From Klebsormidium nitens (Eukaryota; Plantae; Klebsormidiophyceae), in contig DF236976.1 of the NCBI GenBank assembly GCA_000708835.1, forward strand, positions 1 through 64,000: a DNA stretch of 64,000 bases, given 5' to 3'. Positions 1 through 64,000 of this stretch are shown piece by piece. The position numbers and the translations under genes were made by a program. The stretch's first letter is position 1. Each line of letters opens with the position of its first letter. The notes beneath the pieces were generated by a model that was given only the letters and a program-made list of their open reading frames with translations, had not been told where the DNA came from and did not search any database.

Positions 1-1500
1 TCAGATAGAAGTTCGCATCCTACTTCCTTAGGTTCTACCGCTCTACTCGGCCCCGCTACTGGCTCACTACAGCTCGGGGTTTCTAGTTTTCCGGATCCTT
101 AGCCTTGCCCTTGTTCTTAGGACACTCAGGATCCGTAGCTCGATGACCAGGCTGCTCGCACTTAACACTAGGACCGTTAGCTAACTGTTCCCTACAGGGA
201 ACATTTAATAAATTGGGAATTACGCAAAAAAGATACGAAAATGCCGGTTTTTCCCCAAAAGCTTTCCGTGGTATCTTCATGTAGGTGTTTGCTAAATACT
301 AGTTGCCTGGAATCTCTTGAACTTAGTAATTTGGGTCGCCCACGTCATCGAAACCATATGGGTTGTCCAGCAGATTTTGGGCTCAGAAGCCCAGTGTTCC
401 CGAAAGGGAACACTTAGCAAATGATGCGTAATATACTATCTACGCATTAAAAAATTGCAAAATCGTTATGTAGGGGCTTCAACTAGGTCCTTAAGATAAA
501 ATTTAGACACTTACATGATAGTCATGGTAAAAAGTCATGATTGGGACCAAGCCATGTGTTATCGGAAACCATTTTTATCTGCAGATTGACTAAAAACCAA
601 GCTTTGTGGTTCAAGCTAGTACACAAGGACTTTGTTTGAACCACCGGGCATCTAATGGGTGCAAGGCATACATACAACCATCAAACAAAGCCAAGGGCCG
701 CCTTCAATCCGTTCATTTGGTATGGCTACATAGCCTACTTCTAGTCGTCACAGCGCCAGAAACTGGGAGCTTTTTGGTTATGAAAAGGCATCAAAAGACC
801 TAGGCCCTCATTTTTCTTAGGTTTTATGGGTGGAATTACCTTTTTATGTCCCCTGGGGTAGCCTTTTATGGTTAGAGTGCCTAACCCAATTTCTAGAATA
901 CCGTCTTGCTTGTAATCCTTGTTTATCGGCTTGGTTAACGCAACTGTTTGATAACCTTTGTTTCTTAACCCAAAATTGACGTGGGTCACGAATTTCTTGT
1001 TGAAATTTATTCACAAAGTCCCCAGAAGTGCTACGGGAGTGACACTTGGCAGAAGTTCGGCCGCCTCATCAAATATATCGACGGTGAGAACGCCCGTCCG
1101 CTAAGTGTTCCCGAAAGGGAACAGTGTTCCCGAAAGGGAACACTTAACGGTCCTAGTGTTAAAGCACTTCCCAGCCTTCTTAAGCTCAAAAATCTGCTCC
1201 CTGGTCAGTGCGCGACCAGAAGGCCCCTCGATGAGCTTCTTCTTCTTGTTCTGGAGCTCCCTCTTCGCTGGAGCTGACGGGCCAGAACCGCTCTTCTCGT
1301 TCCCCTTGCGCTTCTTGGAGAAGCTGCCGTTCTTCTCCTGGGTGAGGCCTGAGGAAACACTTGCCTGCGAAGGGGTTTTCGAAGCCATCACGTTGGCCAT
1401 AGTCTGAGGCCACAGACTAAAATCCTCTACACTCGTCGCTCTTTGGAGCGCGCAACTTGATTCTGAACCCCAAAGCGCATAGAAGGCATGGGATACTGTT
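1..1500 (-). mobile_element. LTR-retrotransposon gag remnant (CCHC-type zinc knuckle), degraded and interrupted by a DNA transposon
   Basis: Removing 166-1158 plus one TTAA rejoins EQIFELKKAGKCF with KCEQPGHRATDPECPKNKGKAKDPEN*, giving a C-X2-C-X4-H-X6-C knuckle at a basic gag-like C-terminus (stop 83-85). The upstream part (~1160-1500) is gag-like but frameshifted, and the 5' limit is approximate. Confidence 0.7.
166..1158. mobile_element. Non-autonomous DNA transposon (993 bp), TTAA-flanked, piggyBac-like
   Basis: Perfect 14-bp terminal inverted repeats CACTAGGACCGTTA (166-179; 1145-1158), flanked by TTAA at 162-165 and 1159-1162. Subterminal TGTTCCC-N4-GGGAACA palindromes are present. No transposase ORF is recognisable. 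Confidence 0.85.
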
Positions 1501-1732
1501 AAGGAGTGGATACTTGTTGGGCAAGCACTTGGTCCCGCACCCCGATGATGCCGGCGCAAAACAGTGTAAAACATTGAGAAAATGTCGTTCAAACATCTTA
1601 ATTCCTGCACCCCAAAGTCACACCCACCTGCACGGCCGCCAGTCGGATTGTCCTTGGTGACTTCTGACCGAGCTGCAGCATCTGCGTCAAAAGCCGCCGA
1701 AGGGGCCCGGAACTTTCCCCCGAGCCGTGCAT

Positions 1733-2754
1733 CTAGGGCCAGGAGAAGAGGGAGGGGTGCAGAAATGTTGCCAGCACGGATGACGTCACGCTGACGCGGC
1801 GCTTGCGCAGGTCGGCGGTGGCGGCCCATGCGGATCCCACGAGAGGTTGCGGCACCTGCGGGGAAACGGAAGCAGGGAAGGTTAGATCGTGAAACTTCTT
1901 TCTATTCCCTTGTCGACTGAGACTTCGTTTTTGCAAGGATTGTTTGAATGGAGAATACCGTCCAAGATTCTTGATACCGTCAGAAATAAGTGAAGCGGGT
2001 CGATGGTTCCTTTTTTCAATTGGAGTCCTCAAATAGAGCTGTTGAGCAGTACAAACACAAGTTCCGAAGCACTCAAACTGTGGGGGCCTAGCATAGGTGA
2101 TCAACATGTGCGCTTTCCTAACGCTCTCACCTAAGCAGGAATGGCCAAGTACATTGCTGACAAAACTAGAAGCCCAGCCCCTGAGCTTCTCCAACCTGCC
2201 TAACCAATTCAGAGCGTTCGATGCTGAGGAAAGACATGAAGGACACACAGAATTTGCCCAGGCGTTTAGAGGGCCGGGCATAGATTGCATATCAGAAGGG
2301 GAGGTTCTGGGAACAAGCTGCATAACGCCAGCAGTGCTCGGTTCTGAACCTGACGTCCATGTGAGCATTTTTTGGGGGTGTGAATCAGTTTTAGGGTCAG
2401 CATTCACTCTGTAGCCTCCCAGACGCAAGAGCGCAATGTGTGTGGCAACGCGCAGCCAACTCAGCAAGACTACTCCGTGTACACCTTGGAAATGCATTGA
2501 GCGTAAGCGGCTTCACACTGAGCATCATCGTTGCACAAAGCTGCGAGCCTCGACCACGAAGAGAACACAGCTTCCAAGAGATGGCCCATAAGGAGCCGGT
2601 CTTCCACGCCTCTGATTCGGACAAGTAAGCGCTCACCAGCACGATCGCAAATGCGGAAATTGGCGCGCCCCCCACTCGCTGCAGTTCCTCCAGACCGCAG
2701 CTGCAATGCAGCTGTCCAAAGCGCCCTCAGAGTTTTCCAGGAGGGAACCTGCAT
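1733..2754 (-). pseudogene. Possible decayed spliced gene fragment, unknown product
   Basis: Strong acceptor ttccccgcag before a GC-rich exon-like stretch (VPQPLVGSAW...LFSWP*, 1856-1733), plus protein-like ORF pieces at 2470-2754. No consistent full model could be built. Confidence 0.2.
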
Positions 2755-4115
2755 GATGCATGGTCACGATGCAGAATGATCCACCTGAACTTTCTGGCCT
2801 CATGTCTTGCGTCTTCTCCCCGCACAATTTCCTACCTAGGTACCATTTCCTAGTACCGGTAGATTTACTAGATGTGTTGGTACATACAAAAGTCCAACTA
2901 TCTTCTGCAAAATTCGAGTCAGAGTAGGTACCTGGTATCAATGGCATGGTTGCGACGGTCTGATCGACGGCGTCTGATTGGTGACGTGGCACGACAGTCC
3001 ACCAGGTGGAGGCACCTGTGCGCGTTTCTGATCGTCGATATTTGGATTAGGACGGGTGGATTGCGAGGCAGTCCATTTCGGCCGGCCTCGCGATCAGCCT
3101 CGGGCAGAAGCCTAAGGTGTAGCTGCGTGAACGATTGCCCAAGCCTTTCATACATCATGCGGGCATAACACTAGAGAAGTCGACATTACCTACTTGAAGG
3201 CCGCAGAGTGTCTTGCTACTGTTCAATTGATTGTTCTCGTATCACTCTCAGATCAGGTGACCGATGAACCCGACTGTCTCGGCGGTGCTCCGGGATTGAG
3301 GCCAAGACTAATGCATGATACTTGACCGTGGCACTGGGACATGTGAGTACCTATCCGCCAGTCCTCAGTCTGCTGCAAGAGATGCACTGCTTGAGAAGGT
3401 CACCTGTTATCAAAGCTGCTGCAGGCTACTATGTCATGCTGGTTGAAAAGCTGGACCCTCTCACTTCGTTACTTGTTTGACCGCCCCTTCGATTGAAATC
3501 AGGAGCTACGGGCAGCCAGTGGGAAGTGCGCGCAGCTGCATCGGTCTGCAGGTGCGTGATCTGTTTGGGGTATACAAGGTCTTACCCAGAAGAGCGCATC
3601 AGCGATATACAAAGCTAGGAGTTCAGTGAGGGTAGTCTACCTGCCTTAAGAACCATCTCTGCAGCAATGTCCAGATTGAATCAGACTAAGTCGAAGGGCC
3701 AGCTGCAAAACAATGGAGCAGCTTGACCCTGGACTTTCTTCACTTTGGACTCTCTGACATTCTCTCAGAAAAGTGAGCTCAACTCAACTTCAAGGGATAT
3801 TTTAGCTTTGAAGAGCCTTCAAAATGAGACGAGACTTGTTTGGATTGTTGATTCAAACACCACCAACTCCAAAGACTCGCGTCAGGGAAAGAAGCAAACC
3901 TTGTTCCTTGCACTTTTGTTTCTTCTTCCCACGCCTTTCTCAAGCCAAACTTCATAAGCTCGCCCCAGCTATTCTCTTCAAGGCTTGAAAGTTTCCAGCA
4001 TATTCCAGCTTGAACAGTCTTCGCATATGACATATCACACCTCAACCAGCCTGCCAGAAGCCACATTCTTCCATAGCATCATTTACATAGCAAGGCTGAC
4101 GCAAACTTAGAGAAT

Positions 4116-5234
4116 CCCTATGCACAGCTGACCCGGAGAATGGAACGTTTGTCGAAAAATTTCCTCAAGATTGGTGGTGTCCGAAGACACCAGTTTGGTG
4201 GTGGCCGAAGCCGAGAGGATGTTTCCTGCCTGCTTCTCCTGATCCTGCTCCCCTCTTCGTTCCAACCTTCCCCACAGACTCCTCTAGTTAGAAAACCTGA
4301 CAATCAGCTTTAGGAAGCAGTCCTGGGCCAGCCACAAGCCCCAGCCCAAAAGAAGTGATGCGAATGCCGGCCCCCAGGTTTGCCAGCCATCCGCCCGGTC
4401 AAATGTGAACACAAACAGCAAGAATCCCCCGATCGCAATGGATAGACCCATGAACGCAGTCCCCAGCTCCCGGCGCGTGAGGCGTGTTGCACGAACCACG
4501 GCCGCAGTCTGCAAGTAAAAGTCCAGCATTAATTGTCTAAGCTTATGGGAGTCACCCAGCGCTGAGGTCCCAAGCCCTTGCGAAGTCTCTATGCAAAGCA
4601 GAATATCCTCCCAAGTAGTGCACGATTCGGCTTCAGTATGCGGCAAGAAGCAGGTTCAAGGACTGTGGCTCAAGTGCTGGTTCACTTACTGCTGCTGGCG
4701 GCCGTGCTGTGCCGTTGAGGCGGCGAGTTGCTGCGACAAGGCCAGAGGAGAAAAGGTCAGTTGTTTCCGAGGCTTGAGCTGGCTCCAAAACCAACTTGGC
4801 TTCTTTCTTCTGACTCAGCATCAAAACAGTGCTGCAGGCCTCTATGGCATGACTCAGCATCGAAGCAACGCTGAAGAAGCCTGAAAGGCATGATTGCTTG
4901 CTAGCTTAATCAGCTTCTTACTGAGGCTAACAATGATTGACTTGATTCAAACAGATCCCTGATGCGAAGGCTTTCCTAGCAAGAGCCATCTCTGTGATAT
5001 TGTAGTGTTCAGATCAGCAGCCTCATTCTCATGCCTCAGGAAGAAGGAAAACTCGCACCCCGCGGGCGCTGCAGGGTGTGCTCCACGTCTGCTGCTGCAT
5101 TGCTGAGGCCAAGGCTCAGCCGCTGGAGCCTCCTGCGGACGCTTCCGTTCACGTTGTTCTTCATCAAACCCGCAATGAAGTTTGCTGCGTTGTCCAGGCA
5201 GTTGATTGCCTCTTCTCCTCTTCTATTGATGTAC
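4116..5234 (-). pseudogene. Spliced membrane-protein gene with an apparent frameshift (pseudogene or assembly error)
   Basis: Phase-compatible exons 5234-~5061, 4880-4690 and 4509-~4285 with canonical splice sites. The last has two hydrophobic helices (AFMGLSIAIGGFLLFVFTF; AFASLLLGWGLWLA). The frame stops at 4284, but a one-base shift continues LEESVGRLERRGEQDQEK... Confidence 0.4.
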
Positions 5235-5340
5235 CTGCAGGGTTGGAAGGGGTTTTGAGCCAAACGATTATAGAGGAAGTTCCTGACAGCACATTACCCT
5301 CAGCAGGGATTCATATACTATAAATCGTTTCCCTGTTTAA

Positions 5341-5471
5341 GATCCTCTGCTGAGGCCGTTTTGATCTCAAAAATTCAGCTTTCAAGATTAAAATGGTCTG
5401 ACAAAGAGTTTAAGACCAAAAAAGCGCCAAAAGCTGAATGGTATTAAGATCAAAGTGGTCTCACAACGATC
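5341..5471. mobile_element. 131-bp foldback MITE-like element flanked by TTAA
   Basis: TTAA at 5337-5340 and 5472-5475. The left half (GATC..TGAGGCCGTTTTGATCTCAAAAATTCAGCTTT..TGGTCT) is an imperfect reverse complement of the right half (AGACCA..AAAGCTGAATGGTATTAAGATCAAAGTGGTCTCA..GATC). Confidence 0.6.
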
Positions 5472-5954
5472 TTAAATTTCATTCATAAAGATATAAGGAC
5501 TCCTTCCCTTGGATCCTACAGATTCCACCTGACGACGGTTATGATCAGCAATATGTGAAGATGCCTACACGGAGATCGAGCGTACAATGGGAGCAACTCT
5601 TTAGCTCACTTACCCTTGGACCTCGTCTTCGCTGGGAGCTCCGGCCATGTGAGCGGAAGTAAGGAATTGTGAAAGACCTCGGAATAATGCTGGAGATGGT
5701 GGAAAGCCGAGCTTGTTCGGCTGATGAATGGTTGAGTTGATGAGCAAGTCTGACAAGTGTGGTAGTTTTATACGTCTTCCTCTCTGCTGCAGCTGACTGA
5801 ACGCTGAATGGTCACCAGACTCATACCCAGACTCGTGATCTGATCATGATCCTTGCGAGACAACAGCTTGCAATCTTTTGGACTGACTGCGAAGATTGTT
5901 TGCTGACTGGGAGCAGTCCAAGGACAATTTTGAATTTGAATTGATGTGATTTGG

Positions 5955-6335
5955 GGGGCCATCCGTCAAGAGCACAATGCTTATCGTGTGGTTCTCGACC
6001 TTCCGACCTCGGATTTTGTGCTTCATCACAGCTGGCCAGGCCTTCCACCACTCGTCTTTGATTCGCAGCATGCAACTATGCTCAATGGCCGTCCATTGTG
6101 AGCACATTGCTTATCGTGTGGTTCTTGATCTTTCGAACTTGGATTCTGTGCTTCTTTACAGCTGATCAGGCGTTCGACCACTCGCCTTTACCTGCAGCTC
6201 ATGCAAGAATGCACGGTGACCGTCCATTGAGAGCACAGTGCCAGCTCATCGTGTGGTTCAGGATCTTTCGACCTTGGATTTGTGCTTCGTCACAGCTGGC
6301 CAGCAGGCCTTCGATCACTCGCCTTCGATTCGTTG
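5955..6335 (+). repeat. Three diverged ~130-bp tandem repeats, possibly a decayed LRR-like coding array
   Basis: GAGCAC..TCGTGTGGTTC..GTGCTTC..CACAGCTG..CACTCG units anchored at 5970, 6100 and 6231. One frame reads (Y/H)RVVLDLS.LD.VL.HSWPGL..L.FDS, with a stop in copy 2 and indels in copy 3. Confidence 0.6.
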
Positions 6336-6933
6336 AGAAAGCAAGCTTGAAAGTGCATTCTAAGTCGGACTCGAAGTCGAAGATCTCTGCATACCAAAGT
6401 CGGAATTGCCGCACTTCAGGAGTCTGGTCTACTAGGCAGTCTTCAGCTTCCAGTCAGCTCCGGCAGGAGCAGTATAAAAGTAGGAAGCATTTTCACTTTC
6501 ATCAACCTTGCTCTCTCACCCCTCCAGCTTTCTGTCCAGCTTTCCTTGTGTTGACTTCCCTTCCTTCACAATTCCCTTAGCTCAGTTCCTCAAAACCAGC
6601 TACCCCGAAGGCCCTCACTTCGGCTCACAGCTGAAGCCTGCTCGCGAAGCGGAAAAATGGCCATGCCGCCGACGGCTCAGCAAATTAAGAAGTAAGATCA
6701 AACACCTATGGCAAGGTCTGCTGTGCGTTTCGAAGGCAAATCAAGTGTCAGGAGATTCGTGACCATTTAGGTCTGTCCAATTGTTGAGGTATTGGAAGGT
6801 GCAAGCTGAAGTCGTTCGACAGTGAACTTTCTTGATGTTTCTCCATGAGATTGTGTTCAGCACAATTGGTTTGTTGAAGCAGATCCCTCAGTACCGCTTC
6901 GTATCAGCTCACACGTGCATCTGGACCGTGCAG

Positions 6934-7900
6934 TTTCTTCCAAAATGAAGACTCCTCAAACGTTGATGCCATCGGAAACGCTATTGCATTCTTAGTCGAG
7001 GAGCAGAACAAGCAGAGGCGGGACCGGGTGGGGAAGCTCCCCGACACGGAGCTGGATCCAGTTCACGATGAGCTGCTTCTGGCATTGACGGTCGTGGAGA
7101 GTCTCTCGCGGAGGCCTCCAGGTAAATCAGCATGCTCTAGACTCGGCGAGGCTGGTCTGGAGCTTCTGAACCGCTCATTCTTGTTGCAGAATGCAGCCAG
7201 TTTGTCGGACATTCATAAGCTGCACCTCGTGACCTCTTCGGCCTATTGTGTAACAAACATCGGTCCTCAAACACGTCCTCCACTGCTTTTGACAAGTAGC
7301 TTACTTTTAGCCTGCATTCTGTTCGCTCTCGTTCCAACTGTACGGATGCAGTAACTGAGGTTTGTTCTTTCTCCTTCCAACAGTGGCAGGCCCCTCCATC
7401 GAGACCACCCCGCACCTGCTTGCAGCAGCCTCGAGGGTAAGAAGAGTTCAGACCTTTCGCTGCGTCGGACGTCAGGAGATTGTGCTGCACAGCATCGAGC
7501 TGGCACGAGTGCATTTTCGATCTCTGAGAAAATGCTTTTTGTTCTGAAATATGTACGGTGTCCTTGTCCAGCTCCTCGCGAATCTAGCTCCTCGCGAGAT
7601 TCGATACGATTGTCTCACCTTTTGCTGATTGTGTCTTCCAGGCGCGGCTCCGCATTAACGCCGGTGAGACACCCTCCCCGCGGAGGCCCCCCTTCAGTGG
7701 CTGGGAGTTGACGACCTTCTTCACGGGCCTGGCCAGCTCGGGCCTTGGCGTGTACCTTCAGCGGCTCGTTCAAGGCGACGCCCGGCAAGGGTTATGGCGT
7801 GGGGGCTGCTTGGGGGCAGGTGACGAACAACCTGGGCACCTGGTTTATGGGAGCGGCGATGAGCAAGTACGGGCAGCGCGCCCGCCACATACTCTGATGA
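6934..7900 (+). pseudogene. Decayed spliced gene fragments, unknown product
   Basis: Exon-like 6934-7121 (FFQNEDSSNVDAIGNAIAFLVEEQNKQRR...SLSRRPP, donor gtaaat). A GC-rich terminal block reads GWELTTFFTGLASSGLGV / TFSGSFKATPGKGYGVGAAWGQVTNNLGTWFMGAAMSKYGQRARHIL* across a one-base shift near 7753. Confidence 0.25.
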
Positions 7901-7976
7901 GCCTTAGCAAGCTAGGGGGAGAGCTAGCAAGGCATAACTGAGAGCTGTAGCAGAGGACGTGTCAATATCAAAAGGG

Positions 7977-8088
7977 AAAAAAAAAAACAAAAAACAAAAC
8001 AAACCAAAACAAAAAACAAAAAACAAAAAACAAAAAACAAAAAACAAAAAACAAAAAACAAAAAACAAAAAACAAAAAACAAAAAAAC
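7977..8088 (+). repeat. A-rich heptanucleotide microsatellite (CAAAAAA)n following an A-run
   Basis: Directly visible: a poly-A run, a few irregular units, then regular CAAAAAA units. Confidence 0.95.
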
Positions 8089-9680
8089 GGTGTTCTTCAA
8101 CACCGAGACCTTTCTTAGAGATTTTACAATGTTCTCGGCTTCAACGGCCGCCTTTCACCGTTGAACCGTCATCCTTTAGTGTCGGAGCACAATCTCAAGC
8201 TGGATGGAGCGATACTGACTCTTTGAATGTAACGGAGCTGAGGACCACACTTAAATCTCGTCTCCTTTTCACATCCGACAATCTCAGCGCTCGTGGTCTG
8301 TGGCTTGCGGCTCAAAGTGCTAGCTGAGCGGCAACTTATATCGAGAATCCCAGCTACGTCGATCTTAAGAGCAGCCTCATGCACTGGCACACTTTCTCCA
8401 CACGTCAGAAACGTCCCCTGAGCTTCAACTGCCACTCAAACTTGGAATGAAAGGCCGTGCTTTCCGTTAACATTGACTGGCTCGGATGCAGATGGTCATA
8501 GTCGCCACACTGACAGGATATGTACGCACAGTCAGAGATTGCTCAGCTGGCTAAAAAGCTCACCGTCAATCATTCAGGATCCTAGCTCGTTTCTTAAAAT
8601 CTACTGCGCACTGAGCGCGAGAATGTGCAGCACGTCAAATATTCAAATGTTTATGGTTGTTTCTCGACGCGATCACCTCGATATCAATCTGGTCTCCATG
8701 ATGTGGTTCTTCCCGCTCCAATGTGTCTCCCGCTCGCCGGGAGCTCTGAACTTAGTCAGAATCTGCGGCTCGCAATGTTTTATAAGACGCACTCCTACAT
8801 CTATTATAGTACTAAGTCGGCCGCGGATTGGACCCCGCTGCATTTGTGAGCTCCGGCGGTCAGAGGCATACTAATGATTTGTATGCAACAAGAGACCGCG
8901 GGCCGTGCCTCGTATATACGCTTAGTATGGATGCAATTAAGTTGTGCAGCCATGCCACAGAATTCGCATGCGCACATGCATGTACCGCCCCGTCCACTGA
9001 ACGCGACGCCGGGTGCTTGGCCCGGCGTCTGGCATGGGGCACCCCACCTTCCGGGCACTGCATGCAACAAATTGTCTCAATCTGGCGCAACATGCCATGT
9101 ACTCAAACTAATTTGAATTGATTTAGAATCACACGTAGAGTAGAGGGAGTGGCCGTGCATGATGGACACGTGCAATGTGTTTTGAAAAACGTTCTATATT
9201 CGCATGGGGAAGCGTTGTGTTAACGACTTGATATGTATTCAATTAGAACTTTTCTTCTTAACCAGTCTCCTTTTCTCCCCAGGCGAACGTAAATAAGTTG
9301 ACAGTCTCCAGCCTGAGCGCGCCTATAAAGCTCTTGTGAACGACCATCTATATGTCTATTTTATGTAGGTTAAGTATGTTTGAATATGACCAATTAATTC
9401 CACTACACTATAAGCTTGTATGTTGCAGTATGCTTATCACGATCTCTACCATCGGGAAAAACCAGGATATCTAGGACTAAGCAGGCTGGACTTTGATTGG
9501 ACGTTCGTAAAGAACGGTCCAATTCGCCCTCCCTGAAGAGACCTTCCGTCAAAACCCTCCTCGTATCCTATGAATAGCACAAACTTATGGATCCTTGTTG
9601 ATCGATCTCGGTCAGCACATTCTCTATTGGCTTCTGCACTCTCTTAACATGAGCCGACTCTCAAGGAACAATTAGCGAAT

Positions 9681-12600
9681 CTACTCCTCGTCCATGAGGT
9701 CGTCCATATCGTCCAGTCTCATCTTCTTGACCGCCTTGGCAGAACCCCCCGTGCTCGCCTTCACCATATTGTTCTTGTTCTTCTCCGCCGCACTCCCCAC
9801 TCCGCCGTCCTTTCTAACGGTGAAGTGCAGCTGGTTGCCCCCGGGTGCCACGTCGATGTAGACGGTGGAGTTCTCGTCGATCTTGCCCTGCACCAGCATC
9901 TTGGACAGCTCCGTCACCACCTTGCGCTCCAGGTAGCGCCGCAGCGGCCGCGCGCCGAACGCGGGGTCGTACGCCTCCTGCAGAGAATGAAAGAGCGGGC
10001 GTCAAAGGAAATTTTTTGCTGGTGGTTGAATGTTTAGAGAAAGCTCAGACGTTCCAAATGGAAGAGCCGACTCAAAAGAAGTCTCAGCCTTTTGGGGAGA
10101 TGCGACGGACAAAAGAAACTGACTAGCCAGAGCTTCTGCTCCAAAATTCTTCGAACAGATGCTGGCTCCACATTCTCAGACGCCCACGCTTTCAGACGCC
10201 CACGCTGACACCTACATAAGCAACACCCGCAGGGTGACAAACGAAAGACACCAGTACTTCTGTCAGCAGCAAGACAACCCTAGAAGCAAAGATCTGAATC
10301 ACAAACGGTTGATGATAGCTGAGGCTCCCGTAAGCGTCCTCCCTCAACTTTCCAACATCAAGTCCCAAAAGACATCAAAGATACACGTATGAGACCCTGA
10401 GCTCTGTGGCGGCACTGAGAAAACCCACCTGCAGCACGAGGTCGAGGGCCGCGTCCGTAACGGAGAGTGCGATGCCGCGCTCCGCGAGCCTGGCCGCGAC
10501 GTCCGCCATCTGGAGGCGCGCCACCTTGCGCAGCTGGGCGTGGCTCAGCGGGGTGAACACCACGATCTCGTCCAGCCGGTTCAGCAGCTCAGGCCGGAAG
10601 TTCCGCCGGACCTGCAGCGGAAAAGAAGACATTTAGCACCAGAAGGTGGTGTATGCTGAATTTCGGAGCAGCAAACAAACAAAGACACATCGACGTTGCT
10701 GTGTGCCTGAAAGCAAAACAACGACACCTTTCTTCACCATAGTAGTACCTAAACCTGCTGCGATGGGATCACAGGATCAGTGTCCGAATGCATCAGGCGA
10801 ACAAAGAGAGTGGACACCCGAACTTTTCAGCAGATTCATCGTCGTCCTTGGGTCCAGCAGTACACTTTGTAAACCGCACCGTTCGGTTAGCGAATCCGGA
10901 TCTAAATATACCCGATGATTAGTAACAAGAGCGCCAAAGAACACGCTCCCCTTACCTCCGCCATGACCATCTCCTTGGCCTGCTTGAAGGCCGGGCTATT
11001 GGCGCTGACGTCCTGCGTCACGGACAGCGTTTGCAGCAGGTACTCCGCCCCCAGGTTGCTGGTCATGATGATCACCGTGTTGGTGAAGTCCACAGTGCGG
11101 CCCTGCCCGTCCGTCAGCCGTCCGTCGTCCAGCACCTGTCCACAAATGGATACTGCTTGAGCACCAGGCGAGGTCGGAGAAAAGTGAGATGGAAAGGAAA
11201 AGCAGTCTTTCGTTGCTCAGCGTGGGCACAATTGAGAGGATCAAAAGAGCATAACCTCTATTCGCACCCCGTCGAATTAAAGCCACACGAGGACGTCCGC
11301 TCGCCATATTTTCGGCGGCCCGCCTGCCTTCTACAACTCGTTCACCGCCTAGGGAGCCCCCAAAAAACTTGAACCTTTTTGTGCGTCTGTCAATAATCTT
11401 GTCGAGCATAAAACATTATTTTTGCCTCTCCGAAGTCCAAGAAGATCAACTAACTGAGAGTAAACTCGGTGATTCGACTGGATTGAGGGTGGACAAGCAG
11501 ATTGCAGCCCGCACGCTGGGTGGCTCACCTGCAGCAGCACGTTCCAGACGCTCTGGTGCGCCTTTTCCACCTCGTCGAACAGGATCACGCTGTACGGCCG
11601 CCGGCGCACCGTCTCCGTCAGCTGGCCGCCCTCCTCGTAACCGACGTACCCTGCAGCACCGAAGCAGGACGCGCGTCAGGATGGCATCCTAAAGGCGCTG
11701 ATTGACAGCAACGACAAGTGGATTTTAGAAATCCTGCTCACTAATGGAAGGCTGTGCCAGAGTAGTCCTAAGAGACAGCAAGTGACGTCTCGAAGTCTCG
11801 GACCATGATAGATACAGCAGAAACCGTTGGCGATAGGCGTCCGCAGCACTTCACACAAGCGACACCACAAAGGCAAAAATCATAACGCCACGTAATTCTT
11901 TGCAGTGATTAATCCCAGACCGATGTGCCTTGCCAATCTTTCAATCACGGTCCTTTTCTCGGTTGCCACTCTTGAAATGTGCTGTTCTACCTGCAATCTT
12001 TTACATTCTGCTGTCTGATCCACACAAACAGCAAACGCCCTTACCTGGCGGCGCCCCGATGAGCCGCGCGACGGAGTGTTGCTCCATGTACTCGGTCATG
12101 TCGATGCGCACGAGCTGCTTCTCGTCGTCGAACAACTCCTCCGCGAGCGCCTTGGCCAGCTCCGTCTTGCCCACGCCCGTCGGGCCCAGGAACAAAAACG
12201 ACCCCGTCGGCTGCTGCGCCCGGCTCAGCCCCGCGCGGCTGCGCAGCACCGCCTGCGCCACCGCCTCCACCGCCTCGTCCTGGCCCACCACGCGCGCGTG
12301 CAGCCTGCGGAGAAGAAAAGAAGGTGACGTCAGCGGTAGGCTCGATGCTTCCGATTACAAGCGTTCATCTGCGGGCAGAACGAAGCCCAAAGCGCTCGAC
12401 GACGTTGTCTCGAGAGAATCGGAGGAAAGCCCAACCGAAGATGACCTACGGAGAAAGCAAGCGCGGCTGCTTCAATCAACTTGCGGAGTCAAACCTGAAG
12501 GGGCGTCGAGAAGCCAGGACCTTGAAAAGCTGGACGTGAATTGCCCAGCAAGGCCACAGAGGCTGGAATAGAAGGAACTACGGAGAGAGTCGGTATCGGG

Positions 12601-15600
12601 TGCCTGAGATACTCGATACGTACCTCTGCGCGAGCGACATGAGCCGTTCCTTGTCGGCCTGGCAGAGCCGCGTGACGGGGATGCCGGTCCAGCGCGAGAC
12701 CACCTCCGCGATGTCGTCCGGCCCCACCACCTCCTTCAGCATCCGGCTGCCCTCCTTCTGGAACTCGCCCTGCGGAACGGAAACGGAACGGAAAGTAAGC
12801 GGAATTGTTGTCTTAACACGCAGGAGCCCAAAAAAAGAACCAAGCAAGCAGTTGTGAACGAACAAAATACACAAATTGGTTACAGACGAGCTTTACAAAC
12901 GTGGGCACTGTAAGGGGCACCGGACACGGTATTTCAGATAATGGTAAAGCCCTCAAAGCGGTGCTACCAGGAAAGTGATATTGACCGGCGGTACAAAGCG
13001 CCGTTGGACAAACAACGGGTGCTCAGACCATCTTCTCCATAAAAGGATTTGAAAACAATGCCAGAGTCTTTTTTCAAATGAAAATAAACAAAACCCAGGG
13101 TTTACGCCAAGGCCAGACTTGTGCACTAATATATCTGTGATATTAAGAACACGGTTTTTTTAGAATAGAGAACTCAAATGATGAATCAATTTCCCATGAA
13201 TTAAATGGGAAAAGGTGCTATTCCACACAGGCTGCAGGAGTCGACACAGCCTTAACCGACATCTTCCCACTGTAAGCAACCATGCAAACGCGCTCCACCT
13301 ACCTCGAGCTTCTTGAGCGTATCCTCGATCTCCTGCAGCGCGCCGTACTTGAGGTCCGCGGCGCGCGCCAGGTCGTAGCGGCTCTCGGCCTCCTGGACGA
13401 GGCGGCGCACTTCCTCCTGCTTCTGGCGCAGACGCCGGATCTCATCCACGCGCGCCTTCTCCGCGCGGTACCGCATCACCAGCGGCTGCAGCTTGTCCTG
13501 GATCGCCTGCGCAGAACAGGAGCAGATATCACTTGAGTTGAGAGCCCAGGTGTATGAAGGGAAGTTATGCAGGAACGTGCGACAGCTTCAACAGCTGTGA
13601 CCCTAACACGAATACAAACTAAGACGGAACGTTGGGACATCGGAGCCGGACACTAAAGAGGTGGTTGCATTGGTAGAATAAATCAGGGCCAAAAAGTAAG
13701 TCGTTCTTTGGACGAGAATGCACAGCGGGTCTCTATTATTACAGGAAGAGGAAGTCGACACTTACCGCCAGCTCAGCCTTGACTTCTTCCAGCCTCTGCC
13801 TGCTCGCCTTATCATCCTTCTCCTTCTCCAGCGCGTGCATCTCAATCTGCATAGCAGGAAAGAAGCAGCTCAGGCATCTACTCTCGATAAAGTCCCACCA
13901 ACAGGCCTCACAAAATAATTAAGCGTCAGCAATTCGAATACGAATTTGAAGCAGACTCGCTTGACGGAGGAGCTTACTGTCGACGCGCAAACCGGTTCCC
14001 ACCTCCCGCCACTTTTCACATTTTGTCGGCCTTCTTCAGAGACGCTTGAAAGCATAATTGAGACTCTTCTGAGTGAACCACTCGTCAAAAGGTTTGGCTC
14101 ACCTCCAGCTGCATCTTGCGCCGCTCTAATTTGTCAATCTCCTCGGGCTGGCTGTCCAGCTGCACGCGCACGTTGGCGCACGCCTCGTCCACCAGGTCGA
14201 TGGCCTTATCCGGCAGGAAGCGGTCTGCACGCAACCGGATGACGTCAGCACCACCTCAGCAAGCCGTTAGCGGAACATTCAACCATCTGACGCCGGAAGT
14301 ACGCCCTCGACGCACTAATCAGAGCTTTCGAAGCGAGGCTCGCCTATCATGCACACAGGGCCTCCAAAGCGCTTCGTTAAGCACAAAAGAAACACGAAGA
14401 AGTTCTGACCTTCACAAGCTAAACAGGGCCTACTCACCGGTGATGTAGCGTGCACTGAGCTGGGCCGCGACGACGAGGGCCCTGTCGAGGATGCGGACGC
14501 CGTGGTGCGACTCGTACTTCTCCTTAAGGCCGCGCAGAATGCTGATCGTGTCTTCCACGCTCGGCTCCTTCACCAGCACCTGCCACGTCACAACAGCGCG
14601 TGAGCAACACGGGGACGGGCCAAAGTGCTTGAGAGCGGGCTTCTGCCAGAAGCGAAGAATCTGGCTTGCCTCTTGCTATGAAAACGAAGCTACTGCGCCC
14701 AAAAAACAGGAGCATCGGACATTGACAGTCACGGTCAGCCCACAGCCGATGTGAAGCTAACGGGCAAAGAGAGCGGACCAGAAATGAACGCATTGCTTCT
14801 CTTCAGCAACCTGTCGCGCAATATACACTCAGGTGAATGCCTCGTGGTAGTATCCCTATCCCCACACTTGAAGGATCCTGAGTTCCAGTGCAGCAATTGC
14901 ACTTCTTATGCACTTTACGAAGGGAGACCCAGTGAGACCCCTACGGAACGACTTCCAACCAGAAGATGGTGAACCGCACCTGTTGGAAGCGGCGCTCGAA
15001 GGCTGCGTCCTTCTCGACGTACTTGCGGTATTCGTCCAGAGTGGTCGCCCCCACGCAGCGCAGCTGGCCCCGTGCCAGCATGGGCTTCAGCAGATTCGCG
15101 GCGTCCATAGAACCCTCCGTCTTGCCCGCGCCCAGAACCAGGTGAATCTCATCGATAAATAGGATTCTGCGGAAAGGCAAACATGTTCGTGGTTGGAAGT
15201 CAGCGGAAGACGCAAAATCCTTGAAACACACTCTCATGACTCTTACTGAAAAAGAAATTTGGACTTTGGCCATGCGAAAACAGCCAGATTCAATGCATCA
15301 TGAGACAGCACGGAAACAGGAAAGCAAGTTTCAGGCACAACTTAATACTACAAATGTGCCAGATGAGCGGACCGAACGAATACGCACGCCCCTAACGAAT
15401 CCAAGTTTGCTTGAAGCAACATCGAACTTTAGCATACGATCCACCGCGAATGCTAATCCTGTACATAACCTTGTCAGCGTCAGGGCAGCGCAACAATGAA
15501 GAGTCCGAACTCACATCTTGCCATCCGAGTCGGTAACCTCCTTGAGCACCGCCTTGAGGCGCTCCTCGAACTCTCCCCGGTACTTGGCCCCTGCGATAAG

Positions 15601-17720
15601 CGACCCCATGTCGAGAGCGATGATGCGCACCTGCGCCAGGTTGCTGGGGACGTCCCCCCGCACGATCCGCTGTGCGATGCCTTCTACGATGGCCGTCTTG
15701 CCGACACCAGGGTCACCGATCAGCACAGGGTTGTTCTGCACGAGAAATGTGTGGGTTCAGACATGTCTGCCAAGAGGAACGGTCCGCCCGTAAGAACGAA
15801 AGTTGATCACAATCTTGGTTGAGATGTTTAGGTAGTCGTCTTTCGAACTAAATGATCCAAAAGAAGCTTGACGAAGGGAACGAGGAAAGGCAGTAGACGA
15901 ATCAAACCGAGGAAAAGCACCTTCGATTGCAAACGGACGACTCCAAGGAGGGATCCAGAAAACTTGGCCAAATGTCTCCAATTTAGGTTCGGTTGCGCAT
16001 TAGTTTCCAAGACAAATTGAGGTACTCTTGGTGGTGATTTGCAATGACGAAGAGAGACTCAGTCTTCGGCACCTTACCTTTGTTCTCCTGGACAGGATCC
16101 TGATGACACGCCTGATCTCCTCATCGCGCCCAATCACAGGGTCCAGGCGGCCTTGCTGAGCCTCCTCCACCAGGTCCCGCCCGTAGTTTTTGAGCGCCTC
16201 AAACGTCTGGTCTCCCATGGGGTTGGTCACTTTCTTGGCGCCTTGGCCCCCACCATCCTTTCCCCTGAGCGCTGAGAGGGCATCCCTCACTTTGGCAATG
16301 TTCACATTTGCCTGCTTGAGTGCATCAGCCACCTGCAATCCAGATGAAGTGTCAACAACGCAAAAGCTTGTCAATGTTGGTTGCTGTCACAAATACTGCG
16401 AGATGCTGCAAACCTACAGCGTAATAATCTGTCACTCTCTCTTAGAGATATATGGATCCAAAAACTTAATCAGCATGCGCTCTAAACATGAGCTGAAAGG
16501 TGCGAGAGTTCAACAATCCTCTGACAAGATTTTTGTTTTAACAAAAGCTGAGACTGGAATGTAGCTTTTCTACAATTCTCAGGAGTGATTCTTTTGTTAT
16601 CTGCCCCAAACTTCATCGTACAATGCACCCCTTCATCTGTCGCTCTGTTGAGTGCTTCCTTGACTTTGTTTTGACCACTCTTGACATGAAGTGAGTGCTT
16701 CATTGGTTTTCTTTTGTACCACTGTTTGCAAAGTTTACACTGCCATCAGAAATGCATTCTCACCTGTGAGTCCTCGAGCATGCCCAGCAGCAAGGAATCA
16801 ACAGCCAGGTACAAGTCCCCATGATCCTTCTGGAACTTCTGGGCCCGTTTCAAGGCTTTCACCAGAGCTGTGCTGGCAGTGATCTGCGCATGACGAGACA
16901 TTAGATTGGTGAACAGCGTAACCATCTCAAAAACAGGCCAAAGTCAATCCAAAATGCTGATTAGTCTCAATGTGATCTCTGACGTTGTGTTTAAGCAACA
17001 TGGTGGTGTAAGACAAGACGGTGGTTTGACAACATGCAGCTGTCATAATTACTTTTACGAGGCATGCATGAGGTGCCATGCGCCTCAAATGCAATCAACG
17101 CTCCACTCGTGGCTGGTTTGCCATCGCTGAATCAAATAAGGCTATCAGGAAGTCTATTGCAATAATGGTGGTACTAAGTGCTTTAGAAATCTTTGCGGAC
17201 ACAAACGGAAAACAGGAATAAGGAATTTTTAAAAGTAGTACATATTGCAGTCAGAGCAGAGACCCAGCAATTGCGGGTGTCAGCTGACGAGGTTCTCAAT
17301 GCTAAGATTATTGACAGGCTCCCTACCACCATGTAGACAAAGCCTATTTTTGAAAAGACAATTGCATGCACGATCTCATGATCACCATATTTAACTTTCA
17401 ACAGAAATGTCATTGGAATCAACCTCTGGACTAAACTTTCAATGATAGACTACTGAATTCTTTCTTACCTCGTCTGGAGCGGGGCTTTGAGAGGGCTGCT
17501 TAGCAAGGATGTTTTTGAGAGACTGCTCGACAGCCTCGACCGCTCCTGCATCCGCTCCAGCGGCCTGGGCTACTGCTTGTCGAGCTAATCCATTGGGATC
17601 CCTCAAGAGTGTCAAGAACACATGAGCCGGCAGCATCTGTGCATGGCCCATCTGCTCCGCGATCTCGCGTGCTGCCGACAGGGCTTCATTTGTCTTGTGC
17701 GTGAACGTCTCTGGATTCAT
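9681..17720 (-). CDS. HSP101: Cytosolic heat-shock protein 101 / ClpB AAA+ disaggregase (~923 aa, 15 exons)
   Basis: Exons 17720-17469, 16883-16764, 16332-16078, 15735-15515, 15166-14980, 14579-14438, 14224-14103, 13846-13766, 13506-13303, 12769-12624, 12304-12045, 11650-11529, 11135-10956, 10611-10429, 9977-9681 join in frame. Walker A motifs GDPGVGKT and GPTGVGKT, Walker B LFIDEIH and LFDEVEK, and an M-domain coiled coil are present. It starts [14 protein letters not shown] with no transit peptide and ends in a plant HSP101-type AVKKMR plus acidic tail. Confidence 0.97.
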
Positions 17721-17941
17721 CTTGCCTGAAAATGTTGTGGGTGATGCTGATGGTTTCTAAAAGAGCTTTGGAAGTGGAAACTGCTTTGTTGGAAGCAAAC
17801 GGATGAATTATCACTGCTGAAAGCTGCTCCTTTTCTGCGTGCTTACAGCTTTACTTCAGCTAGTAGTGGCGCCAAGCCGCGACTTTGCACTAGAGCACTG
17901 CATTATTGAGCAAGCAGCAAAAGCAGCTGCGACTCCGAAAT

Positions 17942-18005
17942 CTTCTAGAAGCTTTTTGCCAAGTTGGACACTTTTTCGAGCTTCTCGGACAATCGCGAAC
18001 GTTCA
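17942..18005. promoter_or_regulatory. Heat-shock elements (inverted nGAAn arrays) upstream of HSP101
   Basis: cTTCtaGAAgcTTT (17942-17955; 3 units, 1 mismatch) and TTCtcGGAcaATCgcGAAcgTTC (17982-18004; 5 in-phase units, 2 single mismatches), about 220-285 bp upstream of the HSP101 ATG. Confidence 0.75.
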
Positions 18006-18280
18006 ATCTTGGGTTTTGGACGTTACCAGCCGTCCAATATCCTAACCCGTCCGACTCCAATGCCGACGCAATCATTGTCGCACTGCCAAGTGTCGATCAA
18101 TGAAGGTGTCTTTTGCCACACGCTGGCTCCGATATGTGGCTCAGAAAAGTCAGGTTATCTGGTTTACCAGCGAGGTCATGGGTTTGCTGTAACCCAGGGG
18201 CCAGTGGCAGGGGGGCACGTTCCTTGCTCGAGTCCTCTCTTCAAAATTTGAATCACGTACAGAGTTCACATTCAACATTT

Positions 18281-18293
18281 CAAGCTTCTTGAA
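18281..18293. promoter_or_regulatory. HSE-like block just upstream of the FBPase start codon
   Basis: CAAgcTTCttGAA (3 in-phase units, 1 mismatch), about 50 bp before ATG 18344. Confidence 0.35.
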
Positions 18294-18343
18294 GCCAGAG
18301 AACCAATTTGAAACTGGGAGCGCATTCTAAAGGGTCCGTAGCC

Positions 18344-21323
18344 ATGGAGCACTCTGATCAGCTGAAGAATACAGATTTGATGACCTTGACAAGATTTATT
18401 CTCAATGAGCAGCACAAGTACCCCGAGGCGACTGGAGATCTTACGATTCTGTTGAATCACATTGCACTTGGCTGCAAGTTTGTCCAGTCTGCGGTCAACA
18501 AAGCAGGGCTTGCAAAACTCATTGGGCTTGCTGGTGAACAGAATGTGCAGGTGAATACCGCCCATGGGTTTGGGTGGTCCTTCATTCTCACTGTACATCT
18601 GGGACAGGTTGCTCTTGTGTAGACCTAGATCAACACGGTGTTGTTTGACAATGTTGTCATCTTTTTGGGATTTCCTGTCACATTGGGGTCCCTCCTCGCA
18701 TGCAACGGTTGCACACTCTATGGATTTTAAGCTTTCGGAAAGTTTTTGCTTGTATTGGTACATTGAAAATCATGCTTAGGGTGGCTTGACACTGCTGGAC
18801 GCCAGGTCCTGCTCGGTTCTTGATGTACCTTAAGAACAGTTTGAATGGATTTACTGCTTGAAGACCCACACATGGTGATCTGCTTCGCTGCATTGTGTCG
18901 AATATGCTCATCGTTCTCAAACGGCTTTCCAAAAAGTTGACTTGTTGCTGCATTAGGGTTTCAGAGATTCCGTTCATGTGACAGGTCGAATTGTCCAAAG
19001 GACCCTGTCGTCTTTTCTGGGAAACTTTGTAATCACTATCAAGCTCCATTTGGTCTGGGCCACTCTTATCTGCCTCCATTTGTTTTCAGGGAGAGGACCA
19101 GAAGAAGCTCGATGTCTTGTCGAACGACGTTTTCATCAAGGCGCTCACGAGCAGTGGAAGGACCCGGGTGTTGGTTTCGGAGGAGAACGAGGACGCTATT
19201 CTGATTGAGAAGGGGAAGAGGGGCAGGTATGCAAGAGCTCGTCGTCTGAATATTCCTCGTCGATGCCTCAAACCACCACTCTGCTGGCCTTGGCAAGATA
19301 CTTATTGGTTCAGGAAACACTGTTTATATTGGTGCATTCTAAACAGATTGATCAACAAGGACACCGTAGGATAGGTGTGCAAGTTCCAAAGCAGGACTCT
19401 GCTCAATGCAGGCCTCCTGACAGTGTGAAAGACTGTGGTATGTGATGGTTGATGGGGATTGGAACTGATTTGGAGCATGTTTGTTGATTATCTTCAGGTA
19501 TTGTGTTGTGTTCGACCCTTTAGATGGCTCGTCGAACATTGATTGTGCGGTGGCGGTCGGGACGATCTTCGGCATCTACCAGGTTACCGAGCCTGAGCGC
19601 GAGGGCAAGATCGAGGACGTGTTGCAGCCTGGAACCAAGATGGTGTCCGCAGGCTACTGCATGTATGGGAGCTCATGCGAGCTGGTGCTCACGACAGGTA
19701 TGGCATACTTAGAAACAAGGAAGGCTGCAACTGTACTGTTGAGGATACTTTTTTCCCTTTCATTCTGATGCCGTTTGAAAGAAATCGCTCTTGAAGGAAA
19801 CTGCAAGCGGAACAAGCCAAGGTTGAGACTTTTGTGAGTCTGTGAGAGTACGGAATGTATCAGTTGATAAAAGCTCACAGATGTGATTTGCTGCTTTATG
19901 AGTGCCACGTATAGTTGATCTGCTGCTCTATATGCCCCTATGGTGCTGATGAGATTGATGCCACCTCCAACCTACGATTCTGCACCATGAACGACTTCAC
20001 ATCCTGAACAGGAAAGAATCTTGAATCAATATCAGCTGTGAGCTTGAAAGTGTCCCCCTCTACCAGCTCAATTGCTTCTTGTGTGCCTTGAGCAGCTCCT
20101 TGTGTACCGTCAAATACTGGTCGTTTTTTGAAGCTGCTCTGAGTACTTCGATTTGGCAGCCTCCTTCCTACCAATTAGTATGCACTTGTTTTGTATCCAG
20201 ACCCCTCACACCTTGTGGCTCAACGCCAGAATGCGCGCTTAGGTGATCCCGTAGGCTGTCTCACATCCATTTGATCCTGTGCGTAGGAGAGGGGGTCACT
20301 GGCTTCACACTTGATCCTTCTCTCGGGGAGTTCATCTTGACTCGTGCGAACATCAAGGTAAGCGTGTTATGTTTGCAGCACCTTCTGTTAGCTCTGCTGT
20401 AATGCAGCTCGTCCAAATGTGTGGTTGCACTATTGTATTAGGCAAGTGGCGCACCTCAGAATGCTTCGGTGCCTCAGCGCTTAATTGTTGTCAATCCGTT
20501 GGTCCGAAATGAGGTATTCAGTTGAATCCTTACCTGGATAATCTGCCGTTCCGATGATATCTTTTCGTTGAATTTGCTGGTCAAATGGGGTATGGAAGCG
20601 ACGGAAATTAGCAACCGGGTATCCTGACCGGAGATGTTATCCATCTTTCTCCTGATTGCTGCTTGCACAGCTCCTCTTGTCTCAGTGACTCAGAAGTTCC
20701 AACGTGCAGATTCCGAAGGCGGGCAAAATCTACTCTGTCAACCAAGGGAACGCTGTCAACTGGGATGCGCCGACCACTGCTTACGTTGAGGCATGCCAGA
20801 AGAAGACGAAGTCGCTGCGCTACATTGGAAGGTGAGTCGGATCCCGGAACAGCTTTGTCAATCGCGAGCGGGTGCAGATTGTTGGTCAGCTGGTGGTTGA
20901 CAGCGTGCAGGCTTACAACTTCAGTAGAAAGGGCTTGACTGAGGGACGAGATTCGTCTTGGCCAAGCCACATGGTCGAAGTTTCTGAAAGTCGATTGCTG
21001 TTCTTTCAAAGTCGATTCACAACTGAAGCGTCCATTTGTTAACTTGCAGCATGGTCGCTGACGTTCACCGGACCCTACTGTACGGTGGCATCTTCTTGTA
21101 CCCCGCGGACAAGAAGAGCCCCAGCGGCAAGCTGCGTGTTCTGTACGAGTGCTTCCCCATGGCTTTCATCATGGAGCAGGCTGGCGGCCAGGCCTTCACT
21201 GGCAAGGGCAGGATGCTGGAGCTGGTGCCCACGAAACTCCACGAGCGGTCCCCCATCTTTCTCGGAAGCTACGACGATGTCGAAGACGTCAAGAAGCTGT
21301 ATGCCGAAAAGGCCTCCAGTTAA
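18344..21323 (+). CDS. cyFBP: Cytosolic fructose-1,6-bisphosphatase (class I, ~336 aa, 6 exons)
   Basis: Exons 18344-18550, 19090-19226, 19498-19697, 20287-20357, 20710-20831, 21050-21323 join in frame. Motifs [48 protein letters not shown] and GKLRVLYEC. The N-terminus TDLMTLTRF is plant cytosolic type, with no transit peptide. Confidence 0.97.
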
Positions 21324-24300
21324 GAAGTCAACCCTGATGGTTACTGCAGCCACGATCCAGTCGAAGAACGTTTGACGGAGGAGAAACGGTTATGTAGCAG
21401 GGCAAAAGCATGCACAATGGAGAGGCTAAGGTAGGACTGAGGTTGACTAATGCGTTTGGATTAACGAGTGAATCGTTGAACGGAAGATTGACTGGCAATC
21501 GATTGGAACGAGTTTGCACCTGAAATGGGAAACGGTTTGCCGAGTCACGACCATGGAGAGAATTGTCAAGAAGCTGTGCCTCTTCGCTTTTTCCAGTCAA
21601 CTGGTGAGTCCAAGCTGGGAAATCCCTATGTCTGGAGTGCCTGTCAGTAATCTCGAAGACGGACGTTCGATCTGTGATCAGTATCCAGTGTATGCTGATC
21701 CTCCTCAAATAACGTCAGCATACACGTCCAAATATAAGCGTATACATGTCAATCCTGGCACAACGACATGGATGCCGATCGACGATAGCACCCTTGATGA
21801 CTTTTCGTGACAGGGTTCCGATACATGACGGGACATGCATGAAATAGGTGCATGTAATCTGCATGATGAGAAGTACCTCGGGCCAATCGGCCAGCAATGT
21901 ACTTAATCAGGGTGGCATGCCAATCGACCATGGCCGCCCGTGATTTTTGCTCATATAGTAGTTATATATAGTTTAGGGTGCCTGTGCAATGCGTACATGC
22001 ATGCATTTCTGCAAGAGCTTTGCGGCTGTCGCCCTCGCCCCCATATGGATACTGCGTGTTTTGTTGAAGCGATGTACCGGTGAGCTTTGTGGAGCGAAGC
22101 ACATACCAAAGCATATGCATCACAAAGTTGACCACTGAGAGGCCGTCGTCTGTATCACTATTGCCGATTAACTGGCTGCTGTACATGGCTTCGTAAATCC
22201 GAGAAAATCCAACGGTTTCCCACTGTAAGTTGTAGATGGCACCGAAAGTACCGGACTGTAGCAAGACGTTTTAGAACATATCATCATCATCAGATTGAAT
22301 GAGTTTCAGGCATAATTTTCTTACTGCATCGGCCAGCATGTCTTTTCTGAGCTACTAGTGTTGTGGTATTTTAATTATACCACCAAGTTGACTAGTACCC
22401 CCACTCTAATACTAATAGGTCTTGCCACAATGAAGCCCACTCCCCACCCCCAAGAAGAGCCCAAATACTGCTGCACTTCCTAGTGTTGTCTGCCCAATGT
22501 GCCGCACTTTAAGTAGGCCTGGCACCTGCACAGTGGACAATCAGGTGTGCGGGTGTCCACTTGAAAACTGGCACATTGAAGCGACAAGAAGGAAGGTACG
22601 GTACATGCTGACGTCACACATCCGTCTACAAAGATAGAATCTGAAGGCTTACCTTGTATCTAAAAGCTTCATATGTACCATAAACGGCGCCTGTAAGAAG
22701 CAGTGTTAGAAGTGTTCAGAGTATGCCTCAGCAGATTGTTCACTGGGTATGGAGGAAATACACGGTTTGAGAGGCCCTGACGTCGAAGGCAGCAAAGCTT
22801 TCCTTCATTCACAGAATCATGCATAAAAGCATGACTCAAAAAGTGCCACCCTTTATTCGCTCCTAGTAGAAGCTCCTGCGAAGCTCATGCTAAAAAAATC
22901 TCAAGTAAAAAAATCAGTCCAACCATACCGCGGTGAGCGAATAGAGGGCGCTGTGGGGCGCAACTGAAGTTCGCAGTATTACAGATAGAAGACACAACGA
23001 AAACCACAATTGTTACAAAGTTCCCATAAGCCGACGGACCTTCTTGTTTGTTGATTTTCCTCATTAGCATTGTCCGTCAAACTATGAACCCAGCGAATCA
23101 GCTAGCGCTAACAAGAATGGTGTTCTCAGATTGTCATTTCTGTCTTGTTAAACCAAATAATTGGTTGGTTTTGTTGTACAGATGGATCACAAACGACCAC
23201 CGTCCCTGACAACATAACGAACAATCACAAGTTGGGTTTGAGAACCAAAAAGCGTGCTTCAAATACAAGTCCCGTCCGAGTATCACCTGTCAGAAGAAGC
23301 AACTATTGTTGTCTGCATTTTGAACCAAACCGGGAAACTCACCAAGTGCGCCGCCAACAGCCCCGCCCATGATAACACCAGACACAACCCTCGTCATGCA
23401 CCGATCCATGCTACCTGCCATCCCGGCCACCAAAGGTTTGCACTTGTGTACAGACTTTCTAAACTAGCAGCACCACTGCAAACCGTTAAGGGCGGTCATA
23501 GGCTGACCTGCGAAAAACCACGCTCACAATCGCAGCTGCTGGGAAGTAATCAAGTAAAGACTGTACAAAGATACCTCATGAATATGGTGTATGTGCACTT
23601 TGCACCCTGCACACTTAGAAGATATGATGGTTTCAACGGGCACACAGAGAGAGTCGTGCAATTCTGGAACCAAATGAGCGCCCTGATCTGCCAGTGCTAC
23701 TGCTGCATATATACCTTTCTTCCCCTGCTGCATGGCCTCTGGACCGTGGTGGCGCTGTGCTGTCAATAATTCTAGAGGAAACCGGACCAATTCGATCAGC
23801 AGGGGGGCCTTTTTGCAGTGAAGCGGGCCCCCTGACAGTGATGGCGAGAGTGATCGAGGTGATCACTCTAGACGGGGCCCACTGTTCAAACACCTGAGGC
23901 TGAAACACATGCTACTACTAGCCTCTAGGTATCCTGGATTTCCGTAACCGCCTCTTCAGACCAGCCCTGAGGCTGAACCTGAGCAGCTCTGGCAAGCTTC
24001 TCAAGAACTTCGCGGCTTGGGTCTTCGCAACAACCAGTTGGGAGCAGAGGCCAGCCGCCAGAGGCGCAGCTCAGCTTCATGCAGTGGACGTTGGCAGAAG
24101 TGTAGCTGGCTGTCGGCTTTTATTGAAATCCCTTCTCTTATTCGTGAGCAATAAGCAGCTGCAAATGTGATAGCAGCCCGTTGCTTCTTTGTTTGGGTCC
24201 CCTTGGGATCTGATTCGTATAAGAAGTTGCACGGTCAGGGCAACGGGGCCTGTTCAGAAGTTAAGCGCACAAAGTTGCAGTTTGCTCCTTCAAGTCAGAA

Positions 24301-24495
24301 GGACAGGCCCAACATTCTTGCCGCTTCGTCATCTGTCGCCGGATCTTAGTCCTTCGAAAAAAAAGCTGTGATACACGGAGTTTGGCTTCAAATTAGCCAT
24401 GCATCTGAGACTCTGAGCCTGAAGTCATCCCCTGACCTCTTACACTAGAAAGCTTGCAATATTTGTGGTAAATTAGCATTCCCAGCTCAAAAGAC

Positions 24496-27400
24496 ATGAT
24501 GGCTTCTGGCTTGGATTCCGTGTTGGAGCCGAGCACAAGCGGGGCTGGAATTGTGGCAATGGACACGGGTCTTTCTCATCAGAGATTTCCCTCTTCCAAA
24601 ATGAAAATAGACGAACTCTTCATTCAGTGGCTGTCGCTACCAGACTCTCAAAAGTTGGTAAGTGGTCAACCTGCTCAGTCGTCCCTATTTCGATGAATAT
24701 TCGATTTTGTGTGAAGCAGTCAGGGTGCTTATGCTTCAACAAATCTCACGGGCGAGGTTGTCCGAGATAGTCCATGAGATCAGAGCTCGTCACGGTTGAC
24801 TTTTATGATGATTTGCAGTTCCTGCAGAGCGACATTTAGCTCTATGTTTGAGGTAGGTGTTGGTCCTAGTAGCCAGCTCTTGCACCGTACAAATATCAGG
24901 ACAGGTTTTGAGCTTTTTGACTCTGGTTATATCTCTACAATCTTTGGGGTTGTCTATGGTGGAGGTTGAGTCTTAGCACAGACCGGAGGTTAGAGGCACC
25001 ATATATGTCCAATCTGTGATGTAATTCAATCCGAAGGGTTGGTGATTATTAGAGCCCCTACATCTTCAGCAATCCTTGTGCTTCTTTGTTCCGCGGAGGG
25101 TTCATTCTCAACAAATGTCTTCTCAACTATCTCGGGTCTGACCTGTGCAATGACACCTGTGTTTTATTGTAGATGTCAATTCCAGAGCACTTATATCGAG
25201 CGCACTTGATTAGGGTTCTCTCTTTTGGATACTGTCTGCCTTCCCAACTTTACTTATCTGGCCCTGCACCTATGGGGTTCAGATGTGCACAAGCGGTTTT
25301 GGCAAAACTATATCTCCTAGTGATCATTTCAAGGCATGGCATCTTTGCAACACTGAAAAAGAATAGAGGTACAAGCAACTTTTGCAAGCAGCTACGTTGG
25401 TCAGCTCTGCATCTAGTTTACCGCCAGAGCTTCAGGCGCTGCTGGTTTACCTCTTGTCTTTCGATTTGAGCAGGTGTTGTCCCTACTGGAGGATGCAAAA
25501 GCCGGCCTTCCTTTGGTTGGCCCATCCTCGAGCTCTTCCTTCAGTCCTGGAAGCTCCACCCCCCTCTCCCCGTCATCAGCGCAGGCCCTGTTTGCGGCTT
25601 CAACCACACCCCCTCTTTCTCCCAAGAGCTCTGCCGGCTCCCCGCTGTCGCCTAGGTCGCCTATGCGGAGGGCACCATTTGGACATGCAGGCAGCCCTCT
25701 GAAGAAAGCGAGCGAGCCCCTACAGGAACGAATCCCACAGGTGCAATCGTCTGACTGGCTGACCGCCACTGTCTCCACATCCCTTCGATGTTGCAGCAAT
25801 GTAACGGAAGATTAGGGTATGTATGTAGTCTATCTGGAGCAAACCCCTCTTTTAGCTGCAGTGAAGGCCACGATCCAAGCGCTCTGTTGAGGCAATTGAT
25901 CACGACAAGAAAAAGTCAGATATTGGTTGGTCACCAGTGTGTTCGGTAAATGTTGTTCCGCATCATGACCCTTGATCCTGCACACGCTCTTGCAGTTCTA
26001 TTTCCCGAAAGGTGCCCCCCTGACAGAGAAGCAGCAAGTGGAGTTGCAAGCAGAGATAGACGGCATCTGGATTCCTCATCCTGAGGGCCTTCCTCTCCAA
26101 GGTGGGGACCCGCCATTGCTGCATGTGGTCGGTATTCCTTTTCTCTGTTGGTGAATTATCTGCATCCATGAAGATTCGCCATCGTGGCTGGAAGGCAGGG
26201 CTTTCCCTCTGCAGTTACTAGTCGTTCTCAGGCACCTCTATCAACTTCTATGTTGGCGCTTTGATTGGTCTCACTGGTTGCGTCCTCGGGCCTTGTCCAG
26301 CGTTCATGGATGTCACCAAGAACGTGTGCCGCCTTCCCTCCTTCTTCAACGGCGTGCTCTTCAAAAAGCTCGAGAAAGAGGGCTCCAACGTGGTCACGAA
26401 GCAAGACTTCCTGCACTTCTGGGTGTCGGAGTCGTTGGTTGACGCCGACCAGAACACCCGGCTCTTTGCTGTCCTCAAGCAACCCGGAAAGAACCACCTC
26501 ACCCAGGTACAGCCTACCCCCGGTTATATCCGCTCAATCCATGGTTTGACATCCTTGAAAGTCGACACCGTCGATTCAGCACATCACGTCTGCCATCAAA
26601 TTTTGAGCTTGTCTTTAATGGTGCTTTATCTAATACGGAAGCCTCTGCTCGCCATTGCTCGATGTATTCTGCGTCTATGTCGAGCCTGTCTTTTGGCTTC
26701 GTCAGGACGACTTCAAGCCAGTGCTGCGGGAGCTTCTGGCGAGCCACCCGGGCCTCGAGTTCCTCCACGACACCCCCGAGTTCCAGGAGCGTTATGCGGA
26801 GACAGTCATCTATCGAATCTTCTACACCGTAAACCGCTCGGGGAGCGGGAACATTACGCTGCGGGAGCTCAAGAGAAGCAACCTGCTGGCGGCCATGCAG
26901 CTCGTGGACGTGGAGGAGGACATCAACAAGGTCTTGAAGTCAGTCATCGGACTTGCTCAGTGCCACCATGCTCAGTGCCACCATTCTTGTTTCTACCCGC
27001 AGTTACTTCTAAGACGAGACTGGCATTTCTTCTCGTTCTGCTACACTTGTGGTGCATGGTTCTTGAACAGCTGGGTTATGGTGCTGCATCATCGTTACGT
27101 AGGCCTGCAGCGTGCTTCAGATACGTTCTTGTTGCTACTGCACAATCAAGCTCTGGCCCGAGACCCTCTGCGTCGAATCCACTTTGAAGAGGTGCTTTCG
27201 TAGGCCAGCTCTGTAGTCCCTGCTCAGCGCATACCGGTTGAGCCGTGTTTAACCTTGGCGTTCATCCGGATGCAGATATTTCTCGTACGAGCACTTCTAC
27301 GTCATTTACTGCAAATTCTGGGAGCTGGACAGCGACCACGACTTCCTGATAGATAAAGAGGACTTGCTACGATACGGGAACCACGCACTGACGTACCGAA

Positions 27401-28781
27401 TAGTGGACCGGATCTTCGCACAGGTACTGTCACGCTGACTTTGTGCCTTGTCACGCGATTTTCCGAGGCTGATGTCAGCTTCGGTCCGGTCTGCCGTGCA
27501 CGGTTTGCCAACTGGACCCTCCGTTTCCATGACCATGACGACAGCTTCCGACTGGTATCAGCGAACTTTTTTTCCTGCTTTTGCGTGTCAAGCGGACCTG
27601 CATAGTCCCAGTTGCTGGACAGTTACTTCTCGATTCCCGTCCTGCCTTTCCAAGGGCGTCAAGACCACTTGCGTTGACCACAGTGAGTCCATCGTCTTTT
27701 GTAGAAGTAAGCAAAGACATGCACCCCCAAGTTTGAATCTTTTCCCGAGTCTCCCTATCTTTCTCCTGCGGTACCAAACGTCGCTCGACCTGTCGTTTCC
27801 TAAGCCGGCCTAACTTTGGTACAACGCTTCAAAGCCATACACGTGCGGCCTCCAAAGCCTCTCCTCTTGCAACTCCGTCCCCCAGGTCCCCCGGCGCTTC
27901 ACGAGCGGCGTGCCGGGCAAGATGAGCTACGAGGACTTTGTGTGGTTCATCCTGTCGGAGGAGGACAAGACGACGGAGCTGAGCCTGGAGTACTGGTTCA
28001 AGTGCGTGGACCTGGACTGCGACGGCCGGATCACGCCCAACGAGATGCAGTACTTCTACGAGGAGCAGCTGCACCGCATGGAGTGCATGGCGCAGGAGCC
28101 CGTGCTCTTTGAGGACATCGTCTGCCAGATGGCCGACATGATAAACCCAGAGGTGCGGATCCCCGCGGGACGGGGGCTCCGTTCATGAGTTCAGCTTGGA
28201 AATTGAACGTTGTGCAGAGCAGCGAAAGCCGGTTCGTTGGAAACGTTGATTACAAGGTGTATCTCCCTGTTGGCTCAGATGTCACAGTTTCTGATTGCTG
28301 GGGTCGTGTATTCTGTGGCCACAAAAAGCGTCTCAGGCCTTCTGATACAGTTTCGTGCCTTGTCATCTTACGTGGGGCCAATTTGATGTGCCGAGCATGT
28401 TCATGCTGGCTGCTTCTTTTGTAGTTTCTAACTCTTGGCACAGACACTTGTGATGGTTCTGATGGAGGCCTTTGGATTCAAGTCAAATGACGTGGTACTG
28501 TCGTTGTCTTGCAGGTGGAGGGCGTGTTGACATTGAGGGACTTGAAGCACTGCAAGCTGTCCGGAAACTTCTTCAACATCCTCTTCAACCTCAACAAGTT
28601 TGTAGCTTTCGAAACCCGGGACCCCTTCTTGATCCGACAAGAACGAGAAGACCCGACATTAACCGAATGGGATAGATTTGCACGGCAGGAGTACATACGG
28701 CTCTCCATGGAAGACGAGGGGGAGGAAACGTCGAATGGCAGCGCGGAAGTCTGGGACGAGTCGCTAGAGGCGCCTTTTTGA
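24496..28781 (+). CDS. Protein phosphatase 2A regulatory subunit B'' (PPP2R3 family, EF-hand; ~551 aa, 8 exons)
   Basis: Exons 24496-24657, 25474-25740, 25996-26101, 26301-26506, 26706-26938, 27276-27423, 27886-28152, 28515-28781 join in frame. Motifs [40 protein letters not shown]-hand DLDCDGRIT and C-terminal WDESLEAPF*. Confidence 0.95.
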
Positions 28782-29598
28782 GAGTGAACAAGAAGTGGCT
28801 TTGCGTAAGACCACTGCGCAGGCTTGTTCGGAACCAGCTAGCAACGCTTATGCCCTACTGCAATGTTCTTATGATTCAACATGCCGGATGAGTGATGGCC
28901 GCTAGCATGCAGCAAGCACTTGAGGCCTTTGCTGTGTTCTGCAGAGAGCTGTGCTGCATTGTGTGATGCTGACATGGATCGACCGTCACTCTCAAGTCCT
29001 TCAACTGTCGTCAGTTGTCGAACAAGGTGTAAGTGGCATTGCCATGGAGGTCGATGCATTGCAAATGATTATATTATATTTCATGCGCACAGCTCATCTT
29101 CAGGTGTCACGCAACAATGATTGAAGTCGATGGGCTTCTAGCGGTTGTTGCGATCGAACATGCACATGCTCAGTTGAGCGACTAGTATAAACGTCTGTGC
29201 GCTACTTTGCACGCATATATGATATGATTTTGCGGTGCATGCGGATCATGCTTATATGGATAAGCTGAAAAGGTCATGTGCATACGCAGCAACGCGGCCG
29301 CGGCCCTCATGCAATTAACCGGGTGCCGCTGCCGCGTGCAGCAATTTTGTATACTGTTGCATGGCTGCAATCGAGAGTTTTACCCAGACTAGAGCTTGCG
29401 GATTGATCATGGGCACAATCTCGATCGAATGTATAGGCGGCTGCAAGAAACATGGTTCATGGTAGCTAGCTCGATGGTAAGCAGGAGCCCAGCAATTAAA
29501 CAGTGGCGTCTCTTCTCCGAAGAAAAGGGCATTCTATCATTGTGATACCATCGAGAACCACAACTCAGTTTGACAAACCTGTTGCATGATGGACAAAA

Positions 29599-32500
29599 TT
29601 ACCACTCATAGTACCATCCAGTATCCAGTGAGTGCACGAGGTCGCCGTCTGCTTTCGTTTGCCCAAACTGCCTATGCGCGGCCATTATCTCCCACACTAT
29701 GCGTGCCCCGCTCGCCGACCCCGCAAACACAGCATAATCCGCCTCCTCTGCCGCAAGTGTCAATTCTGCTACATAGTGTTGCATGATCTGGTTCCTCTGC
29801 GGGCATGGCACGTTCAGATGGCTTTGGTGCACCGTGATGGGGTCCAGTTCCACCAGAGGATTGTACATCACTTGCCGTTCCGAGTCCGTGAAGCCGAGAT
29901 CGGTCGCGTTTGCGGCCGCCTGCCGGAGAACGCTCGCGGTGTCGGTAAAGAGGAAGACGCTCGGCCAGTGGATGCCCCAGTCCGCCTCGAGCTTTTCCAC
30001 TGCCCTGCCGTAATCCCCCAGGTCCCGGAACCGGTGATGCTCGCGGAAGAAACCGTCGCCCCACCCCCTGCAAAGCGCCAGCTGACGTCAGCTTTGGTGC
30101 ATCACCAAACAAAGCCAAACCTACGACTTCGCGGTGTCCGAGGAGAAAGTCAAGGACGGACGAGGTTTCCGTTTAACCGGCAGACTGCATCACCTCCTCT
30201 GTCCGGATGCAGGAATACACCGACTGCTGACAAGCGCCAAGGCATCCCCCGACCTCGTTTCCTTCACGATTCGTAAGAGCGACAACTCCTCCAATGCGCG
30301 AGTGTCCGTCCAAGAGCAGACCGAGGCCATTTGATTCTTCCGTGCCCACAAACTTTCTGCTGATGTGCGAAGCAGGGATAGCCGGAATCAACACGAAATC
30401 TCGTTGGCGGACGCCTCACCTGTCCGTTCTCCTGACGTGCACAGCCACGGTGGGCTCTCTCCTGTCGGGCCACGCGCACTTGATTGCGTCAGTAATCTCG
30501 CGTACGCGCGCCTGCGGCCGCCACATCCACTGGGTCGTGATGGACCACAGCATGAAGTGCAGGTCCAAGAACGGGGCCCCGTGGACGTCGCCCCCGCCCT
30601 CCAGCCGCAGATTGCCTGAGCCAGAGTAACAAACACGGTAGAAACGGGGCCTCTGAATAATGGGCATCGTTGACAGAACCCATGGAAGGGGAACGTGGGC
30701 TCCAGTTTTCGTGTCGGACCCCCCATACTAGTTGGTCCTCTGTGCGCGAGCGCTCCTCAAAAGACTAGGGCTGCCACGTGTAATTCGTAATTCCCCATGA
30801 TAACGTAACCTCAATTGGTCCCCGGTTGACCGACCGATCGGACGATCCTAGGATCCTAACCGGGGGCTCGGCGCCTGACAGACGTCTAAGACCGAGACCC
30901 CCGGAAAGAGACAAGAGACCGGCTGACCAGGAAAGTTAAACCACTCTTCTCATTCGCGCGCTGAGGGTACTAAGCGGTGTGGGGGTCCAGAATGAAAACG
31001 GGGGTCCAGAATGAAAAATGGAGTCCACGTTCTCCTTCCACGGGTTCTGACAATAGGAGCCAGGGTCTGAGAAGGTGGTCGGAGATCATAGTCTGGTGGC
31101 TATTGGGGTAGATTAGACGACGGAGGGAGGTTTAGTATTCTTGCTCGGGCTTGCGTTTCAGCGATGCAAAATTACCGTAAGGCCAAACTCTAGAATGCAG
31201 AGTTTTTAACTCACAGTGCCAAACGTATGGCTGTCAATGATCCCGACTTCGTCAAGCTCTGGCTTCAACACCGGCTGAGAACGAGAACTTACTCACACTC
31301 CCTCGAGACTGCTTCATAGTGCTCACCTGCCACGATGAGATTCTCGAGGAAGGCCTCCCACCACGTGGGCTCCACCCACGACTCCCCCCGGTCGACAAAC
31401 CCGCTCGGCGTCGGGACGACCGTCTCCAGCCGAACGACCCGCTTCTGCGCCGCCTCCGCTGACGTCACCATTGCCCCCTGCCACGTCAGCGTGACCTCGG
31501 AGTCGCCCACGCTCGGGGCATCGTACTTGCAACCGGAGAGGGGCTCGAAGAGCGTTTCGAGCGTTTCAAGGACGCAGGCACCGCTATCGGACGGCTGCTG
31601 TGGAGCTTCCGAAGAATCGACGACGAGGGTGCGCCCGAGGGAGACCGCCAGGAGGAGTGCCATTTGATATGAGTGGAAGTTGAGGGCAACGCCTGCAGAA
31701 GAAAAGATCGGGAATTACAACAAAGAAGTGGCAGAAGGAATGTAGCTCAGAGCAGTACGACGAAGTAGTTCAGAGCAGTAGGAGAGTAGAGCCAAAGAGT
31801 GGAGGGCATGCAAAGGGCGGGCGTGAGAATCGAAGAACAAACGCTTGTTTGTTTGATTGTATGGAGGTGGACTCAATTTCGGTAGTAGGAAAAAGTACCA
31901 ATCGATGCCAAAGCAAGAAGTCCCTCAGGATCGCTCATGAACAATGAAAGAAGCATTAATCAACTGCCTTACAACATTGGCAGTGACTTACAACTACACA
32001 TAACAATTACAACAATTGTTCTACGGACTCGCGAGAGCCAGGCAATCAGATCTACTGACTGACTGACTCATTGACTGACTGACTGACTGACTTGACTAAC
32101 TGACTGCCCTTGATCAAGAAAGTGCACTGACCCACCTTGATTGTGCGGCCTGGTCATCAGCCACCGAGCATTTTCGCAGTCCTCTGGGAACTGCGTCCGA
32201 TCTAGTTCCTCGTACACCAACTTCTCGACCGTGTTGCTCCATCTCAGAGTGCCACCTGGCAGCCCGGGGCCCGCGCTCGCGCCCAGCGGGTTAACCAATC
32301 CACCCCCCGTGGTAGAGTGCACAACCGGCCCCAGTGGCCCGGTTTGCGTAACCCGCTTACGGGCGCTGATGACCTGGGCGGCTAACCTGCCTACGTTGGA
32401 CCGTGAGGAGATAATTGCGTAGTCGGACAGCCGTGAAAGGATGAGCGCGTTCGCTAGCGCGCGGTCCTCGGCGTGCCGGCGAGCCTCGGGCCCGGACCAG

Positions 32501-35500
32501 TCCTGGCCGCTCTCCGGACGTCCAAACAAATCCCCCGTCTCTAGTTCCTTACTCGCGCCAGCTTTCTGGAGAGGAGAATCTGAAGTTTCTACAGGCGGCT
32601 TGCTGTCGACGGCGTCGACTTGGCTCAGCTTTCGGCGAGACGCAGGAAAGCTTCTCAGCCTCGCATGATCAAACGGAGTCGCCATCTCTATTGCTGTTAT
32701 TAGACCGAGACCCTTCTTAGGTCCTTGAACTCTATCAATCAATTGGTGGCCGAGTGAGGAAAGTACTCGGCACAAGCGGACTAAGCTCCTACAAGTAACA
32801 GAGTCGTTGGAGCTCAGACTCCCACAATGTGTACCGCTAAACGCCTCTGACACTCTGTTGTACAAAGTAGAAAGTCCGCTTCTATTAACTTTGTCTCTCT
32901 GCCCTACCCCTGCATCAGACACCCCACTAACTGCACCGTTTCCAGGTCGGCTACTCGACGACCACAACTCTCTCCGACTTTCATCTCCGCCCGGTAAGCC
33001 TCCTCCGAGCTTCTGCCGTAGCCGCCTCTGCTTGCCAAAACCGCCCAGGGGGGTCCCCCGGCCTCTCAACCCCCTTCGAACGACGACGTCACTCTTGTCC
33101 GCCGCTAGCTGGTCGTAAAGGATGTTAGAGGCCGCGGCCACGCCGAGCGTGTCCGATTTCTCAATCAGCTCTTCTAAGAAAAAGTCCGAGTCGGTGATGA
33201 CGAAGGACGAATTCCAGGAGTGGCCCGCATTGTCGGCACCGGTTTTAAACGCCCACTGAAGCAAGACGAGAAGGAACTCTTCAGAGTTTGTTTCGTCTCC
33301 ACTTGTTGTAAAAGCAAGCTGCATCTACAGTGAATTGCCATCGCCGAGGATGGCATAAGCATTGCGGCCCAAACAAAGGGAAACAAACCAGCAGCTGTGC
33401 CAAGGACAGTTGCGAAGGGCAGTATCCAAGCTTATAGAGCATCTTGCAAGGAAGGGAAGCGCACAAACGCAGCAAAAATAAAGCAATGCTCAAGTCAGCC
33501 TCGGAAGACTTTTACACGAACGTTGCCAACCCCTGATCTGCTTGCAACAGTACCGAACGTTTCAGTCTGCCGGAGTGGACTAGACAAACACAAAAAGAAA
33601 GAAAGTAATCATTCCTTGTGCATTCCTCACCCGCAGATCCTTGATGAGTCGCCCCATCTTCTTCCCGTCGTACGCCAGCACGTCTACCTGGCCAAGGTCC
33701 CCAAACCTCTCCGGGCCCCCGCCATACCCGGTGCGCATCTCCAGGCCCAGAACGGGGTACTTCGTCCCCCCCTGCTGCGCTAAAATCGCCGCTGCCTGAT
33801 CCTCAATCCTCCCCACCGGCTTGAACATCCAGTCCGAGACAACGCTGAACACCATCGCTTCGATGTGTTCTGGGCTGGCTTGGCCCCCCCCCACGACCGT
33901 GACGTCGCCTGTGGCGGCAAGACGCTCCCACAGGGCCGAGAGCCACTCATGTTTGTACGGCTGTTCGTTGGGGTAGTCTGCACACGAGGGAGGACCTACG
34001 AAGTTATGACAAAAGAGCCGAACATGACGGAACTGCTTGTGCCCCATCGGTACTTCATTCGGAATGAATGCCTCCTGACATAATGCGATGTCGATACCTC
34101 AGTTTGCATCCAACCAGAGACTTGGTACTTAGAAACAGCTCGCAAGCTGACTTGCACAGCACAGATTGTATCAGCAAAGCTTTCCAGAAGAAGTTTCCCA
34201 CATTCGAAAGAAACTCTATCCCGCTTCCACCCCCGCACCCTCACAATACCCCGCAGAATACTTGCTGCGCACAAGATACTATCCAGCGGACACAACCCAA
34301 CTGAGCGGATGTCAAGAGCGACTCACGTGGTCCATACGGTATGAGCGTCAGCAACTGGTCTCCCCAGTCCCCTCTCACCACCTTCCCCATATCACGGTGC
34401 AGAAAGTCGCGCCCGTGTGTGTACTCATAAAATGCGTCCCCAAATCGGACTAGACGCTCCGGTTCATTGTATAGGGAACACTTCGTGAAAGGCTGGAAGT
34501 AACAGTGCAGGCTCTTGTCGCGACAGGTGGCATAAGGCAGCATGGGGCTGTCATGGATCGGAACGACTGTGTAGCCGAGCGAGGCGCCAAAGACGAGGAG
34601 CGCCAGGAAGTTCTGGTACTCGTACAGGACGTCTGGGGGAGGGACAACGAGCTTTTATTGAGTATCGGTTTCTCCGGACGGAGCGTGAACTGTAGACAAG
34701 ATCTCTCGAGATCGATGATGGTGACCTGCTTAATTCCTAATTTGGAGATGTTGAAAGAAGTTCTAGTGTGCTGACATTGATCACCTCTTATCAAATGATG
34801 ATCGGTACTACTTCTCACGAACTAAACGACCTCACAACCAACTACTGATTGAAAAGGCTTGACCACTGCTGGGGAGCCCTGCTGTTTGCAAACTGACTGC
34901 AGCTATCAGAGTTCGTAAAGGGCCTCTTAATGGGTAGCCACACGATGGTGACAAATCCGTACGCAGGGCCCAAAATCCCACCCGGCCAGGCGGCACTTCA
35001 GTTGTCACAACCACCGGTCCAATCTTGAACACGGAAGGGGGAGACTTCCAGTCTGTTGGAACTCCACCGACTTGCTACCGTACTCACGAACTTCGTTGGT
35101 CTGCATTGATCCAGTCCTACTCCAGCTAAAATCTGAGCAAGAGCACAATCAAACACAGGCCACCTTGGTGGCCTGAATTTGCCGTTTGAGGGCGACCAAA
35201 ATAACGGAGGCACTTGCTCTCAGACACCTACACATATGAGTTTAGGGTTTGGCAGAACTAAACCTCACCATCGCTCAGCTGCTGGATTGCTAGCCACTTG
35301 GTGGAGCTGCAGTTTTCAGGAAACTGCACCCTCACAATCTCCCCGACGATGACGTCCGCTGCCGCCTGAGTCCAGGTAATACTCCCTGCCTCCAGCTTCT
35401 TCGCATCCAACGGCACCGTCTGTACATCCCTGTACCACTCTGGACCGGAAGCGACATCGTTGGCCCCACATCCTGGCCCCGTGCACGTTAGGAGCTGCTT

Positions 35501-35623
35501 TACAGCGTTCTGGAGTAGCAAGAGCTCCTGAGGTTTCCTCGTTGTGCCATAGAAGGCTAGAAGAACGGCCCCGACCACGATCACCAGGGCCGTCGCCGCC
35601 CAACGAGAGCCGAATTTATTCAT
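29599..35623 (-). CDS. Double-domain FUT8/GT23-like glycosyltransferase, type II membrane protein (~1052 aa, 7 exons); 'GT-AB'
   Basis: Exons 35623-35269, 34632-34327, 33977-33631, 33255-32136, 31692-31327, 30615-30420, 30067-29599 total 3159 nt, open frame. N-terminal TM anchor. Domain A: QFPENCSSTKWL..GLEMRTG..FVITDS..LSDYAIISSRSNVGR. Domain B: QFPEDCENARWL..VHVRRTD..FLFTD..ADYAVF..SLDTGWYYEW*. Confidence 0.85.
30670..31053. mobile_element. Degenerate MITE/foldback insertion in intron 5 of the double-domain GT gene
   Basis: GACAGAACCCATGGAAGGGGAACGTGGGCTCCA (30672-30704) matches the reverse complement of 31019-31051 at 29/33. Similarity continues inward into a GGGGGTCCAGAATGAAAA unit that is doubled at the right end. 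No clean target-site duplication. Confidence 0.55.
32056..32105 (+). repeat. (TGAC)n tetranucleotide microsatellite near the 5' end of intron 4 of the double-domain GT gene
   Basis: About 12 imperfect TGAC units are directly visible. Confidence 0.9.
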
Positions 35624-36561
35624 GCCACTGTGCACATGCACCCAAGCAAACAACTACTGCATTGTTCTCAGGCAATCAAGCACACACATGCAGCTTGCAG
35701 CCACTATCAAAGCCATCAACGACTTTTTGTCGAATCTGCCCTTCCAACCAGTTTCTTTATTCTGATATTAAGCAGAGAAGCGGCGGCCTGAAGCCTGAAG
35801 CCTACTACCGCAGGTGTTGAGGAGAAGAAAATGGCAAGAAGTCGACATCAGCAAGCCTCTGGCCAGTGGCAAGGAATCACGACTCACCCGATCCGATCAT
35901 TTAAACTTGAAGTGCAATTTAGTGGTGCGACGGAAGTTAGAAACCCCGAGCTCGCCGTCGCCTCTAGTTCGCTTTCAGGGCACAATGGGGCACATCGAAC
36001 GGTTTGGCGTCTCATCGGACGGTGCCAATCCTCCCCAGTTTCCTGCGCGCTTAAATCCAGGCAGTAGCTGGGGATACCGAAATTCTGCCCATGCTGCTCA
36101 ACTCATTCCTGATGCATAATGCATTTTGAATTTGGCTTCAACATTGCACGCGCTGAGCGCTGGCACTGGCAGCACGCTTGCGTGAACAGCACAGCCCAGC
36201 GCGGCCCAGCTAAACGTGCTTGCAATCTCTTCGGAAGTCAGATTTCAGAAGATAGAACTTAGAAGACATACGCATGGTTCAGGCAGCCGCATGAATGACG
36301 AACACAAACTTGGCATACCGGGCGGCGGGTACCCTCCAGCGTCAGAAGGCTGACATATCTGGCTGGATGGGGGCTGGATGTCCGAGCTTTCTTAGAGAAT
36401 AGTGTGATAAACAGGGCCTTTCCTCCAAAAATATCGAGGCCCATCAACACATTGACGCGACTTTGTCATAAGTTGTCCTGAGGATCCATAACCTTAAAGA
36501 TCTTGGGATTTGAGCGCAATTGGGATGCCAAGCATTCAGCAGCTCGCTGGCAATTGTCAGC

Positions 36562-38736
36562 ATGAACAGCCTGGGCCCACGGCAGCAATCAGTCGTCATT
36601 GTTGCGGTCACGGTGGTGCTGCTGGGCTTGACACTCGCGCTCACCTTCTCAGACTCCATCAAAGGGTACCGAGTACTAGACAGGCTAAAGCGGGCTGAGA
36701 TTGCTGGACTACTGGACCGGGTCTCAGTTCTTTCAGGCAATGCGGCAGATCGACCCACCCGTTCAGCTGATTCCAGTCTGATTGGGAGCGAAAATGATGA
36801 CCTTAAGTATGCAGAAGCTCCTGCAGCTCTGGACTACTCGTGGCTCAAGCGCCTGCCAGAGAAAGTGCCAATCGACCTAACCACACTCCAGGATGGTTCA
36901 ATTAGTTGGACCCAGGAGGCGGAGGATACAATCATTGCGGAGATCGAGAGGGTGCAGTTTCCGACTTCGTGCAGCAAAGCAAAATGGCTGGCGGTGCCGA
37001 TGCACATGGGAGGTAGGTGCTCGCAACTACAGCTCAACCCTACACCTTTCTTGCTTTTGTATGTTCGCAAGGGCAAACGTTTTGGGCGTTCCGTGCTGCT
37101 CCTTGGTGGTACATGCCAGAACTTTGGTGACGGAAAGTCAATCCAACTTTGATATGAGTTGCTGCTCTCCCTTTGCAGGCCTCTTGTCGGACGTGCACCA
37201 GTTCCAGGCCTCTCTTCTGTTCGGTGTCAGCTTTGGCTACACAGTCGTCCCCCTCCCCAACTCGCACCTTGTCGCTTTCGCCGGCTGCACCGAAAAAAGT
37301 CTCCACTGCTTCTTCCAGCCCTACACAAACTGCTCGTTCTACGATAGCCCCCATCACGTGGCTTTCTACAAGGAAGCGTCCATTGGGGCTCCGCGGTACC
37401 CGGCGGGGGCCCGGAGGGGCGCGTTTGCGGAGCGAAACCTCCCGGCAAAGATGGCAAGCGGGGCACTCGGCGACCTGGTTGCGGTGCCCATCTGGCCACG
37501 TGAGCTACGAACGAGTCAGCTTATCTGACTTCAAGCCATGCTAAGAATAACATGAAGCCGTCAGCTGACTGGTAAAATTAGTGGAGCATCTCAGTGTTCT
37601 TCACAAGCATGTTTAGCCGTTTTGGGTGGCCCCGGACTTTGCATCAAGGCGGGACTTAGCGCACTATTGGCTTTGGACGCGGATACTGCCTTCATTTCTT
37701 GATGTCAACAGGTCAACCATTTGATCACTTCACATGTAAAACTTCTGGCATTTCGGCCGCTCAGAGGCAATCGCTTGAGATCCAGCAGATGGTACGAATG
37801 CAATTGGTACCGTCGTGAAAAGCTGATCATCATTACTTTGCAGCAACTGGCTCATCAATATGTTGTGTTGTACAAATCCTGAGATCGAGTAGCTCGAAGT
37901 ACACCTTAACAAGAGCAACAAAATGTTAAAACCTGGAGTGTCTGACACCGTATCAAGCGTCAAGAATCTTGCAAGGGCTCCGATCTTCTTCCACCAACAT
38001 AAAACATTCATCCCACTCGTTTGCAGACTATCGCGGAGCGCCGTGCAATGTGAAGTGGTTCGACGCGCTGTTTGAGCGCCTTCGCGCCAGTGGCAGCATC
38101 CAGATCCACGGTCAAGAGAGTTACGCGCATAAGGAGTTCATGCTGTACAGCGTCCTTTCGAAATGGACCATGCGTCCAATAAAGCGGATAGAACACCTGG
38201 CAAACAGATTAGCAGCCGAGTTTCCGGACGTCCGAGGCCCGGTGCTGGGTTTGCACGTCCGGCAAACGGACAAGACTAAAGAGGATCCCTTCTACGTGGC
38301 AAACGGGCGGTATCGGACAGCAGATGAGCTGTTTGAGGGGGTCAAGCAGCTTGCGGACGCCCGAACACCCCGGTGGAAGTCCGCCTTTCTAATGTCCGAC
38401 TCCCAAGCGTTCCTCAATGCGGTTGTGGCCAACCCGGGCTCTTTGCACCTGGGTCCCGACGTGGACATTCTTTACAACCGGTTGCTGAACCGGTCAGTGA
38501 TGGAGACCGGGGGCCACAACCTGGTGCGGGGGCGGGAGGCGACAGAGCAGACAGACCACTTCGTAGCCGGGCTGTATGTGATGTCAAAGATGGCGGACTA
38601 TGCGATAGCGACGTTCTCGTCGAACGTGGGCAGGGCGATAGTGGAACTGCTGGCAGCGGAGCGCCGCGTCACGCAGGTCAGTCAGGTCGGGCCGCTCGCG
38701 GACGGAGTGGACGAAGCCTGGGGAACGAATCTTTGA
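36562..38736 (+). CDS. FUT8/GT23-like glycosyltransferase, subtype A, type II membrane protein (~493 aa, 3 exons); 'GT-A'
   Basis: Exons 36562-37012, 37179-37499, 38027-38736 total 1482 nt. TM anchor VVIVAVTVVLLGLTLALTF. QFPTSCSKAKWL and FUT8-like motifs I LGLHVRQTDK, II AFLMSDS and III ADYAIATFSSNVGR. Confidence 0.88.
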
Positions 38737-39428
38737 GTCGATGTACTTGCAGTCAAATCGGATGGAGTGCTAGAATTGTATGGGGCGGCACGCATCAAGT
38801 GTACGGCACAAAACGAGTTCATTACTTCACGTCCAAAAGTGATAGTGTTCTTTGTCCGAGTACGTTTCTTGTTCCCGGATCTCGGGCTGTGCGGGAGCTC
38901 TGATGAATTAAGCACACCATGTTCAGAATGGATGATCATGGTTGGTATGATGACGTACATACTTAATCAAGGCGTCCAAGAACGGCCCGTCCTTGATCTA
39001 GCATCAAAACGCCCTTCTCATACCCCAACCAAAGCCTTCTTCATATACACCGAGCGTCTAATTCAAACGCCGGGCCCATTGCGGCCCACCCGCCGACATG
39101 TGCCATGGTACGCCTTCATGGTATAGTCATGCGACATAAGAGGCAAAGTCCGCGATGCAGATATGGCGGCCATGTCAAAAGTTTCGAGGATTTGCATGGC
39201 TGCCGCGATGTGCTCACAGGCTGACTCCACATGGTTAATCTGCGCTGCAAGAGCTGGTCATGCTGCTGCACCAGCCGCGCCCAAAGGATTGCAGAAGCAG
39301 ATACACAGGCATGGAGACAGCTTGGGGGAGCACGTTCGCTCCACGAGCCTGCAACGAGCTGGATTGTGACTACCGTGTTCAATCCAAGACAAATGTAACA
39401 CTGTAACCGTCATTAATCAGATACACAG

Positions 39429-42308
39429 TCACCAGTCGTAGAACCAGTCTACATCTAAGGATTTCGTGAACGGGGACGCGGGCTGGGGATAAGCTATTCG
39501 TCTCCTCCCGGCCATCACTTCCGCCATTATTCTCCCAACCGACGACCCCATCGTCATGACAATGTACTCGCTGTTCTCAAGGGCGACCTCCATGGCCGCA
39601 ACTAAATGCTCCACAATCTGGTTCTTCTGCTCGCACCCCAGCCGTTCGTGGCTCCAATTCGCCTCTATCGGACTAAGATCCAAAAAGTCGTCGACAATCA
39701 ATTCCGCACTTTTGTCGTTCAACCCCAGCATACCGAGGCCCGTGTTAGGAAGTTCCTTCATCAGTTTGGCCGAGTCCGAGAAAACGAAGACAGTCCGGAC
39801 GTCGGAGCCTGTCGCCTCGGCATACTCGGCGACAGCCGCTCCGTAGTCTGTCAACGGCCGATACTCGTGGTGCTCTCGCCAGTACGGGTCCTGCAAGGGC
39901 GAGAGAGAGTTGGTTCCTTGGAGAAGCACGCAGAGAGGCCAAACAGCGGAGAGTCTACATTCAAATGAAAAGATCATCGGCGAAGGCCAAGAACTTTTTC
40001 ACAATCGCCGCCGCCTCATTCCGTCCTTCTGCAGTAAGAGGCCGGATTTTCAGACCATGACAAGGCTGCTTGTCAGCGGAAGGGTTGAATCTACCAGTAA
40101 CGGCTACTCGATAGCTCAACTCAGAAACGCCTGCCCTTCCGTTCCAACAACCGGTTTTCTGTGGATTTGTGGGCGATCGAAAGCAGGACCCAGTACAGGA
40201 CAAGCTGAAATTGAGATGGCCAAGGTCCCTCACGAAGCTCTTGCCCTCATTCTAGTGGACAAAGAGCGAGCCTTCAAGATCACGTCTCTTGATAATCTAT
40301 CGGTAACCAAATTCGTTTCTTCAATTTTGGATCCTTCTTATGCAGCTCAAAATCCAATAAAAGTGGATTCATTTCATTTTCACTAGCTTCACAAAGACAG
40401 CCTTTGATATAATGCCACGTCCGTATTTGGGTGGATTGAAAGAACTATCAAGCCACCATGGTGAGTATCCATTGCCAGTCCTGACGTTTGTTGTCGGCAC
40501 GTCAAATGAACACCCCCGCCAGGCGACTGCCCCTGTCAACCCGCCAACTTCGAGCAACGCAATCGCCGCCTCACCTCGACCTCCTTATCGGTTCGCCGGA
40601 TGTGCACCGACACGAGCGGCTTCTGCGCCTCGTGGTTGCACAGGATGGTCCGCGAGATGCGCTGCACGCGCTTCGTGGGGCGCCACATCCAATTGAGCAC
40701 GTTCGCCCACAGCATCATCTGCTGCGTCTGCATGCTCACTTCGCTGAAAGGACCGTCCCCAACGACGCTCACGCTTCCTGCAAAGTTTCAGCGCAGGTGG
40801 TTACGGGAAAGAATGAAGAGCCAAGGCTCTGCTTATTATCTGGGTTGTCAGTGGCAAGAGAATCATTTGTAGAGTGTTCGTCTCGGGTTTGTCTCAACAA
40901 GAATCCTGGTTGACATAACCAGTGCTTTGAAGCCAGCGAACTCCGGGATGTGGGTAACATCTCCCTTCTTCGGGCTCTGTATTCAATCGTCATATTATCT
41001 CCGTCCCTTAGAGATGTCTCATGCTCCACCAGAAAAGATGGGAGTCGAAGGTCGTTGCATTTCTTCATCAGCACAACCAACTTACAATCTTGCTCCTACA
41101 TGCTACCTCTGGATTACGAGATCTGTAACGTTCGAACGATTGGCAAGAGAACTTACCCGAATCGACGAGCTGTTCCCAGAGGCGCTCCCACCAGCCCTCC
41201 GCCTGCCACCGTTCCCACCGCTCCCAGGACCACCCCCTCGGCCGCGGCACCGTATCCGTCAGCCGGATCACATCCAACTCCTCCAGGTCCTCCTCCGGAT
41301 TCAGTATCTGGCGCCAGTCCATTGCCGCCTGGGGCATCTGGTATGCCGCTCGCTTCTCAGGATTCGTTGCAAAGGAGCAGTGCGTGTGGGGCTCAAAGAG
41401 GGTAGTGATGGAGGCGGGGACGCAGCCATCTTGGCGAGGGTCGGGGGGCTCTTCGTTGATGACGAGGGTGCGGTTGAGGGAGAGCGACATGAGCAGTGTG
41501 AGAACGTACGTGTGCGTCGACGAGCCCAGACCTGCAGGGCGGAGCAAGATGATAAGGTCGCAAGTTGTTATTGTGCATCCGGCCCCTTGCCATAGCTCGA
41601 GGCGACACTGTGCAGAGCTGAAAGTCGAACATGATGTGTTGTCACCCAAACACGGGCCTTACAAGGTCCTGAGTAAATATGGTGCCCAGCTCTAAACGGG
41701 CTATTCTGCAGACAAACTGAATGGAGGAGACTACCAAAGCTTCACCACACCCACGCGAGAAGATTCTGGTGCATTTCTTGTCCAGACTCACCATGCCGGT
41801 GGGGGTCAATCACGAGCCACTTCTCCGCACCACAGTCCGCCGGGAATTGGCGCTCAAGGACGACATTGAGCAAAAAGTCTTCTGCTTCTGCAGACCAAGT
41901 CAGCGTGCCATTTTCCAGCCCCAGCTTTGGCTGAAACCCTGATCCAAGCTCTTCCTCAATAATCCTGGATGACCTGATTCCAGCATGGAATCCGGAGTCT
42001 TCCACAGGTGCCTCTGGCTCTGCACTCCATGGAAGGGAGTATTTTCTTCGAACCCTTGGCGCCCTCTTCTTGACTGGTTCGCTTTGCCTGCCAGTGACAG
42101 CAGCCAACGACTGCGCCAACGTTGCCCCGATCGAGGGGGTCTGTGCCGCTCGAGAGCTGGCACGTCTTACGAGCTCGATGCCCTCACCAGTCACATGCAC
42201 TTCCCACTTAGATACCTCAAGAACGAGGGTCACAGCCAGAAAGAGCCCACCAAAAATGTACAAGCAGCCCTTCCAGGACCATATTGCTGTGGGCATCGCT
42301 TTCGCCAT
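39429..42308 (-). CDS. FUT8/GT23-like glycosyltransferase, subtype B, type II membrane protein (~518 aa, 4 exons); 'GT-B'
   Basis: Exons 42308-41792, 41531-41157, 40777-40575, 39890-39429 total 1557 nt. TM anchor CLYIFGGLFLAVTLVL. QFPADCGAEKWL..GLGSSTH, motif I VSVHIRRTDK, II VFVFSDS, III SEYIVMTMGSSVGR, ending SLDVDWFYDW*. Confidence 0.88.
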
Positions 42309-42988
42309 CGAACCCTAATGGCGCCCTAGCTAACCTAGAACTTAGAGAAGTCAGAGCAAGAAGTTTTGTGTCTTGCTGATGGCGTTGCTTGCACTCCAAG
42401 CTGATGTGTTCGGCTTTGCGAGAAGGACTCGACGGTACAGCAAAAGGATTGACACAGGTTCGATGAGAGAGTGGGTGGTGTCAGCTCATACCGCATAAGC
42501 GCTGCGGATAGGAATCACACACTCAGCCTTTTTGTCAGCGAGTGTCTGAAGCGATGCAAGGGCGTGGATCGACCAGAAGCAATGTTGATCGCTTGCTTCA
42601 TCAACATGGTGGAAAACCCCCGGCCTGCAAACTTCGAACTTAGAAGGTGGCAAAGATTGGTCCTGGAGCCTGGGAGACGGCGTGATGCCATTGATGGTGA
42701 CCCGTCACGGTGGAGAACACATGAATGGAGCCAAACGTGGAAGGCTACAGGACGTCAAGGGCTTTTGTAATGCCATCAATCGGAATTTGAAACACAATTG
42801 TAAGAGCGGTGCCAAGCTTTGAAGCAGATGGCAATGAGAGAACAGGCCTCTGCTAGGGGCCTACTTCGCAAATCGTTTTGAAAGGTATTGATTGGTGACT
42901 GAGTGCTACAGCCTCAGCATTCTGCCTGCTGTTCAACAGATGATCGCTGTTGAAGGTTGATTCACAGAGCTCTGTTGAGTGTTCGACA

Positions 42989-45900
42989 ATGGACGAGGGA
43001 AAGTTGCCGGGTACAATGTCTCCAGAGGCCAGGGTATCTGCTGCAAAGGATAAGTCAGGCAGCAAAGGTAGCAAATCTCCAACCAAGGTTGGGAGCCCAA
43101 AAGCAAGTCCTGCTCAAGCGAAGAAGGTTTCACAAGATGCTCATGTGAAGACAGGAGCCGATGAAAGCACCTTTCAGGATCGCTGTCAGGTGCTTGAGGA
43201 GCATCTAACAAAAGAGAGGCTGGCAAAGGCTCAGGTGAGTTGCCTGCATGGGGGTTTCCCTCTTACGGACCAATTCATGGGCATGGTTCACCTAGATCAC
43301 TTAGGTTTCAATCCTTCGATGATAGATTAGGAAGGTCCCTGGATGTTGGGCCAGTGTTGAAGGGTTTCTTTCCAGGTTGCATCCTGCGAGTATCTTATGA
43401 GAGTCTAGAAAAAGCAGCAATTGCATCAGAAGTAGGTAAGTGGCTTCAACCAGACACTCCAATCAAGACGTGGCGCATGCTTCTGTCAGATGAAAGGTTG
43501 ACAATTCCGTTGCTGACCTATGAATCTGTATCCTTAGTTGGTTGAGCAAAGGAAGGAGAAGGACGCCACCATTGCAAAACTGGAGGCGGCTGAGAAGAAA
43601 GCAATTGGAAAATGGGAGGAGGAGAAACGCCGAGCAGAGAATGCTGCGGAGAGGGAGCGGAAAGCAAAGCAGGAGCATGATGAGATGAAGGTGGGTTCGT
43701 AAATTTATTGTAGATACATTCGAGAAGTGGCGCAGGATGTGATTCCCTGAAAGGTGGTACTTTTATCTCCTGAGTCCTGAGCCATGTTGGATGTGGTTGA
43801 TGCCTCTTGTGGTGAAATTGTGAATGCTGTCTAGATGTGGAGATGTTTTGAAAGCTGTGACTGCTCAATTCCTTTAGGCAGCCTTGCTCTGACCGGTTCA
43901 GACTGAGGGCTCCAAATGGTTTGGTGCTTGTGCTCACCTCTGACAGTCTTTGGCGTTGGCACATGCTATCATCTAATTGCTTTCTGATCAGCATTACAGC
44001 TTCCCCCCAAGCGAGTGCATGAATCTTACGAGATTTTCTTCAATGCGCAGGGGAAAATCAGTGAGTACGATGCAAAGATAAAGCAGGTCCAGGAAGATGC
44101 AGAGCAAGAGAGGGAGGCGTTGAAAAAGGCGCTCTTGGAGGAGAGGCTTGCCAAGGAAAAGCTTGAAGCAGTAAGGGATGCTGGAATCGAGAAGGACCAG
44201 AAGGGAAGCGCGGAAGTCGAAGCACTGGTTGCGAAGATTCGGACTTTGGAGTCTGCAAATGCAGACCTGGTGCAAGAGCTACGGAAAGGTCTTGAGGGGA
44301 GCGATCAGGGCAAGGATGTTTCAGGAGCAGTGTCTGGAGAGGTGGAAAGGGTCAGGGAAGAGCTGGAGAGAAAGTTTGCGGGGGACAAGGGACACTGGGA
44401 AGAAAAGGCGAAGAAACAGAGGGAAGTGAGCAACAATGTGATTAGGAAGCTGAGTTCAGAGAAAGAGGCAGAAGCGCAGCGTGCCGAGGTGGCCCAGAAG
44501 CGTGTTGAGGAACTAGAGAAGGAGAACAAGAAGCTGGTGCATGACAACAAGAAACTGCACACCAAGAGTGCGGAAGCCGCCGGCATGGAGTCATCGCTGA
44601 CGTTGACATCAGCAGCATTGGATGCCAGACTGGACAAGGCAGAGGCAAAGAACAGAGCCCTTGTGAAGGAGAGGGAGGAGTTGCTCCAGAAGGTGTCAAG
44701 TCTTGAGAAAGTCAGTCAGGAGATGGAACAGGGGCTGGCGGAGGAGAGGAGTGGAAAGGCGGCTGCTTTGCGAGAGAAGCAAGAGGCTTTTGAGAAGCTG
44801 GTTAACGTGGAGAAACGCCTGGTGGAGCGCGAAAGCGAAATGAAGAAGCTGCGGGCCAAGGGTGCGGAGGCGGCCGCTATGGAGTCGACGCTGACTCTGA
44901 CATCAGCGGCCTTGGATGCCGGCCTCGAAAAGGCAGATGCCAAGAACAGGGCGCTTCTCAAGGAGAAGGACGAGTTGCTTGAGAAGTTGTCGGGTCTGAA
45001 GCAAGCCAGGGCAGAGGCGGAGGAGAGGCTGGCTGACGAGCGGAATGGAAAGGTGGCTGCTTTGAAGGAGAAGGATGATGCGCTCGGGAAGCTGGCTGAG
45101 GTTGAGACACGTCTGGTGGAGTGCGCGAGGGAACTCGAACGGGTCAGTATCGAAAACGGGGAGCTCAAGGACTCCACAGAGAAAATGTCAGCGGAAGTAG
45201 GGGAGTTAAAGGCAGAGCGGACTGCCAGGGAGGAGCGAAACGCGTTGCTTGTCAAGTCGCAAGACTCGCTCCAGGCTGAGCGACAACGGCTGGAAGCAGA
45301 GGTTGGAGAGCTTAGGGAATCAGTGGTGGCTCTAACGACAGAGATAGAGACCTTGAGGCGAGAGAATGTCAGCGCGCTCGAGCAGAGCACCAGCCTGGGA
45401 AAGGCGAAAGAAGCTGTAGAGGCTGAAAAGGAACAGTTGCGAGAAGAGGTAAAGGGGCTAGCGCTGGAGCAGAAGAAGTTGACGGCGCAGCTACAAGTGC
45501 TGAAAGAGGAGAAACAAGTGGTGGTGGAGCAGGGGACACGGCATGCCAAGATGAAGGAGGCGCTTGAGGTGGAGAAGGAGCAACTAGGGGCGGAACTGGC
45601 GCAACTGCTGGAGAGGATGCAAGGGCCGAAGCCGCAGGGCGGGCGTAAGCAGGAGGCGCGTGAGGCGCTCAAGAGCGTGGCAGCAAAGGTGGATGAGATT
45701 CATGAGAAGGTAAGAGGGGTCTGCCTTCTCATGACGTACTTGTTTTTTCTAGGATGTCAGTCATGCCAGTCCGAGGAACCATTCTATAGTCATGCGAATA
45801 GGTAGCGAGAAACGTTGTTGCCAGGCCCTATCAATGCTTTGAAAAGACAATCCGAGATTTTCGAGCCTTTGTTGGAGTTACAACTTCCTGGAAGGCCATC

Positions 45901-48900
45901 GTAGACCGGGTCTCACTGGAGTGCTCAGCGCCGTAAGTTTCCAACCCTCAGTAAGATTTGGCCTCAATTCTTGATTTTGGGCCTCACTTCCTGTCGGCCT
46001 TACTCTTTGATGTTGGCCTCAGTTTCGCAAATGCAAGGTTTGTAACTTTCGTTTTCTTCTGCTGTCCAGTTGGTCGACCTGGAGCACCGCTCCGAGCTCC
46101 TTGCCCAGGCGGAGGAGGAACGGGAGGCAGCCGTGCGAGCCAGTGCACACAAAGAAGCCGAGATTGGCAGGCTGCGGGAGGAAGTGCTGGTAAGGGTACT
46201 GGTCCCTCTTACTAACTTGGGTATGCTACCAAGTGATGGCCCACCAAGACCATCTGTCGTCGGGATCTTTTCTTGTTCCCAAGATTGACTATCTGTGGTG
46301 ACTTGGTTGAATCGGAAAAAGGGACCGGGCATTGTAGACCCTTTCGGGCCGATGCTTTTTTGGTGTTTTGGCCCGACCTCAGGCCACGCTTGGGTTCTGG
46401 TTCAGGTGTTGATTTGAGTTCTATAGCTAATACAACAATGCCTCAGATATTCACCAGGACAGCTTGAAGGTCTTGCTGTTTTCGTAGCAGAGGGATCTAG
46501 GACGTGGAACGAATATCAATATGGTCAAACCTCATAACTCCGCTTATAACCATACTCTGCCTTGTGGCTTTCGCTCACAGAAGCTCACGTCTTGAACCCC
46601 TTTAATCTCTGACTAAGAATTGTTTACACCTCGAAATCCCCTCTACTGCAGACGCTCGAGGGACGGGCCGTCGAGGCTGAGGCCAAGGTGTCCGAGCTCC
46701 AGGAGGCGCTTCAGGCCGCCCAGGCGCAGCTGGCGCAGATCACGGGCTTCTCCCGAGCGAAGGACGAGGAGATTCGGGGGCTGTGGAAGCGCGTGCAAGA
46801 AGCTGCGCGCAACCAGGAGGAGCATGAGGCCCTGCGGCAGAAAGTGGCGCAGCAGATGGAGGACATCCTGGCAGCGGAAGCGCGGGGGCGGGAGAGCGAG
46901 GCGCACGCAAAAGACGCAGAGGTGGCGGCGCGGGAGCAGGAGGAGAAGATGTCGCAGGTACGGCGGAGCGTGCCTTTCCTTTTTCCATTTTTAACCCGCA
47001 ATCATTGAGCGGTGAAGTAAAGATGGAGTGGGATCTTTGGTTGTGAGTGTCGAAGGAGAATCGAATCCATCTCGGAGTGAGCCTTCTCTCCGTGTCAAGG
47101 CAAGAGTGAGGGAAAAGGGTCCGTCAAAGAACCTGACTAGTTTGAATTCAGTGCGTGTGACCGTCCACAAGAGGTCTCGTTTCACTCCGTTCTGAATTTT
47201 GACCTTTTTCTTTCTACTCCGCAGAAGGGTGTCAGTCAGACGCCATAGTCCATGAATTTTTTTTCAAGTTGTCCTACATAAGGAGCGAAAGTGGAAACTG
47301 CGAAGGGTGTTTCTTTCTGCCATCGTACTCGAGAAGGATTCATGGCCGCTGCTTCTCATAGAAAGAGAAGGGAGTCTCCTTCTGCAAAACAGCGGTGTGA
47401 TTCGATTCAAGTTTGGGTGAATGCCAACGTGCGAGGTGCTGAGATTGGAGTCTTCGACCACGCGAATTGATCTGTCCTTTTGCCATGCAGGTAGAGGAGG
47501 CACTCAAGGAGAGGGAAGAGGATCTTACGGGCTTGAAGGAAGAGCTTCGATCGAAAGAGGCGGACCTCGAGGCACTGCAGCAGCAGCTTCGGGCGCAGAA
47601 GAGCGAGGGCAATGAGGCGCGGAAAGAAAAGACAGCGCTTCAGTCGGAATTGCACCGAAGCGAGGAGAGCGGGAAGGAGGAGAGGGAGAGAAGCGAAAGC
47701 CTAGAAGCGGAGCTGCAGAAAGAGAAGCGGAGGACAGATGACCTGACTGCTGAGGTGTCTGCTGCAAGGACGCGGGAAGAAGAGTTCGCGAAGCGCCTGG
47801 TAGAGTTGGAGAAAGAGAAGGTGGAGCTCCATGAAAGGCTGCGATCGGAGGCTGACGCCCGCGTGCGAGAGCTCGCGGAGAAACTGGCAGCTGCGGAGGC
47901 GGACTTGGCCCAGAAACTGTCCGGAACGGAAGCGGAGTGGGCGCAAAAGCTTTCCGACGCGGAGGCGGCAGCGGCAGAGCGGCTCGCGGCTGCACAAGAA
48001 GAGCTGCGGACGGTGAGGGCGGATTTACAGCGAGCGAAGCAGGAATTGATGGAGCAGAAGGAGCGGTGGGAGCGGGAGAAGTGTGAACAGGCGGAGCGGC
48101 ACGTGGAGGAACGAGAGCGGGTCGCACGGGAGCGTGCGCGGGCGGTGGAGCACCTGGAGAAGGAGGTGGAAGAGAGCGGGGGGGCGATCCAGAAGCTGCG
48201 GGAGGGGATCACTCGACGGGACGTCGAGATCAAAGACCTGCAGACGGAGCTGTTGGAAGCGCGAGAGGGTCTGGAGAAAGCGGTGCGGGTGAAAGAGGAG
48301 GAGATGAAAAATGAGAGGGCGCAGGCTGCGGCGGTTCGAGAGCGCTTGACGGAAGAGTTGGCAAGCAAGGACGCCGAATTGAAGGAGCTAAGGAGAGAGG
48401 TTCAGGAGATACAGGTGACGGTGTCCCGGCACAAAGAGGAGGACCTGGCATCGCCGAAGGGTGTTAAAGAAATCTCAATGGCTCAGGCCGGGCCGCAGGA
48501 TGACGTCAGCAGGAGGAAGGAAGAGCTTAGGTTGATAGAAAGGGTAGTGCAATCGAAGGAGGCCTCGCCGTCGAGAGTCAAAGCGTGGGCCCGGGTAAGC
48601 GATCCGGGGCTGTCGGGGCTTCTAGCGGAAGAAAAAAGGGCCTTACCTGAGGGGGCGGGCAAGGCAGAGGCCAGGGTGAAGCCGCCCGCCCCCAGGGTGC
48701 GGGTGAGTTTCTTAGGGCGGCGAGAGGGCAGCCCGGGTCTGGCCGAGGAGGAGTGTGCGACGCCGATCCAGGAGAAGTTTGACGTCGAGGGAGACGAGAA
48801 AACGGCGCTGCAGGAACGGCTTCGAGAAAAGGAAGAAGCGCTTGAGGTGGAAGTGGTGAGAACGCATTTCTGTGTCTTTGCTAGCCGTTCTCGTTTGGGT

Positions 48901-51900
48901 CAGAGCTTTCTTGTGTCCGTGATCAAATCGTGCTGTTTCGTGATTACAGACTTTGCCTGAGTTGTATTCACTTTGAGCTGGCGTAGTCCAGGCTCAATCT
49001 TCTGTTTCGACTTCACGAAACTTGCTGCGTATCCTGGGGGGACAACCGCAGGCTTGATTGCTTTTTCTAGATCTCGCGAACCCACTATCCGTTTTCTTCC
49101 GCGTCCGAGTATGCAGGCACTAATGCTGACAAAGACGGACTTCGATTCGTTCTTCGAGACGCTTTCTCGAAGCGTTTTCTGGCTGCACGGAACGGCCACC
49201 TTTTTGAGCAACTTGTCAGTCAAGGTGTGTTTCTGAAAGATGTCACGCGCCCTGTTTGTGCAGTCCCGTCGCCAGAAGATCGAGAAGCAGCTGGCCGACG
49301 CCAATAGCTTGTTGGCGCTGCGGACCGCTGAGGCGTCCCGCCTTGAGAACACCCGGAGACACGTGGCAGCCCTAGAGGAGCAGGTGTGCACGCTGCAGCA
49401 GGAGCTCGCGGACGAGACGGCACGTGTCAGCGAGCTGACGGTCCACGTGGCAGACCGAGAGGTAGAGCTGGCGCGGCTGAAGGACGTCAGCTTGGGTGGG
49501 CTGAGCAAGGAGCCAGCTTACAGCAACGGAAGCAGAAAGGCGAAGAGAGGGTCAGGCGAAGAGGGGCTTGCGAGCAAACGGGATGCAGGACGCGCTGATG
49601 CGGAGATCCGGGCTGGCAGCAGGAAGTCGCTAGAAGGCAGCACGACGGCTGAACCCGCAGAGAACGGCGCAGGACAGTCCGAGGACTGGTTGCAGCGGGA
49701 ACTGCGGGAGGTGCGGGGCCACCTGGAACTAGAGCGGGCGCACGCGGAGGCGGCCGGAAAGGAGCTGCACGAGAGGCTGGCGGAGCGGGAGCGCGACCTG
49801 GGCGAGCGCACGCAGGAGCTGCGGAACTTGGAGCAGCAGCTAGAGGACGAGGAGGGGGACAAGCGGCGCATCCTCAGCCAGGTGGGCGGCGGGGGGCTGG
49901 CCGGAAGATCGTGGTTCTGTGTCCTGCGTCCGTAGGTTTATCCCAACAGTCAGGCGCTTATGTGTCCGGTGTTCCTTTTCTTCAACCTCCAAATTGTGTG
50001 AATAAGACGCGAAGGTCAAAACTCAATATACGTGGTTCCTTTCACCTGGCCTTGCATTTGTGTGCACGGAGGCGGGTTGGACCTTGAGATGGGTTCGTTT
50101 CTGGCGACAGAAATAGTCCTCCTTGAGTAGCAGGAGCCATCGTTTTTGGCGTCGATAAAGGAGAGTTTCGTATTTAACATTGTCCAACTAGAAAACTCTG
50201 CTTTTCGGCCGTCCGTCCGTTCCGTCCGAAAAAAGTGATAAGAGAAGTATGCTCCTCCAATTGTTTTGGCGCGACCTCCTGTTTCATTACATGTCTTTGG
50301 GTCCATCTCGAATGTTCCTAGGGATTGAACTATGACGAGACGTGGAGCCGCCTTTGTCCCATTAAAACTCTTTATTGCTGTCACCACTTCTAACAACGTT
50401 CGACCGTTTCCTGCCGTCAGATGGACTACCAGCGGACCCAGATCGACCACCTGCAACAGCAGCTGTACGGCAAGAAGAAGAGCATGGACCGCCTCCTCAC
50501 CCGCCTCTCCGACAACGAAAGAACCCTCGAGCAGCTGCGCATCTCCCCGGGCCAGTCCCCCCGCTCTAGTTTCTCCTCCAACGGAGACCGGAATAGCTCC
50601 CCCGGGCACTCCCCTTCGGGCACCGGAGAGCGGATCTCCTCGCCCAGGCTGCCGCTCACCACGAGCGTTACCGATCTGGAGAGACTGCGAGCGGAAGCCG
50701 AGTCGGAACACCGGGCGGAGTTGGTGCAGCGACTGGAGCAAGGCGGGGTTCTCGAGCGGAAGGAATTGGAAGAGGAGGTGCCGGCGTTGTTCAGCCAGTG
50801 CAAGGCGCTCCAGGCCGCGCTGGAGGAGAGTAAGAAGCGCATTGCGGAACTGCGCGAGCAAGCGCTGACGTTCCAGGGCGAGACGGACGCGCGGGATGCG
50901 GTGATCGAGGCGCTGCGGGAAGAACTAGACGTGGTGAAAGTGCGGGTGGAGTCCGACGCCGGGAAGCTGCGAGAAGAGGCCGCGGCGAGGGAGGGTGAGC
51001 TGGCGCGGAGCGTCGCGGATCTGAAAGCACGGGTGGCGGAGAAGGAGAAGCTACTGGACGAGGGAGACAGCAAGTTTGAGGAGCTGCGGGGGCAGATCGC
51101 GGGGGGAGAGGAGAGGATTCGGACGTTGCGGGGCGAGGTGGGTACGATCCGGGGGCAACTGTCCGAAAGGGAGGACTACTTGGAAAGGCTGGAGGGAGAG
51201 ATTGGGGAACAGGCGGCGATGCTGGTGCGGATGCAGGACGACATCGCGGAGAAAGAGCGACAGCTGGCGGAGTGGGAGGGGCTGGCGGAGGCCCACGAAA
51301 CGGAAGTCGAGTTGCTGCGGAGGAAAGTCGAGAGTCTGAAGTCCACGGAAGCGCCCTCTGTGGAAGCGGACGACGAGGGGGTGCCACGTCGCGGCCTGCA
51401 AGAGCAGCCAGACGTGCCGGAAGGGCACGTGGCGTCAGGAGGCAGTCTGGAGGAGCAACTAGAGGCGGCAGTCGAACGGCAGAAGCGGATGAGCCAGGAG
51501 CTGAGCGCGGAACGGCGGGAGTGGGAGTCGCGGCTCGTGCGGATGAAGCACGAACGGGAGGGGTTGGAGAAGCAGGTTGTGGAAGAGCGGAAGCTCAAGA
51601 ATCAGGCGCTGAAAAGCGTCCAGGTTAAGCTGCGGCGGTTCCAGTTCGAGCTGGGGGAGGTGCGCAAGGAGAGGGCGGCGCTGCACGAGAGGGTTCAGGG
51701 TTTGGCCCGCGTGGCGCGCGAGGGCGAGGAGCGGGTTTGGGCCGCGGTTGAGGAGAGGCTGAATGGACAGTCCGTCGGCGTCGTACTGAGGTCGCCGAGG
51801 CAAGGGTGGCTGGGGAAGCTGACGGAGTCGACCAAGGGGAAGAGGGAAGTGCTGGCTCTAGATTATAAGGCGATCGGGAGGGCAGCCTCCCGAGACGTTG

Positions 51901-52358
51901 CGGCGTCTGAGGAGGAGGCAGACCGACCGGCGTCCGCTCCTGGGGTTGCTTCCCCAGACAGCGAAAGCGTAAGTCTAGCTGCTGTGGACAGAGAGGAAGA
52001 GGTAGCGGGATATCCCGAGATGAAGCGAACCCAGGAAAGCGAATCCGGCTTGAGGCAAAGAGCAGATGACATTCTTGGATCTCGAGGTGACGTCCGCAGT
52101 GGCGACGTTTCCCCATCTGATATACAAGCGAAGGGGGTATCAGATGATGGCAGTCGCCGATTGGGGAGGCGTACGCCGCGAAGTAGTTACAGGATGTCAC
52201 CGCGCGGGTCTGGAGAGGTTGCTAGGGTCAGCGCACAAGAAGAAAGGGTGGTAGCGGAAGAAGAGCGCGATCAGGGCAGGTTGGTCTTCGTCGTCGTGTG
52301 CACGGTCGGAGTGCTGGCAGTATTCGTGGTCACCGCTGGGCGGCTAGGCCTACTTTGA
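42989..52358 (+). CDS. Very long coiled-coil protein with a C-terminal transmembrane tail anchor (~2130 aa, 8 exons)
   Basis: Exons 42989-43234, 43538-43690, 44051-45709, 46070-46189, 46652-46957, 47491-48855 (or 48846), 49264-49881, 50421-52358, all phase 0. E/K/L/A-rich heptads throughout, ending RLVFVVVCTVGVLAVFVVTAGRLGLL*. The true start could lie further upstream. Confidence 0.8.
44564..45150 (+). repeat. Internal tandem duplication of 294 nt (98 aa) in the coiled-coil gene
   Basis: KSAEAAGMESSLTLTSAALDARLDKAEAKNRAL.. at 44564 recurs as KGAEAAAMESTLTLTSAALDAGLEKADAKNRAL.. at 44858. Confidence 0.9.
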
Positions 52359-53750
52359 AGAACCATTTTGCCTTTCAGGAAGTGAGTTGTCCGGATTCTT
52401 TAGAGATGATCGCACGTCTCAAACTGAGACACCGCAAGCGCAGATGCAGCTGCCATTGCAGCCGACCTTGGCTGCTTTGGACTTGCCGATTAGTAGGCAA
52501 GCCAAGCGTCATTGATCATCAAGGCCTTTCGGACATGAGGTGTCCCATGGAACTGGTTCTGAAGAGTAGGCTAAGCGTTGACCTTTTTATTTGAGCGCAG
52601 CACGTATGTTTATTAGCTGAGGTATAGACGATCAAGGAAAGAGTAACTCAAGTATGAACCCTTCAACTGCTGGCACATATTGACCGCCCGCTGCCAGTGA
52701 TCGGATGTGGGAAAAAGCACATTGCATGCCAAGACACGCTGCTCAGCCAGCTGCCCAATGTGAGTAGAATCCAACGCGTGCTCCTATCAGGACTCAATTC
52801 CGCCACTGAGCTTTGGGGCCTAGGTGCGCTGCAAGCATGTAGCTAAGTTGAGTCTGACCGTACGTACCGCCCAGCGTTGCATGAAGGTTTCTTGTGTGCT
52901 GCATGTACTCCTTGACGCACCAACTTCAGCCTAGCCGCGCTTGTGATGTGCATGCATCATGCCATTGTACGTTGGTGCATCCAGTGAATGTTGCCAAATT
53001 GGCCGCATGGTTGCCGCGGGTAATATAAACCGGCGTGCATGCGGATGGATCGTTTAAGATTGTAAATAATGCATTTCATGCTTCGTGCAAATAATGCATT
53101 TCATGCTTCGCGCTGTGATATGCAAACCGCGGGCGTCTAAAAAATAAACTGTCACACACCAAATGTGCATCGACATCACATGCATGACAAACTTTTCAAG
53201 CATGGGCGACCAGTCGCCGCCTTCAATAGCAAGGCGACGGTTAATCATGCCTGTTCCATGCACTTGTCGACTGATTTGGGATCGAACAATTGCGTACAAA
53301 CACATGACCAGCATGCTCTGTCAAGTTGCTGTAGCATGTAGCAAGTCTGTTCAGCGATCGCAAAGGCAAGGTGCGCTAGATTGATGTGGACTCTGCAAGT
53401 AGCTATCGGCTCGACTTTGGATAGCTCTAACCAACACATTTCCCCTTCCGGGTTGCAACTTTGCCTATTGTGATTGCGTCGAACTGTGCATACGTAACTG
53501 CATGCTTATTGGGCGACACTTACGGTCTGAATGGTCCCCGCATGACGGACATGTAACGTTATGACGCGTAGCATGACGTGGTACGACTGCCTGATCTTTT
53601 GTTTCGAAGCTCCAGTGCCGCCTCTGCTCCCAGCGCCTTGCATGAGGTGAAGCGAGAAAAAGGACAACCCTGAACGAGCTTTCCTCTTGGTCTTCCGCGG
53701 CGCTGCAAGGGAAGCCTTAAAGAGCGTGCTTAAGGCCGCAAGCTTAGCAG

Positions 53751-56700
53751 ATGATGGGAAAGCGCAAGCTGGGCGCGATGGAGACAGTCAGCCCTAGCGC
53801 GCAGCACGGAGCGCAAACCCGCCTTTGTATCGAGACCGAAGCAATGGGGTTTCTGAGTAGGGAAGTCGACGAAAATGATGCAAGCGCAATGATTTTGAAC
53901 CAGTCGCTTGAACGCGTGAGGCTGCAGGCGCTGAAAAACGCCGAAGCAAAGGAGACCGCCCAAAAGGCCCAAAAGCCGCGGCGCATTCCGCCGTTGGTCA
54001 TGCCCCATGACCCGGGCACAACCTACGATTTCACAGACATAAAAAGGGTCTTAAATTCACCGGTCACGCTTCAAGAGTTCTCCGAGCCGGAACTCCGGAG
54101 CGCATTCATACTGCTCGCGAGCGCCCTCAAAGTGGTGCGCCAGATCGACGAGAAGGAGCGCATCATGCAGTGCTTGTCCGTGTGTTCGGACGAGCTGCTG
54201 GGCCGAGTGTCCGAAACGGAGTTTTGGACGGCCATGGTCCGGAACGGCCTGGCGGCGCTGCTCCTTGGCGTGGTCCCGGAGGAGGACACGTGGAAGCTGC
54301 TGCAGGCGACGATTGATGTCGTCAGCAACGAGGACTGGCGGTCACAGGTACGTCGCCACACCTTCAGGATTTTCAGGATGCAAAACGTTGATGTTTTTGG
54401 ACCGTCGAATTACAGGTGCCCCTCGGAAAAGGCACTTCAGCAGATTGCTCTTAAGTAGATGGAAATTACTCTCGCTCAGGGGCATCATATTGGCACCAAT
54501 CCCTCTTTCCATCAGATCAGTGCTACCGCTACGCTTTGGCTCTACTTGAAGTTTCAGCCACCATGGGGCGTCCAGAACGCTGCTGAAATATTAGCGGATT
54601 GCCTGCCCTCGTATTGGGAACCCTTTCTCTGTTGCCCGACTAAGAGCGGGCATCTTTGATCTGTATCGCAGGGCTTCCTACACGCGCTGCAAACTCTGAC
54701 CCCTCTTCTCGGCAAGGGCGGCATCGCGTTCATCCAACGCCTCATCAGCTCGTCAGCCCTGGAGCGAGTCCTAGCAAAGTTCGTGGGCGAGAACCTCGCA
54801 CTCGAAGACTTGCTGAAACCGGCGGATGTGAACACTTTCGGATGGACACTGCGCCTCTTCTTCTCCATCGGCAGCTCGTTCGACAGCGGGACGTATCATC
54901 TGCACACGGGTATGACAAACCGGAACTCTCGTTTTCTGTTTGAAAGGACGCGTGATTTCGTAGCAACGTACGGGGTCTTTTGTGCGCGGATCCAAACGGG
55001 GAAGTCTTTCCTTCTTATGTTCCCACACTCAATCTTTCATCGATCGGAAACCCCACACCAATGGCAGCCCTCACTTTTCTAAGATGAGAAAAGAAGATCG
55101 TCTTCCGGTGGTCCTCATCAAGGATGTTTTTGCAGCACGTAAGGATCGAAGCTATCTTCAAAGAATGATTTCCTGCCTATTTTGCAGCCTCGAAGGAAGC
55201 TCTTGAGATCCTTGTCCGCCGGGGAGCTGTGGGCAGAATCCTGGAAGCAGTTACTTTGCTTACAACAAGTGCCGAAACTGTCGACACAACCCGCCTAGAG
55301 GACCTGTGCAAGATGCTGGAGCTCTGCACAGAAGTTCTCGCCAGCTGCGCCGTTGGATCGGAACGCTTCTTGCAGGAATTGAAACAGAGCGAAGGTGAGA
55401 AACAACCTCTAGAACGCTACCCAAAGTTCGATTGCAGCAGAAGCGATTTGAGACCCGCGTTGAGATTTTCAAATGGTTTGACATGTAACGGAGAAAGATG
55501 AGGGGCCTTCACATGCTCTCCTTCTGGTCATAGAAAGTTCTTGATTATTCTAGCAAAGTCTCTCCCGACTGCCTACTTCATTACTTCATTACTCAGCATA
55601 TGCGTGGAATCAGTTTTTTACACTTAGAAAAGCAATCTCTTTCGAGATCCATTTCATAATAGCCAACAACAAGTCAACGGACAAACAGAGAACTTTGCGC
55701 AACGGTTCTGCATCCGGCCTAGTTTGATACTCCTGCGGGTGCGCGTTCCGCAAGACGAGAACGTGTCTTTCTCGCTCGCAGGATTCGCGGACAACGTGGC
55801 TTGGTTCATCAGGCACTGACTACAAACCGACCAAGCTCCCTTCTAAAGGTTTCTATATTCTCTATGATAGCCATGGGGTGTGACTTTGCAGGAAGACAAA
55901 TTGTGCCCTTCCTTTTGCAGGATTCGCGGAAAACGTGGCATGGTTCATCAGGCACTGGGACTACACCCCGACTGCAAGCCACGCCTCTCTAACCCTTCTT
56001 TGGAAGATGTTCTTCACGGGCCCGAAGTAAGCAAGACCATATCCGTCGCAGCATAAGCAACAGAGAAGACAGCTGTTTCTTCCCTGAATCTCAGTTTAAT
56101 AAGAGGAATTTTCAGCAACCTCAAATCCACGCCCTCAACATGTCACGGGCACAGAGGAAGGTTCACGTAAAAATTCAGTGTGCTTCCAAAACGTTCACTA
56201 TCCAACAAGAGAGAAAAACGTTCCGTCAATTGTACTAGTCGTTGAGTCACATTCTTCAAGGTAATTTTTGAGGATTAAGTCGCTCTGAGGCCCATTAACA
56301 GACTGTCGTGTTGCAGGTTCGGGGACTTGGATCTGCCTCTGTCCCTGGCCTCACAAGAAGGCCTGCTTGAGCGCCTCGCCGCTTTCGTCGATTACGTCCC
56401 GGAGTATCGGACCAGAAACCCTATTGCAGACGTTTCCGTAAGATCAAAAACAAGGATAAATTCTCTATCTGACGATTACCCGAGGGCCGTAAAGGAGTAG
56501 CTCAAAGACAAGCGTCAAAGATTCCTTGAGGATCGGCCTCAGCTGCATTCAGTACATCATTCGCTTTATTTTCAAACGGGCTCTAGAAATGCGTCCCACT
56601 AGGGTAGAGTCTGGTGTTGGCTGCTTTTCGTTCCGCGTATCCTAAAAACGTCGATTGACGTTGTCTTCAAGCCGCGAAGGTGTCACCCGAATGCAATGCC

Positions 56701-57808
56701 GGCCAGCCACGCATAAGCTGAATTCTGATTATAAATCGGTGCTTTGGTTCCGGGTTCGCCATGAATAGGATTATACTAGTGAGCGGCATGCGTTTCGACG
56801 ATGACGTTGCGGTGCCCTTGCAATGAACGGCTTAATTTGGTAGGCGGTATTGCTGCGATCCGTGCTTCCTGGTGTCTTCAACGCTTTACTCGTACAAGGA
56901 AGGTGACGCACTGAGACGTCAACTCAGCCCAGCTCGTTATTTCATGCCTCTGAGCCTCCTCAATACACTTGTTTGAATTTTCTCCATCCCAGGTCATCGC
57001 CGAAGTCTTCCTGGGCTTCCTCTCGCTTGAGCCCCTTCCCCCGGGCGCTTTCTCTCCCCCGGTCGTCCGCGCCCTCTGCAAAATAGCGACCGGGGCAAAC
57101 TTCCCGGGGTATGCTTCCCAAGCCACGGGCCTGATTCGCCACTTGGTCCCGAAAGGAAGTGTGTCGGTAGATGCCGTCAGGGGCGCGGCCGCGGCCGCGG
57201 CGCTTCACGGCCTGGTGGACTTAAAGTGCGATCAGTGCGGCGCGGCGAAGGGGCAGTGGGAGCTGAAGAGATGCTCGCGCTGCAAGTAAGTGCTACGTTT
57301 TTTGATGTTTTGAATGCACGGGAATGTGGTGAAGCACTTGAACGGAAAGTGTCGTTGAAAACACACGGCGCGACATAGTCGAAGCTGACAGACAGGAAGA
57401 GAAAGAGGTCGTGCAGAGAACACGATGAGAAAGAGATCGTGCAGGGAGAGAGTTTTCAATCAGCTTTCCAAAAGAGGAGTAGAAAGATGTCCCAAGGGAA
57501 AGACTGGCATCGATGAAACCCTGTGGATGCACTAACGATTCGGCTCAAGATATGCTTGTCATCATTCTCTCCCGCTGATTCACCGCCAACACTGAGCTTT
57601 CACGCCATGTCTTTGCGCCCTAATGACCTCTTTCTTTGCTGGATTGTCTGTAAAGTCGGCTCGGAATGAGCTCGCGTTGTTGAAAGCCAGAGACATTCTT
57701 ACCTGGCGGTTGGCTCTTCGCAGGGGTGTGAATTACTGCAGCGCGGAGTGCCAGAAATCCGCGTGGAAGGAGCACAAGAAAGTCTGCATCGTCACTGCGG
57801 CTGCTTAG
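53751..57808 (+). CDS. Helical-repeat-like protein with a C-terminal MYND zinc finger (~548 aa, 7 exons)
   Basis: Exons 53751-54347, 54672-54909, 55188-55394, 55921-56026, 56317-56437, 56993-57285, 57724-57808 join in frame. The spliced C-terminus CDQCGAAKGQWELKRCSRCKGVNYCSAECQKSAWKEHKKVC fits the MYND consensus. Confidence 0.85.
55782..55830 (+). pseudogene. Degenerate duplicate of the 5' part of MYND-gene exon 4 (pseudo-exon)
   Basis: cgcag|GATTCGCGGACAACGTGGCTTGGTTCATCAGGCACTGACTAC versus the real exon tgcag|GATTCGCGGAAAACGTGGCATGGTTCATCAGGCACTGGGACTAC at 55921. A 2-nt deletion creates an in-frame TGA. Confidence 0.75.
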
Positions 57809-58949
57809 CAACTTCTTACACCTTAGTTTCCAACTTCGTTTGCTTTTGGCAATCAGCAAGAGCATGTGGAAGTCGGGGTAGTCGAAGCACGCTGCGCTTA
57901 ACCGGCTACATCGGGGATAGAATCAAGTAGGAAACGCAGGAGAAGGAACTAGATCTTGAAAGGTATGGATTTGTAAATGTCATACGAGCGACAGCTCTGA
58001 AGCGTCTGCAGTCTCACGGAGTGCATCGATCTCTCTGGTAGACCAGTCGGTTGCACCAGAACTAGGTGTGCGGCAAACATGCATGCCTACATCAGCATCA
58101 CGCACGCAACTTTGACCACGGTGATGTCTGACCGCTTCCGTGTCGGCGAGTCTCGCCCTTGGGTAGAAGGTCATGCGCAGCTGTACATTTATGTCTTCAT
58201 GGCCCAGCCTGCTAGGGTGCTTTGCAAGAGGCCGCATGCATATAATTAAAATCCCCACCACGATCAATTTATGATCAGAATGATTGCATTGCACGCGTCC
58301 AGATCATCCTGACCCTTGGTACGTGTCGACAAGTGCACCAGACCCGTCAGAACGCTGTTCATTTGCGCTTCCGTGATCCCCAAGCATGTGTGCACGCGAT
58401 TATATATTGAATTAGCGCCTATACGCCATGAGCGGCCAGTACGTGAAGTCCATGTCACACATGCATGGACGTCAGTTTGACACCCGGCCCGCCTGTCCGC
58501 TAGCTAAATTTCAGGCGCGGCCGCATAGAGGATGCTTGTCATGCATGAGTTGGGCGTCTGAGTGACATAAACACAATCGGCGCCCGGGTTCATTTACCGG
58601 CCACGTTTTGAAGCAGCATGCATGACTTCTCATAGAAGCGACCATGGGCCTAGTAAATGCCGTACTACGGTAGCCGGTCAAACTTTGAGCGTCGCCCTCA
58701 ATGCTTTGATTGCATGACCCGCCACAGGACATCGCTCTGGGGAATGAAACTTGACGCGGTACTTGACATTGTTCCGGCAACGTTTGGAAGGACGCTTTAC
58801 CACCGCACGCGTGTTCCTCGTCTCAGAGGTCGAGTCCAGGTCAACACAATCCTGAATCTGACCGGAAGTCTGCACTTTCTCCTTGATATAAGCTTCCTCG
58901 AAAACAGATACACGTCAGACAAGACTGCTTTTTCTCCGGTGCCGCCCGT

Positions 58950-61900
58950 CTAGATGAGGCCTTGTCTCTGCAGGTCGGTGTACTCCTTCTTGTTGTACAC
59001 GTTGCCCTGGCTGTCCTCGTACTCCTCCTCCACGTCGGGCTTCCAAACCGCCGTCCCCGACTTCTCCTGCATCGCTTTATGCAGGGCCAGAGCATCCTGC
59101 AAGCGTCAGCGGAAAGAAAATGTCAGCACACAAGGACTTGTAGCGAGCCCGGGGCCGTGGAATGCAAGATCATCGGACTGACCCAGGAGCAGGAAGTCGA
59201 CGTCGGCTCGGCAAGACGAGGTTGGAGCGTCCGATCAGATTTACGGTGCGCTCGGACTTACGATTTGACTGCCAATATCTTTAGGGCGCAACCGGATAGA
59301 AGCGGGTTGTCCTCCCAAAAGAAGAGCAAGTGCAAAGGGTGTGAGAAATGACATATGGCAGGAAGAAACGTCCCGCCAAACAAAACTCCCGACTTCAGTG
59401 CAGACTTGTTGAACACCGTGAGGCTACCAGGCACTTCTGTTTGGTCCCCACAAGCAAAGAGAGATGGGTCCGTACCGCGATGACGGTGATCTCGTTGAAC
59501 TGCTTGGTGTTGGGGATCCCCAGCACCTTCATGCCGTGCTGGTGCTGCCACTCCCGGAAGTGCCGCTCGTACGCGCGCCGGCCCCAGTAGCTCGCGTCGC
59601 CGCAGATCTCACACCGGAACTCCTGCGAAGCAAGATATAGCTGTTGATAAACTTCTGTGAGGCTCGTGTCAAAAACCAGGTGTCCTAAGAGCGGAGCTGT
59701 TATACAGAAAATATTGTCTGCCAGACATTTCAGCGCTCAGCCCATCAAGACCTACCTTCGTGTTGCACGATGATCGGACCAACATCCGCGAGAGGCCCAC
59801 GTGAGCATTCCCGATCTCCACTTCTAGGACAAAGTCTCAAAAAGACTCCGCCAGCAACTTCAAAACGCCCGACCAAAGGGAGGTTACGCTGCGATGTCAG
59901 ATCGAGTCTCTGCCAGAACCGGCATATAGCTAAGAGTTTTCTGCGAACCCTACACTGCGCCTTTTGGCATCCTCTTTGTCGACCAGCGGGACTAGTACCA
60001 AGTTGTTCGCACACTCGTCGAAATGAAACCGGTCAAAATTCCCAAGCACTTTTTACCCCCCCAGGTCGAGCGTCCTCCTCACCCGGTTGGGCCCGTGCAG
60101 CTTGTAGAGGCGACATCACAATCAGCAATAAAAGAACCAGCACATACTTCTCAAGCTTGAACGTCATGACCCCCCCATATCGACCGTGTCTCACCTGGTT
60201 GAGCCCGTGCAGCTTGTAGAGCCAGTACGGGATGGGCTTCCCGTCGGGCCCCATGGGCAGCTTGAGCGGGTTGTAGATCTGCTCGTCGTCCTCGTCGCTC
60301 TCCTCGCCCCCGCTCGCGTCCTGCTCCTCCAGGTCCTTGTCTTGCTCCTCCGCAGTCTGCGCGTACTTCATCTCCACGTGGCCCCGCGTGTCGGAGATCA
60401 CCTGCGGGAGATAAAATGACGCAGATGCTTTGTTGGGTGCCGCTCCAACAGTTTGACACTCTGAACGGTTGATCGCCCATCCTTGCTTTATCGTTCGAAG
60501 CTCTAAGCACTGGATTGGCTTCCAGACGTCACTAGCTTTCTGGGGTTGCAGGTCCGCTTTGGAGGCGGCCAACTCCTCCAACTGCACAGTAGAATCCGAC
60601 TGAAAGACCAACCAATCAATATCCGATTCTCGACAAGGCGGGCGTCTGTCTGTCAACCCTTTTAGAAAACCGCACAGCAGAAGCAAAGAAACGCAGGCTA
60701 GGCTGTGCTGCCGCCCTGGCCGCACAACATTCTCATTAGACACCTTGCTTGGTCTTTTAAGCCTACAAATCCGATTTGTAACTCACAAGACGCCGGAGTC
60801 TCAGTGCTCACGTGCGATACTGTAGCATTGGATCGATCTGTCCCGTGACAGTGTTCAAATCAGGCGTTTGAATATCAGCATCAACCCTGATCTGACAACT
60901 GCATGCAGTTGCTGACAGGCTAGCCCCGAGCAATCAGTGGGGGCAACCCCTCCTGGCGGGACAGTGTTGGCACTGTTGGTCTCTCTCAGCAAAGGTAGGC
61001 CAGACTGCTGATCAGTCAGCAATCTAGATGGAACTTTGCTTGTGCATCGCTCTCATATGGGCGAAATACGAGCTGGCTCATGGCCTGAACCCTGACCTTT
61101 TCCATACTCCCGGAAATTTGTCGTCAGCAATTGTCACCTGTTTCAGCAGCTCGCAGAACTTGCGCACTTGCGCCTCCTGCAGCGCCGTCTCGTACGCCCC
61201 CTTTTCCCGCCCCGCGTCGCCCCCCCCGTTCGCCTGCGCCCCTTTCTTCGGCGGCCGCCGCCCCTTCGCAAAGTGCTTTGCGTCCAACTCTTCCAGCGGG
61301 GTATCCTTCAGCAGCAAGAGCCGGGCCGCGCGCTGCTCGGGCGTCCCCCCCACTTTCAACCCGAAATGTTCCAGCGTCTCCTTGATCCGTTCTGTGCCCA
61401 CTTCGAGCAGCTCCTGGACGGAGTCGTACGCTTCCACGTCGAGCACGTTTTCAGACGCTTTCGGCCCCGCTTCGGACGCGCCTTCCCATCCCGGGACTGT
61501 GCCGGCTGCCCATTGGTTTTGGAACTCTGCCTCAACCTTGGACAAAAGTTGGGTTACGTCTTTGAGCGGTTCCGTGCGCTCATAGAAGGAGCGGAGGTAG
61601 GCCAGGAGAGAGGAAAGGTAGTCGCGGTATTGCCTGCAAGGGGGGGGAGGGATGCAGCATACATCAGCTTGATTTGAAGTCCAAATGTCAAGTGATTTTC
61701 ATTCACCCGGTTCTTCGATTATTGACGGTACTCACCGAGTGGAACACAAGGTCGGTTTAGTAACATAACAATCACGTTGACAACCATTCCGCTCAAGGTG
61801 GGGAATCGGAAGGACCGCTGCAAAGGACGCCAAAGCCAACACAGACCCGGAAAACGACAAGAGCTCATGCGCACTCACTTGCTCGACTTGAAGTGTCGTG

Positions 61901-63260
61901 GGATGCTATCCAATTGATGGAACGTGTCCAGGTACCGCATGTACTCGCGCTCCTCCTCGTCCCCATCCTTTGGTCCAAACTTGGCGTTGATGAATGCGGC
62001 GTGCAACTCGTGCAGATCCAGAAAGCGCCCCAGCGCCTCCTCCCCCGTGAAGTAGACGGGCGGCTCTGCTTTGATATGTGCATCGAGATCCTCCTGCTCA
62101 ACCGTGCGCGCGCTTGGGTGGCGCCGGTGGTAATCACGAATCTGCACAAGAGAGAGGAGAGGTCCGATTGCAGAGACAGATGCGAGAGCAACGGCGAAAC
62201 CGTAGACCCTTGTTCCGAGTACGGGTTTCAAGCAGTTCCGGACATAGGGGACTGCTGTCCATTGCAGTTAGCGAGTGGGTGGCAACAAACAGTGTCTTGG
62301 GTGGAAACTTGCGAGACACACCCGAGTTCCTGCTTACTCCTTGGTTGAGGGGGGAGAGGCTCCGTCATTTGGACACGAGCGTGCCGTTTCGTAGAGTTGC
62401 AGGGCAAGTCAAAGGCACCTCCTTCGGTCAAGCTTGCCATATAGCTGGCTCTTAGAATCAAGTTGTCAAAGGTGGTTGGGGATGCAATGTTTACCTCTTT
62501 CATACGATCATAGTAGGCGCTAAAGACATTCTGGTTTTCCGCTTGCAGCCCCCCGAGGGCAGCAATCTCCTCCTTCCTGGCGCCATCCGCATCCTCGTAG
62601 ATCTCAACCTGTACCCATAAACACCGGATGAGGGAAGAGGCCAACACTCCGTTGGTAACACGTCATTCTCAAAGACCGTTAGTGTGTAGTAGCTTTCGCG
62701 ACTCTGCCTACTCTGCAGAAAAAGCCCACACGATTTGGAAAAACTATTATGCCTGGATTACTGGTTTGTACGGATATTTGTGCACGGGCGATCTAAGCAA
62801 AAGTCCCATGCCCCGGCAACAGAACTCGATGCCTCCAACACATGAGCTTGAGTCGCAACCCATTCAGCGCAAAGACTTGCGGCTGCAAACAAGGCTGAGC
62901 GGAACGAGGCCAAGCAAAGGGATGTCAGAATCGTAAAGAAATGCACCCTAATGTCAGAATTGTAAAAGAAAAAAGCAGAATGAACGGCCGGGAAAGAAAT
63001 TTTCCAGCAGCAAACAGAGACTTCATATGCAGCACAAGCAACATCTTCTGACTGGTCGTCACCAAACACGAGCAGATTCTCACCAGCTTTCCGCTCGTGC
63101 TCGCTATTGCTTCCAAGAATCCCTTGACTCGGTGCCCTTGGTATAGCTTGTCCTTGTGAGCCTGCGACTCATTTGTCAGCCAGTCCCGGGCAATTAGACG
63201 CTCTAGCTTCTCAATTTCCTCGTGGTGAGCCCGCGTCTGCTCCAGTAGGGTGGACGACAT
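58950..63260 (-). CDS. SF3A3: Splicing factor 3A subunit 3 (SF3a60/Prp9/ATROPOS homologue; ~516 aa, 7 exons)
   Basis: Exons 63260-63084, 62608-62495, 62141-61879, 61633-61138, 60401-60195, 59622-59476, 59096-58950 join in frame. [37 protein letters not shown]-like [58 protein letters not shown] zinc finger and DLQRQGLI*. Confidence 0.96.
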
Positions 63261-64000
63261 GACAAATGAGAAACCAGTCCAAAGAGCGTATAGCGTGCAA
63301 TGAAGAGCTGATGAGCTCGAGAAAAGCGCCCTCCCTCATGCGTGTGCTTATTAACACCCTGACTTTTGCCCCTCCTTTGCCGGGCACCATATCATTATCC
63401 CCCCACATATTTTAGCTTGAACCTATCTAGAGCGTGGTCGAATCGGAGTCGACAAGCTAGATTGATCCCGGCGGTCCGACGCTTGATGGTATTGGTAGAA
63501 GAACCATTAACGCGGCTGGCCGCGGCCGGGCGGCCGCCCGCCAGCCTGGCAACCGACTCGACCGGTCGGATGGTCACCGGACGTCATCGTGCCGTGATCA
63601 ATATGAGTCACGTAATTAATGAAGAGGCAACTTTTTGCGGGATGATGCCCGCGACATGATGCCTCCGTGAACTGCGGAAAATATGACATGGATCCCCAAC
63701 GTCATATGAGGGACAATCTGAAAATAGAAAGGTAAAGACGACGACTGTAAAAGCCTGACGAAGAGAACTCAAAACTTTTAGATAGGACAAGATTTTGAAG
63801 CCAGGTACAAGACTGGGACTGGCAGAGCTCAATGCCCGGCGAAAATCGTTCCCAGCATTTTCGATTCGGACCCGTCTCGAGAGCATCCGCCGAGCTAGGA
63901 GCTATAAATTCAGCAGACTTTGAACCCCGCCTATATCGGCGGAACGGAAAATCTTGGGCCGATTTGGTGTCAGGCCATGGGCCATGTCAGATCGCCGGAT

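Follow-up and report, generated by a model that had tools for sequence, protein, structure and literature searches.

AB, a fused two-domain GT23-like gene of Klebsormidium nitens with a probable pseudo-glycosyltransferase as its N-terminal half

Introduction

What is the function of a gene that joins two glycosyltransferase-like domains in one reading frame while single-domain copies of each persist next door? The question is posed by a locus of Klebsormidium nitens, situated in a window of 64,000 nucleotides (contig DF236976.1 of assembly GCA_000708835.1, positions 1 to 64,000 of the forward strand). There, the gene AB, consisting of an upstream domain A and a downstream domain B, is adjoined by the stand-alone paralogues A' on the plus strand and B' on the minus strand, which bears out the first-pass annotation in its reading of A, B and AB forms at one locus. 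That annotation further proposed that A and B likely act in sequence on one acceptor or form a heterodimer, and that the locus is a candidate for an undescribed system. The analysis presented here upholds the gene and revises its interpretation. With a probability of about 0.6, judged from sequence comparison and from analogy with B3GLCT, AB encodes a pseudo-glycosyltransferase that is anchored in the membrane and joined in one chain to a GT23-like transferase with an active site.

A single spliced transcript spans both domains

The A-to-B junction of AB is located within exon 4, in an open reading frame (32068..33324, minus strand) that runs stop-free from SNVGRLAAQVISARKRVTQTGPLGP via a Gly/Pro stretch to GTLRWSNTVEKLVYEELDRTQFPEDC. 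When the seven RNA-defined exons are joined, the resulting 3159 nt constitute the single open frame that had been predicted, encoding 1052 amino acids with one stop, at its end. All six exon joints are GT..AG on the minus strand in spliced contigs derived from RNA (four runs from four studies), and one such contig (X13 record 1, 3316 nt) extends across the full set of seven exons and has 0 mismatches, contradicting the objection that two separate mRNAs meet at the junction. Exon 4 itself is matched by RNA contigs of four independent studies with 0 mismatches and 0 gaps. An extra, B-only transcript from an internal start may also be made, a possibility with which the contigs are compatible. The claim that no stop, intron or second transmembrane (TM) segment separates A from B is thus upheld by the reading frame, the RNA contigs and hydropathy. 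The sole hydrophobic window other than the N-terminal anchor, aa 126-145, was considered as a second TM and rejected, being a core element conserved in every family member.

That AB is an artefact, in which misassembly or reading-frame read-through merged two adjacent genes, has a negligible probability and nothing was found in its favour. The junction contains neither a stop, nor intergenic DNA, nor a second TM; it recurs in three related genomes; and this conservation, together with the RNA contigs, already refutes both the artefact and the earlier worry about misassembly. The fusion is genuine, and it is both transcribed and conserved, well past chance expectation.

In the related genomes L001, L002 and L006, the complete seven-exon AB is likewise accompanied by A' and B', making the three-gene cluster syntenic. 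A' and AB are arranged head-to-head, their ATGs 938 bp apart. The predicted gene models give A' a TM at aa 7-33 and an intact donor loop, HVRQTDK, and give B' a TM at aa 12-34, a stem of about 100 aa and an intact HIRRTDK. Introns 1-2 of A' coincide in position and phase with introns 1-2 of AB, and introns 1-3 of B' match AB introns 4-6.

Table 1. Coordinates of the AB locus within the window
Feature	Position	Strand	Basis or remark
AB fusion gene, coding sequence (ATG to stop)	29599..35623	-	spliced RNA contigs, 4 runs; open frame and GT..AG introns verified
AB exons 1-7	35269-35623, 34327-34632, 33631-33977, 32136-33255, 31327-31692, 30420-30615, 29599-30067	-	
AB transmembrane anchor, aa 9-25, N-terminal, single (type II topology)	35549..35599	-	Kyte-Doolittle scan, peak 2.16
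Domain A, aa 76-646, GT23-like, degenerate donor loop (introns 1-3 included)	32326..35398	-	hhalign, residue losses
Domain A degenerate motif I, EMRTGYGGGPERF	33703..33741	-	alignments anchored on preceding identical PVLGL; FUT8 mapping
Domain A insert, G/S/R/L-rich, 185 aa (aa 396-580), between motifs II and III	32524..33078	-	alignment, composition
Invariant Gly/Pro-rich linker, 24 aa, VVHSTTGGGLVNPLGASAGPGLPG, in exon 4	32254..32325	-	dN/dS 0.02
Domain B, aa 671-1052, GT23-like (introns 4-6 included)	29602..32253	-	alignments, residue comparison
Domain B motif I, HVRRTDR, orthologue-invariant; final base in exon 7	30420..30439	-	alignment, spliced frame
A', predicted A-type paralogue, 493 aa	36562..38736	+	homology and GT-AG sites
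A' exons	36562-37012, 37179-37499, 38027-38736	+	
B', predicted B-type paralogue, about 523 aa	39429..42308	-	homology and GT-AG sites
B' exons	42308-41792, 41531-~41138, 40773-40575, 39890-39429	-	intron 2 donor site uncertain

Both domains belong to one GT23/FUT8-like family

Domains A and B are distant paralogues within a single GT23/FUT8-like family. Independent, disjoint sets of A-type and B-type sequences align with each other over 362 columns at an hhalign E of 1e-58, a result that does not bear out the notion of two different enzymes. The connection to FUT8 is provided by the A2 family profile of the catalytic half, which contains B rows as well as A-type ones; against the PDB it retrieves FUT8 at E 1.6e-7 with motifs I-III aligned, followed by a next match at E 0.29. 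A B-only profile ranks FUT8 top but not significantly (E 1.2), and the B type is tied to FUT8 via the A type, through their mutual alignment. Single-sequence PDB searches also ranked FUT8 first, below significance. In Pfam, the gathering cut-off of FUT8_N_cat (PF19745, 27.6 bits) was not reached: the last exon of A' came closest at 24.1 bits (1.8e-5) and AB exon 6 scored 14.1 bits, in a scan of AB, A' and B' that used exon pieces only and so lowered the scores. Full-length liverwort homologues scored 0-19 bits against the same profile, and for one homologue, from Marchantia paleacea, there is a precomputed PF19745 match.

Structure predictions are consistent with this assignment. Foldseek, queried with an AF2 model of A' exon 3 (pLDDT 71), returned FUT8 at the top (3.5e-6), then POFUT1 and NodZ, and the model of a Marchantia homologue (pLDDT 77) superimposes on FUT8 with a Z of 20.7 and an rmsd of 3.6 over 291 aa, as against Z 14.1 for AtFUT1 and 13.8 for NodZ. 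In these two models, the predicted architecture is the FUT8-like fold with its open-sheet and Rossmann domains. In FUT8, the pyrophosphate is bound by R365, K369 and S469 and the guanosine by H363, while E373 serves as the base, and each of the substitutions R365A, K369A and E373A inactivates the enzyme (PMC7033129). Equivalents of the donor-loop residues H363, R365, D368, K369 and E373 are present in both A' (HVRQTDK..ED) and B' (HIRRTDK..ED).

Catalytic residues are lost asymmetrically

Domain A, itself a close match to the A-type set (hhalign E 5.6e-54), has parted with the donor loop. Where the family consensus reads HVRQTDKxxEDPF, corresponding to FUT8 H363-F376, its orthologues read EMRTGYG..PE or QMQTRFG..PE. 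The equivalents of H363, D368 and K369 are absent from all of them, and that of R365 is also gone in L002 and L006. Eight of the 15 family-invariant charged, His or Trp residues are lost from domain A, including H157, H421, H435, E464, D486 and W489, and six are kept; what it retains includes an acidic side chain where FUT8 has E373, the Asp of motif II, and motif III as SNVGR. The stem branch leading to domain A has a length of 1.5 versus 0.56 for A'. Purifying selection on the core of domain A is strong (dN/dS 0.05-0.2), and the rewritten loop, GGPERF, is conserved among orthologues. Relative to this core, the 185-aa insert is fast-evolving (dN/dS 0.4-0.54), and in the alignment it is confined to domain A of AB, being found in no other family member. 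Taken from these residue losses, domain A is a probable pseudo-glycosyltransferase, though its rewritten and conserved loop could instead signify a new ligand or activity.

Domain B, which unlike B' lacks both a TM and a stem, keeps 13 of the 15 family-invariant residues and shows one K-to-R change in addition. Its donor loop reads HVRRTDR..GD, with the substitution at the K369 equivalent, its motif II is FLFTDTA and its motif III is altered to GSASGAR. Among orthologues, invariance extends to five motif I residues (H, R, R, T and D), to the acidic residue at the base position, to the Asp of motif II and the Arg of motif III, and to the C-terminal SLDxxW, and the domain evolves at a dN/dS of 0.13-0.17. 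Its R893 and D900 correspond to FUT8 R365 and E373. Catalytic activity is not assured, however, since domain B departs from the family at nine of 27 near-invariant columns, has Ala for S469 and Arg for K369.

The most constrained stretch of the AB protein is neither domain but the linker between them. Among orthologues from related genomes, its 24 codons differ by 12-13 synonymous changes versus a single non-synonymous one, giving a dN/dS of about 0.02 at a dS of 1.0-1.2, and the junction is nearly invariant across five sequences from these genomes.

Proposed origin and function

The shared intron positions, together with the absence from domain B of the TM and stem of B', suggest how AB may have arisen. 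An A-type gene, shorn of its stop and of the LDxxW tail at its C-terminal end, would have had its last exon joined in frame to the first exon of a downstream B-type gene, from which about 133 aa, comprising the cytosolic tail, TM and stem, were missing. Domain A would subsequently have lost its mobile donor-binding and catalytic loop and gained the disordered insert, all the while staying under strong purifying selection. The product would be a type II membrane protein of about 115 kDa plus glycans, presumably Golgi-resident, in which domain B is most likely the sole catalytic centre, a putative metal-independent inverting transferase with GDP-fucose as its probable donor. Domain A may provide a stem anchored in the membrane, a scaffold and/or a module that binds the acceptor, against which the invariant linker would hold domain B.

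Several other readings of the same protein deserve consideration. A bifunctional AB, with both domains active in sequence on the same acceptor in the manner of two-domain polysaccharide polymerases, would sit well with the strong purifying selection on both domains, with the motifs II and III and acidic base position that domain A retains, and with the intact single-domain A' and B' alongside. Yet the loss from domain A of its donor loop and of invariant polar residues makes two sequential active sites unlikely, as does its long stem branch; R365A and K369A each abolish FUT8 activity fully (PMC7033129), and the sequential action put forward in the first-pass annotation is improbable for these reasons. 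At the opposite extreme, AB might be a lectin-like or structural protein composed of two decayed GT23-like folds and devoid of transferase activity, an idea encouraged by the near-invariant columns that domain B has changed, S469 and K369 among them; most of these changes are conservative, however, and domain B keeps the orthologue-invariant motif residues listed above, leaving this reading somewhat more improbable than a bifunctional AB.

Comparably slim are the prospects of a cleaved precursor, whose linker would be recognised in the secretory pathway so that B is released in soluble form from an A that stays in the membrane, the two perhaps remaining associated. Such extreme constraint is unusual in a flexible Gly/Pro tether, and domain B lacks its own anchor. 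The linker contains no recognised protease motif, however, and a structured interdomain contact explains its invariance equally well. Kex2- or furin-like cleavage at the dibasic ARKRV just upstream was considered and ruled out, since in every family member this motif falls within the last helix. By Rosetta-stone logic, the fusion also makes a physical association of A-type with B-type proteins possible. A bolder and rather doubtful extension would have A' and B' form a heterodimer of which AB is the hard-wired version, the dead domain A and the linker shaping an acceptor cleft for a processive or template-holding fucosyltransferase; its product would be a wall or mucilage polymer containing fucose, so far undescribed, of Klebsormidium-type algae and of liverworts, and its family one passed over in surveys of plant glycosyltransferases. 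The fusion of a pseudo-glycosyltransferase to a single active transferase is preferred over all of these.

Distribution and significance

In the databases, the A type is most closely related to uncharacterised single-domain proteins of liverworts and Spirogloea (for example from Marchantia, MPTK1_1g06770/06780, Riccia and Calypogeia). These are about 490-540 aa long, comprise a TM, a stem and one domain with an intact HVRQTDK..EDPY, and are frequently encoded by adjacent gene pairs; in contrast to AB, none is a fusion. As to the same fusion elsewhere, which the first-pass annotation had suggested seeking, three related genomes share AB, whereas a profile search run exhaustively against 1.84 billion representatives returned eight matches and no second fusion among them. 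A word search with the A+B alignment produced liverwort single-domain proteins only, a B-only word search produced only ORFs of the same lineage and no B-type relative beyond it, and two metagenome scans for the fusion produced no matches. No mention of GT23 was found in a Marchantia glycosyltransferase survey, nor in the literature together with Klebsormidium.

Together with AB, these relatives point to a FUT8-like family of streptophyte algae and liverworts that has so far gone unrecognised. Within it, AB provides a transcript-backed and evolutionarily retained case of a glycosyltransferase duplicate predicted to have turned into a partner domain that no longer catalyses, the unfused A' and B' being available next door for comparison. 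The product of the family could inform the evolution of cell walls and glycans near the origin of land plants, and A, B, AB, A' and B' are all directly testable as constructs.

Comparison with known systems

The nearest characterised relatives are FUT8 and NodZ, the alpha-1,6-fucosyltransferases of CAZy GT23, whose motifs HVRxTDK, xxSD/TD and SSxVxR are recognisable in the AB family and which, like it, are type II membrane proteins. The identity to FUT8 is about 15-22%, the AB family has no SH3 domain, and the equivalent of FUT8 D410 is Ser or Thr throughout. Unlike FUT8, AB consists of two fused copies, the first with a destroyed donor loop. Brown-algal GT23 proteins, candidate fucan synthases (Mazeas et al. 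2024, PMC11468063) with proposed fucosylation targets other than N-glycan cores (PMC11468063), resemble the AB family in being divergent, SH3-less, multi-copy algal genes. They belong to stramenopiles rather than streptophytes, however, their donor site is reported as fully conserved and no two-domain form is mentioned (PMC11468063); brown-algal proteins were absent from the AB-family matches of the exhaustive profile search and the A+B word search. AB also differs from bifunctional two-domain polymerases, in which both sites are intact, domain A having lost its pyrophosphate- and guanosine-binding residues.

The closest architectural parallel is B3GLCT, which, like GLT25D1/COLGALT1, carries an extra, inactive N-terminal glycosyltransferase copy (PMC13597200; PMC12987934); in B3GLCT, this copy is essential for substrate or acceptor binding (PMC13597200). 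Domain A conforms to this type as a conserved, homologous extra domain with a vestigial site (E 5.6e-54, dN/dS 0.05-0.2), and in both proteins a diverged N-terminal duplicate of the fold precedes a C-terminal catalytic domain, predicted as such in AB. Given this precedent for a pseudo-glycosyltransferase joined to a glycosyltransferase, AB does not amount to a system of a new type, contrary to what was first suggested. The fold nevertheless differs: B3GLCT and GLT25D1 are animal ER enzymes of GT-A fold, whereas the predicted fold of AB is of the GT-B-type fucosyltransferase kind. Unlike in either of these enzymes, moreover, the two halves of AB are ancient paralogues, A-type and B-type, that persist as separate neighbour genes.

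The fusion gene and its transcript

The AB fusion gene is carried by a eukaryotic window (GC ~52%, multi-exon genes) in whose 64 kb no tRNA genes were found. A minus-strand ORF, 33324..32068, runs stop-free from the C-terminal motif of the first domain, SNVGRLAAQVISARKRVTQTGPLGP, via a Gly/Pro stretch into GTLRWSNTVEKLVYEELDRTQFPEDC, so that the uninterrupted passage from A to B described in the first-pass annotation holds throughout. The AB stretch is present in 20 public runs, 16 of which carry 54-73% of its words, approximately the exon share, and the contigs of these runs are spliced. Six splice joints, every one GT..AG on the minus strand, are the same in four of four runs from four studies, and the RNA contigs of these runs match the exons with no mismatches and no gaps. 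A single 3316-nt contig (record 1 of X13, one run's contig set) covers all seven exons. Joined, these give 3159 nt with one stop, at the end, encoding 1052 aa; the annotation's single-frame spliced model is identical in its exon sum. The transcript evidence consists of contigs, with which an additional internal start would also be compatible.

In most runs the transcript breaks between exons 5 and 6, leaving two contigs, because of an intron-5-retention branch, whose contigs are of low depth, about 1/10 of that of the exon contigs (30589-31355). Loose contig ends occur in all four runs at 31000-31053 (intron 5) and 34215-34246 (intron 2), and one run has a depth jump at 34040-34239; these suggest short repeated elements within the AB introns, common to other transcribed loci.

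Coordinates of the AB exons and the neighbouring EF-hand gene
Feature	Position	Strand	Evidence
AB exon 1	35269-35623	-	spliced RNA contigs, GT-AG-consistent
AB exon 2	34327-34632	-	spliced RNA contigs, GT-AG-consistent
AB exon 3	33631-33977	-	spliced RNA contigs, GT-AG-consistent
AB exon 4	32136-33255	-	spliced RNA contigs, GT-AG-consistent
AB exon 5	31327-31692	-	spliced RNA contigs, GT-AG-consistent
AB exon 6	30420-30615	-	spliced RNA contigs, GT-AG-consistent
AB exon 7	29599-30067	-	spliced RNA contigs, GT-AG-consistent
EF-hand gene, multi-exon	26261-28781	+	Pfam EF-hand_13 at 5e-30; EF-hand_7

Two subtypes of one family

Pfam yields only sub-threshold matches, to FUT8_N_cat; profile and structure comparisons give stronger evidence. 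A profile of the family's catalytic half (alignment A2) has FUT8 as its sole match in the PDB (E 1.6e-7, aligned across GT23 motifs I-III). An AlphaFold model of the last exon of A', the stand-alone A-type paralogue (pLDDT 71), retrieves FUT8 on top (3.5e-6), followed by POFUT1, NodZ and POFUT2. The full-length model of the Marchantia homologue P0014 (pLDDT 77) superposes on FUT8 along 291 residues (model 99-520, FUT8 165-500) at Z 20.7, with much lower scores for AtFUT1 (14.1), NodZ (13.8) and POFUT1 (13.1). Compared profile against profile, A-type and B-type domains from disjoint sets prove to be homologues along their entire length (E 1e-58, 362 columns), and the front domain of the fusion, AB-A, is homologous to both sets (5.6e-54 and 7.9e-26, respectively). 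A and B are therefore subtypes within a single SH3-less GT23-like family rather than two different enzymes.

Origin of the fusion

Searching the window by tblastn with AB exon pieces located an A-type paralogue at ~36.5-38.7 kb (+) and a B-type paralogue, B', at ~41.9-39.4 kb (-), confirming that stand-alone forms lie beside AB; A and B pieces match each other more weakly. Both paralogues are models predicted from homology and GT-AG sites (A', 493 aa; B', ~523 aa). Introns 1-2 of A' equal AB introns 1-2 in position and phase, and introns 1-3 of B' coincide with AB introns 4-6. In front of GTLTWSAEAED..., which aligns with GTLRWSNTVEK... of AB, B' carries a TM of its own (aa 12-34) and a stem of ~100 aa. 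The A-type C-terminal end reads ...GPxxxSLDxxWxxx; in AB this tail breaks off at GPVVHS, and the linker stands instead. Exon 4 of AB is therefore a composite: the terminal exon from an A gene (without tail and stop), ~20 new residues, and the opening exon from a B gene (without tail, TM and stem). An unrooted maximum-likelihood tree, in which long branches meet, places the rear domain AB-B together with B' (100/99) and AB-A together with A' (82/80); a stem branch of 1.5 leads to AB-A and one of 0.56 to A'.

Among A-type liverwort homologues, adjacent gene pairs occur in Marchantia (P0014/P0018, MPTK1_1g06770/06780) and Riccia (P0009/P0016, R1sor_026630/026629). Tandem arrays are therefore common in the family, and are raw material for such fusions.

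Divergent fates of the two donor loops

In FUT8, guanosine is bound by His363 and the pyrophosphate by Arg365, Lys369 and Ser469, and Glu373 acts as catalytic base; these residues sit on the mobile beta6-alpha8 loop or close to it (PMC7033129; also PMC11468063); R365A, K369A and E373A are inactive (PMC7033129). The donor loops were aligned by anchoring on the upstream PVLGL/PVIGV.

Donor loops of FUT8 and the family
Protein	Loop
FUT8	HVRRTDKVGTE
A'	HVRQTDKTKED
Liverworts	H[VI]RQ[TS]DKxxED
B'	HIRRTDKEVED
AB-B (invariant)	HVRRTDRGWGD
AB-A, window and L001	EMRTGY[GR]GGPE
AB-A, L002 and L006	QMQTRFGGGPE

Across A', B' and 12 liverwort proteins, 27 columns are >=95% identical, 15 of them charged, His or Trp. 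AB-B retains 13 of these 15, plus a K->R change; AB-A retains six, plus a D->E change, and carries a 10-residue insertion directly after its loop. AB-B departs from the canon in that the S469 equivalent is Ala (GSASGAR), with R471Q and P480D, and its catalytic activity is for this reason rated likely rather than certain. In AB-A the motif II Asp and SNVGR are still present, as is an acidic residue in place of the catalytic base, and the rewritten GGPERF is itself conserved; this is consistent with a fold that has been kept and a pocket that has changed. Partial degeneration of the loop (MPVREGNK for HVRQTDK) is seen as well in the single-domain P0005 of Spirogloea muscicola, whose branch is very long (2.0), so donor-loop loss is not limited to the fusion.

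Conservation and distribution

A word search with the exon-4 ORF returned four ORF calls, on genomic contigs. The related loci come from one SRA run (L001), another project (L003-5) and one JGI sample (L002 and L006), and are syntenic with the window, with the same EF-hand gene downstream. L001, L002 and L006 each hold all seven AB exons and a divergent A' upstream, with B' also present beyond A' in L002 and L006; the EF-hand gene, tail-to-tail with AB, is the same neighbour in all three, so synteny is conserved. Elsewhere in the window, 44015-52358 (+), a strongly skewed tract (G>C, A>T) with GC up to 61%, contains three long ORFs (596, 497 and 645 aa) with only weak, coiled-coil-type Pfam matches (ATG16, Fez1), probably all part of a single large gene for a low-complexity or coiled-coil protein; an ORF at 60033-60743 (-) with an SF3a60/Prp9 C-terminal match (1.7e-7) is probably one exon of the gene for splicing factor 3a subunit 3.

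Within exon 4 the junction is nearly invariant, and the mid-exon is only ~30% identical. Against distant orthologues, the 24-codon linker has 12-13 synonymous codon differences and one non-synonymous. By Nei-Gojobori, comparing the window with L002 and L006, dN/dS is 0.05-0.2 for the A core, 0.13-0.14 for domain B and 0.02 for the linker (at dS 1.0-1.2); for the A insert (aa 396-580), where L001 and L002 allowed an estimate, it is 0.4-0.54. By these measures the fusion is old compared with these species, is translated in the frame given here, and has both halves maintained.

The fusion that the first-pass annotation suggested seeking in other algae has orthologues in L001, L002 and L006, and no further fusion came up among 1.84 billion representatives or the 19 matches of an A+B alignment search. 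The former, an exhaustive profile search, gave eight matches: the two ORF calls, the others being proteins with a single domain from Spirogloea muscicola, Riccia and Calypogeia. The latter gave liverwort proteins or Logan contigs in every case, several of them adjacent gene pairs such as that of Marchantia. A B-only search found no B-type match outside ORFs of the same lineage, and two metagenome scans found no match; because every one of these searches is limited by length or by word, absence elsewhere is weak evidence. No literature pairing GT23 with Klebsormidium was found, and neither GT23 nor FUT8 is mentioned in a glycosyltransferase survey of Marchantia. For the GT23s of brown algae a role as fucan synthases is proposed, and the paper mentions no two-domain form (PMC11468063).

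A proposed mechanism and its precedents

The only clear TM of AB lies at aa 9-25, in agreement with the claim that there is no second one. AB would thus be a type II membrane protein with two lumenal modules: a conserved, catalytically degenerate GT23-like module bearing a disordered G/S/R-rich loop, and, joined to it by an invariant linker, one GT23-like transferase, probably active and anchored through A. By family resemblance, the donor would be GDP-fucose, and acceptor and Golgi location are likewise presumed.

Mechanistically, the nearest precedents for AB are B3GLCT and GLT25D1. In GLT25D1, catalysis does not reside in the N-lobe (PMC12987934). In B3GLCT, as proposed for AB, an inactive N-terminal GT copy is joined to a catalytic one; there the inactive copy, derived from the catalytic copy, forms a cleft with it and is essential for acceptor binding (PMC13597200).
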